From: Psammoneis japonica
Taxonomy: Eukaryota
Reading direction: 5' to 3'
Assembly: GCA_008632985.1 (NCBI GenBank)
Contig: QPGO01000076.1
Span: 62,001 to 126,000 of the forward strand
DNA length: 64,000 nucleotides
Part shown: one piece after another, positions 1 to 64,000 of the stretch
Numbering within the stretch: the first letter of the stretch is position 1
Layout: each line of letters begins with the position of its first letter
The notes under the pieces: generated by a model
What the model was told of the DNA's origin: nothing
The model's input: the letters and a program-made list of their open reading frames with translations, nothing else
Databases searched by the model: none
Translations under genes and position numbers: made by a program

Positions 1-480
1 CAGAACTTCAAAAATGCAGGTGGGAAACATTGAAACTGCAGCATGTGATGATGTGTTTCAAATCAATGTCTTGACCCAACTTGCTCCAAGCTGTGCCAAT
101 GAGTTGACAAACACAAACATGTCCGGCATTGACAATGTTGTGGCTGTCGTTCCCACGCACACCAATCACCACACAGTCATTCCGTCCCCCGATGAGGATG
201 CTGAACATCCAGAACAATTGTCAGCTGCTTCTCATCAACATCCTGACCCAACTGGATCCAAGTCATTCCAACAAGTTGATGAACATGAACATGTCCAGCT
301 CAGTTGCCAACCCCATCATTTTCGTTGGCTCCAATTGCAACAGTCATTCCGTCAGCTGAAATGGAAATGGAACATCCAAATTGATCACCTCTCGCTTCTC
401 CATCGATGTCCTGGCGCCCATCTGCGTCCAGACCAGCCAATCTGCAATGGAAAGTTCTCTCTGGTGTTGAGATGAAAGCC
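1..480 (-). pseudogene. Decayed FG-GAP (integrin-alpha beta-propeller-like) repeat protein fragment
   Basis: Minus-strand translations GRQDIDGEARGDQFGCSISISADGMTVAIGANENDG and GTAWSKLGQDID...NAGHVCVC match the FG-GAP repeat pattern. The frames are broken. Confidence 0.7.
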
Positions 481-1354
481 ACTGACACAGACTTGTCCAA
501 TTTGACAAACTGTTCCCATCGGCAGGGAAGCATCGTTTGTTTGACAGATCATGATGCGTCTTGAGACGAAAAATGAATGAAGAAAGCATGCAAACTGTGA
601 GCTTCAGGATTTTGTCATTGTGAGCACTGCACAAAAGGAAAAGACAAAGTTGGTGCAAAATCGGACAATCTTTCAACTTTCGATGATGAATGGTGCAATG
701 TTCTTCCCTCTTTGCCACTCAAGCTTTTCTTCATGTCGAAACTGTGATGCGCCTTGATCATGGTCATTTCTTTTGCGAGCATGGCAGTTGCCAAAAGGGT
801 CTTCAGGACTGCTGTTGGGAACTTCATGGCTCTTGACCCCAGGTGGCTTCTTGGAGGAAGGTTTGCTTGTGCTTGTCCTTTTCTTCTTGAGGAGGAAACA
901 CAATGCAGTGAGAAAAATTCACATCATTGGTGCGAACAAAATGAATGACACAGAAGGTAAAATCACTCACCTCGCAACAGCATGCTGGATCTGTGAAAAC
1001 AAGAGAATTCTGAAGCTCAAAATGAAACAACAACAAATGCAAGCACCAACCGTGACACCTGCGAACAGCAAACTGTGAACCTGAAGCAAACGGCAAAATG
1101 ATTTGTTTCACACAACAACCTTCGAGCAAAAGCCGCTTGTGCTGGCACACAATTGCTGAATGCTTTGCATGTGCAAGCCAGCTGCAAAGGATTTGTTGGC
1201 ACAGCACCTCAAAATGGCACTGCAACACAGGGAGATGATTGCCGGCACCGGCATGCATGCAATGGAATGAGGTGAGCACAATTGCGGGAGAGCTGTCGTG
1301 CTCCTTGTCTGGCGGAGCATTGATTTTTTATCCTTTGTTCATTTCACAAATGAG

Positions 1355-2097
1355 TGAGTGCGGTGCATGCATGTCCAACAACAATGAGCAAATCCAAAAT
1401 GTCACTGAAATGTCCTTCGAAGAAAGACACTCAGAAGAGTTTGTGCCACTGCCTGCACATGCAGGCAGTGCAGTGTCAGCCTTCTCATCGCCGGCACAAC
1501 AAAAAAGCAGACGCGATTTGAACAATGCACCATGGCACAATGTGCTGGCAATGCATGATGGTGTGTCTGAGAATCACCAGCCATGCTTTCCCCCTTGTCT
1601 CACAATGACACCTTTTGCACAGCCACCTGGCCTCACTCTCCCGCTGCACCCACTCTTGCCCCACTCGCTGGGGTGCGAGAGACTTTGGTGGTGGGTGGGT
1701 TGGGGTTGGGGTCAGGGTCAGCCCACCCAGCACTTTTTTCCCAGTCTTCTCTGCTTTGCGGTCATGCTTTTTGCATCTCTTTTCAACTTTCCTGCTGAGC
1801 TGTGTGATGGCAACTGTGGCATCCTCTTCTTGGCACTTTGTTCTTTCATGAGACTTTGCCACACCCCAAGAAAGTGTGGTTGCCACGAGTGAGAATGTCT
1901 CACTTTTTTGTGATGAAAACTCTTCTCCTGGACCCTTTGACTGATTTGATGTTTCTTTTGCACCTCTCTGGGTTCAAATGACTCACCCATTGCTGCTCTC
2001 TGAGCAAGCCTCCATTCCGTTGACAGTGTGACAACAACGCTGCTGCTTTGAGTCTGTGGCTCATTCTGAGCTTGTCTTTTCTTGGACTTTGAACAGC
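1355..2097. repeat. Dispersed repeat, copy 1 (paralog at about 4495-5330), probably a decayed retroelement segment
   Basis: Colinear similarity, e.g. atgtccaacaacaa...ctgaaatgtcctt...aagaaagacactcagaag...tttgtgccactgc in both copies. Confidence 0.85.
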
Positions 2098-4029
2098 AGA
2101 TGTCTGTTGTGTGTTGTCCACATTGCACTGCACAAGAATGCAGACGGCCTCGAAACAGGATTGGCGGCGGCTCAATGCATGCCTGAAATCCTTGTTTTTC
2201 TGGGTTTTGAGTCTCTTGATTCTTTCATCGAACTTTTCATGACAAGCATTGCCCCTCCTCTTGAATCAAATGATGTCCACAGAATCAAGGTCATTTTGAA
2301 TGTTTTGCAAGTTGGATCCTTGCACAGATGATCCACAATGACTTTTTTCCCGGGCGGGATCTTGCTCTTGAGTCCATTTGGTTTCTTGCAGATGCCAAGG
2401 TTGCCACCAGTTCCAGAACAAAAAGGACGGGTTCCAGTCCCAGGTGGGACTCGTGTGACACTGGGCCCGCAGAATTCTACGTGCGAGCTTCTTAGTGAAT
2501 TTAGACTGCAATGAAAATGTGAATGATCGCCAACAGAAAAAGAGGCAATTTTACGAACGCATCTCCTCCTCCATGCTTGAAGTGCATCATTGACAGTTTG
2601 CCCGGGTGCATTCTTCAGACATCAAAGAACACACCCAGTGCATTTTCATTCTCACAAATGTTGAAAATGGAAAGCCTTTGGCTTCGCAAAACAGGGAGTG
2701 TGAAACAATTTCGGAGAATGTGACACGTAGAAATGTGCGCGCGCGACATGCGACGCGATCCAAAAAACTGTTGATGTCACAGTGTGGTGGCACGAGGTCC
2801 CACCTAGAGCTGGAACGCGTCACAAAGGTCCGTTGACCCAGACAACCTTGCTTTCACAAATTGAAAGAGCAACTGCACAGGTGAGCCCAGGCCCATTGGA
2901 TTTCTTGGAGCACCAACTCTTCCTCAGATCTTTCCTCTGCTCCTGGACCGTGAAATCTGTGCCATCAACAGAGATCACAAAGATTTCATTTTGCCCGTCA
3001 AGGTCAACTCAAACAACCTGCATCAATGGAGAGCAATGAGAAAGCAAAAGAGTGAGTGCAGACATTCTAAAAACATGAATGGAGCAAACCACAATTCATG
3101 ACTCACCTTTTGTTCTTTCACAATGCTGCCGCGGCATTGACGTGCTTCCTGATGTGGTTGTGGCATGTTTCTTCAATTGGCCCCTGTCATCTGGACATTT
3201 TATTTTCTTCATCACAGGCTGCCACCCAGCTCAACACCATTGAGAAATTGCAAGCATTGATTTTGGCAATGTGAGCATTTGGGATTGTTGTCATTTGGAG
3301 GTCAACAAAAAGGGCTGCACAACCCTTGGGATGGACTCCAAAGTGAGAGACAAAGTGCAACATGCATTGTTTGAGCATGAGAAATTGTGCATGTTCACAA
3401 TTGTGCATTGTCAACAAATCAGTTGTGCAACAATCATGGATGCGCATGAAGGTCAGGTTGATCACACAGAATTGATTGGATGTCGAATTTTGCAACTGAG
3501 ATTGACAGATGATGTTGACACATGAGGCATCAATGTCAATCACATCCGGACAATCTGTTGTCACAACCATGTTCTCCAAAAAGCCTTTGCTCTGTAGAAG
3601 CAACACACAAACTTGTCAGGCCTTTGAGAGCTTGTCAGGAGAAACTCAAAAAGACAGAGCAAAATTTGACATCATGATTTTTCCACTTCGTGATTTGTTC
3701 TGCTTTCATTTGCACTTGTTCTTTGAGCATGGTGCATTGTGTGTGCACACCACAGAAGGCAAAAACACGAAAATGAAACTTTCATCCCATGCAGCCAATG
3801 GCAAGTCCTTCGTCAAGCAGGATGGAATTGCACCGCAACTGCTGGAGTTGATTTCTGTGCCAAAGTCACTCAAACCGAGCCAGGAGCTTGTCAAGATGGA
3901 GCAGTGCTTTCATCCTGGTGACAAAAAAAGTGCACCCACACAACTGATGTCAAGCGCTGCAACAAGCAAGGTGTTCCCAAGCACATCAAATTCCTGAATA
4001 ACTGCGAGAAGCTTCTGATTGGACAGAAT

Positions 4030-4495
4030 CTCAAGAACAGTCTGACAAGTTTCGAAAATGCACATGTTGTTGCAGGGAGATGCTCTGCAAGTCTTTGAGA
4101 ATGGAGCAATGAACATCGAAAACAAGGGTGCTGAGAGAGCCTTCCAAAAATGCCTGCATCATCTCTCCAATCATGTCTTTCAAAAGAGTGCGCTTCAGAA
4201 TCAGAAACGACACCCACGCCATGATCTTAAGAAGCCAGACTCCATGAAGATGAGAGAAATTGCTGCATGGGCTCAGGAGGTCAACAAAGACTTCAAGCAC
4301 TGTCCTCCCTTTGAGTCCAATCAGAAGCTGGATGGTGATGAGTTAAAGGATGTCATCTGCAACCTTGCACCTTGCAAATGGCACCATCAGTCAACCCTTC
4401 AAGGTTTTGAAATTTTGGATCACACCTTTGACAAGTTGGTTGAGTTTTTGGAATGTCTGGAGGCTGCAGAGGACATGTTTGATCAAATTCATGTC
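4030..4495 (+). mobile_element. Decayed Ty3/Gypsy gag fragment
   Basis: LLQGDALQVF...HVFQKSALQNQKRH...LKKPDSMKMRE...NQKLDGDEL...LQGFE...LVEFLECLE resembles stramenopile Gypsy gag. Expected Tyr positions read His or Cys. Confidence 0.7.
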
Positions 4496-5330
4496 AGTGC
4501 AATGCACATGTCCAACAACAAGCAAACCCAAATGTTGCTGAAATGTCCTTTCCAAAGAAAGACACTCAGAAGCTTTTGTGCCACTGCACACACATCAGCG
4601 CAGTGACAGCCCCTTCTCATCACCAGCACAAACAAAAAAAACAGACTCGATTTGAAAATTGCACCATGACACAATGTGCTGGCAGTGCATGGCGTGTCTG
4701 AGAATCGCCAGCCATGCTTTCCCCTTCATCATGATTTTACTCCCCTTCTTCTCATGACAACACCTCCTTTTGCACAGCCACCTGGCCTTGCTCTCCTGCT
4801 GCACCCACTCTTGCCCCGCTTGCTGGGGTGCAAGAGACTTTGGCAGCAACAACTTTCCTTTCTTCCAGGTGCCCCAGCTGATCCTCCTGGGCCCCATTGT
4901 TGGAAGCCCTTTGGGCTGAAGCACTCTGCTTTTGCAGCGTTGGCTTTTTTGCTTGCAGACGCAGCTGTGTGTGTGCCTGGCTGTGCCCCAGCACCCACCC
5001 AGCATTTTTCTCCCAGTCTTCTCTGCTTTGCTGTCACAATGGTTTTTGCATCTTTTTAATTTTCCTGCTGCTGAGCTCTGTGATGGCATCTGTGGCCTCC
5101 TCTTCTTCTTGACACTTTGTTCATTCATGAGACATTGTCACACTCCAAGAAAGTGTGGCTGCCACAAGTGAGAGCATCTCACTTGTTTGTGGTGGAAACC
5201 CTGCTCCTGGCCCCATTGTCCCATTGCTGCTTTTTGTGAGCAAGTCTCCACTCCATCAACAACATGATGACAGTGCCGCTGCTTTGAGTCTGGGCCTCTC
5301 TAAGCTTGCATCTTCTTGGGGTTGACAAGC
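4495..5330. repeat. Dispersed repeat, copy 2 (paralog of 1355-2097)
   Basis: Colinear similarity with 1355-2097. It abuts and truncates the gag fragment. Confidence 0.85.
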
Positions 5331-6499
5331 ATTGCCACTTGGACTCTCCTTTGCAAGCAAGCTTTCTTGTTCTCTCAGATTGCAGTGCATTGTGTTGGCC
5401 AAGTGCACCACAAATGCCAAGAAAAATTTTGGCAGTGCATTTGTGGAGAACAACAGTGGCAATGCCAGAGGTCACTGCTCCAGCCAGCCAAGCTTGGTTG
5501 TGTTCACACACAGTTTTCACATTTTCTGAACCTCCCATGTCACACATCACACAGTGTGGCCTCACACTTGCCTCCTCCCTGCATCTGTGATCATGTCTTT
5601 GCTTGGATGTGTCAAGCAAGTTCCGCCAGCTTGCCTGACTTTCCTGAAACAAGAAGAAATGGCTGGAAAGCCATTGAGAACAGCTGCTCTGCTGGCCCAC
5701 ACAATGATCAGCTGGGCAACTTCCCAAGCAGCAGTCTGCAGGAAAGGTGCTGTCAAAGGGTTTCTGTTTGCATGACAGACACCCAAAGATCCAAGGACAG
5801 CTTTTTGAGAGTGCTGTCACATGGCACACTGCAGCTGAGAGAGGCCAAGTCACAATCAACAAAGGTGAGTCCAGATGAGACAAGTGCAAGGCACAATGGT
5901 CCCTGAGGGTTTGTGTGTGTGCTCCAAGGAATCAGCAAAGTGGGCATGAGGGGCAAAGCCATGTTGCCTTGATTTTGCAACTTCATTGTTCATGTCAGTT
6001 GTCAAGATTGATTTTTGATTTGACAGCTGACGTGAAAAACAAAGTTGAAAAATCCAAAATCAAAGTTTTCCAGGTGCTTCTGACCCAGAAAACTTTGATT
6101 TTGAAGTGCTTTGATTTTGAAAAAGGGGTGCATGGAATGGGTCTCAGTCTTGAAAAAATGCACAGATGCCTGCAATGTGTGCTTTGCACTGAAATGAAAG
6201 AAAATCTCTCCAAGGAAAACTGTCACATTCTTGGTCTAAACAGACACTGTGATGGCTTCTGCACCTGCAGAACAAATCATTTGTCCAGCTGTTGTGTGCA
6301 GCATGCCTCCATGCTGACTGACATGGCAAGTTTGTGTTGCACCAGCCTCTGGTGCACAGCAGCACAGTGTTGCCAACATGCACCTGGGAAGCACAATCTT
6401 GCTGAAGGACATGTGGCTCTTTGACTTGGGCATTTTTAGAAGAGTGTCTGCAAGCTCAGCACCAACATGTTGTTTGGTCATCAACAGCAGTGTGGTGTG

Positions 6500-7900
6500 T
6501 GCAATGACGTCATCACTTGTGCAAAGTGCATGATGTGCAACGCAAATGTGTGTGATTTGATGTGATCCAAAATCCAAACAAATTTCAAATTTGACACAAT
6601 TCTTTGTTTGCACAGCTCCACTTTTTAGGAGACAACTGGTGCTCATGATTTTCACAGAGAACCACTTTTGTGAGGCATCACATTTGCATTTTTGTTGCTT
6701 GCAGCACATGGGGCACAGCTGATCTGGTTGTGCCATGTGGGATTGTGTCTCAACTGCCTCTTTCCACTGGTTTTGTCAGGCTGCTCCTGTGATCTCTCCG
6801 GAGTCTTCTGTGACAGTCTCTCAGTTTCCCATTGCTTCACTCACACCCTTTGTTCTTTTTTGCATCATGGTGAAAAGTTTGGGCTTGGCACTTGGTGCAG
6901 GAAACCACCAAAAATTCATGCCATTTGATGACATGAGCATTGGCAAATTCATGCCATTTGATGACATGAGATTGCCAGGCTGTCACACAGGTCCATGGCA
7001 ACCATGTTTTGCCAATTTGCAGCCAAAAACCATCATTCTGGAGCCCCAAAATCTCTCCTGTAGCAACCAATGCTCAGAGTGGTCATTGGCATGGTTGGTG
7101 CCAACACTCCGTCATCCAAACCATGTGCCAGGAAGACTGAAAATTTCTAAGAAGAGCCTCTGCAACTCTGCCACACTGGTGCCTTTCTTTTTTTTACATC
7201 TTCATTTCAGGCAGCAGCTGGAAAAGTTGGTCTGCCATTTTCTGATGCACATCTTGATGGCTGATGAGTGGTGGAATTCTTTTGTCCACCTTGACAATGG
7301 CACCTCAAATGTGGAACAGCTTGGTGTGGGCATGTGACCCCTTGATTTGTGTGCTGGTTTGGGAACAGAGTGAGCATCTGTTTGCTGGCACAACAAGCGG
7401 CCACTGAACAACAATCAAAGCAGTGCAGGTGGAGCGCCCCATCTGTCTTTTGTTCACAGTGGTGGCTCAGACTCTGCAGCCAATGACTGGGTTTTCTAAC
7501 CATGACATTCTTGGGCATTGGGTGCAAACAATCATGAGAACATTTTTTCTGCATGGAACCACAAGCTTGTCAAAAGGAAATGACCACTGAAGTTTTTGCA
7601 AAAACGCGACTGTTGACACAACACTCAGATGTGTGATGAACTCTTCCCTCTGCTCATCATGTGGAACAAGCACAGAGCTCACCCAGTCTTGAGCCTGGAA
7701 AATTGGAAGATGAATCTGGCCATGTGTTGTTGGCGGGGAAGACCATGCGCTGTTGGCGGGGAACACTGAGCTCACATTTTTGTCTCCAGCAGTTCGCACT
7801 GGTTGGGCATTCAACGCATGCATTGCACACAAGTGCATCACTTGCTGAACTCATCAAACACAAACAATGCTGTGCCAGATCACTTTTTGGCATCTTCTGT
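6500..7900 (-). mobile_element. Possible decayed piggyBac-like (DDE_Tnp_1_7) transposase
   Basis: Weak motif echoes across frames (SF.FDKLVVPCRK...MVRKP; NHANDHSEHWLLQERFW) and a Cys-rich C-terminal region. Heavily decayed. Confidence 0.3.
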
Positions 7901-8388
7901 CACAAAGTGAGTGGAAGTCAAAGAGCTGTCGATCCCGCCGAGTTGGTTGGCACAAGGCTGGGACAACAAACCAAAGGTGCCACAGCCCAAGATGCAGTTG
8001 TCAGAAGTGAGCAAGCAACAAGACAACAACAAAGACCATGAGGATGGAGGAGATGAGCCACAATGCCCCCCCAAAGAGAGGTCAGCACACTCAATTCAGA
8101 GCCAAACTTCTTGTGCGACTCACCTGCTCCTCCCCACACCTCTGGTTGCACACCACATCAAGCAAAATGTGATTTCCTTGTCGTGCCATCAAAACATGTT
8201 TTGGCTCTAAAATGTCGAGTGGATTCTGCCAGCTTGCCTGGCCTCACTTCCCCGAGACAAAATAAGAGCCTCACAAATCAAAAAATGGCAAGCCATGAGG
8301 AAAAATGACAAACATCCTGAAACGGCCCTGCCGTACATGCGGTCAGATCGTCCATTGCCGCTTTTATGACCTCATTCATCCTTTTACC

Positions 8389-10949
8389 ATGGTGCGACTG
8401 CAGCAGCGATCTTGTTGTTTGGCGATTGTTGTCATTACACTGAGTCTTGTACGAATCACTTCCTTTGCAGCATCGCGTCTGCCAGTGGCGACTGTTTGGG
8501 GTAGAAACAAGTCCTTGTTCAAGAGGAATCGTCAGAGCATTCAGAAACGCAGAATTTCTGAAACAACTGCTGGATTGAGAATGACTGCAACCACAAACGG
8601 TATTTCCACTTCCAAGAGTCGTACAATTTCGCCTCCTATTGCTCCACGGGAAGAGGATCGAGTCGTCTATGCTGGTGTCGCGTACGATGAGTCGTCTCCC
8701 ATGCCACGTCAAGCCGAGTCGTCAACCGAAGCCTTGCTGGATCCGCCCGTGGCCATTCCCGATCCGTATGGATGGCTACGAGATGAGTCCAGAACCAATG
8801 AAACTGTTTTGAAACATTTGAAACAGGAAAATGAATACACAGAAGCAAATACGAAGCACTTGGAGCAACTCAGGTCGGACCTTTATGAAGAAATGAAGTC
8901 TTCCATTCAAGAAACAGATTACACGGTGCCTAGACCTCGTGGCGAGTGGTGGTACTACACGAGAACCTACGAGGGCAAGAGCTATACCGCCTACTGTCGG
9001 GCACCCAAGACCACAGATACGCTTGGTGATATTAATTGGGACGGTAGTGCAGAATCACCCATTTTGCCGGGAGAACAAGTCTATCTCGACGTGAATGCCT
9101 TGGCACAGGACCGAGACTATTGTTCACCCGGCCGAGTTGCAACCTCTCCCAGTCACAAGCTCTTGGCCTACACGGTTGACTTTTCAGGAGACGAAACATG
9201 TGAACTGATTGTCAAAAATTTGGAAACGGGAAAAGAAACCAATCAAAATTTGCAAGTCTATGGACAAGTTGTGTGGGGCAAGGACGATTCGTCTCTCTTT
9301 TATCTCAAAATGGATGAAGCACACCGACCCTTTCAAGTGTATCGTCGCACTCTCGACACTCAAGAGGATGAATTGCTTTTCGAAGAATCGGATGACTTGT
9401 TTTGGTCCTACATGTAGGAAATCGCACCTTCAGTGTGTCATTTTTGCATTGAAATTTATACTCACGCAACATTCACCACCATCCTTTTTCTCACATAGGT
9501 ACAAATCAAAGGATCAAAAGTATCTCTTTATTGAAACATCTTCCAAGGAGACGACTGAAATTTACTTTTTAAATTTGGAAAATCCGTCCTCCAAACTGCA
9601 ATGCATTGCCAAGCGGCGACCCAAAGTCCTATATGATGTAAGCCACCGTCATGGCAAGTGGCTCATTGCCTCCAATGTCGGTGGAACGCCCAATATGCAA
9701 TTTTTTACCTGCGACGCAAAGGCAAACTGCCAAGACGATTGGACCAAGGTGACTCTTGATGACAAGCCGTTATTTGACGGTGGATACGATCGGTCCTTGT
9801 CGAGTCTTACCGCCTTTGACAAGTTTGTCGTGGCAAGTGGCCGAGAAGGCGGTATTCCTCGTGTGTGGATTGTAGGCTATAATCAAGAGGACGACGACGG
9901 AGTGTCTAGTTTTCAACGTCTCGAATTTCCTGAGGCGGCTCATGATGTGGGTATTGGAGCTCATTATGAATTTGAAACAGAAAAAGTGGTTGTTTCGTAT
10001 GATTCGCTTGTCACTCCGGCACAAAGTCTCGAAATTTCCATGGCCAATCCGTCGGACAGGACGGTTTTGAAGCAACGCCAAGTTCCTGGCTACGATCCAA
10101 ACGAGTACGCATGTGATCGTGTGCTTGTCACGGCACGGGATGGTTCGACCGGAAATACCTGTTAGTCTAGTGTACAAAAAGAGCACGATGGAGGAACACT
10201 TGAAATCCAACAAGCCTGTTGCTACTCATTTGTATGGATACGGGAGTTACGGATCCTGCTGTGAGGCAGATTTCCGTGCTACACGATTGCCACTCTTGAA
10301 TCGCGGCGTCGTGTACGTTATCGCTCATGTGCGTGGTGGCGGCGAAATGGGACGCCAATGGTATGAGGAGCCCAATGGCGCAAAGTACTTGTGTAAAAAG
10401 AATACCTTTAACGACTTTGTGGATGTCGCCAAGTGGTTGATTGACGACAAAAAGTTGACCGTTCCCTCCCAACTGTCCTGTGAAGGCCGAAGTGCCGGCG
10501 GATTGCTTGTTGGTGCGAGCATCAATCAAGCGCCCGAGCTTTTCAAAATGGCTCTTCTCGGCGTTCCATTTGTAGATGTTCTCTGTACCATGGTTGATGC
10601 CACCATTCCATTGACTGCCGTGGAATGGGAAGAATGGGGCAATCCCAACGAAAAGAAATTCTTTGACTACATGAAAGAGTACAGTCCCGTCAATGCTGTG
10701 AAACAGGGTGCAACGTATCCTTCCTGCTTGTTGACGGGAGGATTGCATGATCCTCGTGTACAGTACTGGGAACCGACAAAGTTTGCAGCTGAACTTCGGC
10801 ACTGTCAAGGCAAGGATTCTGGACCCGTCTGTGTCAAGTTAGACATGAGTGCTGGTCACTTTTCCGCGTCGGATCGATACAAGTACTTGAAAGAGCTTGC
10901 CTTTGATTACGCATTCTTGTTGGATCAGTTGGGATTGGTTGACGCATAA
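8389..10949 (+). CDS. Oligopeptidase B / protease II (peptidase S9A), 2 exons
   Basis: [30 protein letters not shown], catalytic GRSAGG, HDPRVQYWEP and AGHF motifs. GT-AG intron at 9414-9498. One +1 frameshift near 10150 (extra C relative to the duplicate). Hydrophobic N-terminal leader from ATG 8389. Confidence 0.93.
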
Positions 10950-12479
10950 ACAACGTAGCGGAGCTCTATGTTATTACTCTTAGTGTATGAGCGGTGCTTT
11001 TGTTTTTTGGTTAGGGTTAGCGCCGAACTGTTATTTGTGCAATTATTTGTATGGGAACTCAACGATATCGCTTTGTTTGCTTACGTCCTGCACGTACCCG
11101 ATTGAAGGTGATAAGGCGACCAACATGATGCCTTTTCAGTTCTTCGAGCATTACTTCAGAAACCCGAATATGATTGGACCCGACAAACGGAAAACGGCTT
11201 CCAACAAAGTGGCACTCGCTTCGATGCATCAGACCAAACCAAACGCAATGCTCGGACACCATCACTGCGACTACGGTAAGAGCTTTTTTGCAGTGAATCA
11301 CGGGCTGCTCCGCATTATCGATCTGAGCTCCTACAGTGACGTAAGGTTGATTCAGCTCAACACAAGTGACTTCAGCATCACCTCCAGCCGCTTGACATTA
11401 GATCTTACGCGCCTTGTCTTATGGTTGTATTTCATGCACCTATCCTCTACCTAAAGTATCTTTATACTCTGTTTGCTGGACACGTGAATGAAACACAGCC
11501 AACGAAAATGAAAGAGACAATGGAACCGTTGCTTGTCCATCAGAAGGTAAACTTGGTTGTGAATGGACACGGCCACGGCTACCTGAGAACCCACCCTCTT
11601 GCGTTTGGTCAGGTCAGATAAGTCTCGGCAAAGCCGTTCCTTTAGAACTGACAGATACTTCGATCCTCCTCACGCCTGCCCGATTCTTTTGTTGGAACAA
11701 AGGAGCAGGCAGCAATCGAGAGCACAATGTACCGGGATATCATAACAAGAAACAAGAAGAGTGGGTGGTAAAATGAGATCGATTTGAGTGAGGATGCGGC
11801 CACCGGCCACCTTCATGTGGCAAACGCAACTCACGCGAAGTTGGATTGGGTCCAAGACGACAAGAGCCAAGACATGCACGACAGCTTCTGGACATATAAT
11901 CCCCACTCTTCCAAGACGCAGTGTACCTCGCATGAGTGGAAATAGATCTCGCCGTTAGCAGCGAGTGTTTCCGATTGCCACTCCTTTAACTAATTGGCTT
12001 GTGCATTACACATCCACAACAGTCAAGGCATGTGACACAATGGACTAAACATGCGCACACGCTAATTTGGAAAAACTGCTTTTCCATTTTACATTTCATC
12101 TTTGTCGTTTTCCGTTGAACCATGACTGACTCCCGGGTCATCAAGATGAAAACCATCTAAGCCACTTTCCGCGTCGCCAATGACGCTTACGACGAGATCC
12201 CCACTGAGCGTCTAAAGCTCATCGTCGCTGCTGTCTTCAGGTGGAGGATGAAGAGCGATGCCATCGATGAACTGAAGCTGTCCATCACCACTGAGCTGGC
12301 GGGCAAGAGAGAGGAAGGGATTCTTCAAGTTGCAGTTCAACAAAGCGGAGAGTCCAAGCAACAGCGGGTTTGGAGCACGTGGCTTCGCTCTTACGAAAGA
12401 CGGCAACAGGTCTTCTATTTTTTGGTCCGCTCGTTCCAAACCCTCAACGACATGTACGATCACCAGCAGAGACACTCAA

Positions 12480-13800
12480 GATGCTGCGCTTGACTGCAAC
12501 CTCGCTCTGAGGCTGGGAGTTCCTCCAATCTCATCATCATCATGTTGTTCTTCCTTGTCGTCTCTTTGGATGCGGTGGCCCTGCAGCATGTGAGGTGCAC
12601 TGTGTGTGGGCATGGATGCCCCCTGTCCCTGTGCTCTGCGCTGGGATCTGGCAACCATTGACATTTCATCAAAGTGAATGTGAGGAGATTGTCTTCTCCC
12701 AAACATCAGAATGTAGAATGTGTTCAGAGCTTTGTGCAACGGTCAGAACACATTGTTTTTCATGAATGTCGTTGAATGGACATGAGATCTAGAAGCCGCA
12801 ATGGTGGACGAGAAGAGGAGAGAGCAAAAAACATGGAGAAAAAGCCAGTTTTGGAACAACCTGACAGAACAAGGTGATGGACTTAAGTGGCATCAGGCTT
12901 TTCAGATGGTGCATTTGCGTTCTGATGTTCAGATCAGAAGAGGCAAGGTTGATTGAAGTGCTGTCCAGATCAGTGTGATCAGAGAGCATGCTCATGGTGG
13001 TGGAAGAACATTCCTGGCTTGCCAAAGCCAAAATTGTTAGACCATTCAGATGGCACACTGAGCTCTGATGTGCAGATCAGACAAAACAAGGTGGATCGCA
13101 CTTGAATCCAGATCAGCTTGGAGCTGGCTTGCGGAGGACATCCGGATCCAGTGTGATCAGAGAGGGCGTGTTTGTGGCGGCAGGATGTGCCCCAAGCCTG
13201 CCAAAAACAAAGACACCTTCAGGCTGTTCAGACAGCATGCTCTCGCACTCTGATGTTCAGATCAGACAAAACAAGGAGGGCTGCACTGCGATCTGATCAA
13301 GTGGCTTGCGGAGGCTGCCCGGATCCAGTGTGATCAAGAGGGCATTTGCGGTGGTCGGGAATGTTCCGATCTGCCAAAAACAAAAACACCAAACTGCACT
13401 GTTCGTGCTCTGGTGGGACAAGTCAGAAGCAATGAGAGCAACACAGGTGCCATGCACAATCGACTTGGCTTGCGGAATCTCTCCGGATCCGAGTCGACGG
13501 CTGACTCATCGTGGCATTGCAGGCTGATCAAGGTGGTCAAGCCCATCCACTGTTTGTTGGCACCACACACACACAGCTCATGGGTGATTGTGCGAGGCAT
13601 GTGCCGCTCGGCAGAAGCAACATTTTCAGTGTTGTCGGCCCATGTCGGGTCAACGCAACTGATCCTGTCATCACCGGCAGTCCGCCAAACACCATGAGGG
13701 GAACTGGGGCGGCCTCTCGTCCATCGTCTGTGAACTTTCGTTCTACGAACATTGAGAATGTTTGAGAGATGTTGAGTCCTTTTCGTCCTGCTGATTGTCA
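12480..13800 (+). mobile_element. TpA-depleted decayed element with three internal imperfect repeats
   Basis: tctgatgt(t/g)cagatcaga recurs at about 12920, 13064 and 13249 with downstream similarity. Family not recognised. Confidence 0.55.
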
Positions 13801-13802
13801 TG

Positions 13803-14130
13803 GAAAATCTGTGTCGATTTGAAAATCTGCAAGATCATTTCGGGGCCGGATAAAATCTGTAAGACATTTTAACGGAAAATCTGGAATCTGGACCCCGTGC
13901 AAATGTGCGCAGGGTGTGTGCAGACCGCGCCAGGCCCACTTTTACCACGCCGGGCCTGCAGAAGGGTTGTTCAAAGATCGCATTTTAATTTGGCAAATTT
14001 TGGCAAAAACCAACCCCAGTTTTAGCCGAATAATTGAAAATCTGTGATTTTTGAAAATCTGTAACTGTTTCTGCGACCCCTTGAAAATCTGTAAGAAATC
14101 TGAACCCCAAATCTGTGCCACAGATTTTCT
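13803..14130. repeat. Cluster of (GA)AAATCTG motifs resembling transposon subterminal binding sites
   Basis: About ten direct copies of aaatctg, plus one inverted copy (cagatttt) near 14121. Confidence 0.7.
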
Positions 14131-14155
14131 ACAGCATGACAATCAGTGCGGGAAA

Positions 14156-14721
14156 TTAACACGAGCGGCTCAACATTGAACAAATTTCACGGGAATTGAA
14201 TCTAATTGCGTAGCGGTAGTACATAATCTACGTGAACTTTTCGTTCTACGAACATTGAGCATATTGAGAGACATGAATCTTTTCACGTAGCTCTAGTACA
14301 TAATCCTACGTGAATTTTTCGTCCTAAGGGGCATTTTAACACGAGCGGCTCAACATTGACAAATTTCACGGAAATTGAATCTTTTTTGCGTAGCGGTAGT
14401 ACATAATCTACGTGAACTTTTCGTTCGACGAACATTGAGAATATTTGAGAGACATTGAATCTTTTTCACGTAGCTCTAGTACATAATCCTACGTGAATTT
14501 TTCGTCCTACGGGGCATTTTAACACGAGCGGCTCAACATTGACAAATTTCACGGAAATTGAATCTTTTTTGCGTAGCGGTAGTACATAATCTACGTGAAC
14601 TTTTCGTTAGACGAACATTGAGAATATTTGAGAGACATTGAATCTTTTTCACGTAGCTCTAGTACATAATCCTACGTGAATTTTTCGTCCTACGGGGCAT
14701 TTAACACGAGCGGCTCAACAT
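14156..14721. repeat. Tandem array, unit about 180-183 bp, 3 full copies plus 20 bp
   Basis: ttaacacgagcggctcaacat starts at about 14156, 14336, 14519 and 14701. Each unit has two related subunits (gtagc..tagtacataatc.tacgtgaa). Confidence 0.95.
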
Positions 14722-14976
14722 CCCTGAGCTGGGGGCGGCGGGAGGTGTTGTTGTATCAACGACAACAGGCTCACAGCTCATAGCTCACAACCAAGAGCAT
14801 GTACTCTACTGTATCGATCATAAAGCCAAGAGCTGCTAAGGCATAAGAAAACGTCGTCACGATGCATTATAACCTGAGTTTATCGATACCTGTCACTCCC
14901 GTCATGCGGTTAAAGCAGTGAACCCTGAACCGAAAGTTGAAGTCGGGGTGCTGGTGTCGGCAGTAATTGCTCTCAC

Positions 14977-15090
14977 TTGACTAGAATTCCTAAAGAAGTC
15001 CTGGCATTGCCAAAGCTACGTATCCTCAATTTGAAGCAGTGCTATCAATTGACAACGACGGCAGAGGAAATCGGAGAAACGTCTTTGTCT
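14977..15090 (+). pseudogene. Leucine-rich-repeat gene fragment
   Basis: LTRIPKEVLALPKLRILNLKQCYQLTT fits an LRR consensus. No intact long ORF. Confidence 0.5.
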
Positions 15091-15988
15091 TTGGATCGTG
15101 TGGACGCTCCTCGTGTTGGTCCGTGTTTGATAGTACCTTCCAACCCAGTGTCGATTTCTACTGTAGAATGATCAAGGCCGGACGCAACATCTCGATTCGA
15201 CGCAATTTGCAAGTGCTCGCGGCAATCTGGGCACATTTCTTTGCTGTTAGGTGCAGCAGAATGGACTTGGAGGTTGTCAAGTTCAACCAGAAGAAACGAG
15301 GCACCAAGCAAGCACAAGACAATATAACGGGAAGCAAGCCTGGCTAATGCCGAGAGTGACCAGACCAGACCAGACGAGTGGCCCCTAATCTTCTTCTTGG
15401 ATTGTATCGAATCGATCAATACAATACAACGTAACACATTGGAACGAACAAGCTACTAGAATGAGCCATCTGCTTTAGCTCTGATTCCGATCACGTCGCT
15501 AACGATAAGGCGGCGTCACTCTAGCGTGCTGTCAAGAAAAGCCATTTGTTCTGATGGCGTGTGGCACAAGAGATTCTTGTTGGACTCCTACCTACTGTAC
15601 GGTAGCATCCTTCTCAACATGTCTTGGAGGTACGAGGAGCAACGAACAACTCGGGCGTCTCGGAATGACATTTCTGGTATGAATGCCGCAGTTGTTGTTA
15701 CAAGAAAGCCTTGAACTCCGGCAATTGAATGAGCGTCTAGTTCAGTGGACGATTTTCTTAACACCCTTATGGCTGTGTTGGTTGAACTTGGAGGCGCTGC
15801 TTTCCAGTGAGAGCTCGATTGTTGATTTAGGCCTATAGGGATTACTCGTAGGCTTGGGAACGCGGCTTCAAACTTTACCTGCCAGTTGCCGTACAAGTCA
15901 CACTTTATACTATGAGAAATTTACATTTGATCATTCATGACAAGCAGGAGGAACCACTCAAAAACGAAGTCTGCTTCCACAGGTTTAC

Positions 15989-16269
15989 TTATTCGCTATA
16001 GAAGTACAAACGGCGACCACGACGTCCAGACTTACGACGAGTCGAGTCGGAAGGAATGGGAGTGACGTCTTCGATACGTCCAATCTTGAGTCCATTCCGT
16101 GCCAAGGCCCTCAATTTTCCAGGCCCGGGGGGATCGGCTCTTGTTGCCGTACCACAAACCTTAATGTGAAGAACAGCGATACCCAATTCCCTGCATCTCA
16201 CGGCAATACCTGGGCGGCAAGCATGGCAGCATAAGGAGCAGACTCGTCACGATCAGCCTTGACCTTCAT
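15989..16269 (-). pseudogene. RPS14: 40S ribosomal protein S14 (uS11) C-terminal fragment
   Basis: [20 protein letters not shown], then a frameshift, then RCRELGI...[36 protein letters not shown]. It is 5'-truncated, has internal deletions and reads past the usual end. Confidence 0.9.
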
Positions 16270-16280
16270 CTTTTATCACC

Positions 16281-19200
16281 ATGATGTTGCGACTGCAGCA
16301 ACGATCTTGTTGTTTAGCTATTGTTCACTGAGTCTTGTACGAGTCGCGACTGTTTGGGGTAGAAACAAATCCTTGTTCAAAAGGAATCATCACACCATTC
16401 AGAAACGCAGAATTTCTGAAACAACTGCTGGATTGAAAATGACGGCAACCACAAACGGTATTTCCACTTCCAACAGCATTTAAGTTTCGCCTCCTATTGC
16501 CCCACGGGAAGAAGGTCGAGTCGTCTATGCTGGTGTCGCGTACGATGAGTCGTCTCCCATGCCACGTCAAGCCGAGTCGTCAACCGAAGCCTTGCTGGAT
16601 CCGCCCGTGGCCATTCCCGATCCGTATGGATGGCTACGAGATGAGTCTCGAACCAATGAAACTGTTTTGAATCATTTGAAACAGGAAAATGAATACACAG
16701 AAGCAAATACGAAGCACTTGGAGCAACTCAGGTCCGATCTATATGAAGAAATGAAGTCTTCCATTCAAGAAACAGATTACACGGTGCCTAGACCTCGTGG
16801 CGAGTGGCGGCACTACACGAGAACCTACGAGGGCAAGAGCTGTACCGCCTACTGTCGGGCACCCAAGACCACAGATACGCTTGGTGAGATTGATTGGGAC
16901 GGTAGTGCAGAATCACCCATTTTGCCGGGAGAACAAGTCTATCTCGACGTGAATGCCTTGGCACAGGACCGAGACTATTGTTTACCCGGCCGAGTTGCAA
17001 CCTCTCCCACTCAAAAGCTCTTGGCCTACACGGTTGACTTTTCCGGGGACGAAACATGCGAACTTATCGTCAAGAATTTGGAAACGGGAAAAGAAACCAA
17101 TCAGAATTTGCAAGTCTATGGACAAGTTGTGTGGGGCAAGGACGATTCGTCTCTCTTTTATCTCAAAATGGATGAAGCACACCGACCTTTTCAAGTGTAT
17201 CGTCGCACTCTCGACACTCAAGAGGATGAATTGCTTTTCGAAGAATCGGATGACTTGTTTTGGTCCTACATGTAGGAAATCGCACCTTCAGTGTGTCATT
17301 TTTGCATTGAAATTTATACTCACGCAACATTCACCACCATCCTTTTTCTCACATAGGTACAAATCAAAGGATCAAAAGTATCTCTTTATTGAAACATCTT
17401 CCAAGGAGACGACTGAAATTTACTTTTTAAATTTGGAAAATCCGTCCTCCAAACTGCAATGCATTGCCAAGCGGCGACCCAAAGTCCTATATGATGTAAG
17501 CCACCGTCATGGCAAGTGGCTCATTTCCTCCAATGTCGGTGGAACGCCCAATGTGCAATTCTTTACCTGCGACGCAAAGGCAAACTGCCAAGACGACTGG
17601 ACCATCGTCAAGAATTTGGAAACGGGAAAAGAAACCAATCAGAATTTGCAAGTCTATGGACAAGTTGTGTGGGGCAAGGACGATTCGTCTCTCTTTTATC
17701 TCAAAATGGATGAAGCACACCGACCCTTTCAAGTGTATCGTCGCACTCTCGACACTCAAGAGGATGAATTGCTTTTCGAAGAATCGGATGACATGTTTTG
17801 GTCCTACATGTAAGAAATCGCACCTTCAGTGTGTAATTATGGCGTTGAGATCAATGCTCACGCAATGTGCATCACCCTCCTTTTTCGCACATGGTTGCAA
17901 ATCCAAGGATCAAAAGCATCTCTTTATTGAAACATCTTCCAAGGAGACGACCGAAATTTACTTTTTAAGTTTGGAAAATCCGTCCTCCAAACTACAATGC
18001 GTTGCCAAGCGGCGACCCAAAGTCCCACACGACACAAGTCACCGTCACGGCAAGTGGCTCATTTCCTCCAATGTCGGTGGAACGCCCAATGTGCAATTCT
18101 TTACCTGCGACGCAAAGGCAAACTGCCAAGACGACTGGACCAAGGTAACTCTTGATGACAAGCCGTTGTTGGACGGTGGATATAATCGTTCCTTGTCGAG
18201 TCTTACCGCCTTTGACAAGTTTGTCGTGGCAAGTGGCCGAGAAGGCGGCATTCCTCGTGCATGGATTGTAGGCTACCGTATCATCAAGAGGACGACGTCG
18301 ACGGAGTGTCTAGTTTTCAACGTCTCGAATTTGCGGAGGCGGCTCATGATGTGGGTATTGGAGCGCATTATGAATTTGAAACAGAAAAAGTGGTTGTTTC
18401 GTATGATTCGCTTGTCACTCCGGCACAAAGTCTCGAAATTTCCATGGCCAATCCGTCGGACAGGACGGTTTTGAAGCAACGCCAAGTTCCTGGCTACGAT
18501 CCAAACGAGTACGCATGTGATCGTGTGCTTGTCACGGCACGGGATGGTTCGACGGAAATACCTGTTAGTCTAGTGTACAAAAAGAGCACGATGGAGGAAC
18601 ACTTGAAATCCAACAAGCCTGTTGCTACTCATTTGTATGGATACGGGAGTTACGGATCCTGCTGTGAGGCAGATTTCCGTGCTACACGATTGCCACTCTT
18701 GAATCGCGGCGTCGTGTACTATCGCTCATGTGCGTGGTGGCGGCGAAATGGGACGCCAATGGTATGAGGAGCCCAATGGCGCAAAGTACTTGTGTAAAAA
18801 GAATACCTTTAACGACTTTGTGGATGTCGCCAAGTGGTTGATTGACGACAAAAAGTTGACCGTTCCCTCCCAACTTCCTGTGAAGGCCGAAGTGCCGGCG
18901 GATTGCTCATTGGTGCGAGCATCAATCAAGCACCTGAGCTTTTCAAAATGGCGCTTCTTGGGGTACCATTTGTAGATGTACTCTGTACCATGGTGGATGC
19001 CACCATTCCATTGACTGCCGTGGAATGGGAAGAATGGGGCAATCCAAACGAAAGAAATTCTTTGACTACATGAAAGAGTACAGTCCCGTCAATGCTGTGA
19101 AACAGGGTGCAACGTATCCTTCCTGCTTGTTGACGGGAGGATTGCATGATCCTCGTGTACAGCACTGGGAACCGACAAAATTTGCAGCTGAACTTCGTTA

Positions 19201-19357
19201 TTCTCAAGGCAAGGATTCTGGACCCGTCTTTGTCAAGTTAGACATGAGTGCTGGTCACTTTTCCGCGTCGGATCGATACAAGTACTTGAAAGAGCTTGCC
19301 TTTGATTTCGCATTCTTGTTGGATCAGTTGGGATTGGTTGACACATTAACACAATAA
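16281..19357 (+). pseudogene. Oligopeptidase B duplicate, pseudogenised
   Basis: Near-identical to 8389-10949 including the intron. It has an early stop at 16481-16483, a 538-bp internal tandem duplication, and frameshifts near 18275, 18720, 18873 and 19045. Confidence 0.9.
17066..18141 (+). repeat. 538-bp internal tandem duplication within the oligopeptidase pseudogene
   Basis: atcgtcaagaatttggaaacggg occurs at 17066 and 17604. Junction is gactggacc|atcgtcaag. Confidence 0.93.
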
Positions 19358-19710
19358 TGTTGAATATAGCCTTTGAGAGACGTATGGGGTGTTGTAGAGG
19401 AGCTCTAGCAGCAAAATAATAGTCACATACCTCCTATTAATAGAGTCACATACCTCTATCAGGCTGATCGATCGATCGCTTGGTGTTTTTGATTTTCGGT
19501 CTTGCCACGACGGACGCGGGACTCGGGTGATTGAAACATAAAATAATTAGTGGATGAAGATAAATGTCAAATTTTTGGGTTTCAACGGTCGTGATTGAGG
19601 CGCAACGGTGAATATACATAAATGGTGATGAATGCAACATTTCGTCTCGGCTTCTGCCGCGAAATCACGTCACAAACACGTTTTTGCCTCTTGAAACAAC
19701 GAAAGCGACC

Positions 19711-21654
19711 ATGGCATCCGATGTAGCAAGCATGACGGGCGGCGCCAGCGCCACTGGCGGAGGTGGCAACAGCGTGTTAGGCCCAAGTGGTGATTACATT
19801 GATCTTCATGAATTGTCAAAGGGTTGGAAGGCGGCTATTTCTCGAGCTACGGATCCGGTCACGAGGTATGTAAAAGCAGAACAAGAACAGAGACAGGATT
19901 TCTGAGAAGCGACGTATGACAATAATTAGGGCCTTATAGTTACTTACTCCCTCTTTTCCTATTCTTATAGACATGAAGCTCAAGTGAAGAATGATCGTGG
20001 TAACTTACCGCTCCACTCGGCTGCGTCTTTTCGAGCTCCTCTCGAAGTCGCTGAAGCTCTATTGGAAGTGTATCCCGAAGCAGCGTCCATGACGAACAAT
20101 TATGGAAACCTCGCTCTTCACTTTACGGCGTGGAAGAAGGGACCTCTTGACGTTGAAAAGCTCTTGTTAAAGGTTTATCCCGAGGGCGCTGCTCAGAAAA
20201 ACAATCACGGGAACTTGCCTCTTCACTACGCGGCACATTACAATGCTCCGCTCGAAGTCGTGGAGGCGCTCTACCATGCCTACCCCGAGGGCGCGTCGCA
20301 GAAGAATAACGACAACAACACTCCTCTCGACTTGGCTATTGCCGATGGAGCGTCTCCCAATGTTGTGGCCCTGTTGCAGGGCAAGTCTGTCCCACCCACG
20401 GACGATGAAGTGTTGGAGGGTGCCAAGCGTCGCTGTGAACGTATGGAGAAGGAGCTTCAGCGAAATATGGAACGTCACGATACAGTGCAGGAAGATATGG
20501 AAGTGGTGCTTTCGCTCTTGATGGATATTCGGGATGGGCATTCGCATGCGCTTTACTCTGCCAATGTGGATCCATCCAAGTTCACAGACATGGAGTCGCT
20601 CTTGGAGCAGGTGAGTGTTATGGAGAAACGTGTCTTTTGTTTCTAAACGTTGAAAATGATTTCTCATTCCGTATTCTGTCCAATACATTCTATAGGTTCG
20701 CAGAGCTGGTGATGATGACCGCGGTTCTGGTGACGAGTTCGCCGCCAAGGATGAAGAGGAAGAAATCCAAGAGATTGAAGATGCGCTTGCTCCTCCGGAT
20801 GATGTGGTTGAGACGGCGCTGGCTCAAATTATCGGATTGGATGCCGTCAAGAACCAAATTCGTGGACTTCGCCGTACTCTTGAAATGGAAGATGGAACTC
20901 GCGCGGTACCTCGTCACATGGCCTTTGTCGGGAATGCCGGCACGGGAAAGACGTTTTGCGCCCGGATTTTGGGACCTCTCTTCATCAGATTGGTGCCGTC
21001 AAGGCTCCGCACTTTATTGAAGTGGGACGTGAGGACTTGGTGGATCGCAAGTCCGAAGCGAGGACTGTATTCAAGACTCGCCGTGTCTTGGAAAAGGCGG
21101 CGGGAGGAGTCCTCTTCATCGATGAAGCTTACACACTCTTGCCGTCCACGGCGAGGCCTCGTGGCCGTGATCATGGAGCGGCGGCACTTCGCGAAGTATC
21201 GCGCAATCTGGCTTCGGGAAGTCCCTTGGTTATTCTTGCAGGATATCCTTTGGATCTCCAGCGTGTCTTGGGATCGGAGATTGGTTTCAAGGGGCACTTT
21301 TTGACTCGTGTCGAGTTTAACGACCCATCCCCCGAAGACGTGGCACGCATGTTTATGGTCAAGCTTGCAAACAAGGGTCTTGTTGCCAGTGATGCGGTCA
21401 CGGTGGATTATCTTGCCGATTTGTTGGAGAACAACACGGACGAGGAGTGGCGCTTGGAGCGCAATGGCCGCATTTCGGACTTGTTGGTCATGGGAGTCCG
21501 CGCTGAAATTAAGAAGCGCCTCATGGCCAACGAAGAAATGTCGCGAGTTAGTGCGGCTGTTTCTCCGAGAGCCCAACGTATGCCTGCTCTCAATCCAGAG
21601 GAAGTAGTTGTTACAGTGGAAGATGTGCAGAACGCCATTGTGCATGGCATGTAA
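19711..21654 (+). CDS. Ankyrin-repeat protein fused to a CbbX/SpoVK-like AAA+ ATPase, 3 exons
   Basis: Ankyrin repeats (GNLPLH..A). IIGLDAVKNQI, Walker A GNAGTGKT, Walker B VLFIDEAY, ILAGY and NGR motifs. Introns 19866-19970 and 20611-20695. One-base frameshift near 20983. Confidence 0.88.
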
Positions 21655-21839
21655 TTCATTTTATGTATTTCTATTTGTTGAACACGCGCATGTTGGTGTC
21701 GGAACAAGTGTACTGTATTTCAAGTCATAGATTGGCATTGCGTGTATAAAAGACGATTAATATACAGTTGTTATTGTATGCATAGCGTGTGTTATATATT
21801 GATTCATTGTGCCTCTATTAAAGGCCATCCCGTTGTATT

Positions 21840-24800
21840 TTACCCAATTCTGTTTCGATTTCGCTTCTTACGGAAAACGTTGGTTGAACCCACGTCATCC
21901 GCATCCTCACTGGCATCCACACTGGCATCCACACTAAACGATGGTGAATCTGGACCTGTTGGAGGAGTTGTTGTAGGCTGAGACGTAGGTGGTGTTGGTT
22001 GAGGGGGGTCAGTATCAATTGTTGGAGTTGGAAAGTTCGTTACCCTGCTGGGTCCCGCTGTAATCGTAGGAGATATCGATCTTGTTGGCATCAAGGAGGG
22101 TCGGCTGCTTATCGACGGAGCCAAAGACACTGATGGCGACAAAGTTGGCGAGATTGACATTGTAGGTGCATCACTTCCAAGCTTTGTGGGGGGAAACGTT
22201 GGCGCAACTGGACTGGTCGTTGGAATCGTTGGTTGCGGCGTACCTGGCCCAGTCGGAGGTGTGGGTTGTGCCGTTCCGGTTGTAGGAGTTGGTGGCAAAG
22301 TCGGTGGTGGAGTGCCAGGATCTAAAGCGGAAGGAGGCAGCGTCGGTCGAGGTGTAGGAGTTCTTGTCCATCTGGGAGTCGGTTTAGGCGTCGTTGGATC
22401 AGCACCAAGCGTTGGGGTCGGAAAAAACGTTTCTCCAATTGGTCCCTTTGTAACCGTAGGTGCTATTGTTCTTGTCGGCATATAAGAGGGTCTGCTACTT
22501 ATTGACGGGACCATGGACACGGATGGTGACGCAGTTGGTGGTACAACTGTAGGCCCAACACTCTCAAGGCCTGTTGGGGAACCTGTCGGTTCCATTGAAT
22601 CGGTGGGCTCTTGAGACAGAGTTGGATTTGAAGAAGGCATCGGACTTGACGATGGGACAAATGAGATAGATGGAGACAAGGATGGGAGAAACGATACCGA
22701 CGGTGATAATGATGGCGGCATTGTCGTCGTTGGGGCTGAAGTGAAGAACAAAGTACACCCATCAACAGACTCATATGGAACACAAGTCGCAAATCCTTCT
22801 TCCTCAATATCTGCGAGAAACTGACAAAGAAGAAACTCATCGAAAGGACCTGAATTCCCGGCTGTCACAAACTGCCCATTCGCAAGATTAAGGACGGGTG
22901 CCACGACAATTGAGTTATCAAAAAAGCATGTCTCTGTCACATTCATAACACCTCCAATGTTCGAAATAAGGAAATCCGAATTCTTTTCAAGAGACGGCAT
23001 GCCAAAAGGTGAGAGTCAAACTAGCGTCTGCAATGAATTTGAATCAAGCAAATCAGGGTACTTACATAGTTTTCAATAAATTGAGTTCTGATGACAGATA
23101 TCCAGTTTCCTTCACTCTTGACAATGCCTTGAAGAGGCTCAAACACAGAGTTGTTCTTTTTTTTTTTTTTTGAAAACAACAAAAGAACCCAAGAATTAGT
23201 TGGGTTTATATGACAACTGCGGGGCTGGCTTCTTCGAAACTTACCTGGAATACGCAGTCTTCAAAGTTTACTTTGAGCTTTTCACCCGTGACCAAGCTGA
23301 TCTCCTGTTGTAAGTGCCTAGTAGACTCGTCTTTGTATCGTTTCCAGTTTTGTCTTTTCCTTTCGGTTATCGTAACTGCGCTACTCGTAGTGGGGTAGCT
23401 AGCTTTGTCGGCAGCTCTCCCAACTGCGGACGTCGTGACTGTCGGCATGGGAGACGGAACATTTGAAGGAAACATTGACGGCGTAATGGAGGGCTTTGCT
23501 GTTGGTGAAAATGTCACCGATGGTGCCAATGACGGTTGGGAAGATGCGGTCGGGGATGAAGTAGGGACCGACGTCACAGTTGAAAAACTAGTGAACACGA
23601 CACCTTCGTTTGTGTTATTCTGAAATAGACCCAAACAAAAGAGTTGTGAGAATAAGGCGGGAAACAGAGGAATGGTGTCTGCGCGTGTACTTACCCTGAA
23701 GATGCAATCCAGAAATTGAATATCGGCCGGTTTCACCAAAGCGACATTATGAACTTTAGCCCCCACAAAAGTTATGCCTTGGAAGGTAACATTTGGAGCG
23801 TAATCATCCTTAAACGAGGAAAACACCTGAATCTGACCTGACGATATCACACAGTTGCTATCACTCGTTCCGTCATCCCCACAATATACCATGACATTCG
23901 GTCTCACCGCAATTGGGGCTTGGCTATCTACATCAAATACAGTGTCACTGCACAGCTTGTACGCCCGAGGATTTGTAATGTTCAGCAAAGGATCGTCTTC
24001 TAGCGCATTCAGCTCAACTAGACTGTCAATGCACGAAAGCGTTGGAGCATTTGTTGGCGAGGCTGACGGGGTAGACGTAAGAAAGCACTCCCTGGACTCA
24101 AACTCTCTGCACGTTGGCACACCATTGGCAGGTACGTCTGCAATGTACTGGCAGACCCGACCATCCAAGATTTCATTTCCAGAATTCAACTCGGAGGAAA
24201 TGATACCCCCATTTTTGTTGACGACAGATGCTACCGCAACCATATTGTTGACAAAGCAATTACCGATAAGATCCATTAAATGAATGCCGTCTTCATTTCC
24301 AATGACGTAGTCCAAGTTCTAAAGCAGTCAAACCAAATTCGATTAGAAGAAAAGCATAGAGGAAAAGACTTAAATACCTTCGAGTTTTATTCTGTTACTT
24401 ACCTTGTTATCGGCAAGCAAGCAGTCAATAAGATTTAGTTTGCTTCCTTCGCTTTCAATTAGTCCCTTGCGAATGTCGGATCCAGTATTATTCTAAAAAA
24501 AAAAAACGGGAAATAATCGTTAGAGGGTGAAACGTTATAAATACAACGCACATTTTCACAACTGGCGTACCCGAAAAGTACTAGCCACAAATTTCACTTC
24601 CAAGGTTTGGCCATCTTGGAGACTTCGTGCGGATTGAAGGATGTCCCAGTAATTTTGCAATACGCTCGTCCTCCTGCCCGAGGGAGGCGACGGAATTAGC
24701 CTGCTTGCTGCAACAGTTGATGGATAGCTCAAGAGAGCTGATCCTCCTTCTGCATTATCCTGACAAAAGTTTCAGAGCAACAACAGTCGACGTTGAGTCT

Positions 24801-27436
24801 GTAGCTTACAAAATTCCGTACTGAAGCACAAAGCGACTTACCCTAAATTCACAACCAAAGAAAGTGATATCCCCGGGCTTCACCAGTGCTACATTGTATA
24901 TCCTTGCGCCAACAAAAGTTATTCCCTCAAACACAACATTACTGGATACTTCGTCCGTAAAAGGAGAAAGCACCTGGAAATCGCCCCCTGTAATCAGACA
25001 AGAGTCTTCGGGCCGTCCACTATCACCGCACACAAATCTGCTATTGCTTCTGGGATAAAATGGAGTTTGACTGTCCACATCGAATACTGTGTTTGCACAA
25101 AGTACATATGTTCGTAGGCTGGTAAGGTTGACTCCTGGTGAAAGTTCCTCGTCGGAAATATCATTCAGATTCGAGTAGCAAGTGCCCGTTGGTGATAGAG
25201 TTGGCGTTACGGGATCTGGAGCGGGGCTCGGCGTGAGAAAACATGAGGCAGAATCGAAGTCAAGGCATGTCGTGAATCCATCCGCTACATTTGCTAGGTA
25301 TGGACAAACCAACGATTCGGTGTCACTTGTTCCAGAGGCCAGTATCGTTTGAAAGGGTCCACCTCCAAGGTTCAAGATTGGCGCTAACTCAACGCTATTG
25401 TTAAGAAAGCAGTTTCTGAAAAGATCCATTTTCCCAACGGCACCAATATGCGAGACCAAGTAGTCCACATTCTGCGTAGGACAAAACGATAACAATGAGT
25501 TAGAACTGTTGTGCATGTGTTTTCTCTCTCGAATATGACTTGTCCATAGCAGTACTTACATAGTTGTCCGAAAATGTCGAATCTCGAATGACAAGCGGAC
25601 TCCCCTCCATAGAAATCAATCCACCGGAAGGATTGGTACTAGAGTTGTTTCGAAACACACAGCCCTCAAAGTAGATGTCCAGTGCTGTCGGTTCACCAAC
25701 GGTTGGAGAATAGCCGTAGGCGCGAGTCGCAACCCCATCCGGAGAATTTTCCCAAAAGACACTGCTCAATTCTTCAAGTCGGTGTGTTTGAATCAACTCA
25801 TCCAATCTTCTAACATTTATCACCGATGGCGTTAAAGACTCAAGCAATGGATTTGCTGTCGGAATTGATGGTGATGAAGAAGAGACTATTGGACTGACTG
25901 TCGGATTTGATGGTGATGAAGAAGAGACTGATGGACTAACCGTCGGAATGGAAGGCGACGAAGAAGAGACTATTGGACTGACTGTCGGAATGGATGGCGA
26001 AGAAGAAGAGAACAGTGGATTGGCCGTTGGAGTCGATGGCGATACCGACAGGAAAGTAGCTGTTGGTATTGACGATGATGTTGGGACTGGTGAGGACGAT
26101 GGGCTGACCGATGGCTGAACTGTTGGCTGCAAACTTGCCGACGGATGCAACGATATCGAAGGGGCTGGACTAGTTGTTGGCGAGCTCGTAACCCGATCAT
26201 ACCTCAACCATGCAATTCCAGAGTTCGCATTGTCCTAAAGCGGCACCAAAAAAAGATGAGATTGCATTGAAAAGATATCTGAGCTTATCAATCTGAAAGA
26301 CAGAACTTACCCGAAATACACAGTCAACAAACCGGACACTCCCTGGCTTCGATAGTACCGTATTATAACGTTCGCTCTCACAAAGCTAAGTCCCTGAATC
26401 ACAACATCAGAAACAAATTCTTCGTCCTTGGCGAACAGTACTTGAATGTTCCCACCCCAAATGACACAATTGTCCTCGGGTCGTCCATCGTACCCGCACA
26501 TGATTGTGGCGTTGGATCTAGGCCAAATGGCAGATTGCGTATCCACACGATACACCAGATTGGGACAAAGATAGTATATTCGTTCCTGTGATAGATCCGT
26601 GTTGACGTCGAATTCCAATGCCACTAGCTCCACCAAGTTTGAGATACATGGCGGAAACGATGGTGCGCTTGATGGAGTCGATGAAGGTACCGGCAATGAT
26701 GGCGCCAACGATCCAAAACCAGGATCAGGAGCAAGAAAGGGGATACTGGTGGGTCTCTCTGTCATTGTCGGCATCATGGTAAGTGTTGGTATTTGGCTGA
26801 CAGAGGGTGATGGCGTTGGTGCAGCAGTGTATGTCGGCATTAAACTGATCGTCGGAATGGATGTAGGCGAGGAACTCGGCGCCGACGTGGGAACGGGTAC
26901 TCTTGAATTCAACACAAACGTGTCAAAGTAATATTGAATCATGTTTGAACGTTTGCCCGTCACCACGGTCACATCCAAAGCCAGTAATTCGAGGTGTCTT
27001 GAATGTTAATCGTGCCAGATACTGATCGCTTTAGCGTTGTGTTGCTGATGCTTGTTAGGCCCGATACTCCTTCTTCTGCAACACACAAGTCCAATAGTTT
27101 CGTGTCTCTGTCATGTACCATGATTGCGTTGGAAGTATCAGCCACGACATCCGAATGTCGAAACATGTGTCCCAGTCGTATCAAAAAGTCCTTAAAGTAC
27201 GTGTTGTTGGAAGACGAGATCAATTCAATCGTGTAGTTTTTCCCCGCAAAGATGTTTAGAGGAACACCTGGCATTATTTCCGTTTCGTTCATAAAAACCC
27301 GAAATCCCCGTCTTCGAAGAGGCCCTGACGTGAACTGGGTACCGTTCCAGCCAATGGGATTCCTTTTGCAGTTTGTGAAATAGTCGCAAGTACATTGTTG
27401 GATGACAAGCAGCAAGAATAGTGGTATCGCCTTCAT
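21840..27436 (-). CDS. Large multi-exon secreted protein: signal peptide, reeler-like N-domain, three Cys-containing repeat modules and Pro/Ser/Thr linkers
   Basis: MKAIPLFLLLVIQQCTC leader. Module C..L..L...E...R.Y.LC....VD.Q....RxN...CG..G...D.C.I..G..QV occurs three times. Several GT-AG introns. Frameshift near 26975. Confidence 0.8.
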
Positions 27437-27988
27437 GTTTCTATTGCTGGAGCGGCAGAAGTTGCAATTTTTAAAGGCGTTAGCCTGTTGTCGTCTATCA
27501 CGGGCCTTTTTGATTTAGCACGACCGCCCCAAGTCGTCACCAAGCGCTTATTAGGCGAGAGAATCGCAAGTTGTGGAGGTGGCGTTGAATTTGAGTTGCG
27601 CGGAGCGTTAGACAAAAATTTGAAATTTAAATATCATACCAGTATAATGACTTATTAGATTCATCATTATGTGACAAACTCCCTATGACGTAATGTTCAT
27701 AATACAGATCTGAAGCACATCATTACTCCAAATGCAAGATTGATGTTGTTCTTTTTGTGCTACAAAAATAACATCATTTTTATTAGTTATTGTATTTGTT
27801 GATAAAGTTTTATGTGTGTCATGTTGTCGGAGTGCTTTCACTTTTCTGGTCCCCGATAAAAAACTAGCCGATCGCGAGACTGAGACTTTCAGCAGGTCGA
27901 CGATGATGGGGGCAGCGGTCACAACTCAAAGCAAAACACACGACACGATAATACACTATTGTCTGTATAAGCATAACTACTCTACATC

Positions 27989-30118
27989 ATGGCCCGTTCT
28001 CAGAATCCCATGGACGTTCATCGTCGCACACAACGTAAAAAGGAACTGAAAAAACTCAAAACGAATCGACTTCAGGCTCGCGACGAAAAGGTGAAACAAA
28101 CCGAAACTGTGGCGTCTGTAACAAAGGCAATTCGAGAATTAGAAAAGAAGAAGGATCGAAAGAACGGACATCTTGATCAGCATGAGACGAAGCAATTGGA
28201 AAGACTTCAGAAAGACTTGAGATTGGTAAAGCAGGCAGCACAGGAACGAGCCGCAGCACCTCCGAAGGCTCCCGTTGCTCCAACTAGACCGCTTACTGAA
28301 CTGGATAACCCTGCAAAGAGTGTATACTATGACCCTCAGATGAATCCATATGGAGCTCCACCACCAGGAAAGCCTCGTCTATACCACAAGCGAGGCGGGG
28401 GCACTACGATGGATATCGAACTAGCGATAGTTCCTGGGGAAGAGGAAGAGGAGGAGGCATCGAAAGAAGCGGCTGCTGACAAAGTAGTTCCTCCCCCTCC
28501 CCCGCCGCCACCTCAACCACGGCATCAAGGATATGCACCACCCCCTCCACCTCCTCGACAAAGCGCTGCTCCACCACAACTGTCGGTGCCACCTCCGCCA
28601 CCACCTCCTCTGCCACAAGAACCACCACCCCCACCTCCACACCAAAGGATCCTTCTCAAGTGCCGGCGCTACCCCCGCCTTCCAAATCTGTCAAGCGCAG
28701 TCGTAAACGAAAGTTGGATGCTGATATTTGGGCTTCCATGGAGGAAGTGGAGTATGAACGCACAACCAATCAATTGGATTTGGAGGAAGGAACTGCGGTA
28801 GCTCATGTTTGGGTCGATCAATGGTATTACACGGATACGTCTGGGCGAATACAGGGACCCTTTGACTCACAGCAAATGCAGGAGTGGCATGAATTCGGAT
28901 AGTGAGTGTAATTTGTGCGATTGCATGGCAGTTACTGTCAGTTTTCTTATTTGGTCCAGCTCAAATACTTCTTGATGTTCCTTGCTTTTGCAGTTTTCAA
29001 CCCACGACACCGGTACGCAATGGTGAAACCGGGAACTTTACAGAAATGGCCAAAGTCAATTGGATGTCACAGGTAAACAAGGCCAATCGTATCAGTGGTG
29101 GTCATGTGTCCCGAGATTCTATAGATGACCGGATTGCAGCGTTGAAGAGACAAGACCAAGAATCGTCGGTAGAGGATCGTATTGCTGCTCTTCGTGAACA
29201 ACACGTGCGAGAAGAAAAACCTGTCGAGGATCGCATTGCAGCCTTACGGGATGAAATGGTTAAAGATGAGGAGGCAGCAACGGATTCGATAGATGATCGA
29301 ATTGCGGCATTACGACGACAGCATGTGTCTCAACAGGAAGCACAACATGCCGATCAGGCGGCAGATGATACCGAGCCTGTTCCGGCCTACGACATTGGAG
29401 AAGTACCTGTGTACCACCAAGAACAGGAGGAAATTCCAATTTATTATCCAGAGGAATCTGCAAACACAGGAATTGAAGATCTTGCGAAGGATGGTAGTGG
29501 TGAACAAGTGCCAGTGTACTACCCATCAGAAGAGGCTGAGCAAAGGGATGCTGAAGCTGCCCCTGCACCTTTGGAGCAACAGGAAGAGCCGCCAAGTCAC
29601 CCGATTCAGGTTGAAACTGTCGAAATGATGAAGAAGTCAGCAAAGAACAAGGCGAATTGGCGGACCTTACTGGTGCCGTTGAAGCGCCTCCATCATATCC
29701 AGTACTTCCGGTAGAGGAAGCGACGGATGCTGTTGCGCCATATCCGTCAGACCTTGAATATCCGGTTACTGACGCTTATCCAGATGTAGGAGCCGCCTAT
29801 CCTGTATCGGACCCGTATCCATCGGGGCCGGATGCCTATCCTGCAACTGACGTGTACCCGGGCGCGGATGACTCGGTAGGCGCATACGTTTTCGATGAGC
29901 CTCAGGACGAGTCTAACGTAGCGGCCAAAAAGGTATACAAGGGCGACAAGGAGGTTGTTGGGCTGGTTCCTTCTCATTTACAAAAGCGTCGGCCTCAATC
30001 CAAGCAACCAAAGAAGCAGCTGAAAAAGGCACCAGCTCAAGTTCCTCCGGAGAATAAAAATGTGTCCGTGTCGCAGGACGTCGACGATTTTATGAAGGAA
30101 ATAAATGCGCTGAAATAA
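27989..30118 (+). CDS. WW-domain-binding protein 11 (WBP11)-like splicing factor with an added GYF domain
   Basis: N-terminal NPMDVHRRTQRKKELKK and SVYYDPQMNPYGAPPPG, plus polyproline tracts. WYYTDTSGRIQGPFDSQQMQEWHEFG-YF spans intron 28902-28993. Frameshifts near 28650 and 29625. Confidence 0.78.
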
Positions 30119-30214
30119 ATAGTTTAGTTAAAAACAAGTACTCTATACTTTATTCGTAGGACGAGTCGGAGAACCCAATGATTTGACTACAGAGAGACCC
30201 ATCTCTCGTTACAG

Positions 30215-32615
30215 TCACCACAATGGATGAGGCTTTCGCTTTACTGGCGGCCGTGTTGGTTTGGAATATCGGTACCACCTCTTCATCTTGGTGACCCATG
30301 ACGGTGCCTTTTCTTCCTTGGGATACTCGTATGAGTAATCGTGGTCCCCATTGTAGTGCCCCATCGAATTTCCTGGGTGTTTTCCGGCACCATGATAATA
30401 TATAGCTTCTCGTGGTCTGCCGATTCTCTTCTTCACTGTGCCGTAGTAATCTGACGGCTTCTGATCTTTCTTGGCATATGAGTATGGGTAACCGTGGCCC
30501 AACATCGATTTGCCTTGCTCCTTGCCGGTACCATGATAAGAAGGTCCAATGCGTGGATTGCCATTCTTCTTCTGCGCAATATTGTAGTGATGTGACAGAT
30601 GATACGGATAGTATCCTTTGCTTTGATGCTTCCCTGCTGCAATCTTTTTGCCCTTCTTTCCTTTTTTCGCCTTCTTTCCCTTTTTCCCCTTTTTCCCTTT
30701 CTTCCCCTTCTTGCCTTTCGTCCGTTTGATGCCGTGTTTGTGATACGCTTTTTTGTACGGGTCACCGTAAACTTTTTGGGCAGGTTATTTGGCTTTTTCT
30801 TGGGCGGGGGCTTGAAATTGTAACTAGTCTCGTGCCGTACTGGTTTATGGATTATCTTTTCCCTTTGCTTGGTCCATTGCCATGTCCGGTTTGAAGGCGA
30901 TGGTGGCGGAGGAGAAGCTTTCTTGTACGGGTCTCCGTAAACTTTTTTGGGCGGGGGCTTCAAATTGTAACTAGTCTCGTGCCGTACTGGTTTTGTGATG
31001 ATCTTTTTCCTTTGCTTGCTCCATTGCCATGGGTGATTTGAAGGCGGTGGCGGAAGAGAAGCTTTCTTATACGGGTCACCGTAAACTTTTTTGGGCACGT
31101 TCTTGGGCTTTTTCTTGGGCGGGGGCTTGAAATTGTAACTAGGCTCCTGCCGTACTGGTTTATGGATGATCTTTTTCCGGTGTTTGCTCCAGTGCCACGG
31201 GCGGTTTGAAGGCGATGGTGGCGGGGAAGGTGTAGGCTGAGGAGCAGCGGTTGGAGGGTTATCTGGTAACGTGGACAGAGGTGTTGGTGTCATTGTTGGA
31301 GATGCTGTTGAACTCATAGACGGTGCAGGAGTGTCTGTAGGAGAAGGTGTACCAGGCTTTGATGTAGGCGGTTCTGACTTGGCCGAAGGCATCTCAGAGG
31401 GAGCTGAAGATATAGGAGCCAAAGATGGACCTTTGCTTGGTTTCGAAGTTGTTGTTGGGGAAGAAGAGTGCAGCTCAGTTGGTGATAGGGATGCAGAAGG
31501 CATCCCACTTGGAGCTGCAGTATCTGTTGGCGCAGAAGAGTGCAGCTCGGTAGGAAACAGGGATGCCGAAGGCGCATCACTAGGGCCTACAGAGGGTGAG
31601 ACGCTAGGGGCTGAGGAACCCATTTCGGTTGGAGACAGGGATGATGAAGGTGCATTACTCGGAGCAGTTGTGTCTGTTGGCGCAAAAGAATGCAAGTCGG
31701 TAGGGGTCATGGACGTCGACGGCATATCACTGGGTGCCAACGAAGGGGTTACACTGGGCTGAGAAGATCCCATTTCGGTTGGAATTAGGGATTCAGAAGG
31801 AGCGGCACTTTCTGTTGGGAAGAAGAGCCCATTCCGGTCGGAGTCAGGGACGCCGAGGGCGCATCACTGGGGCCTAGAGAGGGTGTAGCACTCGAAGAGC
31901 CCATTCCGGTTGGAGTCAGGGATGTTGAAGGTGCATTGCTGGGACCTAAAGAGGGAGTAAAACTGGGAAGTGATGGTCCCATTCCGGTTGGAGTCAGGGA
32001 TGTTGATGGTGCATGACTCGGACCTAAAGATGGCGCGGTGCTCGGGAATGAAGCGCTCATTTCAGATGGCGCCATGGATGCTGAGGGCATATCACTGGGG
32101 CCAAGTGAGGGAATATCACTGGGACCAAGAGAGGGCATGGTGCTTGGAACAGGTGAACCTGTCGGGTCTGAGTCCTCAAGAGCTATACTTGGCTTCATAG
32201 AAGGCTCGGCACTTGGAACTAATGAAGGCGATGGAGAACTTGTTGGAGTTCCCTCGAGGTCAAGGTTAAAAACATCTGATGGATTTTCGAGGGAAGCTTG
32301 GTCTTTAGGCTGTACCTCTGCATGAGAAAGTGAAAGGTGTATAAACGTTGGATGGCTTGACGCTTTCATATTTTCTGCTGTTCTTTCTGATACTGGTTCC
32401 TGAGGAGCAACTCTGCCTGGCGACAATGACGGATATTGTGACGACGGCACATTGTCAGCATAAAGTTCATCTGCCAACGGATCTGCACCATCATCTGCCT
32501 GTCCACTAAACCTTAAACTGGATGCGCAACTATCACGGACATAGATTGCGAGTATTACAATCACATAAATGTGGGCCCTCTTCAGTATTGATGTGTTTTG
32601 TCTCGCAGTCACCAT
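30215..32615 (-). CDS. Secreted Pro/Ser-rich protein with Lys/Tyr/His-rich C-terminus (silaffin/cingulin-like composition)
   Basis: Hydrophobic leader and PSxxPS repeats. Three W.W.K.R.KII.KPVR.E.SYN.KPPPKK...VYGDPYKKA repeats. A (KKG)n tract appears after correcting a frameshift near 30775. A second frameshift lies near 31810. Confidence 0.78.
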
Positions 32616-32959
32616 GTTGTTCCTCTCCGATAATCAATCAGGTCGTCGATGAATACGTTCACTGAAAAGGAACCTCCCGTAAAACTCGCTATGAACTTTC
32701 TTATCAGGGTTAGCCCTCGCTGTGGTGCTGCTCTAAAGTAGTGTTGTTGCAACCCGATGCTAATGGCAGTGCTCTGTGTTTTATGCTTCTCACATCACAT
32801 CAAAAAAGTGACCGCGTCCGTTCAACGCGCGAACCGTTACGACTTAGCTTTTCCACTTCACTCTTTTCATGATAGTACATAACCGCTGGTTGTACTTCTT
32901 TGTCGCGGATACCCTTTGGTCGGAGTACGGTACGCAAACTGTTGCCGAGAGGTGCGGTG

Positions 32960-33150
32960 ACGCATCACACTCAGCCAGAGCGAGGTGGGTTTATTGGACG
33001 CAAGATTGGAGGTGCGCACTGTCCGTCTCTTTAGCTCAACGACAGAACTTCACGTCTGCGGCTGCTTTTTAGAGTTTTTAATGCCACGGACAACTGGAGA
33101 GAGCAGGAACTAATGCACGCTTTTCACGCCACCGGAGACTGTTGTTTTTT
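32960..33150 (+). repeat. About 190-bp dispersed repeat, copy 1 (paralog 43562-43746)
   Basis: gacgcaagattggaggtgcgcactgtcc...gagactgttgtttttt is shared. Confidence 0.85.
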
Positions 33151-36100
33151 CTGCACCATTGAGGTGAGAACATGACAAGTTCTCAACTCTGGAGTTTTGC
33201 AGGGCTGGGTTCACAAGAAGGCTGGCACCCACTGAGCCAGTGTCAACCACACCAGCTGGTGAACACCATCTCTGATGTGGCATTTGGGAGCAGCAGGAAA
33301 GTCCTGCAGAGCAGTTCAAAATGCACAAGCCACTGACTCATGACCCACACCACTTGAATTTTGACTGGCCAGAGCGAGGAAATCCTGAGCAGGGTGGTTG
33401 CTGGATGTCTGGCGGGGCAACAATCTGGGAATGCATGCGCACACATGCATGACACTCCCACACCGCAGTGCAAATTTTTTGATTTCAATTTGAATTTCTT
33501 GCACACCACAAAGCAAGTCTTGGTTTTCACTTGAATTTTTTGTCGCCATGCCCCCCCAACAGAAAATTCAAATGTGACAAACACGCGGCCGCACAATGCT
33601 CTGGGTGCATTCTCACTTGTGATGCTTGGTCTCTTTTTGACGTGTGACAAATCACTTTCTGGTCAACCCCAAATTCACATCACAAGCAAACCATGTTTTG
33701 CTTGCAGTTCATGCTGTTCTTGATTTTGTGCTCAAAACACTCAACGCAATTTCTGTTGTCACCACTGCTGCGAGTTTGTGTTCTTGATTTTGTGCTGAAA
33801 GCACTCAATGCAATTTCTGTTGTCACCACTGCTGTGAGTTTGTCTCTGTGGTCATTCACTGCTTTCCACCAGCAAACATTGACACTCTGCACCCTGCATT
33901 GTTGTGAGGACCTCTCTGCTGTGTCTGTGTGTTGCCATCATCTTGACTCACTCCCCAGCCCATCTCTGTGGAATTGCTGTTGTTTGCAGCAGCTGCTTCT
34001 GAAGCCTCTTCAACTGTGCTTGCATCTGAGTTGTCACCTCCTGCTGCTTCCCCTTTGCTGTCACTCCAGGAAAGTTTTTGGAGCAGCCCACCCGCTCATT
34101 CTTTCCTTTTTCCCTCTTCCTTTTGTTGCCTTGCACCTCCTCTGACTTTTTTGTCTGCAGGCACTGAGCATCAACTCTGCCTTTTTTCTTTTTCTTATCT
34201 TCTACTGCACTGCACAGCTTGTTGTGTTGGTTGATTCCATCCTGGTTCCATCACACTTGGAGGGCACAGACTGCCTCTTGTTGCATCCATGTCTTTGTCC
34301 ACCTTGTGCTCCAGCTCCATTTTTCCATTGTTGTGTGGCTGCCTTGCAGCAGCTGTGATGCACAAGCCTGACAAAAGATTCCATGCTTGTGGTCAGCCAA
34401 TTGCTGACACCTTGGGTTGCCACCATCTCAAATTGTTCCATGCCAGCTGCCACAGAGCAGCAGTTGTCTGAGAACCAGAAGTGCATGCTTGGCAACTCAA
34501 TGCCCTTGTTGACTTCATCAATGAATTTCAGCCTGTTGTCTCTCACCATTTCTATGAGCAGCTCATGCATGGTCAAGAGCAGAAGGTCAGCAGCACTCCC
34601 CACTGCATTTTTCTGCCACCTGTTTGTGTGCACCAAGCACCTTCTTCCTCAAAACCTTGTTTCTGTTGTTTTGTTGTCAATTGTGTCTCTTCCTCACCTT
34701 CTCCTTGCTCAGTTCCCACCAAACTGTGCAGTCACCATTGGCCATGTTGAGGTGTCTGCAAAACCTTTTTCTGCATCTTGCTGCCAAAAGTCAGCTTTCT
34801 CTTGTCATCTGTCATGAACATTGTCTTTGGGCACACTGCTGTTGCAATGCAGTTGTTTGTTTGACTGTCAACAAACTTCCTTTTGGCTGCCTCTGAGCTG
34901 GCGACTGATGCCCCTGCAATGTGCGCATTGTGAGATCCCATCTCTGTTGTGTTGTGGGTGGTGACTGCAAGGAAATGCACAATTTGTGTTGGCAGCAATG
35001 CACACATCTCTCTTGCATTGTCCTTGCTGCAATGCGTGCACCTGATGAATCATTCTGTGCTGACATCTCCTCCCATGTGCCTCTGCTTTGCTGTTTTGTG
35101 CACCCAACATTCACCAACCACACCTGCCAGCACTTTGTTGGCCATCCTTTTTTTCTTCTGCTTCTCTCCTTTGAATGCCTGAAATTTTCAAATGTTTTTG
35201 AGGTTTGCATCAACACATGCATTGTTGCATTAAATTTGATTCTCCTGTCATTTCATGAGTTTGCCATTGTGTGTGCTGCTGCCTTTGTGCGCTTAATTTT
35301 TCAAACAGGGTGCCAGCAATTTAGCTAATTTGTGAGCACTTCAGTGAATTCAATCAGATTGTCAGCCCACAACTGAGGGGGCTGCAGCCACTTTCAATCC
35401 AAACTGCAAACTTCTCATTCAATTGGCATGCTGTCCAGGCACACATGCTTTTGCCCTTGCTCATTGCCTGCTCCTCCATTCTCTTCACCCCCTCCTCCTC
35501 CTTGTCCATTGCACCTGCACATCACCAGGTTCATCTGATTCTCCCCATTGTTGCATTTTGTTTGAATGGCAGTTGTTGCTGCTCTCTCCTGCCATTTCAC
35601 AAATCCACTTTTGCACGCACTGCTGCTTTTTGAATGCTGAGTTTTTCAATCAGGACACCAATTTGACCAATTTGCACACACTTTTGCAAATGCAATCAGA
35701 TTGTTGGCCCACAAGTGAGGGGGCTGCAGTCACTCCAATCTAAACTGCAAACTTCTCATTTTCAGTCTGAACGCTGTCCAGGCACCAGCACTTTTGCCCT
35801 TGCCCATCGCCTGCTCCTCCATTCTATCTGCCCCTTCCTCCTCCTCCATTGCAGCCACCTGCCCATCACCAGGTTCATCTGATTCTCCCCGCCATTGTTG
35901 CATTTTGCTTGAATGGCAGTTGTTGCTGTTCTCCTGCCATTTGACAAATGTGCCATTGCATGCACTGCTGCTTTTTGAATGCTGAGTTTTTCAATCAGGG
36001 CATCAATTTGACCAGTTTGCACGCACTTTTGCAAATGCAATCAGATTGTTGGCCCACAGCTGAGGGGGCTGCAGTCACTCCACTCCAAACTCCAAACTTC

Positions 36101-37925
36101 TCACTCAGTTGCCATGTTGTCCAGCCCCCCATGCTGTTGCCCTCACTCATCGTCTCCTCCTCTCCTCCGTCCTCTCTGCCCCTTCTTCCATTGCACCTGC
36201 CCATCACCGGGTTCATCCACCCCCCCTTGGCATCTCTTGGCCATGTGCGTCTGTCAATTCATTGCCTTAAAGACTGCAAATGTGTTGAGAAAAGGAGAGT
36301 TTGCAGGGCAGACAAGTTCTCAGGTGTGATGTGCAAGACCAGCTGGAAGGAAACAATTGCTGCGCATGAGGCAATTGTTCCAATGGCAATGGAAGGCACC
36401 ATGGTTGACACACGCGAGAAGCAGAGACAAGTTGTGAGTGCCACATGGCAAAAGCAACATGTGTGTCAATGTGCAAGATCACACCATGCCGGGCTTGCAT
36501 CAACAAGCAATTGACAATTTGAGACAAATCTCACAAAAAATGAGAGTGGACATTTTGTCAAGCTGGTGCGCATCTTGGGTTTTTGCACAACCAGATGGAG
36601 GTGGTGGCAGAAAGCCCTTGAATGGGTGGTGGGACCTTGCAACTCCGTCATCAGCAAGCCTCTGTGTGAGTGGGCTGACAACCAAGGCACAAAGCAGTTT
36701 TTTTTTGTGCATGAAAAAAGAGCACATTTGTGATTGCGTGCTGGATGACAGACAACACACTGGGGCGCCATGCCAACGTGACAACATTGATTGGCAGGAG
36801 AGACTGGCGACACCCCAGCCAACATGCAATGGACAAAATGTGCTGCAGCGGACATCACTCAAGAGGCAGAAGAGTCCACTGAGCCAACTCCAGCAAACCT
36901 TCAGAAGGCAATCAACAACTTTCATCTGAACATCAAATGGCCAGAGTTGAGGACTCTGAAAATGATGATGATGGGAAGGAGATTGCTCAGCAGGCAATCA
37001 CAAAAGGACAAACATTGTGACATGGGATTCTCCCTGCCTCAATGGAGGGGGCACTTTGGCTTGGACCATTTGCTGCTTGTGGGACAACCACAAAGTTGAG
37101 GGTGCTGACATTGCAAGAGGCAACCTGACTGATGTGAGCATTCTCATCATGCTGAGACAGTGGGTCAGCTGGCAGTGGCAGCAATGACGCCAGACATGTG
37201 CAGCCTGTGCTCAGCAGAGTTGTGCAGAGCCACACAACCACTGGATGTTAAAAATGATGACAGCGGGGAGGAGATCACCCACACAATCACAGAAGAGATG
37301 GCCATCACAAATTGAGGGAGATGATGTTTTGGGAGGCAACCCAGGACTGAGACAGCAGGTCAGCTGGTGTTGGTGGCAATGAGGTTGGCCACATGCAACT
37401 TGTGCAGAGCTGTGTGGGATGGTGACCAGGTGTCAAAAAATGCTGACAACCTTGAATGCGAGCTTGCAGCAAATTAAAAACCACATGATGCTGTCTCCAC
37501 AGCCCACCCTCATGGGAGGAAGACCATGGCACAGTGGACAAAGATTGGCATCAAGGGCCACTTGGATGACCGTGTTTCTCATGAGGACCTGAGTTGGGCA
37601 TCATCACAAATGAACATGGACGTGGACACCAAGGCAAAGAAGAGGCTTGCAGAAATGGCAGTCACACCTCATGAGCAATGGGTTGTGGGCAAGATGCAGA
37701 CTTTCTGGATCAGGGGGGCACAAGATGGTGCCAAGCTTGGCCAGCAACATCGGGAATGCGGTTGATGAAAAAAAAATAGCTCTGGACATGAGTTGACAAT
37801 GGGAAGCTCTCCCGCCCATCTCAGTGTCAGGGAGATTGACTGGGAATCTCAAGTCCAAGCCATGGGTGACCTCAAGCTCTCCAGGCAACGTTGGGTGGTG
37901 AAGCATGTTTCGCAGAACTGTGTGG
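33150..37925. mobile_element. TpA-depleted block containing decayed non-LTR retrotransposon (LINE) fragments
   Basis: On the + strand, 37530-37920 gives IKGHLDDRVSHEDLSWASSQMNMDVDTKAK and EIDWE...SRQRWVVKHVS, resembling the RNase H and downstream region of diatom LINEs. A probable opposite-strand LINE 3' fragment lies at about 34200-35300. Confidence 0.7.
35350..36110. repeat. Tandem duplication, period about 345 bp, about 2.2 copies
   Basis: aatcagattgt..gcccaca..tgagggggctgcag occurs at about 35352, 35694 and 36039. Confidence 0.9.
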
Positions 37926-38072
37926 AGATAATGAGATGTCATGCAGGACATTTTTCTCAATTAATTTCTTCACAAGGTCGATCCAAACCAGTCGGGCGAC
38001 TGCTTCTGCAAGACAACGTCGGGTGACGTAAAAGCCATTTGATGGTACTATGAGCAGCAATCTTTGAGCTAT

Positions 38073-40436
38073 TTAATTTTTGCACCTGTTGTTAGGCTTG
38101 CATTCACCACTGCAACAATCAGAATCTTGATTACAAGATTGGTTAAATCCAGCACAAGGGTTGGAAACGCAGATGTTCTTCCGATTTCCACATCCCCCGT
38201 TTGGGGAGCAGCAATCAGACACGGAATTGCATGACTCGCCAACCAGAGCACAAGTGGGGGCAGGTGTCGGAGACGGAGAAGAAACCGGCGTTGGTCCAGG
38301 GGTAGGAAATGGTGTTGGACTGGCAGTTGGTTCAGGCGTGGGGGCAGGGGTTGGAGGCCCGGGAGAAGGGGGCGGTGTTGGAGGTGAGGTGGGGGCAGAA
38401 GTTGGCTGAGTCGTTGGAGGGGGTGTCACTGGACTTGGAGTGCTCCCAAACTGAATAGAGACATTGGCTCTGCCAGGCACACCGGACGTGACAATACTGT
38501 TCACAGAAATGGTGCATGGACCTTGGTTGTTAAAGCTGGGGATTGTGTAGGACTGTCCTGCGCCAAGAGTAGCAACCCGTTTCGATCTAGTAAAACTAAA
38601 CACTGGCCCTTCTTTATACACAATCATGATGCTGTTGGCGCCCTCCGCTGTGTTAGAGTTAAAACTGAGACAAAAGCAACAGCAAAGTGAGCATTGGTTC
38701 AGTTTTTAGCAAAATCACATAAGGAAGACATACCCAGTCCGCCTGTTGAAGTGGATATAGTAATCCCTGACGGTGTCGTCTGAGAGGCGAACAATCATTT
38801 TGTCGCCAGCAATACTCTGATCACGCTCTGCCATTCCGATCAGATTTCCTTGCCAGAATATGTAATCCTCATTACCTGGAGAAAGATCGACATGATAAGC
38901 ACTGAACCAGCCAAATCTCCAACTTCGAAAAAAAGCAATGTGAGAAAAATTGCAATCGCGACAAGTTATCGTAAGCTTCGTGTCACTGACATCACACGGA
39001 CCTTTTTGCTCCGTTAAAGCACATTCTCTGGTCGTCGCTGCTGTACGAATACCCCATGAAGCCTGACTGATCTCCGTATTCTCCAGGGTTGCCAGTTAGA
39101 CCATCCTCACCTGAATGGTGTAAACCCAAGTTATGCCCCACTGTTTGATGGAGAAAGAAGAGCGATGTCGCGTTAGTGTCGTCGTAGTGAAACAAGATAT
39201 CTGACTTAGACTCACAGACAACTTACCTTCATGCATTTGGATTGAGACACTGCATTAACAAAAGCGTCAGTGTAAGGTGTAAGCAAGGGGCAGCATAATG
39301 GAATTCACGCCATTTTAATACATCGTGCATGGCACTTACTAGTTGCACCAGCTGTTCCGGGTTTACAAAAAAGGTAAGTGTAAGGTGTAAGTAAGGCGCG
39401 GCATTCTGGAATGTATGTCATTCTTTGCTGCATAGTACGTACTTGTCGTTGTAAGTCGATCGAAAACTATTAATGTTTGCGTAACCAATCCAATTTCCAG
39501 TGGTCCCTGATGGGAAAACATTGCAGACGTGAAAATAATTGCAGACGAATATAGCATATGTTTATGGTCAATCGACTTACCAGGCGGCACACAAAACATC
39601 ACGTGGTCGAAAAAATTCTCCACGTTCGCTCCAAAGACGTTGTCTGCAGCAACTTCCATGGCATTACGAATAGTTCCGTCGCTTGCTCCACTCACAATGT
39701 TGTCGATGTTGACTGTAAGAACTTTGTATTGACTTGTCAGCAATGAGTTTTCACCTTGTACGAACTGAAGTTGATCGTAGGAGCAAGCCTTGTACTGTGA
39801 AGAAAGGTTGACTGGATCACCGTTGGGTCCCTCTCCGAAGACGTTATCGGCGAGTGTCGCTTCACTTGGGGTTGTGCTGGCGTCCAAAGCAATAGCACGT
39901 ACCACCAGAACAGTTCTGACTCCACTTGTCTGGAGACGTCTACGACGATTCGAAGGTCCCCTGCGTCCCAGCTAAAATGAGAAGGGTCGGCGTGAGCGCG
40001 TCTGGGTTTCTTTTCTGCAGTTGTTACGTACTCTTACCTGGATGTTGGGGTTGGGGGGCAGCTCGAATTCGTCCAGTTCATCATCAATTTTTGCTCCAGG
40101 GACAAACAAGGTCGTTTCACCAGAGATTACACCGTTGGCCTTGGCAAACCCAGGTGGGAGATTCTTGATTTTGACAAGCTGAAAGAAAGGGCTCCTCCCG
40201 CCAATATCTTCATCTTGAAGTTCGCATTCTAGCGGCTGTTCTTCTTCACGGCGATCTTCAAACTGTTTCTCATTGATGAGAAGAACACAAGGTTTATTGG
40301 GTTCGCGAGAACGGGAAAAAATTGAGTTTCCTTGGGCACGCCGGCGCAAAGATTTCACATCAGCTATCTCGTTTGCCAAGGTGAACGAAGAAAGCTGAAG
40401 AGCTGCGAGAATAGCAGCGTAGACACCAAACTTCAT
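38073..40436 (-). CDS. Gametolysin-like (peptidase M11) secreted zinc metalloprotease, multi-exon
   Basis: Signal peptide and prodomain ending RRRLQ. The zinc motif QMHE|VGHNLGLHHSGE is split by an intron, followed by EYGDQSGFMGY and CFNGAK. Pro/Thr linker and two Cys-rich C-terminal units. Confidence 0.85.
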
Positions 40437-40712
40437 CCTCGTTGCTGTTATGCAAAGCAGGGTATTCTGAGGAGAGAAGTCACAAGTAATGTTAAGCGAA
40501 TGCCTTTTAAAATAGTGAGATTCGCGATTCGCCTCGACCTCTCACCTCTTCCCTCTTCCAATCAAGCAAGCAGGCAGGCGCAACTAACGGCGGCTGTTTG
40601 AAGATTGTGAATAGTTGCTATGGCCAGGATTTTTGGCGGCACCAACCAACTTCAGGAAGGGGCATGTAGTACTGAATTTCGCGTACGTTTCTACGTGGAA
40701 TTTTGCTTTTTT

Positions 40713-41140
40713 ATGACTGACGTGGAGCAGAAATGTCGAATTTACTTATGATTCCAAAATGATTGCAAGACCCACAGGTTTTTATTTTCTGTAAGAACTG
40801 GTACGATAGGAGCATGAATGACAGGCATTTGTAACAGACATAGTTTTTTTTTCAGGTGATAGTAAAGCAACGTCCGTAAGATAGTATCATAAGATAGTAT
40901 CATAGAAATACTGAAACACGTTGTGCATACAGTACTATGCCTGTGATTTTGGATATGCATTTATGATATGACTGACGTGGAGCAGAACTGTCAATTTTAC
41001 TTAGGATTCCAATATGATTCCAAGACCCACTGGTTTTTATTCACTGTAAGAACTGGTACGACAGGAACATGAACGACAGGCATTTGTAACAGACATAGTT
41101 TTTTCCCCAGGTGACAGTAAAAAGCACCGTCCGTTAAAGA
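40713..41140 (+). repeat. Two direct imperfect repeats (period about 255 bp), with a third decayed copy at about 42090-42200
   Basis: atgactgacgtggagcagaa...ctgtaagaactggtacga...acaggcatttgtaacagacatagttttt occurs at 40713 and 40968. Confidence 0.88.
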
Positions 41141-42199
41141 TAGGGCCCTACTGTCATACCGGTAGAAATACGGCACTAAGAGCATCTTCGCCAGTGAGTC
41201 GTAAACATAAACCTATGTCCGTACGTCTTCCGATACGAATGAGATTCACAAAAAATCATCATTTTCGGTGGATCGTAAACATATTTTTTGCGCTAATAAC
41301 CTTTCGAATTTACGATTCATGAAAGTGAATCGCAAATCAGGCCTTGGATACGATCCACCTCCAAAATCGTAAACGAAAATCGTAAATTTCTGGTACAAAA
41401 AGGGTGTAGAAATCCTGTAGAAAGTGCGTGTCACCATGACGAAACGACAATCGACGCTTTCTTGATGAGAGGACCTTACAGAGGCCCAACAATTAAGACT
41501 TTGTCGTATCTTATGAACTTACATACGGCCGCATCGAGATATGGGAGGAGAACCGACATATGGGGGGTTTATGGGGTCAGAAGAGAATAAGGCATAAATC
41601 GTGTGATAACATTTCGCTTGTTTTCGCGATGTAGAATGACTTTCACAACATAGTAACACATAGACATATAATATGAATTATTCTCTATTGATAGACGTCG
41701 ACATATCTTTGAATAGACGGTGATTTGTGTCGTATATTGCGTTCAAAGCCGCCATGGCGTCATGTAAAATTCAACAAGTCCGTCCTACCATCAGTTAGTT
41801 ATTGATATACGTGTATGGAGTTGGTTGTTACCTCAACGTCTGCCCAACCATCGGCCGAATGTGAATACGATTGTGATCGACTGAAAATGATGGTCGCGTG
41901 CAGAATCGTAAACTTATACGGGGCAGTCTGTTCGCTTGTCCTTTTAGGTTATGTTCCTATGTTTATGTTTATGTTTACGACTCACTGGCGAAGATGCTCT
42001 AAAACACACTGTGCACACAGTGCCTGTGACACAGCACATCTGTGTTGTGCAACAGAGATCTAATGTGCTCAAGTGTACCTACGTGGCAGAATTTTGGATG
42101 TGCATTTATGATGTGACTGACGTGGAGCAGAGCTGTCGAACACTTGCTTGAGATTCCAATGTCCCCTGCTCACGCACACGAACCCACCAGTGGTCTGTG

Positions 42200-42660
42200 T
42201 GCATTGAAACAATGCTTTGGTGATGGCAACACATGCAGTGCATTGTGCAGTCTCCCAGGCTCTCAAGATCTCTCCAGGAAAAATGGTTTTTCATCAAGAT
42301 GTGATTTTAGATCCACCTGTCACATCATGGATTTGGTTGGTGCCCAATGAAGACCGCCAACAAGCTCTCATTGATGCCAACCTTCAACGTGCAAATGCCA
42401 AGCCCTGGTGCTGCAATCATCACACAACAGGTGGGGGCAAGTTCTTGTCACATCCATTGACCCTGCCAAATTAGAGACATGGGCTCATGGCCCTTGTCCT
42501 GTCATTCAAGTGCAAGCCAACAGCACAATCGTCATCCAACAAGCTCCACATGTTGTTGAGAGCGTCAGTGTCAGACCTGCAGCGCCACCTTGGGTTTCAG
42601 GTTTTTTTTTAATGTCTTGGTTTCCCTCTTGTCCTTTTGATTTTGTTCATTGGAAATTTT
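42200..42660 (+). mobile_element. Decayed Gypsy integrase C-terminal fragment related to the element at 55131-60508
   Basis: CAVSQALKISPGKMVFHQDVILD...LIDANLQRANAK...IDPAKLETWAHGPCPVIQV aligns with CAVSRALKISPGAMVFQRDMILD...IVNANLRRANAK...IDPTKLEPRAHGPHPVVQA. Confidence 0.88.
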
Positions 42661-43561
42661 GAAATTTTGGGTTTCTCTGACATGATTCTTGCTTTACGTG
42701 AATTTTCCATGCGTTTCCATGTGGAATTTTGCATCTTTCATTGCTGATGTGGAGCGAAATTGTTGAGGTCACTTGTGACTCCAGCTGGCTCCAACACTCA
42801 CTGGTTTCCATTTTCTGGAATCCACGCAAACCAGGCCAACAATTTGTTTTGCACAGCAATCTGTGGAAGTGTGTGACAAAAAAGTCATTCTAAGTTTCTG
42901 TTGCACAGAAACTCAAAGCACCTTCAGCATGCATTTCAGGGAGAACAGCAAGTTGTTGTGCTCATTGCCCAATCTCTCACCTCTTTTTTCATCTCTGCTG
43001 CTGGCATGTCACCATGACAAGGGCGAAGGACTGAGACAACAAGAGGGTTGTTTTTGCTCTCTTTTGTCATGTTTCCAAGTCTCATTTGGCGACGCTGAGC
43101 CCAGCTGCAGCTTCCACTCACACAGCAGAGCATTGGGACAAGGCTTGAGGTGGCTCTCAGGAGAAAAGCTGTTGCTGACTTGGAGCCAGCTGGCAGAGCT
43201 GCAGTTGGCAGAGAAGCACTTGAGAAGTCATCAAAGTCTGCACTGCATTGGCCCCACTCAAGGCACTGTGCTGTGCAGCTGAGCTGATTGCCAGGCCAGG
43301 CTTGAAGCTGGGGTGGTTCCTGGAGAGAGCAGAAGATGGAAGCTGCAGACCCTGGTGTGCATGGGAAGCTTTTGGAGCTTGGCATGCTCTTGGGGTGGGG
43401 GGCACATCAATGAGAGAAGACTGGGTGAACAAGTCTCTGCTGGAGGCCATGAAGTTCATGATTATGATGGCTCACTTTCCCAGGTGTGCACCACAAAACT
43501 GTTGTCAAAAATTCATGTGCACACACAAAGAACATCATTTTGTCTTGGTGCGTAAACTGGC

Positions 43562-43746
43562 GGCATCACAACTCAGAGGTGGGATTTGACGCAAGATTGG
43601 AGGTGCGCACTGTCCCGTCTCCCGTTTGACTCCCTAGACAGGACTTCACTGAGCCTTTTTGCAAGAGTTTTTGACAGCACGGACAGCTAGAGAGAGTAGG
43701 AACCAAACGCGTAATATTTTACACCACTAGAGACTGTTGTTTTTTG
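43562..43746 (+). repeat. About 190-bp dispersed repeat, copy 2
   Basis: Paralog of 32960-33150. It ends immediately at the stop codon of the dehydrogenase gene. Confidence 0.85.
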
Positions 43747-44985
43747 CTAGTATCCAAGCTTTTTGTCAACTGGGTTGAGGAGCTCCTCTCCACAAATGAA
43801 TCGCGGCAAGTTTTCATTTAGAAAAAACTCGGTAGCCTCATGCATAAATGTGCTAGTCTGATCCATATTGTGTGGACTCAACAAGACATTGTCCAGTTCC
43901 CACAGTCGATTGTCTTTGGGAAGCGGTTCTTCGCCAAAGACATCCAGAGCCGCACCCTTGAGTCGACCGCTTTCGAGCGCTGCAACCATTGCCTCCTCGT
44001 CCACAACGGGTCCACGTCCTACATTAATAAACACAGCATTTTCTTTGACTGCCTTGAAGGCGTCTGCATTAACCATGCCCCGCGTTTCAGCCGTGGATGG
44101 TGCGGAAACAATGATATAGTCCGATTCGGACATGAGTTTGTTGAGACTCTTCTTGTCGCTTCCGTACACAACGTCACAAAGAGGATCATGCTCTGACATG
44201 ATAGGATGCCTCCTTAGAGCTATAATTTTCATTCCATAAACACTGGCAAGCTTGGCACACGCCCTTCCAATATCACCATAACCTACGATGCCAACCGTCT
44301 TGCCACGCAACTCCTCGATGTCGTACTTTTCCCAATTCTTTTGTTTTTGTTGACGCATGAGTCGAGGCAAGTCTTTTGCAAAGTACGAACACGCCATCAT
44401 GGCATATTCGGCTAGACTCGAGGAAAATTGTCCCTTGGCATTGGTGACGGGCACCTTGCTTTGCTCCAATTCGTCCGACACGACAAAATCAATACCTGCC
44501 GATCGCACATGGACCCATTCAATTGTGGGAAAGGCGGCCAAGACGAGTGGAAGTTGAACGTGCGCTCTGGGACAACTGGGACTGACAAAGACAACATTAG
44601 GATTTTGGCCACGAGCGGCTTCAAAGTCTTGGAGCGTTGTGCCGACACCCAAAAGCCGAGTACCGAGAGGAAGCGGACCCTTGTGCAGAGCCGCGTTGGC
44701 ATCATCGGCAGGATCTGAGAGACTCAAAATTTTGGCCTCTCGAGCGACACTTTCAGGAGATATTTCCAACAAATAGGAATACTGTCCCTTTTCGGATGTT
44801 TCGCGATTCCAGTACTTGTAATCAGCCATGGCTGGGTCAGCACGGGCGGTTGTCACTTTGGTTGGCAAACGTACCAACGAGGGAGAGCTTGATCCATAGG
44901 CGCGAACCAACGATTTTTGATTCAAGATAAAAGTGCGTCCCCTTGACGACATCCCTGCTAATGAACGCAACATGGTGGAACTCAT
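43747..44985 (-). CDS. D-isomer-specific 2-hydroxyacid dehydrogenase (NAD-binding)
   Basis: Intact 412-aa ORF with SAGID, VGIVGYGDIG, INVGRG, AALDVFGEEPLP and LSPH motifs. The Ser/Arg-rich N-terminus suggests a mitochondrial presequence. Confidence 0.93.
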   Translation of the reverse strand: MSSTMLRSLAGMSSRGRTFILNQKSLVRAYGSSSPSLVRLPTKVTTARADPAMADYKYWNRETSEKGQYSYLLEISPESVAREAKILSLSDPADDANAALHKGPLPLGTRLLGVGTTLQDFEAARGQNPNVVFVSPSCPRAHVQLPLVLAAFPTIEWVHVRSAGIDFVVSDELEQSKVPVTNAKGQFSSSLAEYAMMACSYFAKDLPRLMRQQKQKNWEKYDIEELRGKTVGIVGYGDIGRACAKLASVYGMKIIALRRHPIMSEHDPLCDVVYGSDKKSLNKLMSESDYIIVSAPSTAETRGMVNADAFKAVKENAVFINVGRGPVVDEEAMVAALESGRLKGAALDVFGEEPLPKDNRLWELDNVLLSPHNMDQTSTFMHEATEFFLNENLPRFICGEELLNPVDKKLGY

Positions 44986-45159
44986 CTCTGCAGAACTGTC
45001 AACACTGTATGTATTACAGCAGCGAGTGATCGAAGAAACGAACAGTCGATCAACTTGATGACAGGACCAGAATCTATCTCATCTTCCACGCATCACAAAA
45101 AAATATTCGATTTCGCGCCACAAATTGAAATCTGACGTCATCGCAGGCAGGAAGGACGG

Positions 45160-48100
45160 ACGTGCAGGCAGTCATGTGTGGATTTGTGGCACCAAAAAAA
45201 TTTGCAGCATCAGCATTTCCCACCAGCAATTCCACCCGGGGATGTCAGACTGACAGATGGGATCAGTCAAACTTCATGCTTTTCTGCCTTGCCATGCTCT
45301 TGTCTCCAGGCAGAGGGCTGCAATCTTCTTGTTCATCAACCTCATTTCTGCTGCTTAAAAGATGGAGAAGGCAAAAGCTCAAAAACATGAGATTTCACAC
45401 ACACACTCACTTTGGGCAACAAAAAATGAGCGTTGTTTCACAAGGGAACCCCGCTTCACCACCTTTGTGTTTGTGACTGTTTGCCAGACACATTCCCACA
45501 CCAACAGAGCCAGCTCACATCATTTCGCCATTGCGCCGCAACAATGCCTCAAGAATGCCCCAAATGTTTCTCTGCTCCAAAGTCCACAGCTGCGTGCATC
45601 AAATGAAAGAGCAATGCAAAGAGAGCAGCCACAAGGTCCAGTGAGCAAGCTGGCTGCAACTTGGGGTCAGGTTTGTTCTTCTCACCAACTTGCAACAACC
45701 AGGCTCAAGAGCTGCCCACCTTTCACAAATGAGGGCAAATTGGCATGCCCTGGCTTGCTCTCCAGATCTGGCCCATGTTTTGCTGGCCACACTTGGCCAT
45801 CACATCTGTGTGTGGCTGTCCAGACAACATGGCAGCTGTCATGAGAAAACACTGATGCCCCCATGTTGTGCTTCCATGAAAGACATTGGCGGTCTCTTTC
45901 TTTTCACCAGAGCGCTGGGAACACTTGATTTTCTGGTTGCTGGGCAGCTCTGCAGAGAGCCTTGTTCTTAGATTCCCAACATTGAAGTGCAGCTGCAGTG
46001 GTGCAACAAAAGGGTGTCCTCAAGCTCACACAGAAAAACCAAGCAAAAAACCCCACAGCAAGACAGAGCAAACATCACCGCAGGAAGCTCTTTGTTGGGG
46101 CATGCAATGCTTGCCACACAGGCCTGTTCCAGCTCCAGGTGATGCGCGCCACAGGTTCAATCTGATTTTTGCATTTGGCACATTGAACTTTTTCAAAATC
46201 CATTTTTTGCCAAATCAAAGGGCAAGTGCACACTTCACACATGCATTTTTGGGTGTGCACTTGCCTTTCGATTTTTGAAACGATCGCAAAATTGAACGAG
46301 TTTAATGTGCCAAACTGTGCAGAAAATCGGCCTCTCGCATGACAGATTTCTCATCACAACACCCCCCTCCCCAAGGGGGTGCAGCACCCACTCAAACATG
46401 AGGTGCCCCAGCTCCCAGCTGGCAGGCAACACCCTTCCAGCACTGGAGTGCCATCAGCTGCCATCATGCTCTCCATCTGGAAAAATGCAGTTTGCTCTCA
46501 CTCAGAAATGAAGCTTGCTTGACAAAAATCCTGTGTTCTTGTTGAGCACTTGGCTTCTCCTTCAATGCAAATGAGTGGGTCTTTGCAGTGGACTGGGCCA
46601 TTGAAGTGGAAAGCCAGAGTTGAGTTGAAATGTGGTCTCACAGTGCATGAGCTGACAATTTTTGCACATGTCCGCAATGCTGTCATTTTGAATTTTGTGC
46701 ACACAAACAAAAAAATTGGCAAAGCAGGGGACAACAATGGGTGAAACATGTTGCTCATTTTTGTGCACACATGATCTCATCAATTGTTGTTTTGTTTGTT
46801 GGCTGGAGCATGCCAACAATTTGATTTGTTCACTTGCCAGTTGGCGCACATTTTGCAATTTTGGTCTCCAATGATGTTTGCTCTCTGCCCTGGCAACATT
46901 TGACATTTGGCTCAATGCCGCCACTTCACCACCTTCACTCCACTCTCAGTCCTTTGTCACTCAAGCTGCAACCCCATTGTCTCTTGCGGCCAGCCCTCTT
47001 GCATCTCAGCATTGCATCTTGCTGCAATCTTCATGTTTCCAAGTTCCAAGAGAGAGTCAGTTTTGTGACAGCTTCTCATTTTGAGGCACCATGGTTGCAA
47101 TTGCTGGCAGAAGAAGGCAGCAGAGAAGTTGTCAGTTTGGCATGTTGTGCTTGGCAAGTGTGGCTCAACTTTGCTTTTGCAGTTCACCTGCGTGGCACGT
47201 CATTGCTGCGTTGTGTTTCTCTCTTCATTTGCTGTTTTTGCTGGCTTGCCCAAGTTGCAAGAAACAAGAAACTTTGCAAAAGCACAAGTTTGAGCTTGTT
47301 GTTTTTTGCAAGCACTGTCTTCTCCCATGTCACACATTTTTCTGACTTCTTGCCTTTCCTGTAGATTTTCTTTGCTGGTGTGCACAGAGTCATGGGTTTT
47401 GTTGGTGCCCTCCTGCAATGTCAACATTGCTTGGGTGCTGCTTGGGTGCATCCCATGTTTTTGTCATTTTTTTGCCATGGAGCCAAGCCAGCCAGCCTGG
47501 TGGGGGAATCTCATTGCCTGCATCATTTTGAAAGTTGCAGCACATCTGTTTGCAAAGAAGGCCAGTGTCTCAATTCTGTGATCTTTGCCAGCTTTTGTCA
47601 AGATGGAAATTTTTGCTTTTGTGTGGGAGTGCACACCCAGTTTTTTTGTGTCCATGGGGCTGCTGCTGCTGCTGTGGCTGATTTTTTGCAGCTGATCCAC
47701 ACATGCGCACAACAACCTTTGTTGCTGTTGTGAGATGATGCCATGGTTGAAACTTGCTGGCAGGAGGTCAGAAGAGGTCATGGAGCTGGTTGTGTGCAGG
47801 CCGTTCTTGTCGTGGACAAGGAGCTGGTTGAGCAAGAGGTTGGCTGGGCAGCACACAGCTGCAGCGGTGCCAGGCATGTGCCTGCACAAAGCCAGAGCAG
47901 CAGTCTCCCAGAGACATTCAGGCACAGCAGCTGCAGCACCTCACACAGCTTTCCTCCTCCCTGGCAAGTGACTGCCTTTGCCAGCATGGTTGCGTGCTGT
48001 TGTGCACTGGCCCCATGTTGCCTTGTTGTCCCCAACAAGTCAGTGCAGACTTGAGCTTCCCAACTCAAGAGCAAAGCAGCCCCATGACTGCAGCAGCACC

Positions 48101-51100
48101 AGAAACCAACCCAACAAGCAACAGCAGGCTGAGGGCACTGATGGTCTCAGGCAGATCCCGCACCAGCATGGCACAGTTGTGCACCCTGTCATGTCCTTCC
48201 AGTCAGAAGCACACTTCAAACTCCCCCAACTCCAGAATGAAAGGAACCATGATGGTGCCAGCCAACCTGAAAACAGCAAGCTGGTGAGGGCTTTGGTGGT
48301 CTCTGGAGGATCTTGAGTGGCGCTCTGTTCCACCAGGGTGAAATTTGGGAAAGCCTTGATGCTGCAAGTCCAACAGGAAGCCGACAGCTTCCAGCACTGT
48401 TGTGGCATTGTGCAATTGGTGTCAATGCATTTTTGCACTTGTGCTGCAATGCCGTGGCCATTTGACCGGCAAATCCTTGCCACAACAATCTAACTCTGTC
48501 CAGCTCAGCATGGTTGCATGCTGTTGTGCACTGGCCCAATGTTGCCTTGTTGTCCCCAACAAGTCAGTGCAGACTTGAGCTTCCCAACTCAAGAGCAAAG
48601 CAGCCCCATGACTGCAGCAACACCTGAAACCAACCCAAAACAAGCAACAGCAGGCTGAGGGCACTGATGGTCTCTGGGGCAGATCCCACGCCAGCATGGC
48701 ACAGTTGTGCACCCTGTCATGTCCTTCTAGTCAGAAGCACATTTCAAACTCCCAACTCCAGAGTGAAGGAACCCATGATGGTGCCATCCAACCTGAGACA
48801 GCAAGCTGAGGGCTTTGGCAGTCACTGGAGGATCTCAAATGACACTGCAATGGCCATGGTTGAGTGGCACAAGGCCCACTTGTGTGGCTGTGGTCTCATG
48901 TCACCTTGACCGCCCCCACCACTGGGGGGGCAGAGCAGACTTCCAAACTCCACAGTGAAAGGGCAACAACAAGCTGAGGGCACTGGCACCGGTGTCTGGG
49001 CAGCCCCAGGCAACACTTTGAAACTGTGGCCAACAAGCATTGCACAGGCAAGGTTGACCTTGTGACATTGCAACCCCTTGTCACCTTGCCCCCAACAGCA
49101 GCAGACTTGAGTTTTCAAACTCTGCAGTGACTCATTCAAAGGTCCAATTGCTGAACAGCAGTGGGCAAACAAAACTTGAAAAAAAGCAGCCCACTGAGAC
49201 TGCCAGAGATGCACAGAGTTGTGTGGCAAAATGCCATGAGGAGAATGGAGAAATTCACAGTGGCATTTTTGAGAAACAAGGTTCTTTTTGTTGGAAGCAA
49301 TGGATGAAGAACTGCAGTGGGTGGGCAAACCATCCTCCATTTGTTCATTCTGGTCTGAAGTTCCAGCAAGACTGGATCTCATGGGAGGATTGGCTGGGGT
49401 GTCATGAGTTGGAAATGTGAAAAAGATCTTTGATGTTGCATGTCACCCAATTTTTGAAGGCTGAGAGCAATTTGTCAATCTTGTTTCCTGCCGCAAGTTG
49501 TTGTGAGCAAGTCTTTGTGTCAAATCTTGTTGCTGATGCAGCTGCTGCAGTGTGCTGCAAATCATCAACTCTGCCAGCCTTTGCACAAAACCTCCCAGCA
49601 TCAAATGTGTTTTCTGTCTCCAAAGCCTTGATTGTTGCAGCAGCCACTCATGCAGCCCAGGCCCTGGAGCCAGGTGCACAGAGAGTGCTTGTCCTTCTCT
49701 CTGACAAACAAATTAGCACCCTGCACTTCAACAAGCACCACAGCATCTCTGAACAACCTTCTGCAGTTTTCTCCAAGAGACAGCAACAGCACACTTGCAG
49801 ATCAACAAGGAAGAGCTGCACACAGACAGTGGATGCCATTTGGTTTTTGCCTGCAGAGAAATCCTCTGCCACAACCAAAAACAGAGTGTGCCAGTGTGAA
49901 AGCAAAGACCAAAACAAAAACACAAAAAATCAAATCACAGCCTCTTGTCAGGAGCTCCAATGACTTGGCACTGCAAACGGGCACTTTGTTTGTGTTTCTG
50001 GCACATTTTTTGTCAATCAGCAGCTCAAAAGTGGCTCTGAATGAAGCACAGATTGACCCACTTTGTGATCATGGGGGTTGATGCTGGCATCTGGCATTTG
50101 TCAAATTGAGATGTGATGACAAGGTCAGGTTGTTTGACAAGCATTGTTGTGGCAACAGGAAGCATGGGTGACAACAGGGGTCAAGTGACAATGTGACAAA
50201 TTGTGGCAGCTGCTTGCTGCTTGACAGTTTGAACAGGGCTCTGGGCTGGAGCGCAAGAAGTTGACATTGGGCAAAAGGCAAGGATTCAAGTTTGCAGTTG
50301 TGGTGTCTGTCAAAAGAGGCTTGGTTCAATGAGGAGGTGTTTTGAGAGGAGGAGATTCTCTCCATTGTGTCAGACATGTGACAAGGACACCGGCGCAACA
50401 TTGTCATGCAAGCAGCAGATCAGCAGCTGAGTTGTGTGGTGGTGCCCCATGCAACAAAGAGGTGAATTCAGCAGAAACACAAAGAAATGCAATGAGCAAT
50501 TGAGCTGAAGCTCTTCCAAACAAATGAGTCAACTCTGAACAAGATGCTTGGCCACAAAACAAAAGCCAGAAAAAATTGACTGCAGTCAGCTCAAATGACA
50601 ACTTTGGGGCAATGCCAGATTTGCGGCTGAGAAAATGTGTCAGCGTCAAAATGTGTTTTGGAGCCCAAATGACAGTGACCACCTCTTGGCTGGTTTTTGA
50701 AAAATTGTGGCACCTGTGCAGAGTGCAATTGCTTCCACATGGAGGAGAAAACAAAGCAGCATGTCTGTTCCATCCACAAAACAAGTTGGAGATCGTTCTT
50801 TGTTGCACTGTGCTGCAAATGGTTGAGATCGCCTTGCCGGCATGTTCCACCACCAAGCACATCTTCCATGCTGTCCTCGACATGCTTGAGGATATTCTTC
50901 ATGAAGTGGTCCATGCCTTGAGTCTGTGCAATGTCAAAGCACAGTTGTCAGAAATGACAACAATGGGTGCAAATCAAAACACAGACAACAGCAATGTCAG
51001 TGCGAACACATGCAACCACAAGGGAGCTCACTTGATTTACAACATCAGCTCAGTCCATCTCAGCCAACAGTTTCTCCAACAGCCAACATTTCTTGATGAT

Positions 51101-51950
51101 GCTCAAACTGTTTGTTTTGCACACTCTTGGCATCATCCGTCAAACAGTGAGAAAAAGCACACGCGCGTGCTTCAAAACACGCCTGCACTCCACCAATTGT
51201 TCATTGGCCGTCTTGAGAAATTCCACATGTTGGTTCACTTGGCATCTAAATTGGATTCTTGCAACAAATCCATGCATTGTTCTGTTTCACGCAACTGCTT
51301 CATGGCAAAGGCTTTGCGCTTTGGCGCGCACACAATGGCGCTTGCGGCAGCGCAGCAGACACCGACCCAACTCTCGCTTGGCCCAGGCCGCATCCGATGG
51401 ATCGTTGGGGCAAACTTGTTGTGCTTGCGCAGCAATGTAGACACCCATGTTGGCACCGCATGGTCCTTCCAATCACCAGCACACATTCAATGACATTCGT
51501 GCCGACAAGGCTGGCTTGCTGACGTGGCAGTTTTTTGAATCAAATCCTTCGCCACCATGCGTGAAAGCTCATTTGCACTTTGAGCATGTTGGCGCCGTTC
51601 CACAGCAGAGCAGCAGTCACAATGAGGATGAAATGGCAAAAGGATGTTGTTTGCCATGACACGTGGACGTTTCATCATGGCAATCTCTCCGAAAAAATGA
51701 GAAATGAGAAATGATGGAGGGTGCGCGATCCGATCATGTTGAAGTTGAAGAACAGCTCAATGAGGCAAAACACTCCCATTGTGGAAAGGACTGCAAGACG
51801 CTCATGACTTAAGTCAGTCACGAACGCTCGTCGTCACTCATTTTTTGTGCCGCCGACAAAAAAAATCTTTCGTGCGATTTGTTGCATTTTCAAAATTCGC
51901 CAGCATCATTCTCACTTCCCACTCAACACCAATCAATCAAGTTGCCATAA
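45160..51950. other. TpA- and CpG-depleted block of unidentified decayed repeats
   Basis: Near-absence of TA over about 6.8 kb, with only spurious Cys/His-rich ORFs. CpG is partly retained towards the right edge (51.2-51.9 kb). Confidence 0.85.
47980..48835. repeat. Direct duplication of about 340 bp, period about 523 bp
   Basis: cagcatggttgc.tgctgttgtgcactggccc.atgttgccttgttgtccccaacaagtcagtgcagac occurs at about 47982 and 48506. Confidence 0.92.
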
Positions 51951-51985
51951 AAAACAACAACAACGAAACAAAAACAAAGAATAAC

Positions 51986-54223
51986 ATGTTGTCTATTCGA
52001 TACCTGGATGATCCTCTAAAGGATTCGTTATTGTCTGGCAATCACAAGGGACAGAATGTTGTACCGGTTCATTCATGTCTTGCTCACGTGCAAGTATCGA
52101 TTCAGGCCTTGTTTTCTGCTGCCGACGATGCTTCTTCTCAACTTGCCGCCTTGGACGAAGACGCAAATGCAACTCGGATTGCACTTTCGGATTATGTGGC
52201 ACGTTGTATTCTCAATCTTCAAGCACAACAACAGCAACAGCAAGCAGAGTCGTCATCCGTTTTCGCTTCGGTTCAACTGTTGGACCAGTGCACCGCCAAG
52301 ACCCGACGCAGTAACAGCAACAGCAAGACATCAAGGACCAAGGTTGTACCGTATCCTCCGTATATTCTCCAACGCAGTGATGTATGGTGCAGTGAGTCTC
52401 ATTTGCATGCCGTAGTGCGTGTGGTGGTTCAACGAGATAGTACTAATATTACGAGCAACGGTAGCGATGCCATGGACGTGGAGGTCAATGGCGATTGTCA
52501 GAATTTCTACAATTCTCATGTCGAGCATGCGACAAATTCCTTTTTCAAGACTCTGTTTGGTGCTGCCTCATTGTTTGTCGACGGAGCTTTGCGTCACGTG
52601 GCTTGTGCGGTGTTGCAACAACGGGCCCGGTTGCAATTGTCCAACAACATGGACGCGGTTGCCTTTATTGCCGATGGAGCCATTTTGCCACGCAAAAGTG
52701 GAGCCAGCAGTGCACCCATGAAGAGTCCGCCAGCCGTTCCGTTTGCGGCTCCTCCCAACAGTTCCATGAGTAACAAGGAATTGGTGGTGGAAATGGGTGC
52801 CTTGTATCCGTACACCTCAAGACAACCGGGAGCAACCGCAGCTGCAAACCAAGAACAAGAAACGGCATCCAGTACCAAAGTCAAACTCACGGGTCTCTGT
52901 ATTCCAACAGGCATTACACTCATTTGTGGTGGAGGGTACCATGGCAAGGTATGTTACAAAAATTATCATGTATTTGTATTATTGTTTTGCTTGATTTTAT
53001 ATGTTGCAAACCGCCGCCATTTCACATTTCGTCGCTTTATACAGTCCACCATGCTTCGTACCATTTCAGCAGGAGTCTACGACAAGATTCCTGGAGATGG
53101 CCGCGAATTTTGTGTAACCGTCTACAATGCAGTTTCGGTTCGAGCCGAAGACGGACGATACATTAACAATTGCAACATTAGCGCATTCATCTCCAACCTG
53201 CCAAAACTACCCGGAATCGATTCTACCGCGACAACGACACATTTTGGAACCAAAGAGGCGTCGGGATCCACATCACAAGCTGCCAATGTCTCGGAAGCCA
53301 TCGAAATGGGTGCCACGGCACTCTTGGTGGATGAAGATGTCAGTGCTGCCAATTTCATGGCGCGGGATGGGAGAATGAGAGCACTCGTCATGGATGAAAG
53401 TATTACTCCACTCTTGTATAGAGTCAATGGACTCTTTCAGTTCCACGGTGTATCGTCCGTCGTTGTGGTTGGTGGTGTAGGAGATTGGTTGGATGTGCAG
53501 GATCATGTTGTGCTATTGGACAAGTATGTCGCCTCGGACGCTACGGAAAAGGCCAGGTCCATTAGTTATCAATTCTCCTATGGACATGTGCAGTATGCGG
53601 GTCGTGGTGTCGTTCATCGATTGCCGTGGGATAAAGGCGGCAGTCCGTTGCGGAGACGACCGGCGGATTCCTTTATTCGTCAATTTACAAACGACTCTGT
53701 GATTTCCATTCTCGACGGAGGAAGCTCGCTGTCCTTGTTGGGTGAAACCGATAGCGAATTGCAACAAGACGATGACGAGCATCTTGGTTTGATTGACATG
53801 TCACGTTGTGAGCAGCTCTCGGGAAACAAATCACAATTGTTTGGTTGTGGTGTTTGCGTCAAGTGGTTGCTTTCAAAAGCACAACAAGATCCCAGCTTGT
53901 CGCTCTGTGAGTTGCTTGATAAGATGGAAGAAACATTGAATCAACCCGATGGAATGCTTCAAATGTTTGCATCGTCTACCGAATCGTTTGATTCTACGGA
54001 TCCGTCTTGGCAAAACATGGCAGAGTCGGTCGGTTGTATTTTGCGTCCACGAAAGCACGAAGTTGCCATGGCACTGTTGCGAATGAGGGGTGGCAGCTTT
54101 GAGGAACTTCCTGTCCACGATGATGGTGCTGAAGCAGAAGCAGCTCGCGAGGAAGAACGGAAAAAGAGAGAATTAATGGAAATGTGGAACTCGCGACGCA
54201 AGTCGAGGCCTGCTTATGGGTAA
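51986..54223 (+). CDS. Predicted ATPase of the ABC class (ABC_ATPase / PF09818-like), 2 exons
   Basis: AFIADGAILPRKSG, GITLICGGGYHGK|ST, IPGDGRE, RAEDGR, ASGSTSQAA and LLVDED motifs. An in-frame 96-bp GT-AG intron at 52949-53044 splits Walker A. Confidence 0.9.
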   Translation: MLSIRYLDDPLKDSLLSGNHKGQNVVPVHSCLAHVQVSIQALFSAADDASSQLAALDEDANATRIALSDYVARCILNLQAQQQQQQAESSSVFASVQLLDQCTAKTRRSNSNSKTSRTKVVPYPPYILQRSDVWCSESHLHAVVRVVVQRDSTNITSNGSDAMDVEVNGDCQNFYNSHVEHATNSFFKTLFGAASLFVDGALRHVACAVLQQRARLQLSNNMDAVAFIADGAILPRKSGASSAPMKSPPAVPFAAPPNSSMSNKELVVEMGALYPYTSRQPGATAAANQEQETASSTKVKLTGLCIPTGITLICGGGYHGKVCYKNYHVFVLLFCLILYVANRRHFTFRRFIQSTMLRTISAGVYDKIPGDGREFCVTVYNAVSVRAEDGRYINNCNISAFISNLPKLPGIDSTATTTHFGTKEASGSTSQAANVSEAIEMGATALLVDEDVSAANFMARDGRMRALVMDESITPLLYRVNGLFQFHGVSSVVVVGGVGDWLDVQDHVVLLDKYVASDATEKARSISYQFSYGHVQYAGRGVVHRLPWDKGGSPLRRRPADSFIRQFTNDSVISILDGGSSLSLLGETDSELQQDDDEHLGLIDMSRCEQLSGNKSQLFGCGVCVKWLLSKAQQDPSLSLCELLDKMEETLNQPDGMLQMFASSTESFDSTDPSWQNMAESVGCILRPRKHEVAMALLRMRGGSFEELPVHDDGAEAEAAREEERKKRELMEMWNSRRKSRPAYG

Positions 54224-54327
54224 ACTACCGTATTGTAATGTCTCTCTAGTGAGAGTGATCTGAAACAGTTTTTGCTAACACAACGCTTTAGAGCACCACT
54301 ATGCTTCTAAATTGATAGATTACCCCA

Positions 54328-54815
54328 CTATCGCACCGATCTGAATATTGTTTTCCCCAGGATGTTGTCCATCGAAAATGCTTTCTTAACGTTGTGCCTT
54401 AGAGAAATCACGCGCATTTCTCTCTTTTCTTCCTTGGTACTGACTGACTCCTCTGGCTGTGTTGAAATTGGCAACACTTCTTTTAGTGGAGCGGCAAAGT
54501 CTGCATCTGTCAAACCGCCGGCCTTCAAAATCCTCTTCCTTGTAACGGACGACAGCTTGAAGATTGGCTTGCGCACTCTCGTTTCTTCATACTCATCAAC
54601 AGCAACTGATTCGAGAGTCTTGTAGTCCCACCCAATGGCAAGACACGGCCCAATTCTACAATCAGGATGATCACCAACCGCCCTAACATATTCTCGAACA
54701 GTTACGCTGCCAAACGTAACTCGTCGTTGGGTAGACGGGCGTTTTCTGACATGTCGGTTTTGCTTCCGTCGTAATTGCTAAACTTCCATTGTCCTTTTTG
54801 ACTTGTGCTGTCATG
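54328..54815 (-). CDS. Small hypothetical protein with RVxF motif (RVTFGSVTVREYVRAVGDHPDC..GPCLAIGWDY)
   Basis: Open frame from about 54777 to the stop at 54328 contains a motif typical of a diatom-expanded family. The start requires a frameshift or intron. Confidence 0.6.
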
Positions 54816-55130
54816 AGATGTTGTTCGTGGTTGAGTTGAATCATGGTTTGTATTTTTGTGTCGACGTGTTGTAAAACATAGTGTCCGTCGACAAGCAATC
54901 TCATGATGGGAAGTGGAAAGAATATTCGCGACCAAACGGCTCGCGAAGCAAAAAAATGAGGTGAAAGTGGTGGCGGGAATTCTTGAGAACAAGGCGTAGA
55001 AATGTACCAGAAGATCCGTAGAGCTACGTGTTTTTGTCACGTAGCCGCTCAGTACACAAAAGCTGCATGAAAGATCGCGCGTGACTCATCACTCGTGAAG
55101 CGCCTCCGTGACCCGTGACTGAGCGCTGAG

Positions 55131-55292
55131 TGCAAGGTTTAACGAGATAAAGACTTCAGTGATAACAAAATTGTGAGCGAAAGACCGAGGTAACGAGGGT
55201 CGCTTTCAGCGAAGCCCGTTACAACGGCTTCCGTTATATCTAATAGGTTCATTAATACTATATATCAGAAAAATAAGGTGCGAGACACTGCA
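55131..55292 (-). repeat. 3' LTR (162 bp)
   Basis: Identical to 60347-60508 by eye. Preceded on the minus strand by PPT GGAAGGGAAGAG (55293-55304). Confidence 0.95.
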
Positions 55293-55395
55293 CTCTTCCC
55301 TTCCATGATTCGAGTGTCGCGGGACTCAAAAAATTTAAATTCCAATGGATGAGGATAGAAGGGAAACCCAAATGTTGGGGAGAAAACCCTTAACC

Positions 55396-58300
55396 TCAGG
55401 TACGATACGGGACGACGCGACGAATATTCAATCGTTCCGTTACATGAGGTGCACGTTGGACCGCAATCGTGCCGTTGGCGTGTGCTTGAACGACAGGATG
55501 TGGACCGTGAGCTCGTGGCTCGAGCTTGGTTGGGTCGATGGCCTTGAGTAGAACGTGTCCACCAACTTGAAAATCGTAGGACCGGCGTTTAGCGTTGGCT
55601 CGACGGAGATTCGCATTGACAATCGCTTGTCGGTGTTCTTGAATGGCAGCAAGATCGGCCAGGACCGGCAAGTCAAGAATCATGTCACGTTGAAAAACCA
55701 TGGCACCGGGTGAAATCTTGAGAGCACGAGAAACCGCACATCGCATTGCATGCATGGCGGTTGCCAATGCATTGTCCACTAGTTGATTGGCCTGCTCAAC
55801 ATTCTGTGGAGGACAAACATGAAGCAAAGTGCGCAAGACATTTCCAACAGTTTGATGCATGCGTTCGCATGCCGCATTGGCTTGTGGGTTTCGCGACGTG
55901 GTTGGAGCGTCTTCCACTCCTGCTCGTTGCAGCAACAATTGAAAGTCCTCTCCAATGAATTCTCCACCATTGTCATGGATGCACCGGTTCGGACGAGGAC
56001 AACGAGACAACCAACAATTTTCAAATTGTTGAGCAATGTGAGATGAGGTTTTGTTGTCGATGCGAATAAGTTCAGTCACATTCGAAACGGTGTCAACACA
56101 AGTCAAAGCGTTGAATTCGATTTCATGGTTTTGAATTTCAATTTTCCAGGGACCAATGAGGTCAACCGCAACTTCTGTCCATGGCAACAAAGGCGCTTCC
56201 CGTTCAGGCAGGTCCCCATGTCCAGGGCCCAAAGTTTTCAAACGTTGACAATTGGCACAATGAAATCTTTCACAGGATTGACGAAGGGCAGGATGACAGA
56301 AATGTGCGCCAATGGTGGAATGCATTCGGTGCACTCCTGCATGTCCCAAAATTCTGTGACACCATCGCATGACATCATGCAGCAACGCCGTTGGAACACA
56401 AATTTTCCACGCAGTCGGAGGATCATTCGGTCGAGCACGACAACAAATTGCAGGACGCTGATTCACATGTTCCACCATGAAGCGTTCTGGACATTGTTGT
56501 CGCATGTTGTTCAGCTCCACGTCGATGAATTGGTGTTCTTGAATTCGTTGCACAGTTGCAGGGTTTTGCATTTCCTCGAGAGAAGGACAGTTCAAAAATG
56601 ATTCACACAATTCGGGGTCATCCACGACGGAAGAGTAAAATGGAGATGGTTCTTCACGACGACAGGAAAAACAAGACACACTGTTTTGGTCGTCCAGTTC
56701 TTCTTCATGCGGCAGCATGGCAGGGTTGATGGTTTTAAAATCAATCAGTTTGCCCTTGTTAGGAGCACACTTCCCTTCCGCAGGAGGGTCCACACGCGGC
56801 AATCTTGAAAAACAATCCGCCAAGAGATTGTCTTTGCCATCAACGCATTCAAAAGTTGGGGCAAAATCTTCCAAGAAGAGTCGCCACCTAAGAACTCGTT
56901 GAGAATTGAGCGTGCGAAAGGTGAGATTTTTATGATCCGTAAAAACAGTGCAGTCAGCTCCAAATGACATGCTTCGGAATTCTTTGAAACACATTGCCAC
57001 CGCCAACAATTCTTTGTCAATCGCAGAGCAGTTCTGTTGTGCTGCGCTGAGTTTTCGGGACCAGCAAGCTGCTGGTTTCCCGTCTTGCACAATTACGGCT
57101 CCCATCTGACAGTCTGAAGAGTCAGCACAAACATGGAATGGCTTGTTGTGATTCGGGCAGACCCAAAGGGTGTCGTCCAGCATCAAGGTTTTCATGTCTT
57201 CAAAGGCTCGTTGACATTCAGGAGTCCATTCCAACTTGCTCTTGCCTGTTAACTTCGTGAGTGGAGCGAGCACGTGTGAACGACGAGGCCACATGTTGCG
57301 ATGACATGTCACTGCACCGACAAACGATCGTAGTTGCGTCACAGTTTTAGGTGGTTGCATTCGTAGCACCGCTTCCACTTTCTTCTTCCACGGTCGGACT
57401 CCTGCAGGCGTGAGCCAATGGCCCAAAAAATCCGTCTCTTGGACACACCATTCACACTTGAGTGGGTTAATTTTTAGATTGTTCTCTTCTAGTCTGGACA
57501 ACAGCTCATCGAGTCGACGCATGTGAGTGTCAAACGAATCATCAAATTGAGCAATGTCATCAATGTAAGTTTCAACATCGATTCCTTTTACCACTTTTTC
57601 AATGATGGCTTGAGCAATGTCAGGAGAGGTTTTCAAACCCATGGCCAATCGACAACATCGAAATTTTCCAAACGGAGCAACAACAGCACACAAATCCTTG
57701 GATTCTTCGTCAAGCTCGACATGACAATAAAACACAGTGAGGTCCAACTTGGTCAAGCACTTGCATCCCGAGCGTCGGTGAATGACGTCTTGAACAATCG
57801 GCAGAGGGTGGACCTTTCGTTTGAGTGCCTTGTTCAACTCTCGAAAATCGGACACCCATCGAACTCGTCCATCCTTTTTGGGAGTTGCAAAAGTTCTGGC
57901 TGCCCATTCAGTTGGTCCCACTGGCTCTAATGCGCCAATGTCACATGGATGTTGCAATTCTTTCTTAAAAACGGCTTCATCCCTCTTGGGTGCTTCGCAA
58001 GCCTTAGAATGGAAGGGAACAGCGTTGGGATCAACTTCCAAGTGAACAGTCTCATGCGGACATTTGCCAAGCGTTCCATCAAAGAGGGTTTCATGTTTTT
58101 CAAGCACCGCCTGCAGCTCATCACGTTGCTCTTGAGTCAAGTGAGTTTGAGCTTGCGCCACTTTCGCGGATGGCACTTTCTCGCATTTGGCGTCCATCAT
58201 AAAAGATTGTCCGAAGGCTCCCTCATCGTCTTCGTCCTCTCCGTCGTCTTCCAGTGTATCCAACCAATTCTGAACTGAGTTCCAATGATTGGATTGCTTC

Positions 58301-58650
58301 ATTGGGATCGACGTTTCCAACCACTTTGTTGTTCCAAATCGAAAATCAAGTGCGATTCCGGCTTTCGACAAAAAGTCTTGTCCCAAAATTAAATCACACT
58401 TGCATGGGGCATCAAAAACTTGAGCCGCAATGCTGTCGACTTGTTTTGACTTGTCAAATTCTGGCAATGTCAAGTCCTTCATAACAACGTATCGGGAGGA
58501 TTCATGTCATCCGGCTGCCGTCTGAAAGCTCAACCGTCCTTCATCGTTCATGGTTGGATTCGCTCCCTTCGGCAAAACTCGAGAATGAACAAGAGTGTCA
58601 GTGCCTCCTGAATCCAATGGCACTCGTGACACTCGCTTGCTCTCTTGATT
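55396..58650 (-). CDS. Gypsy pol (PR-RT-RNaseH-IN), hypermutated
   Basis: 1028-aa open frame at 55396-58482 with PKKDGRVRWVSDFRELNK, YIDD, TDHKNL, VAVDLIGP, HDNGGEF and NPQAN motifs. The protease start at 58500-58650 is in shifted frames. Confidence 0.92.
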
Positions 58651-58891
58651 TTTGAATGGCACGCGCCGCCATCAACGTCGTTGGCACCACATTCAATGGT
58701 TTGGGAGTCACAGTTTTAGGGGTTGGCACAGCGCACTCCAAAACGCCGCCCAATTTTTCTTCATTCACAGCATGAGATTCCATCAGGTCTCCCACATTGT
58801 CACCAACATTAAAACACATGTTTTCTTCACGATCACACGAAACATAAAAAGATTGAGCGACACGCTCTGACTCGGGCACTTCCGTCCCTTG

Positions 58892-60136
58892 TCAATTACG
58901 CCAACTTCGTTGGCCTTGATGGGTGCGACCGTTCTGATCGCATCCATTTCCACCTCGCATCTCACGAGGCCCTCCTTGATCAAAATGGTGCGACTCCAAT
59001 TGCCAGCCACCAGGAGGAGCTGCTCCAGCCGGATTTCCATAGCCTTGGGTGTCACCGTTGGCTTGGGTGCCGTTTTGATTTTGGCAATAGGATCCATTCC
59101 CTTGAGAATTCTGGGAGTTGTTACAATTGCCGTAACCTCGGCCTCCACATCCTCCTTGATTGCCACAATTGCCACGTCCTCGACCTTGGAAGTTGCTGCG
59201 ACCGCCTCGACCTTGGGGTCCTCTGCCTTGGCAGTTTCCTCGGCCTCCACCACGACCTCCGCTACGACCACCACGGTCGGACCTCGGTCGACAGTTTTGG
59301 CTTTCTGGATTCAAAGTGCAATCCTTCCACTTGTGGTCATGATTCGCACGCACCGGGCATCTAAATTCTGGATCCGTTCTGCCACCATTGCCACGAGAGT
59401 GTCTTGAAGCTTGAGACGAAGCACCATTGCTTTTCCTCTTCTTGTCCTGCTTCTTGTTGCCACTCTTGTCAGCAAAAGATTTCTCGTTGTTCATGTGGCC
59501 AATGATCTCAGCGAGAGCATCGTTCGCTGTCGCTCGTCCTGCTCGAGTGTGCATCTCACGCCACGGACGAGGAAAGCCATCGAACATCATCTTTTTCTTC
59601 TGAGCTTCGTTGACTTGAGGAGCATTTCCTGGAAGTTTGTTGGAGTGCCGAATCAAGGTTTCCATGCGATCTGCACGCGCCTGCACTTCAGATTTGAATG
59701 GTTTTTTCAAAGTTAGGAAACATTCAATCATCGTATCACGCGCTTCATTGTCACAATAAGACAAGTAAAAACGATTGATTTCCTGATCAAAACGCTCGAC
59801 AGTTTTATCGGCATCGTCAATTGCATTGGTCAAGTTCGCCCACTTGTCCTCTGCAGCATCCGCAAGCACTTCCTCGAAATTTTCGAACAATTCCTCGCCA
59901 GTGGTGTACTCCAATTTCACAGCGATTTTACGAAAACGATCCTCAACGAATGACAATGCTTCAATACCATGAGTGCCATCAAAACGCGGACACTTTTTTG
60001 TACGAGTGCCACCGTCATCATGCGATTGGGTCAATTTCACTTCCTCCAAGTCAGAATGCTCAAATTTAGCTTCATAGCTAATGCAAGGCTCCTTCAACGA
60101 TTCACTCATCATGAAAAAGGGAATACAATTGTTCAA
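58892..60136 (-). CDS. Gypsy gag
   Basis: 414-aa ORF just inside the 5' LTR, with a CPVR..HDHKWKDC zinc-knuckle-like motif and a Gly/Arg-rich tail. Confidence 0.85.
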   Translation of the reverse strand: MNNCIPFFMMSESLKEPCISYEAKFEHSDLEEVKLTQSHDDGGTRTKKCPRFDGTHGIEALSFVEDRFRKIAVKLEYTTGEELFENFEEVLADAAEDKWANLTNAIDDADKTVERFDQEINRFYLSYCDNEARDTMIECFLTLKKPFKSEVQARADRMETLIRHSNKLPGNAPQVNEAQKKKMMFDGFPRPWREMHTRAGRATANDALAEIIGHMNNEKSFADKSGNKKQDKKRKSNGASSQASRHSRGNGGRTDPEFRCPVRANHDHKWKDCTLNPESQNCRPRSDRGGRSGGRGGGRGNCQGRGPQGRGGRSNFQGRGRGNCGNQGGCGGRGYGNCNNSQNSQGNGSYCQNQNGTQANGDTQGYGNPAGAAPPGGWQLESHHFDQGGPREMRGGNGCDQNGRTHQGQRSWRN

Positions 60137-60346
60137 TAGTCCTCTCCAGGGACTCTACCTTTGACTCCAAATGATGCACTCGGCTCGCCAAATTCTGTTC
60201 GTGTCGTTTACGTTGTTGCACTTGTTTCTGGTGCTCAATAGCCCAAACTGCTGCTCTTGCGCGTAGTTCTCTTTTCTCACGTTTAGTCAATTTGTTTGTA
60301 TTATTCCTAGTCTCCATCCAGTTCTTTAAATCGACTGTAATTACAG

Positions 60347-60508
60347 TGCAAGGTTTAACGAGATAAAGACTTCAGTGATAACAAAATTGTGAGCGAAAGA
60401 CCGAGGTAACGAGGGTCGCTTTCAGCGAAGCCCGTTACAACGGCTTCCGTTATATCTAATAGGTTCATTAATACTATATATCAGAAAAATAAGGTGCGAG
60501 ACACTGCA
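60347..60508 (-). repeat. 5' LTR (162 bp)
   Basis: Identical to 55131-55292. Confidence 0.95.
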
Positions 60509-60660
60509 CTGTGCGCTGTGAGACACGGGGGTTGGAGCAAAGTGTGTTGCTCAACAAGAGGTCGCGAAGCTGTTTGAACAACGAAATCCCTGCCAAGTCA
60601 TCTTATATACACGGCTATAGCAAAGGGGCAAGCGGTGAAAACGCCACCACAAGCTGCCTC

Positions 60661-61188
60661 ATGAGCACAGACGGCAAAAATGCGGCAAGCTACGAGCGCG
60701 TTCAAGAATGCATGGCTCCAAAGGACTCGCTGTTGAAAAAACATGCGAATCAATATCCAAATGCCAGCTTTGATTGCTTTCAGCTAGAATTTGAAAGTCA
60801 AAAGGAACAGCGACCGAATGTATCATTGTTTGCATCGTCCTTTTTCAGCTCTCCTGCCTTTCAGTTTGAGTCATATCTTCTCAAGGGAGTGTCGTATCTT
60901 TATCCCCGAAAAGTAAAAGATTACGAAAAGGCGTTTGGATCAGGCTTTTTCAGAGTTGTCGACGAAACTTCGAATGAAATCATTATGGATTCGGGGCCTA
61001 CAATGACCTGGTTGGCAACGCACCAAGCACTTGATGCCAACAACAGCAATACAATCAATTACCGACTAGGATCCATTGTAAAAGAGCCTGGTTTTCTTTC
61101 TGGCACTCTCATGGGCTTTCATACATGGTACTCAAAGAAGCTGTTGGTTTCAGGAGTAACGAAGCACACGGAACAAAAGAAAGACTAG
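60661..61188 (+). CDS. Hypothetical protein
   Basis: Open frame with ordinary composition. Motifs FFSSPAFQFESYLL and MGFHTWYSKKLL look protein-like. No family recognised. Confidence 0.55.
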   Translation: MSTDGKNAASYERVQECMAPKDSLLKKHANQYPNASFDCFQLEFESQKEQRPNVSLFASSFFSSPAFQFESYLLKGVSYLYPRKVKDYEKAFGSGFFRVVDETSNEIIMDSGPTMTWLATHQALDANNSNTINYRLGSIVKEPGFLSGTLMGFHTWYSKKLLVSGVTKHTEQKKD

Positions 61189-61418
61189 AGTTGAATAGGC
61201 GTTCCAAAGATCCGCCGGAGACAGTATTTTCAATATGATCTATTTTAGGCGTTAGTGCTTCGCGCTTTCGAATACTGTTATATTTTATATTTACCTTTAG
61301 TAACGTATACAAATCTCGCCACTTTCCACTTGGAAGCTTCCTCATTTCTCAACAGATGATACCCATCAGCGCCTTTACAACAATCACAACGCTGCGACGT
61401 GGTATATAACTGTCCATA

Positions 61419-62180
61419 ATGAGGTATACCCATGTTTTGCTAGCTGTATGCCTATTGGCATATGCCTCTGTTGTTACAGAGGCGGTTCGAGGAACAGATT
61501 TTCTTCGTCATGACATGGATGTCGATTACGAAGGTGCGGAACGAGGAGCTCGAGTAGGCATGTCACTCGCCATGGATTTGATGCGTAAACACCCGTGGCA
61601 ATTGCAGCCCTGTGATTTGTCCAACATAAAGGATCGAGCTCTACGAAAGCACGTACACAGTATTCTCAAAGACAAGCCAGTGGACCTTGTTTTGACAGGA
61701 ACACCAATCAGAGGCAAAGAAGGTGGGTTTCGAGCAAGGGCCACAACGGCAGAAAAGAAGAAAGTGCGAGCGCGATGGGCCGGTAGTAGTCAAACCATGG
61801 GTGTTACAAAGAATTGGGATAATGTCGATCCCTTATCGGACTCTTATGATGATGTTTTGCGCAGCTACAATGCAGATAACGTTGTGGAGTTGGAGCTCAA
61901 GTTGCCACCTGTCAAGGGATCATCAGAGTTGCCTACACTTGTCTACTCGGTCGTCATGGGTCTCGGTGTGCTCAATCCCGATGCTGCCGTTACGCGTGCT
62001 CCAGCCAAGGTTTCACTCTACCCAAAGGGCCGACCGGAATACCCTGGCCAAAATAAAGAAGTTATCCAATTGGGTAGCTCGTATGCGACCAATCCCTTTC
62101 AAGGAAATGGACTTGTGGACGCGCAATGGGCTAAAGGTCGTGCGTTCTTTAGAAGGGGACGGTCTGTAGGGCAAATCTAA
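61419..62180 (+). CDS. Hypothetical secreted protein (253 aa)
   Basis: ATG-initiated ORF with signal peptide MRYTHVLLAVCLLAYASVVTEA. Confidence 0.75.
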   Translation: MRYTHVLLAVCLLAYASVVTEAVRGTDFLRHDMDVDYEGAERGARVGMSLAMDLMRKHPWQLQPCDLSNIKDRALRKHVHSILKDKPVDLVLTGTPIRGKEGGFRARATTAEKKKVRARWAGSSQTMGVTKNWDNVDPLSDSYDDVLRSYNADNVVELELKLPPVKGSSELPTLVYSVVMGLGVLNPDAAVTRAPAKVSLYPKGRPEYPGQNKEVIQLGSSYATNPFQGNGLVDAQWAKGRAFFRRGRSVGQI

Positions 62181-63356
62181 GGTTGATGTGATGCCAGTCT
62201 TGGTGTTGTATCACGGTGGTGTACCTAGGATGTCTATGAATCTTAAAAATCTCAACTTGATGTCACGAGCTGTTTAGCCCCCCGACTGAAGGTCGGGTGT
62301 CCTCGATAGCTCTGATTAGTTGTCATTTCTCGGCTCTAGATAGTACTTCTATTTGATTATCCTGTGGCTACCTCCCTTTTCTTGTGCCGTCACAGCATCA
62401 CAAAGACGTACCAGTTGGTCGTGCCTTGTCTCAATGCGAAATCTACTTCCATCGTTCGATTATTGAAAGAGCATATCAAGTTGTAGCTTTAGAATACACA
62501 CATTAAGTTCTCTCCTTCTCCAACAGATATTGCGGCAAATAGAGAGACTTCGCGATCGCTTTCTGGAGAGTTTGAAAGTACAGGAGCCTACGCGGTACCG
62601 TTGCATTCCAGAAGCGAACGAGAAGTCGGTCGATCCGTGCGCGAGTGAATGAGTCATCGGACTATAATTATTTTACCGGTAATAAAGAAACGGTACCTTA
62701 TGTATTTTATTATGAAAGATGACTATGACGTCATACACATTTTTATTTATGGGCAGTTACAAGATCAACGCGTCACGCCACGTGGTTGCTACGACCGTTG
62801 TACTTGCACGTAGAATCCTACGTCTTTCTTCGTACTTGTCTAAGCAACGATCCTTGGCATAATTTCATCGCGAAAAAGCCTCTCCGATCCTTCAAAACAG
62901 CAGGTTTCACCTGTGAAGCATCATAGTTGGCGATAATCGGTCCTCAAGCTCGTACAAAGCCTTTGATTCATCCATTGAGTGGTATACTTGCATCTGTGAT
63001 CAAGCGAGAAAGAAAAAGCTCCATTCGTACTCGAGATCCTCCGATTGATAGGGTTCCGATTTTTCGGGTTCGATCGATCTCTGCAGTTCCTCTGTAGAAG
63101 CTGTACTGGATTTCACGTAGAACTTTGCCACACAAAAAATCATCAACATCTCTTCTGAGATTTCCTCCTCCATAACTCTCTTTTGGAAGCACAGAACAGC
63201 CATCAACCACTGTCCAACGTTAATACGTGCATTTGAGTTGCTGTACCTTGGATCTAAGGTCGATTGGTCACCGTTGGGTACCTTTCCGAGACAGTCGTTT
63301 TTGCTCACAAAGTTGGAACAATTTTTTTCGACGTAGAAAGGTTACCAGGCCTACGA

Positions 63357-64000
63357 ATGATGTCTGCCAAGTCGCCAACTTCCGCTCCTAACAAGGAGAC
63401 AAGCAAAGATAAGAAGAGTATGGATCGAAACACACCAAAAAAGACCATTGAACCAAAGAAGACCACTGACAACTCGAATCCTCAACAGGGAACAGGGAAC
63501 TATAACAAGAGTCACAAATCCAGTGGCACGACAGAAAAAGCTAGCAAGGGGGGCGATCAGTCCAAAGAAAGACTTCCTCCAAACAAGAAGGACTCTCGTA
63601 AACTCTTCGTTGGTGGACTACCAATGAATGGTAAGCTCTGATAGTCTTTTCAATAGCTTGTTTGTAGCATACACGATTCTTCTAACCACATTTCTGTTTG
63701 CCTCTGAATCGTGCAGTAACCGAAGAGGAGTTTCGAGAGTGCTTTGAACAGTATGGCACTTTGGTGGACTCTGTAGTTATGTTTGATCGAGACACACGTC
63801 GTTCACGGGGTTTCGGCTTTGTTACGTTCGAGGATCCTGCTGTTTGCAACAGTCTATTAAATACTATTGAGAACGGCAAGCACGTTGGAAGAGTGACCAT
63901 GAGCGGCAAGGTCTGTGAGTTAAAACCAGCCGAGCCGCGGGAGTGGGCTCCTCCTGCGGCACGCCATCGCAATCGAAACAAGCACAGTGCGAGTAACCGA
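63357..64000 (+). CDS. RRM RNA-binding protein (Musashi/hnRNP A1-like), truncated by window end
   Basis: RNP2 KLFVGGL and RNP1 RGFGFVTF. GT-AG intron at 63631-63716. Confidence 0.9.

Follow-up and report, generated by a model that had tools for sequence, protein, structure and literature searches.

Hypermutation directed at transposons is known as C-to-T change, in RIP and by APOBEC enzymes, and as ADAR A-to-I editing of RNA. The neighbour rule of ADAR is a U or A on the 5′ side of the edited adenine, and a 3′ G is favoured. The window analysed here, a stretch of 64,000 nucleotides from Psammoneis japonica, resembles several of these systems. As in ascomycete RIP, heavy transition hypermutation is limited to repeats and transposons, with sharp borders beside intact genes, and it has a dinucleotide context and strand-biased events that leave ORFs full of missense changes. 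Like ADAR hyper-editing of dsRNA in animals, which includes retroelement RNA, it consists of clustered A-to-G changes with a 5′ U favoured, and ADAR edits can become fixed in new retroelement copies. A further parallel is APOBEC3-type editing of retroelement cDNA, in which a host deaminase with a fixed short context works on one strand and leaves dead but intact-looking copies. In the old blocks, CpG methylation decay accounts for that half of the pattern in which CG becomes TG or CA, methylation being putative here. ADAR is reported to be specific to metazoans (PMC3239186). TadA/ADAT2 (tRNA A34; bacterial mRNA at TACG) edits an A with a 5′ U and a 3′ pyrimidine and turns Tyr into Cys; TadA requires a TACG placed in a loop and leaves TAT unedited (PMC5630033).

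Nevertheless, the pattern in the window is unlike RIP, ADAR or the TadA TACG motif. Neurospora-type RIP acts at CpA, where it converts C to T and thereby makes TpA and AT-rich DNA, whereas here TpA is destroyed (obs/exp 0.03–0.08 in blocks and 0.14 in a Gypsy element), the direction is TA to TG or CA, that is, A:T to G:C, and there is no shift in GC content. Such RIP also hits all duplicates from a few hundred bp upwards, whereas duplicated host genes in the window are TA-normal; moreover, the genes of the window resemble those of diatoms, not fungi. Unlike in ADAR editing, an A that follows another A is left unchanged (AA obs/exp 1.31, with 30/33 conserved Lys and 22/24 Asn kept in the Gypsy pol), and a 3′ G is disfavoured, the TAG-to-TGG gain being 2.8 per kb versus 13.6 for TAC to TGC. 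Nor is the change confined to the sense strand: about one quarter of the Gypsy changes lie on the other strand (Tyr to His in 5/25 columns, and five Val-to-Ala changes, GTA to GCA), and the depleted blocks are strand-symmetric. Recoding of the TadA type, Tyr to Cys, is found in 17/25 conserved Tyr columns, but TACG is not the motif, as TAT is lost at 14.4 per kb and TGT gained at 11.1, and the changes are genomic rather than in RNA alone. APOBEC3 makes C-to-U changes on the minus strand (G to A on the plus strand), as opposed to A:T to G:C at TpA, and CpG decay is unable to remove TpA, whereas the young Gypsy element loses TA without loss of CG.

RESULTS

TpA and CpG are lost from discrete blocks

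Five blocks of the window are poor in both TA and CG (Table 1). The first holds 24 TpA versus ∼578 expected from base composition, and contains an internal repeat (1354–2085 versus 4493–5319). Obs/exp values in the depleted blocks are TA 0.04, CG 0.27, CA 1.80, TG 1.77, AA 1.24 and AT 0.84; apart from TA, CG and CA/TG, the sole dinucleotide clearly shifted is GC (1.27 versus 0.96 in normal DNA), and AA/TT and AT are little altered. The CA/TG excess of 77 per kb is close to the TA loss (∼41) plus the CG loss (∼38). Because GC content (0.47–0.51 in depleted blocks, 0.45–0.48 in normal DNA) and the other AT-containing dinucleotides are so little altered, generic GC drift is excluded, which upholds the case made against it by the sequence-only reading. 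No retroelement domains were recognisable in 100 ORFs of the depleted blocks.

Table 1. Coordinates of features in the window (obs/exp, observed over expected dinucleotide frequency)
Feature	Coordinates	Strand	Remarks
TA- and CG-poor block	1..8207	.	TA 24 (obs/exp 0.04), CG 0.27, CA 1.73, TG 1.82
Shorter depleted block	12214..13850	.	TA 8 (obs/exp 0.08), CG obs/exp 0.59
Depleted block	33112..37928	.	TA 13 (obs/exp 0.04), CG obs/exp 0.17
TA-normal repeat-unit copies	40673..41143	.	Mutated forms at 42091-42160, 42699-42820
Depleted block	42108..43634	.	TA- and CG-poor
Depleted block	45105..51947	.	TA 12 (obs/exp 0.03), CG obs/exp 0.25
Stretch with another copy in same sample	51083..51314	.	Contig comparison
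3′ LTR	55129..55294	-	TA-rich, unmutated; 166/166 identical to 5′ LTR
pol ORF (RT, RNase H, integrase)	55396..58506	-	Pfam RVT_1, RT_RNaseH, rve
Hypermutated interior, Gypsy LTR retrotransposon	55591..59713	-	TA obs/exp 0.14; CG normal, 0.89
gag-like ORF of same Gypsy element	58892..60154	-	No Pfam hit
5′ LTR	60345..60510	-	Identical to 3′ LTR

CG obs/exp is 0.17–0.59 across the five blocks, and differences of CG versus TG/CA are present between copies, as CpG decay produces. Among the CG that survive, GC-rich contexts (GCGC and CCGC, for example) are over-represented. The Gypsy interior and 51001–51947 are TA-poor with normal or near normal CG, and hence TA loss precedes CG loss.

Surviving TpA sites favour YTAR

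The sequence-only reading had proposed that TpA sites surviving at the start of the window are mostly YTAR and that 5′-TAY-3′ is the target. The survivors it named are all present, offset by 1–3 bases from the places given: 3068 ttcTAaaa, 4228 tctTAaga, 4344 agtTAaag, 5057 tttTAatt, 5301 ctcTAagc, 6237 gtcTAaac, 6437 tttTAgaa, 6626 tttTAgga, 7148 ttcTAaga and 7497 ttcTAacc, with the site noted at 8206 sitting in ctctaaaa at the edge of the first block. ‘Mostly’ holds by a small majority, since 13 of the 24 survivors in 1–8207 (54%) are YTAR and 11 lie in other contexts (YTAY 6, RTAR 5, RTAY 0). This YTAR excess is clear relative to normal window DNA (250/1568; Fisher P = 2.3e-5), and relative to expectations from the depleted blocks’ own dinucleotide make-up (YTAR 0.322, RTAY 0.187) P is 0.02 for YTAR and 0.007 for RTAY.

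The pattern extends past its block of origin. The four other blocks, unused in that reading, gave YTAR/YTAY/RTAR/RTAY counts of 23/10/5/2 (χ2 51.2, P = 4.5e-11), and the five blocks pooled (n = 64) gave 36/16/10/2, compared with 250/424/410/484 in normal DNA (n = 1568). Depletion is far from equal across NTAN contexts, the outcome that had been named as contrary to the claim, and the order runs as predicted, with RTAY most depleted and YTAR least: depleted/normal count ratios are 0.144 (36/250) for YTAR, 0.038 (16/424) for YTAY, 0.024 (10/410) for RTAR and 0.004 (2/484) for RTAY, the ‘normal’ baseline being host genes or distant relatives (43–60% identity) that may differ from the starting composition of the repeats. 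Half-site ratios with both strands pooled are 0.081 for TAA, 0.065 for TAG, 0.020 for TAC and 0.013 for TAT. Survivors also favour A at +2 (51% versus 28%), and survival of CTAG (3/53) is lower than that of TTAA (13/70) or CTAA (10/54); the A-rich +2 and +3 positions indicate a rule broader than a single adjacent base. Some ‘survivors’ may be newly formed TA, for example at 51247–8.

A young Gypsy element has lost its Tyr codons

The element at 55–60 kb shows the RT, RNase H, integrase order and flanking LTRs of Ty3/Gypsy. Because its LTRs are identical and it is missing from one same-sample contig, which joins 55029 to 60508, it is young. On the sense strand of its interior, obs/exp is 1.56 for TG, 1.25 for CA and 1.31 for AA. 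Compared with 120 pol homologues among the matches listed (47–65% identity), its pol has 0.58% Tyr versus 3.52 ± 0.41% and 4.4% Cys versus 1.81 ± 0.31%. In the 25 columns with Tyr in at least 60% of 60 homologues, the window’s pol has Cys 17, His 5, Tyr 2 and Phe 1, so that 22 are already Cys or His, and other conserved residues are retained (W 14/14, D 33/35, R 40/42, K 30/33, N 22/24). All three interior Tyr codons that had been described as T-preceded are so (260 tttTAT, 314 actTAC, 624 tttTAC); a fourth, at residue 6 (cgaTAC), is A-preceded and lies inside the depleted part. The LTRs and the adjoining 294 and 630 nt of interior are unmutated despite RTAY sites, and the N-terminal part of the gag-like ORF is within a TA-normal zone. 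For these unmutated ends, an RNA-level or a DNA-level model alone is insufficient.

Changed sites run from TA to TG or CA

The direction of change is TA to TG or CA, it is restricted to TpA, and it depends on the 3′ neighbour. On the Gypsy sense strand, losses of TAC (13.2 per kb) and TAT (14.4) stand against gains of TGC (13.6) and TGT (11.1), whereas losses of TAA (6.7) and TAG (5.3) are met by gains of only 0.9 for TGA and 2.8 for TGG; of a TG gain on this strand of 28.4 per kb in all, TAC to TGC and TAT to TGT thus supply 24.7. Survivors in the element follow the same context order relative to nine related metagenome pol genes (χ2 24, P = 2.4e-5). Moreover, in scorable A-starting codons after T, A became G in 13/16 T|AY and 0/4 T|AA (Fisher P = 0.007). 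The +2 base may be C, G or T, as TGYC, TGYG and TGYT each gain.

The TTAY loss of 6.4 per kb is wholly covered by a TTGY gain of 9.2, whereas the ATGY gain of 3.2 covers less than half of the ATAY loss of 7.9, a balance that counts for a two-strand model. In the depleted blocks the most enriched product is NTGC (1.8–2.35 fold). The young Gypsy copy has a sense-strand A-to-G excess of roughly 3:1 (17 Cys versus 5 His). The TAY rule is a preference and not absolute, as changes in disfavoured contexts occur: three of the five Tyr-to-His changes, one Leu to Pro and one Leu to Ser lie on the strand reading TAR. Survivors and changed sites both support the TAY preference that had been proposed, which is equivalent to RTA. 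In sequence data alone ‘A in TAY’ is the same as ‘T in RTA’, and A to G on one strand is T to C on the other.

Copies of repeats differ by TA versus TG or CA

The other copy of 51083–51314 reads TA at seven sites where the window reads CA (five) or TG (two), in the contexts ATAC (twice), GTAC (twice), GTAT, ATAG and GTAA; six of the seven changes are on the strand reading TAY. These copies also differ by three CG-to-TG/CA changes and two TA|CG double differences, and at 51247–8 the window reads TA (tcTAaa, YTAR) where the other copy reads CG. Comparison of the repeat at 40673–41143 with its mutated copies shows GTAC to ATGC, CTAC to CCAT and ATAT to ATGT. At 35240–36217, three tandem units of ∼343 bp lie within a depleted block; one retains TA (TTAG, CTAA) at sites that read TG and CA in the other two, and the units also differ by eight CA|TG double differences. 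These differences between tandem copies suggest change after duplication at the DNA level. At 42209–42553 lies what is left of a decayed Gypsy integrase end, with 65% identity to 55775–55442 (reverse strand).

Repeats are targeted and adjoining genes are spared. Summed contig depth is 2000–3800 for the Gypsy element and 200–4100 for 46002–50670, versus ∼57 for single-copy DNA, and the latter stretch is therefore repeated in the genome. The host-gene duplicates at 8389–10952 and 16284–19351 (2.7 kb, 94–95% identity) are TA-normal and not hypermutated, with 20 of their 122 mismatches being TA versus TG/CA.

DISCUSSION

We consider it probable that repeated and transposon-derived DNA here undergoes transition hypermutation confined to TpA, with TG or CA as the product, through adenine deamination on single strands. 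The process would act on a single strand at a time and prefer a pyrimidine 3′ of the A, 5′-TAY-3′, which is 5′-RTA-3′ opposite; RTAY, a target on both strands, would be lost, and YTAR, a poor target on both, would be kept. CpG decay to TG/CA would be a second, separate and slower process, and the two jointly would leave blocks in which TA and CG are nearly gone and CA and TG abound. The chemistry we favour is an enzyme turning adenine into inosine, which is read as G; it would work on single-stranded transposon nucleic acid, either the non-template DNA strand during transcription or RNA/cDNA intermediates. The TAY preference points to a sequence-specific mutating enzyme, putatively a non-ADAR nucleic-acid deaminase. 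No account of TpA-directed hypermutation preferring TAY came up in a literature search.

We suggest more tentatively, as a possibility short of an even chance, that diatom-like algae have a heritable defence of the genome, chemically the mirror image of fungal RIP. In it a natural enzyme, working on the DNA of transposons or on single-stranded intermediates of it, would change A:T to G:C at TpA with RTAY as its symmetric optimum, and so would erase Tyr codons and both stops that contain TA and create no stop. The repeats appear as long Tyr-free open frames because such transitions never create stops. A TpA-specific A:T-to-G:C process with a neighbour rule would be new chemistry in a major marine algal group, and an adenine deaminase, if that is the agent, would to our knowledge be the first natural DNA adenine mutator and of interest to builders of base editors. 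The context rule makes the enzyme searchable, as an activity with a TAY preference, and the signature of TA and CG obs/exp together with the YTAR share can find and date silenced DNA in such genomes.

Alternatively, the modified base may be thymine, a reading that we regard as unlikely. In silenced repeats, a TET/JBP-like oxygenase would convert T in 5′-RTA-3′ to 5-hydroxymethyl- or 5-formyl-uracil; the modified T would mispair with G and give T to C, and the same chromatin would hold 5-methylcytosine decaying to T. Dinoflagellates are known to carry 5hmU at TpA, and in kinetoplastid telomeres base J occupies TA. T in RTA and A in TAY are an identical statement in sequence; in the old blocks TA and CG have been lost together, and either loss alters the 5′ pyrimidine of YpR or its complement. 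However, the Gypsy interior and 51.0–51.9 kb lost TA without CG, so the coupling is not obligatory, and the 3:1 sense-strand A-to-G excess would require a template-strand bias. A literature search on 5hmU, transposable elements and TpA found nothing relevant.

Editing of RNA only, by an ADAR-like or TadA-like editor on retrotransposon RNA with fixation by reverse transcription and no mutation of chromosomal DNA in place, would suit a young element already recoded at 22 of 25 Tyr positions with sense-strand A to G predominating, and TadA mRNA editing has Tyr (TAC) to Cys (TGC) as its hallmark (PMC5630033). We judge it improbable, as editing of sense RNA alone cannot produce the one quarter of changes that are sense-strand T to C, the tandem copies suggest DNA change after duplication, and the depleted blocks are strand-symmetric without recognisable retroelement domains in their 100 ORFs. 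Moreover, neither editor’s rule fits: AA is not depleted and TAG is a poor substrate, contrary to ADAR, while TAT changes like TAC and a G at +2 is unneeded, contrary to TadA.

The YTAR excess could also arise without any target preference, if new TA forms mainly in YTAR (double deamination of YCGR being one route) or if the starting composition differed. The site at 51247–8, aligned with CG in the other copy, may be of this kind, the blocks’ dinucleotide make-up already lifts the expected YTAR share to 0.32, and the normal DNA of the window, being mostly coding, avoids in-frame TAA/TAG (YTAR share 0.125 inside ORFs, 0.205 outside). This is nevertheless quite improbable, as the excess survives every baseline (P = 1.3e-10 versus non-ORF DNA and 9e-5 versus the blocks’ own make-up), changed sites independently give the same preference, and RTAY is nearly absent although RCGY is about as common as YCGR in normal DNA (414 versus 470). 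Base modifications can give systematic miscalls on some long-read platforms, but an artefact of sequencing or assembly is scarcely credible, as is generic drift or gene conversion biased towards GC, since GC content is equal in depleted and normal DNA with AA, TT and AT little altered, indels and transversions too separate the paralogues, and contigs built from a public run by exact k-mers reproduce a depleted block with 0–1 differences over 726, 933 and 1274 nt from a read set that also reads TA in the other copy.

Context of surviving and changed TpA sites

Dinucleotide profiles, with TpA density segmented into two states, defined the depleted blocks, and in the five that are poor in both TA and CG the observed/expected ratios were 0.03–0.08 for TA, 0.17–0.59 for CG and 1.5–1.9 for CA/TG. 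The first block holds 24 TpA versus ∼578 predicted from base composition. A sequence-only reading of this end of the window had listed surviving TA sites, described them as mostly YTAR and proposed a mutator that prefers 5′-TAY-3′. The listed sites are indeed present, and the 24 survivors of block 1–8207 divide into 13 YTAR, 6 YTAY, 5 RTAR and 0 RTAY. The proposed preference for TAY was supported by these survivor classes, by four controls and by the changed sites. For the five blocks pooled (n = 64) the four classes numbered 36, 16, 10 and 2 in the same order, versus 250, 424, 410 and 484 in normal DNA of the window (n = 1568; chi2 = 75.6, p = 2.6e-16), and the YTAR share of single blocks ranged from 0.38 to 0.67. 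The four blocks that the earlier reading had not used gave 23, 10, 5 and 2 (p = 4.5e-11). Normal DNA outside long ORFs, chosen as a baseline because it lacks the avoidance of TAA and TAG that coding imposes, had a YTAR share of 0.205 and an RTAY share of 0.272, and the contrast with the blocks held (p = 1.3e-10). The dinucleotide make-up of the blocks themselves predicted shares of 0.322 and 0.187, versus observed values of 36/64 and 2/64 (chi2 p = 9e-5). When NTAN was divided by NCAN + NTGN in the same DNA the order was unchanged, with TTAA, CTAA and TTAG highest and ATAC and GTAT zero. Sorted by the base 3′ of A with strands pooled, the depleted/normal count ratio was 0.081 for TAA, 0.065 for TAG, 0.020 for TAC and 0.013 for TAT. 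Survivors carried A at +2 in 51% versus 28% and were rich in A/T at +3, and CTAG survived worst among the four YTAR tetramers. Copies also showed double differences TA|CG in both directions (51166–51167 and 51247–51248), and four more CG|TA pairs were seen among paralogues within the window; therefore, some ‘surviving’ TA may have been newly made from CG or CA/TG.

Changed sites were scored in the Gypsy pol gene by comparison with nine related metagenomic pol genes (L010 was dropped, its counts being identical to those of L009). On the sense strand, TAC lost 13.2 per kb and TGC gained 13.6, TAT lost 14.4 and TGT gained 11.1, TAA lost 6.7 and TGA gained 0.9, and TAG lost 5.3 and TGG gained 2.8. 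Because the losses of TAC and TAT are matched by gains of TGC and TGT, 24.7 of 28.4 per kb of sense-strand A-to-G conversions are placed in TAY. Pol codons that begin with A after a T could be scored at 16 T|AY sites (Ile, Met and Thr), 13 of which had changed A to G, and at four T|AA sites (Lys and Asn), none of which had (Fisher p = 0.007). With a 5′ pyrimidine, the loss of TTAY relative to relatives (6.4) was fully covered by the gain of TTGY (9.2); with a 5′ purine, less than half the loss of ATAY (7.9) was covered by ATGY (3.2), a shortfall that fits competition from the opposite strand. Exceptions to the TAY rule, lying on the TAR-reading strand, were three of five Tyr to His, one Leu to Pro and one Leu to Ser. 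The sense-strand survivors of the element comprised 16 YTAR, 13 YTAY, 6 RTAR and 2 RTAY, versus a baseline of 165, 358, 206 and 320 in the relatives (p = 2.4e-5).

Protein record of the changes in the Gypsy element

The pol ORF (P0121) was aligned with the first 60 of 120 homologues listed, at 47–65% identity. Tyr is shared by at least 60% of these homologues at 25 columns, and there this pol has 17 Cys, 5 His, 2 Tyr and 1 Phe; other conserved residues were retained (W 14/14, C 9/9, D 33/35, R 40/42, K 30/33 and N 22/24). Its Tyr content is 0.58% versus 3.52 ± 0.41% across the 120 homologues listed, none of which is low in Tyr (minimum 2.56%), and its Cys content is 4.4% versus 1.81 ± 0.31%. 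The frequent non-Tyr replacements are TA changes too: Ile or Met to Val and Thr to Ala occurred 12 times with a preceding codon ending in T and 6 times without, and Val GTA to Ala GCA was a further frequent one. On the sense strand, A-to-G outnumbered T-to-C by ∼3 to 1.

The two LTRs are identical over 166/166 positions, and one contig of that sample runs from 55029 to 60508 and lacks the element; hence the insertion is young. That public-run contig has 25 other letters in between and looks like an allele free of the insertion, but its joint falls 100 bp away from the LTR boundary (55129). Both LTRs, together with 294 and 630 nt of the interior beside them, have normal or high TA density, RTAY sites included. 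An RNA-level or a DNA-level model alone would not account for this sparing. The integrase end at 55600–56600 is the most depleted part of the interior, with 2 TA per kb.

Coordinates of depleted, spared and host features in the window
Feature	Position (nt)	Strand	Remarks
TA- and CG-poor blocks	1–8207, 12214–13850, 33112–37928, 42108–43634, 45105–51947		TA/CG density
TA-only block, Gypsy LTR retrotransposon interior	55591–59713	minus	TA obs/exp 0.14, CG 0.89
Gypsy unmutated ends	55129–55590 and 59714–60510	minus	central 4.1 kb hypermutated
D-2-hydroxyacid dehydrogenase gene, 1.47-kb TA-normal island between two blocks	43635–45104 (ORF 43747–45078)		edges within ∼100 bp of ORF ends
Prolyl oligopeptidase tandem duplicates	8389–10952 and 16284–19351		∼8 kb apart, 94–95% identity

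Composition of the blocks and the genes beside them

GC content is equal inside and outside the depleted blocks, and the depletion is limited to TA and CG (AA 1.24 versus 1.15 and AT 0.84 versus 0.92, blocks versus normal). The excess of CA/TG, 77 per kb, approximates the deficits of TA (∼41 per kb) and CG (∼38 per kb) together. The only other dinucleotide to rise was GC (observed/expected 1.27 versus 0.96), and the most enriched tetramers were NTGC/GCAN (1.8–2.35-fold), both of which fit a product of TAC to TGC. GCGC and CCGC were over-represented among surviving CG. The old blocks are strand-symmetric, and strand-phased tracts were rejected, as TG/CA imbalance reached p < 0.01 in 1 of 46 windows of 500 bp. 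Pfam searches of 100 stop-to-stop ORFs of at least 90 aa from the blocks gave no match above cut-off and one sub-threshold Tsc35 (E = 0.0064); the sole transposon assignment in the older blocks is a decayed integrase relic at 42209–42553, made by DNA similarity.

The window is eukaryotic DNA of ∼47% GC, and intact genes directly adjoin the depleted blocks. Pfam and ORF calls placed in TA-normal DNA the prolyl oligopeptidase and dehydrogenase genes of the table, a Wbp11-domain protein and an ABC-class ATPase, whose best named relatives are all from diatoms at no more than 59% identity; the host is thus a diatom or a near relative of diatoms absent from the protein collection searched. Each prolyl oligopeptidase gene spans three overlapping frames, implying short introns or frameshifts, and an additional 539-bp duplication lies inside the second copy (17066–17604 versus 17604–18142). 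Long minus-strand ORFs without a Pfam match contain in-frame coding repeats of 42 nt (25825–26034) and of 72–78 and 142 nt (30747–32133). Tandem repeats of ∼180 bp occupy TA-normal, AT-rich DNA at 14100–14721, with a partial copy (13730–13784) at the edge of block 12214–13850.

Targets, timing and agreement with read data

Summed contig depth was 2000–3800 over the Gypsy element and 200–4100 over 46.0–50.7 kb, with flanking single-copy DNA at ∼57, indicating that the depleted DNA is repeated in the genome. Duplication by itself is not the trigger, since the 2.7-kb duplicated host gene, at 94–95% identity, is without hypermutation. TA loss comes first and CG loss after: the young Gypsy and 51.0–51.9 kb are poor in TA with normal CG. 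Normal versus depleted copies of one short repeat (40673–40794 versus 42699–42820, and 40946–41013 versus 42091–42160) showed the TA conversions seen in pol together with CG to TG. Tandem copies within one block differ by TA versus TG/CA and by CA|TG double differences, which suggests mutation in place, following duplication at the DNA level.

A public sequencing run gave exact-word contigs that match depleted block sequence with 0–1 differences over 726, 933 and 1274 nt, and the same run reads TA in the paralogue of a depleted stretch. The assembly may itself have been built from this run, so the agreement excludes errors of consensus or polishing but not every platform effect. Among the 40 of 1686 differences listed, the other copy of 51083–51314 has TA at seven sites where the window has CA (five) or TG (two), six of these seven conversions being on the TAY-reading strand, and none of the three listed Gypsy differences (57303, 57990 and 58220) is of TA type. 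All differences between run and window came to 298 A>G, 316 G>A, 311 C>T and 329 T>C, with 42–62 of each transversion; copy-to-copy differences are thus mainly transitions, in a run-wide tally that is context-free.

Mechanism and relatives

The process is one of transitions restricted to TpA, on either strand, with a preference for a 3′ pyrimidine and aimed at repeats. Transitions from TA to TG/CA never create stop codons, so that the hypermutated pol has stayed open over 1036 codons and the blocks hold many long ORFs. We favour adenine deamination, which a putative enzyme would carry out on exposed single strands, because the young element has changed mostly from A to G on its sense strand (the non-template strand, or RNA). 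The U-A-pyrimidine context and the Tyr-to-Cys changes also recall TadA/ADAT-type deaminases (PMC5630033). Stramenopiles have uncharacterised deaminase families for which PMC3239186 predicts editing or mutation of nucleic acids; we take this as a lead, not as evidence. Candidates from that paper are the stramenopile deaminase-SAM-Tudor family and the LmjF36.5940-like deaminases. The main rival is oxidation of thymine at RTA, the same site read on the other strand, and the sequence by itself would fit this as well as deamination of adenine. The pattern fits neither of two known deaminase rules: TAT was changed and G at +2 was not needed, unlike the TadA motif, and AA was spared and a 3′ G disfavoured, unlike the neighbour rule of ADAR. 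In comparison with RIP, the TA to TG/CA pattern of the window runs in the reverse direction.

Searches of a literature collection that covers few subscription journals turned up no paper on TpA-directed hypermutation of repeated DNA, whether from diatoms or from other organisms. Hypermutation directed at transposons is known, and we rate the chemistry and the context rule as new. TA observed/expected was below 0.40 in none of the ten metagenomic pol loci. Four of these ten (L001, L002, L005 and L008) have values of 0.40–0.46 together with sense-strand TG of 1.33–1.53, which could be either the same bias at lower strength or coding bias of the usual kind.

Follow-up and report, generated by a model that had tools for sequence, protein, structure and literature searches.

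The window, i.e. the whole stretch of 64,000 nt of Psammoneis japonica DNA that was analysed, contains an LTR retrotransposon of the Ty3/gypsy order at 55131-60508 on the minus strand. Its two LTRs, at 55131..55292 (3′ in element orientation) and 60347..60508 (5′), are both 162 bp long, start with TG, end with CA, and are 100% identical. The TA-rich string that a previous sequence-only reading had quoted is present in both, bearing out its description of identical, TA-full LTRs. The left and right copies of the target-site duplication, CTGAG (55126..55130, within a short 7-mer repeat) and CTGTG (60509..60513), match at four of five positions. A putative polypurine tract, GGAAGGGAAGAG on the element strand (55293..55304), is proposed from its composition and its position abutting the 3′ LTR.

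All coding parts are on the minus strand. The pol frame (55396..58506) comprises 1036 codons from stop to stop, and its product is 62-63% identical to the best of 689 relatives, the named ones being from Cylindrotheca closterium, Nitzschia inconspicua, and Thalassiosira. Pfam matches were found for reverse transcriptase (57415-57882, RVT_1, 5e-21), RNase H (56863-57228, RT_RNaseH_2, 1e-22), the integrase zinc domain (56236-56397, Integrase_H2C2, 9e-6), and the integrase core (55885-56142, rve, 2e-6). The YIDD motif of pol (57556-57567) has its Tyr. In the translation, the protease-pol frame is interrupted by an in-frame TGA stop (58507..58509); as position 58509 is a G in 97% of the family read depth, giving CGA, the TGA represents a CpG to TpG change at about one copy's worth of depth. 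The translated protease region includes a DSGG motif (58603..58614), which we take to be the aspartic protease active site, and a +1 frameshift (58644..58652) relative to all aligned relatives, where tblastn of the relatives switches frame. The gag frame (58892..60112, 406 codons from MMSESL) has an Arg/Gly-rich C-terminal part and no match in the Pfam search. Its start is overlapped in another frame by a small upstream ORF of 71 codons (60102..60317) with a basic region and heptad leucines, for which the match to bZIP_2 is weak (E = 0.017, 15.7 bits, under the 22.3-bit cut-off).

A contig of flank-like depth (49.3) lacks the element and connects 55029 directly to 60508, which suggests that the insertion is still polymorphic. 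This empty site, the identical LTRs, and the intact CpG content of the interior (observed/expected 0.94) speak for its youth. The LTR variant T at 60355 occurs in only 11% of the family depth, the remaining 89% having C; since the second LTR, being identical, has this letter too, the variant is older than the insertion.

The observed/expected ratio of TA is 1.09 in each LTR (15 TAs) and 0.21 in the interior (72 TAs in 5054 bp), and the proportion of TA to TG plus CA is 15:15 for one LTR and 72:854 for the interior (Fisher p = 4e-9). In 200-bp bins counted inward, the values are 0.94 (including the LTR), 0.58, 0.26, and 0.09 at the left end, and 1.09 (including the LTR), 0.72, 0.36, 0.38, and 0.07 at the right end. 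For this one element, the gradient thus spans about 300-600 bp at both ends, in line with the previous claim that the effect fades a few hundred bases inward. The 3′ end zone (55293..55600, minus strand), which comprises the 3′ UTR and the last ~70 pol codons with the Tyr residues of RSYD and VPYR, keeps 10 TAs, and the 5′ end zone (59714..60346, minus strand), comprising the leader, ORF0, and the first ~130 gag codons, keeps 25. The core between them (55601..59713, minus strand) has 37 TAs in 4113 bp, 16 of which are in a YTAR context; for 55700-59700, the ratios are 0.14 for TA and 0.88 for CpG. Roughly 170 TAs have been lost from this copy. The middle had been called nearly saturated, which captures a strong loss (~70-80% of the expected TAs) but overstates it, given the 37 TAs left in the 4.1-kb core. 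Tyr has its usual density only in the first ~140 codons of gag, and the Tyr-containing strings named before (ISYE, LEYT, and FYLSY in gag; RSYD, VPYR, and YIDD in pol) were all found, so that the original observation of identical TA-rich LTRs, a TA-depleted interior, and an edge gradient is confirmed as a whole. Older blocks within the window have TA ratios down to 0.04; they are TA-free to sharp edges, as are an older related fragment at 42208-42587 and 870 bp downstream of it.

To characterize the direction of the change, pol was compared with its relatives. It has only 6 Tyr at 1037 positions (0.6%), with 4.4% Cys and 4.1% His, the medians in 120 relatives being 3.6%, 1.8%, and 3.0%, respectively. 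Among 78 related loci, the lowest Tyr content is 1.9%, in a partial frame of 589 residues, and the next is 2.6%. Of the 25 columns with Tyr in 60% or more of 60 relatives, 17 are Cys in this copy, 5 are His, 1 is Phe, and 2 are still Tyr, and other conserved residues are retained (Trp 14/14, Cys 9/9, His 15/16, and Asp 34/37). All six Val to Ala changes use GCA (p = 4e-4), and of the 18 A to G changes in first codon positions, 12 have a T directly before them (p = 0.002). The gain of YTGY (+15.6 per kb) equals the loss of YTAY (−14.9 per kb). The TA ratio of pol is 0.16, versus 0.40-1.08 (median 0.70) in 78 related metagenomic elements; in the 27 of these loci that bear repeats, terminal repeats and interior do not differ (medians of 0.78 and 0.74). 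Together, these substitution patterns indicate a real, directional, TpA-specific mutation of TA to TG or CA. The previous reading of true mutation instead of native composition is upheld by the Tyr to Cys/His pattern, the GCA codons, and the 78 relatives.

As judged from the substitutions, hits fall on both strands, with sense TA to TG changes (Tyr to Cys and others) as well as sense TA to CA changes (Tyr to His 5, Val to Ala 6, Leu to Pro 1, Leu to Ser 1). Surviving TAs are mostly YTAR, i.e. 28 of 47 in saturated blocks versus 200 of 1382 elsewhere (p = 5e-12), which suggests TAY, on either strand, as the target. Twelve of the 15 LTR TAs are in susceptible, i.e. non-YTAR, contexts, and all of these are retained.

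The read contigs were used to survey the family; run X1 may be the source sample of the window's assembly. The summed contig depth, which does not equal copy number, is 1130-4638 in bins within the element versus 49-89 in the flanks, and the family is a high-copy one with shared lesions. At position 58649, one letter is missing from 43% of the depth (1092/2555), and the +1 frameshift is present in 57%. The comparison with the window yielded 645 variable places, 40 of which are listed. At four listed places, 89-95% of the depth has derived CA or TG where this copy still has TA. The alternative that the first reading had offered, mobilisation in trans of an already mutated copy, receives direct support from the shared frameshift, the shared derived TA states, and the high copy number, i.e. 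damaged masters were copied within the family. TA states common to copies can also stem from parallel hits instead of descent, as the process is site-specific. Among the read contigs, no parent sharing this interior was identified at the 40 places listed of 645.

Reverse transcription derives both LTRs from one RNA and so resets their identity; LTR identity therefore cannot date the interior damage, and the earlier timing argument is not supported in the form given. The rate had been placed far above background. TA changes do far outnumber others, with CpG intact and TA-type differences being the largest class between copies (15 of 34 listed sites), but the part of this claim that rested on identical LTRs is not supported. 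The comparison of private and shared changes that had been suggested is confounded as a timing test, because a site-specific and partly deterministic outcome makes independent copies converge. The sparing of the ends is real. It seems too complete for selection alone, because susceptible LTR TAs are almost all kept, and selection on cis-acting sites is by itself hard to invoke. Chromatin-guided targeting is possible. Guidance by pairing is unlikely, since the window contains a 2.5-kb gene duplicate (~94-95% identity) without the signature, and since the target in Bigelowiella natans is single-copy according to the available part of a preprint (Mettrop et al., 10.64898/2026.01.13.699255). Thus, the original interpretation stands for real, frequent, end-sparing TA changes, but neither for LTR timing nor for pairing.

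In the explanation that we favour, with a probability of about one half, a defective member of a high-copy family inserted here recently, the insertion is still polymorphic, and the interior of the element reflects inherited damage by a TpA hypermutation that acts on DNA and is directed at element bodies. A transposon-directed process would turn TpA into TpG or CpA, with TAY preferred on either strand; our leading guess for the enzyme is an adenine deaminase acting at T-A. The Bigelowiella signature offers a precedent for such a process working in place on DNA (10.64898/2026.01.13.699255). T to C changes via a modified thymine would give an identical pattern, and the reacting strand is not readable from the sequence. 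Damaged copies would still be transcribed and mobilised by proteins supplied in trans, so that damage would be inherited and accumulate along lineages, and reverse transcription would hand every new copy two identical LTRs. That the LTRs and 300-600 bp next to them escape appears to be due mainly to a process that targets the body of the element and not its edges; as a secondary reason, copies with damaged cis-acting ends may leave no descendants. We lean towards most of the damage in this copy being older than its insertion. If the ends are mechanistically spared, damage entirely after insertion explains this copy equally well.

Such hypermutation in place, the main reading proposed earlier, restricted to the element body and completed after a TA-rich insertion but before any ordinary LTR mutation, is possible, though we consider it doubtful. 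The edges could long escape if, for example, a heterochromatin domain faded over two or three nucleosomes at the borders. As described in the accessible part of the preprint, the Bigelowiella signature arises in vegetative lines at ~6e-7 per site and generation, exceeding the background about 1000-fold (10.64898/2026.01.13.699255), and such rates could deplete an interior long before an ordinary change in a 162-bp LTR pair. Intact CpG at a loss of ~80% of TAs and the retention of all susceptible LTR TAs fit this scenario. The listed minority TA losses affect 10 of 47 core target sites but just 1 of 66 in end zones and LTRs (p = 6e-4), thus shunning the ends, and several TG/CA states of this copy have only about one copy's depth (remainders of 0-100 versus 49-89 in the flanks). 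The sharp edges of the older blocks and of the 42208-42587 fragment look as if the ends were eventually reached. However, the shared indel and derived TA states mean that damaged masters were copied, and an undamaged parent is neither needed nor seen. At four further listed places, this copy and at least 90% of the depth have discordant outcomes (TG here, CA in the others), which fits descent better than independent hits. Since this copy is mutated where ~90% of the depth keeps TA, a young copy would have to rank among the most mutated of the family. Moreover, the edge gradient is known from one element, and the chromatin domain is a supposition.

APOBEC3- or ADAR-like editing while the element replicates, by a deaminase acting on genomic RNA and/or single-stranded cDNA in the particle, appears improbable. 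New copies would be born damaged, making identical LTRs automatic. An excess of Tyr to Cys over Tyr to His (17:5, p = 0.017 versus 1:1) and a rise of sense TG (observed/expected 1.59, median 1.23) that is larger than that of CA (1.26, median 1.12) would both fit editing of sense RNA. The 17:5 total also matches a symmetric TAY rule (12 YTAY plus 10 RTAY), from which the split by class, 9:3 and 8:2, departs. Sense T to C changes at TA (Val to Ala, 6/6 GCA; Tyr to His, 5; others) are well supported and cannot be made by RNA editing alone. Targets on the antisense strand alone (sense RTAR) have vanished to the same degree as those on the sense strand alone (survival of 0.15 versus 0.19). U3, R, and U5 are all in the RNA and yet unedited. 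For HIV and APOBEC3G, the exposure gradient of single-stranded cDNA peaks just upstream of the polypurine tract, the region that is spared here. The old blocks lack TA even at their edges. A precedent for LTR elements edited before integration exists in vertebrates, as stated in the portion of the source at hand (PMC4866542), whereas the Bigelowiella process works on integrated, silent DNA, according to the accessible preprint text (10.64898/2026.01.13.699255).

An artefact, in which modified TpA was systematically miscalled in a long-read assembly that went unpolished except at the ends, where short reads could find anchors in the unique flanks and correct it, would agree with an end-zone length similar to a paired-end insert, with differences between the window and both read sets at flank places 54737 and 54919 that hint at residual assembly errors, and with the presence of only 0.54 of sampled 31-mers in X1, but is very improbable, as nearly all of the ~170 TG/CA places should then read TA at ~100% depth, which holds for only 7 of the 39 best-supported rows inside the element, with the window's letter still found in 65-311 depth units, as 345 of 1744 contigs are at least 99% alike, and as other copies have Cys where this one has His at residue 402 (Tyr in 60/60 relatives). 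A TA-avoiding family, the other variant of this explanation, was excluded by the Tyr to Cys/His pattern and by TA ratios of at least 0.40 in the 78 relatives.

Fungal RIP changes C to T at CpA, creating TpA, and is triggered by duplication. It resembles the process considered here as a genome defence that acts on repeated mobile DNA by transitions at one dinucleotide, leaves dinucleotide footprints, and can outpace ordinary divergence. In contrast, TpA is destroyed in the diatom element, and the 2.5-kb gene duplicate is unaffected. RID, the enzyme of RIP, has a diatom relative in DNMT4, as far as the available part of the source goes (PMC9998398).

APOBEC3 and ADAR share context-specific deamination and full-length hypermutated LTR elements with matching LTRs, but modify just one strand of an intermediate formed during replication, whereas both strands are affected and the LTRs unedited here. 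ADAR, a metazoan enzyme, favours a G following the edited A, which runs counter to the TAY preference. It also prefers U/T before the edited A, according to the accessible preprint text (10.64898/2026.01.13.699255).

Non-autonomous LTR elements are similar in that a coding interior may decay while copies spread, and the frameshift in 57% of the depth fits this. For LARD/TRIM-like elements, and in mini-Ty1 experiments, the LTRs and a few hundred adjacent bases reportedly suffice in cis. The present element differs in its full-length interior, its open frames, which persist because A to G and T to C changes cannot create stop codons, and its one specific mutation type. The diatom Ty3/gypsy elements termed GyDi in the part of the source available (PMC2806351) and metagenomic relatives have the same domain order and 45-63% pol identity, but Tyr is at least 2.6% in all 120 related proteins, versus 0.6% here.

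A report of a TpA-only signature in diatoms was not found in the literature. The closest known system is that of Bigelowiella natans, for which the accessible text of the 2026 preprint (Mettrop et al., 10.64898/2026.01.13.699255) describes a TpA-only signature arising de novo in integrated viral DNA, watched in mutation-accumulation lines and also affecting a single-copy region. The changes are almost exclusively A to G and T to C, always at TpA and leading to TpG/CpA, far above the background rate, and limited to foreign DNA, with the remaining genome ordinary; reverse transcriptase and DDE domains are overrepresented among TpA-depleted coding sequences. A third-base preference, target edges, LTRs, and diatoms are unmentioned in that portion of the text. 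There, a rhizarian is the host and two viral inserts are hit, in contrast to a diatom and an LTR retrotransposon family; de novo changes were watched there, whereas they are deduced from comparison here; and the depletion is mild (Rho TpA of 0.45 in the NCLDV region), compared with 0.14 in the core and 0.04 in the older blocks. That a diatom retrotransposon shares its mutation signature with viral inserts of an unrelated alga points to a little-known genome defence.

There is good support for the conclusion that the LTR retrotransposon at 55131-60508 (minus strand) carries TpA hypermutation of the type known from Bigelowiella natans, here in a diatom and in a retrotransposon family, and that the process acts at the DNA level, hits both strands, prefers TAY and spares the element ends. 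The interval is occupied by a single element of Ty3/gypsy order. It is bounded by two direct LTRs of 162 bp each (55131-55292 and 60347-60508, minus strand), which are 100% identical and have the form TG...CA. The interior contains a gag frame (60112-58892, minus strand) and a pol frame of 1036 codons (58506-55396, minus strand) with the Pfam domains RVT_1 (residues 209-364), RT_RNaseH (427-548), Integrase_H2C2 (704-757) and rve (789-874). A DSGG motif lies upstream of these domains, so that the order is protease, reverse transcriptase, RNase H and integrase, as in Ty3/gypsy. A putative polypurine tract, GGAAGGGAAGAG, directly adjoins the 3′ LTR. Inspection of the element sequence revealed no TGG primer site of the tRNA type behind the 5′ LTR; the position in which a tRNA would be expected to prime is taken by the perfect 12-nt palindrome CTGTAATTACAG (60335-60346, minus strand), which adjoins the LTR. 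A small ORF of 71 codons (60102-60317, minus strand) lies between the 5′ LTR and gag, overlaps the gag start and is part of the TA-retaining zone. It encodes a basic stretch followed by heptad leucines and has a weak Pfam match to bZIP_2, which is below the cut-off (E = 0.017).

The closest matches to pol in the protein collection, among proteins of similar length and shorter ones, are 62-65% identical, and no sister copy of the element is found among the best matches. The named relatives belong to Cylindrotheca, Nitzschia and Thalassiosira. For a neighbouring ATPase gene of 819 codons, the named best matches are from Attheya, Cylindrotheca, Seminavis, Pseudo-nitzschia and Nitzschia, at about 50% identity.

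One contig of depth 49.3 in the reads bridges the two flanks with the element absent, so the sample is polymorphic for the insertion. The 5-mers at the element flanks, CTGAG and CTGTG, are equal at four of five positions and lie within a 7-mer repeat. The insertion target lies in this CTGWGCG repeat, which differs between the filled and the empty forms; the empty-site contig (region 55029-55130 and 60508-60530) also has 25 different letters in place of 55030-55130, and thus the haplotypes at the target differ by indels. Farther out in the left flank, at 54737 and 54919, the window differs from both covering read sets at 100% depth (one letter absent, one A>C), which reflects either a different haplotype or a residual assembly error.

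The distribution of TA within the element is highly uneven. The observed/expected ratio is 1.09 in each LTR (15 TA). It drops to 0.21 over the 5054-bp interior, which has 72 TA, and to 0.14 in the core, i.e. the depleted part at 55601-59713 (ratio computed over 55700-59700). The proportion of TA to TG plus CA is 15:15 in the LTR versus 72:854 in the interior (p = 4e-9). In this one element, the ratio declines inward in 200-bp bins from both ends, with values of 0.58, 0.26 and 0.09 from the left and 0.72, 0.36, 0.38 and 0.07 from the right. An earlier sequence-only reading had described identical, TA-rich LTRs around a nearly saturated interior and a loss that fades toward the ends. The contrast and the gradient are borne out, and all peptide strings quoted in that reading are present in the translated frames of the element; "nearly saturated" is slightly overstated, as 37 TAs are left in the 4.1-kb core. 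Decay driven by CpG methylation was considered for the element and rejected: the interior CpG ratio is 0.94 versus a median of 0.96 in relatives, and CpG depletion is confined to older blocks of the window (0.23).

Comparison with related proteins and elements indicates that the TA depletion is the result of directional mutation and not of native composition. The pol protein contains 0.6% Tyr, 4.4% Cys and 4.1% His, compared with medians of 3.6, 1.8 and 3.0% in 120 relatives, none of which has less than 2.6% Tyr. We selected the 25 alignment columns with Tyr in at least 60% of 60 relatives; at these positions this copy has Cys 17 times, His five times, Phe once and Tyr twice. Other conserved residues are retained, i.e. 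Trp at 14 of 14 positions, Cys at 9 of 9, His at 15 of 16 and Asp at 34 of 37. The codons point in the same direction: all six Val to Ala replacements have GCA (GTA to GCA, p = 4e-4), and 12 of the 18 replacements of Ile by Val, Thr by Ala and Met by Val, which require A to G at the first position, have T as the last base of the preceding codon (p = 0.002). The changes are thus A to G or T to C on TpA, with TA decreased, TG and CA increased and CpG constant. As neither A to G nor T to C can generate a stop codon, the frames remain open. For comparison, the TA ratio of pol is 0.16 in this copy and 0.40-1.08 (median 0.70) in 78 related metagenomic elements, and the 27 of these 78 loci that carry terminal repeats show no difference between repeats and interior (0.78 and 0.74).

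The sense strand carries TA to TG changes (Tyr to Cys and others) as well as TA to CA changes (Tyr to His, Val to Ala, Leu to Pro and Leu to Ser) and, judged from these replacements, both strands are hit. Survival of TA relative to relatives depends on the context, with values of 0.10 for RTAY, 0.15 for RTAR, 0.19 for YTAY and 0.42 for YTAR. The increase in YTGY, +15.6 per kb, balances the decrease in YTAY, -14.9 per kb. Among the surviving TAs, YTAR accounts for 16 of 37 in the core. In three large old blocks of the window it accounts for 28 of 47, compared with 200 of the 1382 TAs of ordinary sequence (p = 5e-12 for the blocks); the survivors in the blocks and the core are mostly TTAA, CTAA and TTAG. 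Because of this context-dependent survival, the preferred target looks like T-A-pyrimidine on either strand, which suggests that a pyrimidine must follow the A on the attacked strand. We considered whether a strand bias might hint at an RNA step and dropped the idea: the Cys to His ratio of 17:5 is approximately the total that the TAY rule predicts for Tyr codons, and the similar survival of both strands within each class also opposes a bias. In the old blocks, no consistent TGY/RCA polarity was found.

The loss of TA is not restricted to the element. Three large blocks at 1-8200, 33112-37776 and 45105-51809, together 19.6 kb, have a TA ratio of 0.04 and a CpG ratio of 0.23, and two smaller ones at about 12455-13744 and 42107-43553 are nearly TA-free. 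These intergenic blocks contain 1-7 TA per kb, are CpG depleted and have TG and CA each at about 1.8 times the expected level; their edges are sharp and lie within about 100-400 bp of gene frames. In this single window, the loss is confined to the blocks and the element, and the gene-bearing sequence is ordinary, with a ratio of 0.61 over 32.4 kb. The blocks probably represent old mobile DNA that is fully hypermutated and has also decayed through methylation. Their approximately 28 kb contain 62 frames of at least 110 codons on both strands, the large number of which is due to the loss of TAA and TAG, and gene finders would over-call genes there. A Pfam search with these 62 frames yielded no credible match, the only hit being Tsc35 below the cut-off (E = 0.006), and two of the longest frames look like chance frames. 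A tblastn search with 40 relatives against the window matched only the element and a fragment at 42208-42587 (plus strand), which is the truncated remnant of an older relative, i.e. the last approximately 125 codons of pol at 55% identity. The fragment is TA-poor, with three TAs in the 870 bp downstream, shows CpG decay of the Arg to Gln/Trp type and has Cys at a conserved Tyr position where the young copy has His.

The window also contains a duplicated prolyl oligopeptidase gene (8389-10952 and 16284-19351, the latter with an internal 539-bp repeat), the copies of which are about 8 kb apart and 94-95% identical. The pair has no TA signature: TA levels are ordinary, and 11 of 82 mismatches are of the TA type. 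The untouched pair argues against duplication as a trigger and makes the pairing-guided, RIP-like targeting that had been considered from the sequence alone unlikely. No single-copy foreign insert was identified within the window.

The reads show that the element belongs to a high-copy and diverse family. The evidence consists of contigs from one sample, with depths of 49-89 in the flanks and 1130-4638 in bins within the element, contig depth not being equal to copy number. The 1744 aligned contigs include 345 at ≥99% identity, 409 at 95-99%, 507 at 90-95% and 483 at <90%. The 645 variable places comprise 531 transitions and 114 transversions; 40 of these places were listed, of which 39 within-element rows gave 34 sites. 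At seven of the 34 listed sites the majority has TA and this copy TG or CA, at four this copy and the rest have opposite outcomes (TG versus CA, in either direction), and at four TA is kept here and CA or TG is found in 89-95% of the depth; five sites are of the CpG type and 14 are others, including three transversions. At the listed sites with majority TA or TG/CA discordance, the letter of this copy is represented by 0-311 depth units. The family is divided 57:43 by a single letter at 58649, which shifts the frame of this copy by +1 in the protease region versus every aligned relative. The TGA at 58507-58509 is a CpG to TpG change that is absent from 97% of the depth. One LTR variant, present in only 11% of the depth, is common to both LTRs. 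In the 3′ untranslated region, one contig has nine extra letters behind 55318, with a depth of 794 that is all the depth there; the family thus varies by a small indel beside the polypurine tract.

These observations bear on the question of when the damage arose. The sequence-only reading had concluded from the identical LTRs that the mutations accumulated after insertion. Reverse transcription yields two identical LTRs whatever the state of the template, and therefore this timing does not follow. The alternative offered in the same reading, the copying of damaged masters, is seen in the family: the shared frameshift, the shared derived TA changes and the LTR variant present in both LTRs show that damaged masters were copied. 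We favour, with a probability of about one half, mostly inherited damage in a lineage that was mobilised in trans.

Mostly post-insertion damage with sparing of the ends is a tentative second explanation. Selection on the cis-acting ends was considered as the sole cause of the sparing and rejected: the LTR has lost none of its 15 TAs, of which 12 are in susceptible contexts. Among the places listed, minority TA losses are found at 10 of 47 in the core versus 1 of 66 in the end zones (55293-55600 and 59714-60346) plus the LTRs (p = 6e-4). Selection alone fails for both, and the edges must to some extent be spared mechanistically; on that premise, damage after insertion is a live alternative. 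With rates like those in Bigelowiella, the interior could be depleted long before the pair of 162-bp LTRs takes an ordinary hit. ADAR- or APOBEC-type editing of replication intermediates appears improbable, as the one-strand feature of such editing is absent and TA to TG as well as TA to CA changes are supported on the sense strand. An artefact or native composition is hardly credible. The reads rule out base-calling errors, since these would place the approximately 170 TG/CA places at the top of the variable list with about 100% TA, which is not the case.

TpA-only hypermutation of foreign DNA has one prior description, a 2026 preprint on a chlorarachniophyte (10.64898/2026.01.13.699255). If the same footprint is left in diatom retrotransposons, the process would be widespread in a major group of marine primary producers and not peculiar to a single alga. 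Three further handles on the mechanism come from the diatom, i.e. the third-base preference (TAY), the action on both strands and the sparing of the ends. The diatom also provides an inexpensive sequence diagnostic for other genomes, consisting of TA ratios near zero with YTAR survivors, Tyr to Cys or His replacements in pol and open frames in all six phases. Because long open reading frames and identical LTRs are kept, standard tools would annotate dead hypermutated elements as young and intact, and LTR identity is uninformative for dating with respect to their mutational load.

Fungal RIP converts C to T at CpA, which leads to an excess of TpA, and has sequence duplication as its trigger. 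In contrast, the direction is opposite in the element, where TpA is lost and CpA/TpG are gained, and the unhit prolyl oligopeptidase pair differs from RIP in that duplication triggered no hypermutation. RID, the enzyme of RIP, has a diatom relative, DNMT4 (PMC9998398). A full-text literature search yielded no report of TpA hypermutation in diatoms, and in the available text of the Bigelowiella preprint there is no word on diatoms or LTRs, nor on target edges or a preference for the third base (10.64898/2026.01.13.699255). According to that text, two integrated viral regions in mutation-accumulation lines mutate about 1000 times faster than the remaining genome, almost only by A to G or T to C and always at TpA (10.64898/2026.01.13.699255). 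Not every line shows the changes, and one target is silent and present as a single copy; reverse transcriptase and DDE domains are overrepresented among the TpA-poor coding sequences, and an ADAT2-like deaminase is put forward as the enzyme (10.64898/2026.01.13.699255). Diatoms, and perhaps the SAR supergroup, may conceivably possess a vegetative defence guided by chromatin domains, a possibility that we regard as speculative. A DNA-acting enzyme would rewrite TAY in the bodies of newly silenced mobile elements, ruin every Tyr codon before the LTRs diverge and halt a few nucleosomes short of the borders. If true, chromatin-guided rewriting of TAY would be functionally equivalent to fungal RIP, chemically its opposite and independent of a second copy.

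Follow-up and report, generated by a model that had tools for sequence, protein, structure and literature searches.

The closest described precedent for the pattern reported here comes from Bigelowiella natans, an alga whose mutation-accumulation lines acquired TpA>TpG/CpA changes de novo within integrated viral sequences (Mettrop et al., bioRxiv 10.64898/2026.01.13.699255). According to the same preprint, reverse transcriptase and DDE domains are over-represented among TpA-poor coding sequences of B. natans, an NCLDV region has a TpA observed/expected ratio (O/E) of 0.45, and an ADAT2-like enzyme is the authors' candidate, for which action on chromosomal DNA is proposed. Among deaminases, TadA has UACG as its substrate, and editors evolved from it favour TA (PMC12265680); LTR elements of diatoms are described as CpG-methylated (PMC2806351). 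The preliminary description of the DNA analysed here had proposed a new genome-defence system marked by A-to-G changes at TpA. The signature is not new in kind, having been reported earlier in B. natans, so that this part of the proposal falls; our literature search found no report of TpA>TpG/CpA hypermutation in a diatom. We regard the finding as a diatom case of a targeted mutation process known from one unrelated alga.

We analysed a 64-kb stretch of DNA (the window) from the diatom Psammoneis japonica, which holds a complete LTR retrotransposon copy (Table 1). Its LTRs flank gag and then pol with RVT_1 (reverse transcriptase, RT), RNase H and integrase, the order of Ty3/Gypsy elements, and 689 relatives were found at E <= 0.001, the best with 62-63% identity. 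Alignments of relatives span 55357-60088. A Pfam scan of the gag-like ORF gave no match. An in-frame TGA at 58509-58507 separates a protease-like stretch from the pol ORF, and a relative aligns in a single frame from 58644 to 55402, through this TGA (tblastn). The frame changes near 58649, upstream of the protease-like stretch; the base at 58649 is missing from half of the read depth in run X1. This run, a single sample that is perhaps the assembly's own source and whose contigs omit rare variants, provided all of the read evidence. The element is multi-copy in X1 and sits in TpA-normal host DNA. One X1 contig joins 55029 to 60508 with the element absent, representing an empty-site allele, and diverges in the left 100 bp. 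The word G[A/T]GCGCTG, a possible target-site duplication, occurs in both flanks, the right one not abutting the element.

Table 1. Features of the window, with positions counted from its first letter.
Feature	Position	Strand	Basis or remarks
Complete Ty3/Gypsy-type LTR retrotransposon copy, 5382 bp	55129..60510	-	LTRs, gag-pol order, relatives, multi-copy in reads
5' LTR, 166 bp	60345..60510	-	6-bp terminal inverted repeat AGTGCA/TGCACT
3' LTR	55129..55294	-	166/166 identity with 5' LTR
Leader and gag N-terminal part	59714..60344	-	TpA density normal (39.6 per kb)
TpA-depleted interior, 4273 bp	55441..59713		
gag-like ORF, 420 aa	58892..60154	-	
pol ORF, 1036 aa stop-to-stop	55396..58506	-	RT 209-364, RNase H 427-548, integrase 704-874
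pol upstream continuation, protease-like, same frame	58507..58656	-	DSG motif; tblastn alignments and translation
Old scrubbed domain	1..7900		24 TpA in 7.9 kb (O/E 0.043), CpG O/E 0.27, TG 1.82, CA 1.74
Small scrubbed domain	12350..13450		TpA O/E 0.10, CpG O/E 0.47
Old scrubbed domain	33120..37700		TpA O/E ~0.05, CpG 0.18
Scrubbed domain with Gypsy integrase C-terminal fragment	42110..43100		Fragment 42127-42602, + strand
Old scrubbed domain	45110..51300		TpA O/E 0.036, CpG 0.19

The interior of the element contains 41 TpA where 164.9 are expected at the window background O/E of 0.593 (Poisson P = 8e-31). Its TpA O/E is 0.147 and its CpG O/E 0.91, with TG at 1.26 and CA at 1.55 on the plus strand; the integrase stretch (55441-56630) is emptiest, with 5 TpA per kb. 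The density changes in a step at 59714 and is normal in the LTRs (15 TpA in the 5' LTR, O/E 1.07), in the leader and gag N-terminus (59714-60510 with the 5' LTR) and in the last 310 bp (55129-55440). The loss affects every codon phase, pol having 5.8, 11.6 and 15.4 TA per 1000 codons versus 31.9, 24.7 and 45.3 in host ORFs, and it extends to the non-coding parts as well. The preliminary description had drawn the depletion over 55396..59700; in the interior it is stronger than claimed, whereas the LTRs and ends carry normal TpA. The codons it quoted are exact (minus strand, 57138-57121 TTC CAT GTT TGT GCT GAC, FHVCAD; 57078-57061 AAA CCA GCA GCT TGC TGG, KPAACW), and its 1028-aa pol with 5 Tyr is correct from the first Met, the stop-to-stop frame of 1036 aa having 6 Tyr, 46 Cys and 42 His.

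We compared the pol protein with 120 listed relatives, 60 of which were aligned. Tyr makes up 0.58% of the query versus a mean of 3.57% and a minimum of 2.56% in the 120, while Cys is at 4.4% versus 1.8% and His at 4.05% versus 3.1%. At the 25 columns where Tyr is found in at least 60% of the aligned relatives, the query shows Cys 17 times, His 5 times, Tyr twice and Phe once. Other conserved residues are retained (Trp 14/14, Cys 9/9, His 15/16, Gly 34/36), as is the Tyr of the YIDD motif at pol position 314. A single transition explains 49 of the 89 private departures from the 60-relative consensus: 42 are TpA-type (30 TA>TG and 12 TA>CA; 18 of these turn Tyr into Cys and 5 turn it into His), 2 are A>G elsewhere (one at ApA, one at CpA, none at GpA) and 5 are G>A or C>T. 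In columns at least 80% conserved, 34 of the 48 departures are TpA-type and no other transition occurs. The changes are thus nearly all A:T>G:C, at TpA, and yield both TpG and CpA, as in Bigelowiella, and the claim of TpA-directed A:T>G:C change with products on both strands holds in a spectrum by context that is strongly enriched for TpA. RNA hyperediting of the ADAR type, which gives sense A>G only, was rejected, 12 of the 42 inferred changes being TA>CA on the sense strand. Among 79 related metagenome loci the TA O/E is 0.67 +/- 0.12 (lowest 0.39), and no 1-kb window falls below 0.31; the depletion is not intrinsic to the family.

It had also been argued that such changes ruin a protein without creating stops. 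This is borne out, since TA>TG/CA cannot make in-frame stops and removes TAA and TAG, which leaves the depleted domains full of stop-poor ghost ORFs. The corollary that ORF finders call the element intact is right in that no stops are created, but the frame is broken upstream of the pol ORF, at the TGA and the frame change described above.

The surviving TpA are concentrated in YTAR, which accounts for 35 of 58 in the old domains and 17 of 41 in the young element, compared with 223 of 1455 in the background (P = 4e-14 and 7e-5). In YTAR, the survival of TpA is 0.63 (young) and 0.27 (old), and in other contexts it is 0.16 and 0.03. At codon boundaries, conversion affected 12 of 15 T|A-Y sites and none of 4 T|A-A sites (P = 0.009). 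Given the concentration of survivors in YTAR, the process prefers 5'-T-A-Y-3' and alters either the A or the T opposite it; because TpA is its own reverse complement, a lesion on A is indistinguishable from one on the paired T. Both a 5' T/U and a 3' pyrimidine, the specificity of TadA-like enzymes, are found here, a resemblance in specificity only. A 5'-T-preferring deaminase, suggested earlier, fits, and the 3'-pyrimidine preference strengthens the fit.

An analysis of TpA and CpG O/E along the window, a check proposed beforehand for the whole genome, revealed six step-edged depleted domains with CpG also low in five. These five sharply bounded domains, about 21 kb in total, have a TpA O/E of 0.04-0.13, and with the element the depleted DNA covers about 40% of the window (background TpA O/E 0.59). 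Adjacent host DNA is ordinary. At 33120, for instance, TpA occurs each 15-30 bp until 33111 and next at 34196, and the domain at 45110 begins no more than about 30 bp from the 5' end of a 2-hydroxyacid dehydrogenase ORF (43747-45078, minus strand). The right part of this last domain, from 50500 to about 51800, is TpA-poor yet CpG-richer (CpG O/E 0.5-0.84); across the old domains CpG O/E is 0.03-0.5. On both strands together, the five domains as first drawn have 11-37 TAA and TAG triplets each versus 64-434 TGA. Per kb, TA, CG, TG and CA add up to 240.6 (background), 238.2 (young domain) and 240.9 (old domains), and in the old domains losses of 39.0 TA and 39.4 CG match a gain of 78.8 in TG and CA; this constancy means that only transitions took place.

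Mobile-element sequence is recognisable in two of the six domains. A protein-domain scan found nothing recognisable in 1..7900, which extends past the left end of the window, and none of the 53 ORFs scanned in the old domains, out of 92 listed, had a credible Pfam match. The single integrase fragment suggests that the old domains are former mobile elements. They are scrubbed uniformly, and LTR-sized TpA-normal islands are absent. A 2.5-kb gene duplicate with 96.7% identity, 8 kb away, is untouched, leaving the idea that repeats act as the trigger unsupported. Among named organisms, a host enzyme encoded in the window matches Nitzschia inconspicua best (79%), then Seminavis robusta (74%), Cylindrotheca and Fistulifera, which places the host among the raphid pennate diatoms.

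When X1 contigs were compared with the element, 342 of 1258 were at least 99% alike, at a flank word depth of 49-97. Transitions account for 86 of the 95 variant places listed, and 27 of the 34 shown inside the element fall within the TA/TG/CA/CG quartet, 6 of the 27 being double changes, TG<->CA, of a single dinucleotide. At 60210, 60303 and 60328 the query has TA, whereas TG makes up at least half of the read depth from other copies. The copies thus differ by independent hits at TA/TG/CA states. Nevertheless, most converted states are common to other copies in the X1 reads, and G>A or C>T account for at most 42 listed variant places versus about 120 inferred conversions. Together with the spared LTRs and ends and the empty-site allele, the shared states make it seem that most changes in this copy were inherited and did not arise in situ. 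The preliminary description had held that copies which all share the Cys and His residues and actively transpose would speak against mutation. The observed sharing comes close to this, but a mutational origin stands because the states are derived relative to the 60 relatives and the copies still differ among TA, TG and CA. As for its proposal to consult independent reads, the X1 contigs carry the same TG and CA states, although X1 is perhaps the source sample.

The locus resembles B. natans in its near-exclusive A:T>G:C change at TpA with both products, in its restriction to foreign or mobile DNA and in its long-term trace, TpA loss with CpA and TpG gain. The hosts differ, a chlorarachniophyte (Rhizaria) there and a diatom (Stramenopiles) here, and so do the targets, NCLDV and virophage DNA there versus an LTR retrotransposon and unrecognisable domains here. 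Depletion is deeper here (O/E 0.04-0.15 versus 0.45, over the share of the window given above), CpG decay is coupled to TpA loss, and there is a TAY preference, whereas motif passages in the preprint's main text concern TpA or protein motifs only. De novo changes were seen there; here the process is read from sequence comparison. Fungal RIP is likewise transition-only and dinucleotide-directed, ruins mobile DNA and has sharply bounded domains. It was rejected, since RIP, a C>T change chiefly at CpA, generates TpA and stops, while here TpA is destroyed and CpA/TpG created, in a diatom; the direction inverse to RIP had been stated correctly. RIP also needs duplicated DNA and a sexual phase, whereas here the 2.5-kb duplicate is spared. 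TadA and ADAT2-ADAT3 share a target A preceded by U or T, matching 5'-TAY-3', but the natural enzymes act on a tRNA loop. ADAR and APOBEC3 of animals (PMC4866542) provide a parallel of deaminase-driven, clustered, context-biased transitions fixed in retroelement copies. ADAR marks the RNA strand only and needs dsRNA, in contrast to the presence of both TpG and CpA and old domains scrubbed end to end, and APOBEC yields G>A/C>T. Decay of 5mC at CpG accounts for the CpG O/E and part of the TG and CA excess of the old domains but cannot remove TpA.

The explanation we favour, with a probability of about 0.6 for the whole of it, is a mutational scar, the diatom counterpart of the B. natans process, left by a TadA/ADAT2-like enzyme and inherited by this copy; about three quarters of the TpA in the inner 4.3 kb have become TpG or CpA by A:T>G:C transitions. 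We infer that such an enzyme deaminates adenine to hypoxanthine in the DNA of silenced mobile elements, and hypoxanthine, pairing with C, would give A:T>G:C. This chemistry would act at the DNA level in this diatom, presumably under a targeting signal, and may serve in defence. The same process would be near completion in the five old domains, with a slower CpG>TpG/CpA decay, probably from 5mC, superimposed; a TpA O/E of 0.15 beside a CpG O/E of 0.91 in the young element indicates that the TpA process is the faster. Most conversions of this copy probably occurred in an ancestor copy, whose protein-dead lineage would have retained intact LTRs and ends and then presumably been copied in trans by an autonomous relative. 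The identical LTRs and the empty-site contig suggest that this copy inserted recently. Marking of the whole element does not sit easily with TpA-rich identical LTRs and with step edges at 59714 and 55441; to account for the spared ends one would have to assume in addition that the hit was patchy, that the copy is recombinant or that its cis-acting ends are under selection.

APOBEC editing spares LTR-proximal regions of retroelements. The identical LTRs, spared ends and edges inside the element studied here could reflect editing during retrotransposition, in which an adenine deaminase would act on RNA (UA>UG, sense) and on single-stranded cDNA (TA>CA). Insertions would then arrive pre-mutated, in an adenine analogue of APOBEC3 restriction, which would suit the conversions common to several copies and the scrubbed domains that stop within tens of bp of host DNA. 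Sense TA>TG also exceeds TA>CA, 30:12 overall and 18:5 in Tyr codons, and same-strand products are clustered (13 runs, P = 0.041). We nonetheless think this unlikely. The sense excess comes mostly from the TAY of Tyr codons and is not significant at R|TAY sites (9:3, hand count), TpG and CpA both occur, the old domains are evenly scrubbed, leader sites that are TA in this copy are TG in others, and the B. natans signature arises, by the preprint's account, in integrated DNA viruses during vegetative growth. The palindromic nature of TpA leaves room for another chemistry, a lesion on the T of R-T-A, oxidised or modified and mispairing with G, or on methylated adenine; with T as target, 5'-RTA-3' fits spectrum and context equally well. 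Oxidised thymines mispair with G, and T at TpA is modified in some protists. A chemistry of this sort appears improbable to us, given that TAY agrees both with U-A-C, the natural substrate of TadA, and with the TA favoured by evolved TadA (PMC12265680) and that the B. natans authors name an ADAT2-like candidate (10.64898/2026.01.13.699255).

Miscalling of modified bases in silenced DNA, TA as TG/CA and CG as TG/CA, could also produce sharply bounded domains in which TA and CG are lost together. Such an artefact is very hard to reconcile with copies that vary among TA, TG and CA at the same dinucleotides, like real alleles, with the unaffected ends of the same element and with the calling of the B. 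natans signature as real mutation from short reads in the preprint; the X1 contigs show the same states, X1 being perhaps the source sample. Equally improbable is that the family avoids TpA as an adaptation, in codon usage or to escape a TA-reading nuclease or RNase, and that the protein works. The long ORF, the retained YIDD Tyr and the recent activity of the family would agree with this, but an open frame is uninformative on function where TA>TG/CA makes no in-frame stops, and the frame is broken upstream of pol. Depletion extends to all codon phases and non-coding parts, and the 79 metagenome relatives are undepleted. Finally, 22 of the 25 conserved Tyr have become Cys or His, the products of mutation, against one Phe, and the two that are kept do not exceed the overall rate of TpA survival.

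The codons quoted in the preliminary description, which had proposed that A is converted to G after T in transposons, match the window sequence exactly. The pol frame of the Ty3/Gypsy element contains only 6 Tyr along with 46 Cys and 42 His; the means among the 120 relatives listed are 3.57% for Tyr (minimum 2.56%), 1.8% for Cys and 3.1% for His. We aligned the pol with 60 of these relatives, and at the 25 columns in which at least 60% of the 60 have Tyr, the element reads Cys at 17, His at 5, Tyr at 2 and Phe at 1. Other conserved residues were retained (Trp 14/14, Cys 9/9, His 15/16 and Gly 34/36). This pol is not intact: the one-frame alignment of a relative (58644 to 55402) runs through a TGA in frame at 58509-58507, and a frame change lies near 58649.

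A column was scored as a departure when the relatives had a consensus of 50% or more, the element differed from it, and the residue of the element was rare among them, which gave 89 columns. A single transition accounts for 49 of them, and on the sense strand 30 of these are TA>TG and 12 are TA>CA, the remainder being 2 A>G in other contexts and 5 G>A or C>T. At columns conserved at 80% or more, 34 of 48 departures are TpA-type and there are no other transitions. With 42 of 49 changes at TpA and both products present, this spectrum supports the proposed TpA-directed A:T>G:C process and indicates that it acts on both strands. The replacement of Tyr by Cys or His instead of Phe is the outcome expected of mutation, not the one that selection would favour. 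GC-biased gene conversion was rejected, because it would not stay confined to TpA.

The DNA of the element shows the same loss. Its interior (55441-59713) has 41 TpA versus 165 expected at the background level of the window (P = 8e-31), and the loss is present in all three codon phases, so it is not an effect of codon usage. The depletion ends abruptly at 59714 and 55441; TpA is normal in the LTRs (15 each), in the leader and gag N-terminus, and in the last 310 bp. TpA depletion is not a property of the family. In 79 related metagenomic loci compared as DNA, the observed/expected ratio (O/E) of TpA was 0.67 ± 0.12 with a minimum of 0.39, and their 1-kb windows all stayed at 0.31 or above, versus 0.15 in the element interior; this null says little about how widespread the process is, because the scan patterns favour unmutated copies. 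Four of the loci (L026, L036, L037 and L033) have lowish TpA (O/E 0.39-0.49) and raised TG (1.3-1.6), two of them with low CpG (0.4-0.5) as well; they could reflect a mild form of the process elsewhere, in other organisms, or simply normal spread.

Six domains with sharp boundaries, about 25 kb of the 64 kb in total, are scrubbed of TpA, and the element is the youngest of them. In the five old domains TpA O/E is 0.036-0.126, often one TpA per kb, CpG O/E is 0.18-0.47, and TG and CA are raised to 1.6-1.9. Their sequence is complex, with no simple repeat, and their edges are steps within tens of bases, one of them lying about 30 bp away from where a host gene starts. The sum of TA, CG, TG and CA per kb is constant across background (240.6), young domain (238.2) and old domains (240.9). 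In the old domains, losses of 39.0 TA and 39.4 CG per kb are matched by a TG+CA gain of 78.8; such a constant sum is the expectation from transitions alone. Since TpA in the young element is at 0.15 and CpG still at 0.91, TpA is lost faster than CpG. The CpG decay of the old domains fits the CpG methylation of diatom LTR elements reported in the available part of PMC2806351.

Scrubbed domains and parts of the LTR retrotransposon in the window
Feature	Position	Strand	Remarks
Old scrubbed domain	1-7900		
Old scrubbed domain	12350-13450		
Old scrubbed domain	about 33000-37700		
Old scrubbed domain	about 42000-43100		
Old scrubbed domain	about 45000-51300		
Complete LTR retrotransposon	55129-60510	-	two LTRs, gag-like ORF and pol
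LTR pair	55129-55294 and 60345-60510	-	166 bp each, 100% identical
gag-like ORF	between LTRs	-	420 aa
pol ORF	between LTRs	-	1036 aa stop-to-stop; reverse transcriptase, RNase H and integrase in Ty3/Gypsy order

Across all six frames, the old domains as first drawn (1-8000, 12200-13500, 32900-37800, 41900-43300 and 44900-51400) contain 92 ORFs that reach 90 aa or more. A Pfam scan of 53 of these gave no credible match and one hit at chance level (E 0.006), and the sole Gypsy trace, in a tblastn comparison with the 120 Gypsy relatives, is an integrase fragment at 42127-42602. On both strands of the five domains TGA occurs 64-434 times per domain versus 11-37 for TAA and TAG together, so that TGA is practically the only stop that remains. 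TG and CA are locally unequal within one old domain (CA 2.2-2.4 and TG 1.6-1.7 at 46500-47500; TG 2.06 and CA 1.75 at 48000-48500), which may be a trace of the orientation of buried elements or of strand-specific patches. Three repeat pairs inside the old domains contain 14 CA/TG alternative states; they were dropped as in situ proof because ancestral CG and ancestral TA yield the same ambiguous pattern.

The TpA that survive are enriched in YTAR (CTAA/TTAG, TTAA and CTAG), which makes up 35 of 58 in the old domains and 17 of 41 in the young one, versus 223 of 1455 in the background (P = 4e-14 and 7e-5), and ATAC, ATAT and GTAC are nearly absent from scrubbed domains. Where T|A spans a codon boundary, 12 of 15 sites with a pyrimidine next (Ile, Met and Thr codons) were converted, versus none of 4 with A next (Lys and Asn; P = 0.009). 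These counts point to 5'-TAY-3', equivalently 5'-RTA-3' on the other strand, as the preferred target. This preference explains why Tyr>Cys is commoner than Tyr>His, and hence we claim no strand bias: ratios of 30:12 and 18:5 looked significant and are confounded by the TAY preference and by visibility at the protein level. A manual count of Tyr codons after a purine gave 9:3, and products on the same strand cluster weakly (13 runs, P = 0.041).

A repeat-induced trigger, implied when the preliminary description placed the process in repeat domains, was not borne out by the host genes. Two tandem prolyl oligopeptidase genes of the Peptidase_S9_N plus Peptidase_S9 type, at 8299-10949 and 16284-19351, are 96.7% identical over 2522 aligned bp, and 11 of their 82 mismatches are TA<->TG/CA differences. 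Their TpA is normal, suggesting that duplication alone does not attract hypermutation, although selection on genes could mask targeting. Tandem repeats at 14156-14721, 30747-31229 and 31475-32124 lie in TpA-normal DNA; their units of about 180 and 150 bp are 66-98% identical and differ without TpA bias.

The history of this copy was read from run X1, which comes from one study, is the sole sample used for reads and is possibly the source of the assembly itself. Summed word depth in X1 was 600-3800 in the element versus 49-97 in its flanks. In one X1 contig the element is missing, 25 other letters link 55029 to 60508, and the 100 bp to the left of the insertion differ as well; it is an allele or strain that lacks the element, and the two allelic versions of the flanks show that the sample is heterozygous or mixed. 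Both flanks contain G[A/T]GCGCTG, which on the right does not adjoin the element directly, so that no clean target-site duplication emerged. Transitions make up 86 of the 95 variant places listed in X1. Among the 34 shown inside the element, 27 fall within the TA/TG/CA/CG quartet: 10 are TA<->TG or TA<->CA, 12 pair up as six TG<->CA double changes, each within one dinucleotide, and 5 involve CG; copies were therefore hit independently. Of the listed places no more than 42 are G>A or C>T, versus about 120 inferred conversions, so most converted states seem to be common to at least 90% of the family depth in X1.

That the converted states are an artefact is unlikely, because accurate-read X1 contigs show identical states and the copies differ the way alleles do. 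We propose that an ancestor copy would have been scrubbed in its interior, that the protein-dead lineage would have kept working LTRs and ends, and that it would then have been copied in trans, the present copy being a recent insertion. For the TpA mosaic of the element, a recombinant origin or a patchy hit is as plausible as a scrubbed ancestor.

For cytosine, RIP in fungi and APOBEC in animals are established cases of hypermutation targeted at mobile DNA. To our knowledge, the adenine/TpA version rests on one 2026 preprint on one alga, and we know of no enzyme. The process seen here runs in the direction inverse to RIP; its signature fits neither APOBEC, which makes C>U, nor ADAR, which acts on the sense strand only. 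Exactly the same signature is described for Bigelowiella natans in the available text of that preprint (bioRxiv 10.64898/2026.01.13.699255): in mutation-accumulation lines, 230 of 231 mutations in integrated NCLDV and virophage DNA were A>G or T>C, all 230 on TpA, TpA-poor CDS were enriched for reverse transcriptase and DDE domains, and an ADAT2-like candidate was proposed. Its main text, as available, mentions neither diatoms nor trinucleotide context. The natural TadA context U-A-C-G matches the TAY preference inferred here, and evolved TadA editors also favour TA (PMC12265680, available part). We found no report of TpA hypermutation in diatoms in the non-subscription literature covered; by term searches of the available text, neither PMC2806351 nor bioRxiv 10.1101/2025.10.24.684338 mentions hypermutation or a dinucleotide bias, and the single "TpA" in PMC4504042 is the word "Tpase". 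Because of the B. natans preprint the kind of process is already known, though barely. The novelty of the present case lies in its lineage, in a retrotransposon as target, in how deep and how extensive the scrubbing is, in its order relative to CpG decay, and in the TAY motif.

We give a probability of roughly 40% to a broader reading, in which diatoms have a defence based on adenine deamination in DNA, guided by chromatin or by RNA and specific for 5'-TAY-3', which would clear mobile DNA of its TpA more quickly than 5mC clears it of CpG. The erasure would be common to Rhizaria and therefore old within the SAR supergroup. Removal of TAA, TAG and Tyr codons would leave stop-free ghost ORFs, and mobility would persist only in lineages in which the LTRs, with their TATA, and the cis-acting ends have escaped; being non-autonomous, these would live on by parasitising intact relatives.

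The scar in a diatom means that the process is no peculiarity of Bigelowiella, and diatoms offer transformable model species and large genome resources for pursuing the question. TAY gives a sharper motif for choosing and testing candidate deaminases, the series from young to old domains is a natural time series for the relative rates of TpA and CpG loss, and a natural DNA adenine editor with a defined context would be of interest to base-editing work. There is also a warning for annotation: scrubbed DNA retains long open frames in all six phases, which gene finders would call as ghost ORFs, and a Tyr-free "intact" pol will be called as genes.

The host of the DNA is a raphid pennate diatom; the best named matches of a 2-hydroxyacid dehydrogenase gene near the element are Nitzschia inconspicua (79%) and Seminavis robusta (74%), with Cylindrotheca and Fistulifera also matched. 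At the right end of the last old domain, 50500-51800 resembles the young element (TpA O/E 0.06-0.1, CpG 0.5-0.84) and holds a 321-aa ORF (50528-51493) with no Pfam match. It adjoins an ABC_ATPase/MRB1590-like ORF (51764-54223), which the Pfam model matches in three stretches and whose hydrophobic in-frame insert (residues about 390-430) looks like a short unspliced intron.
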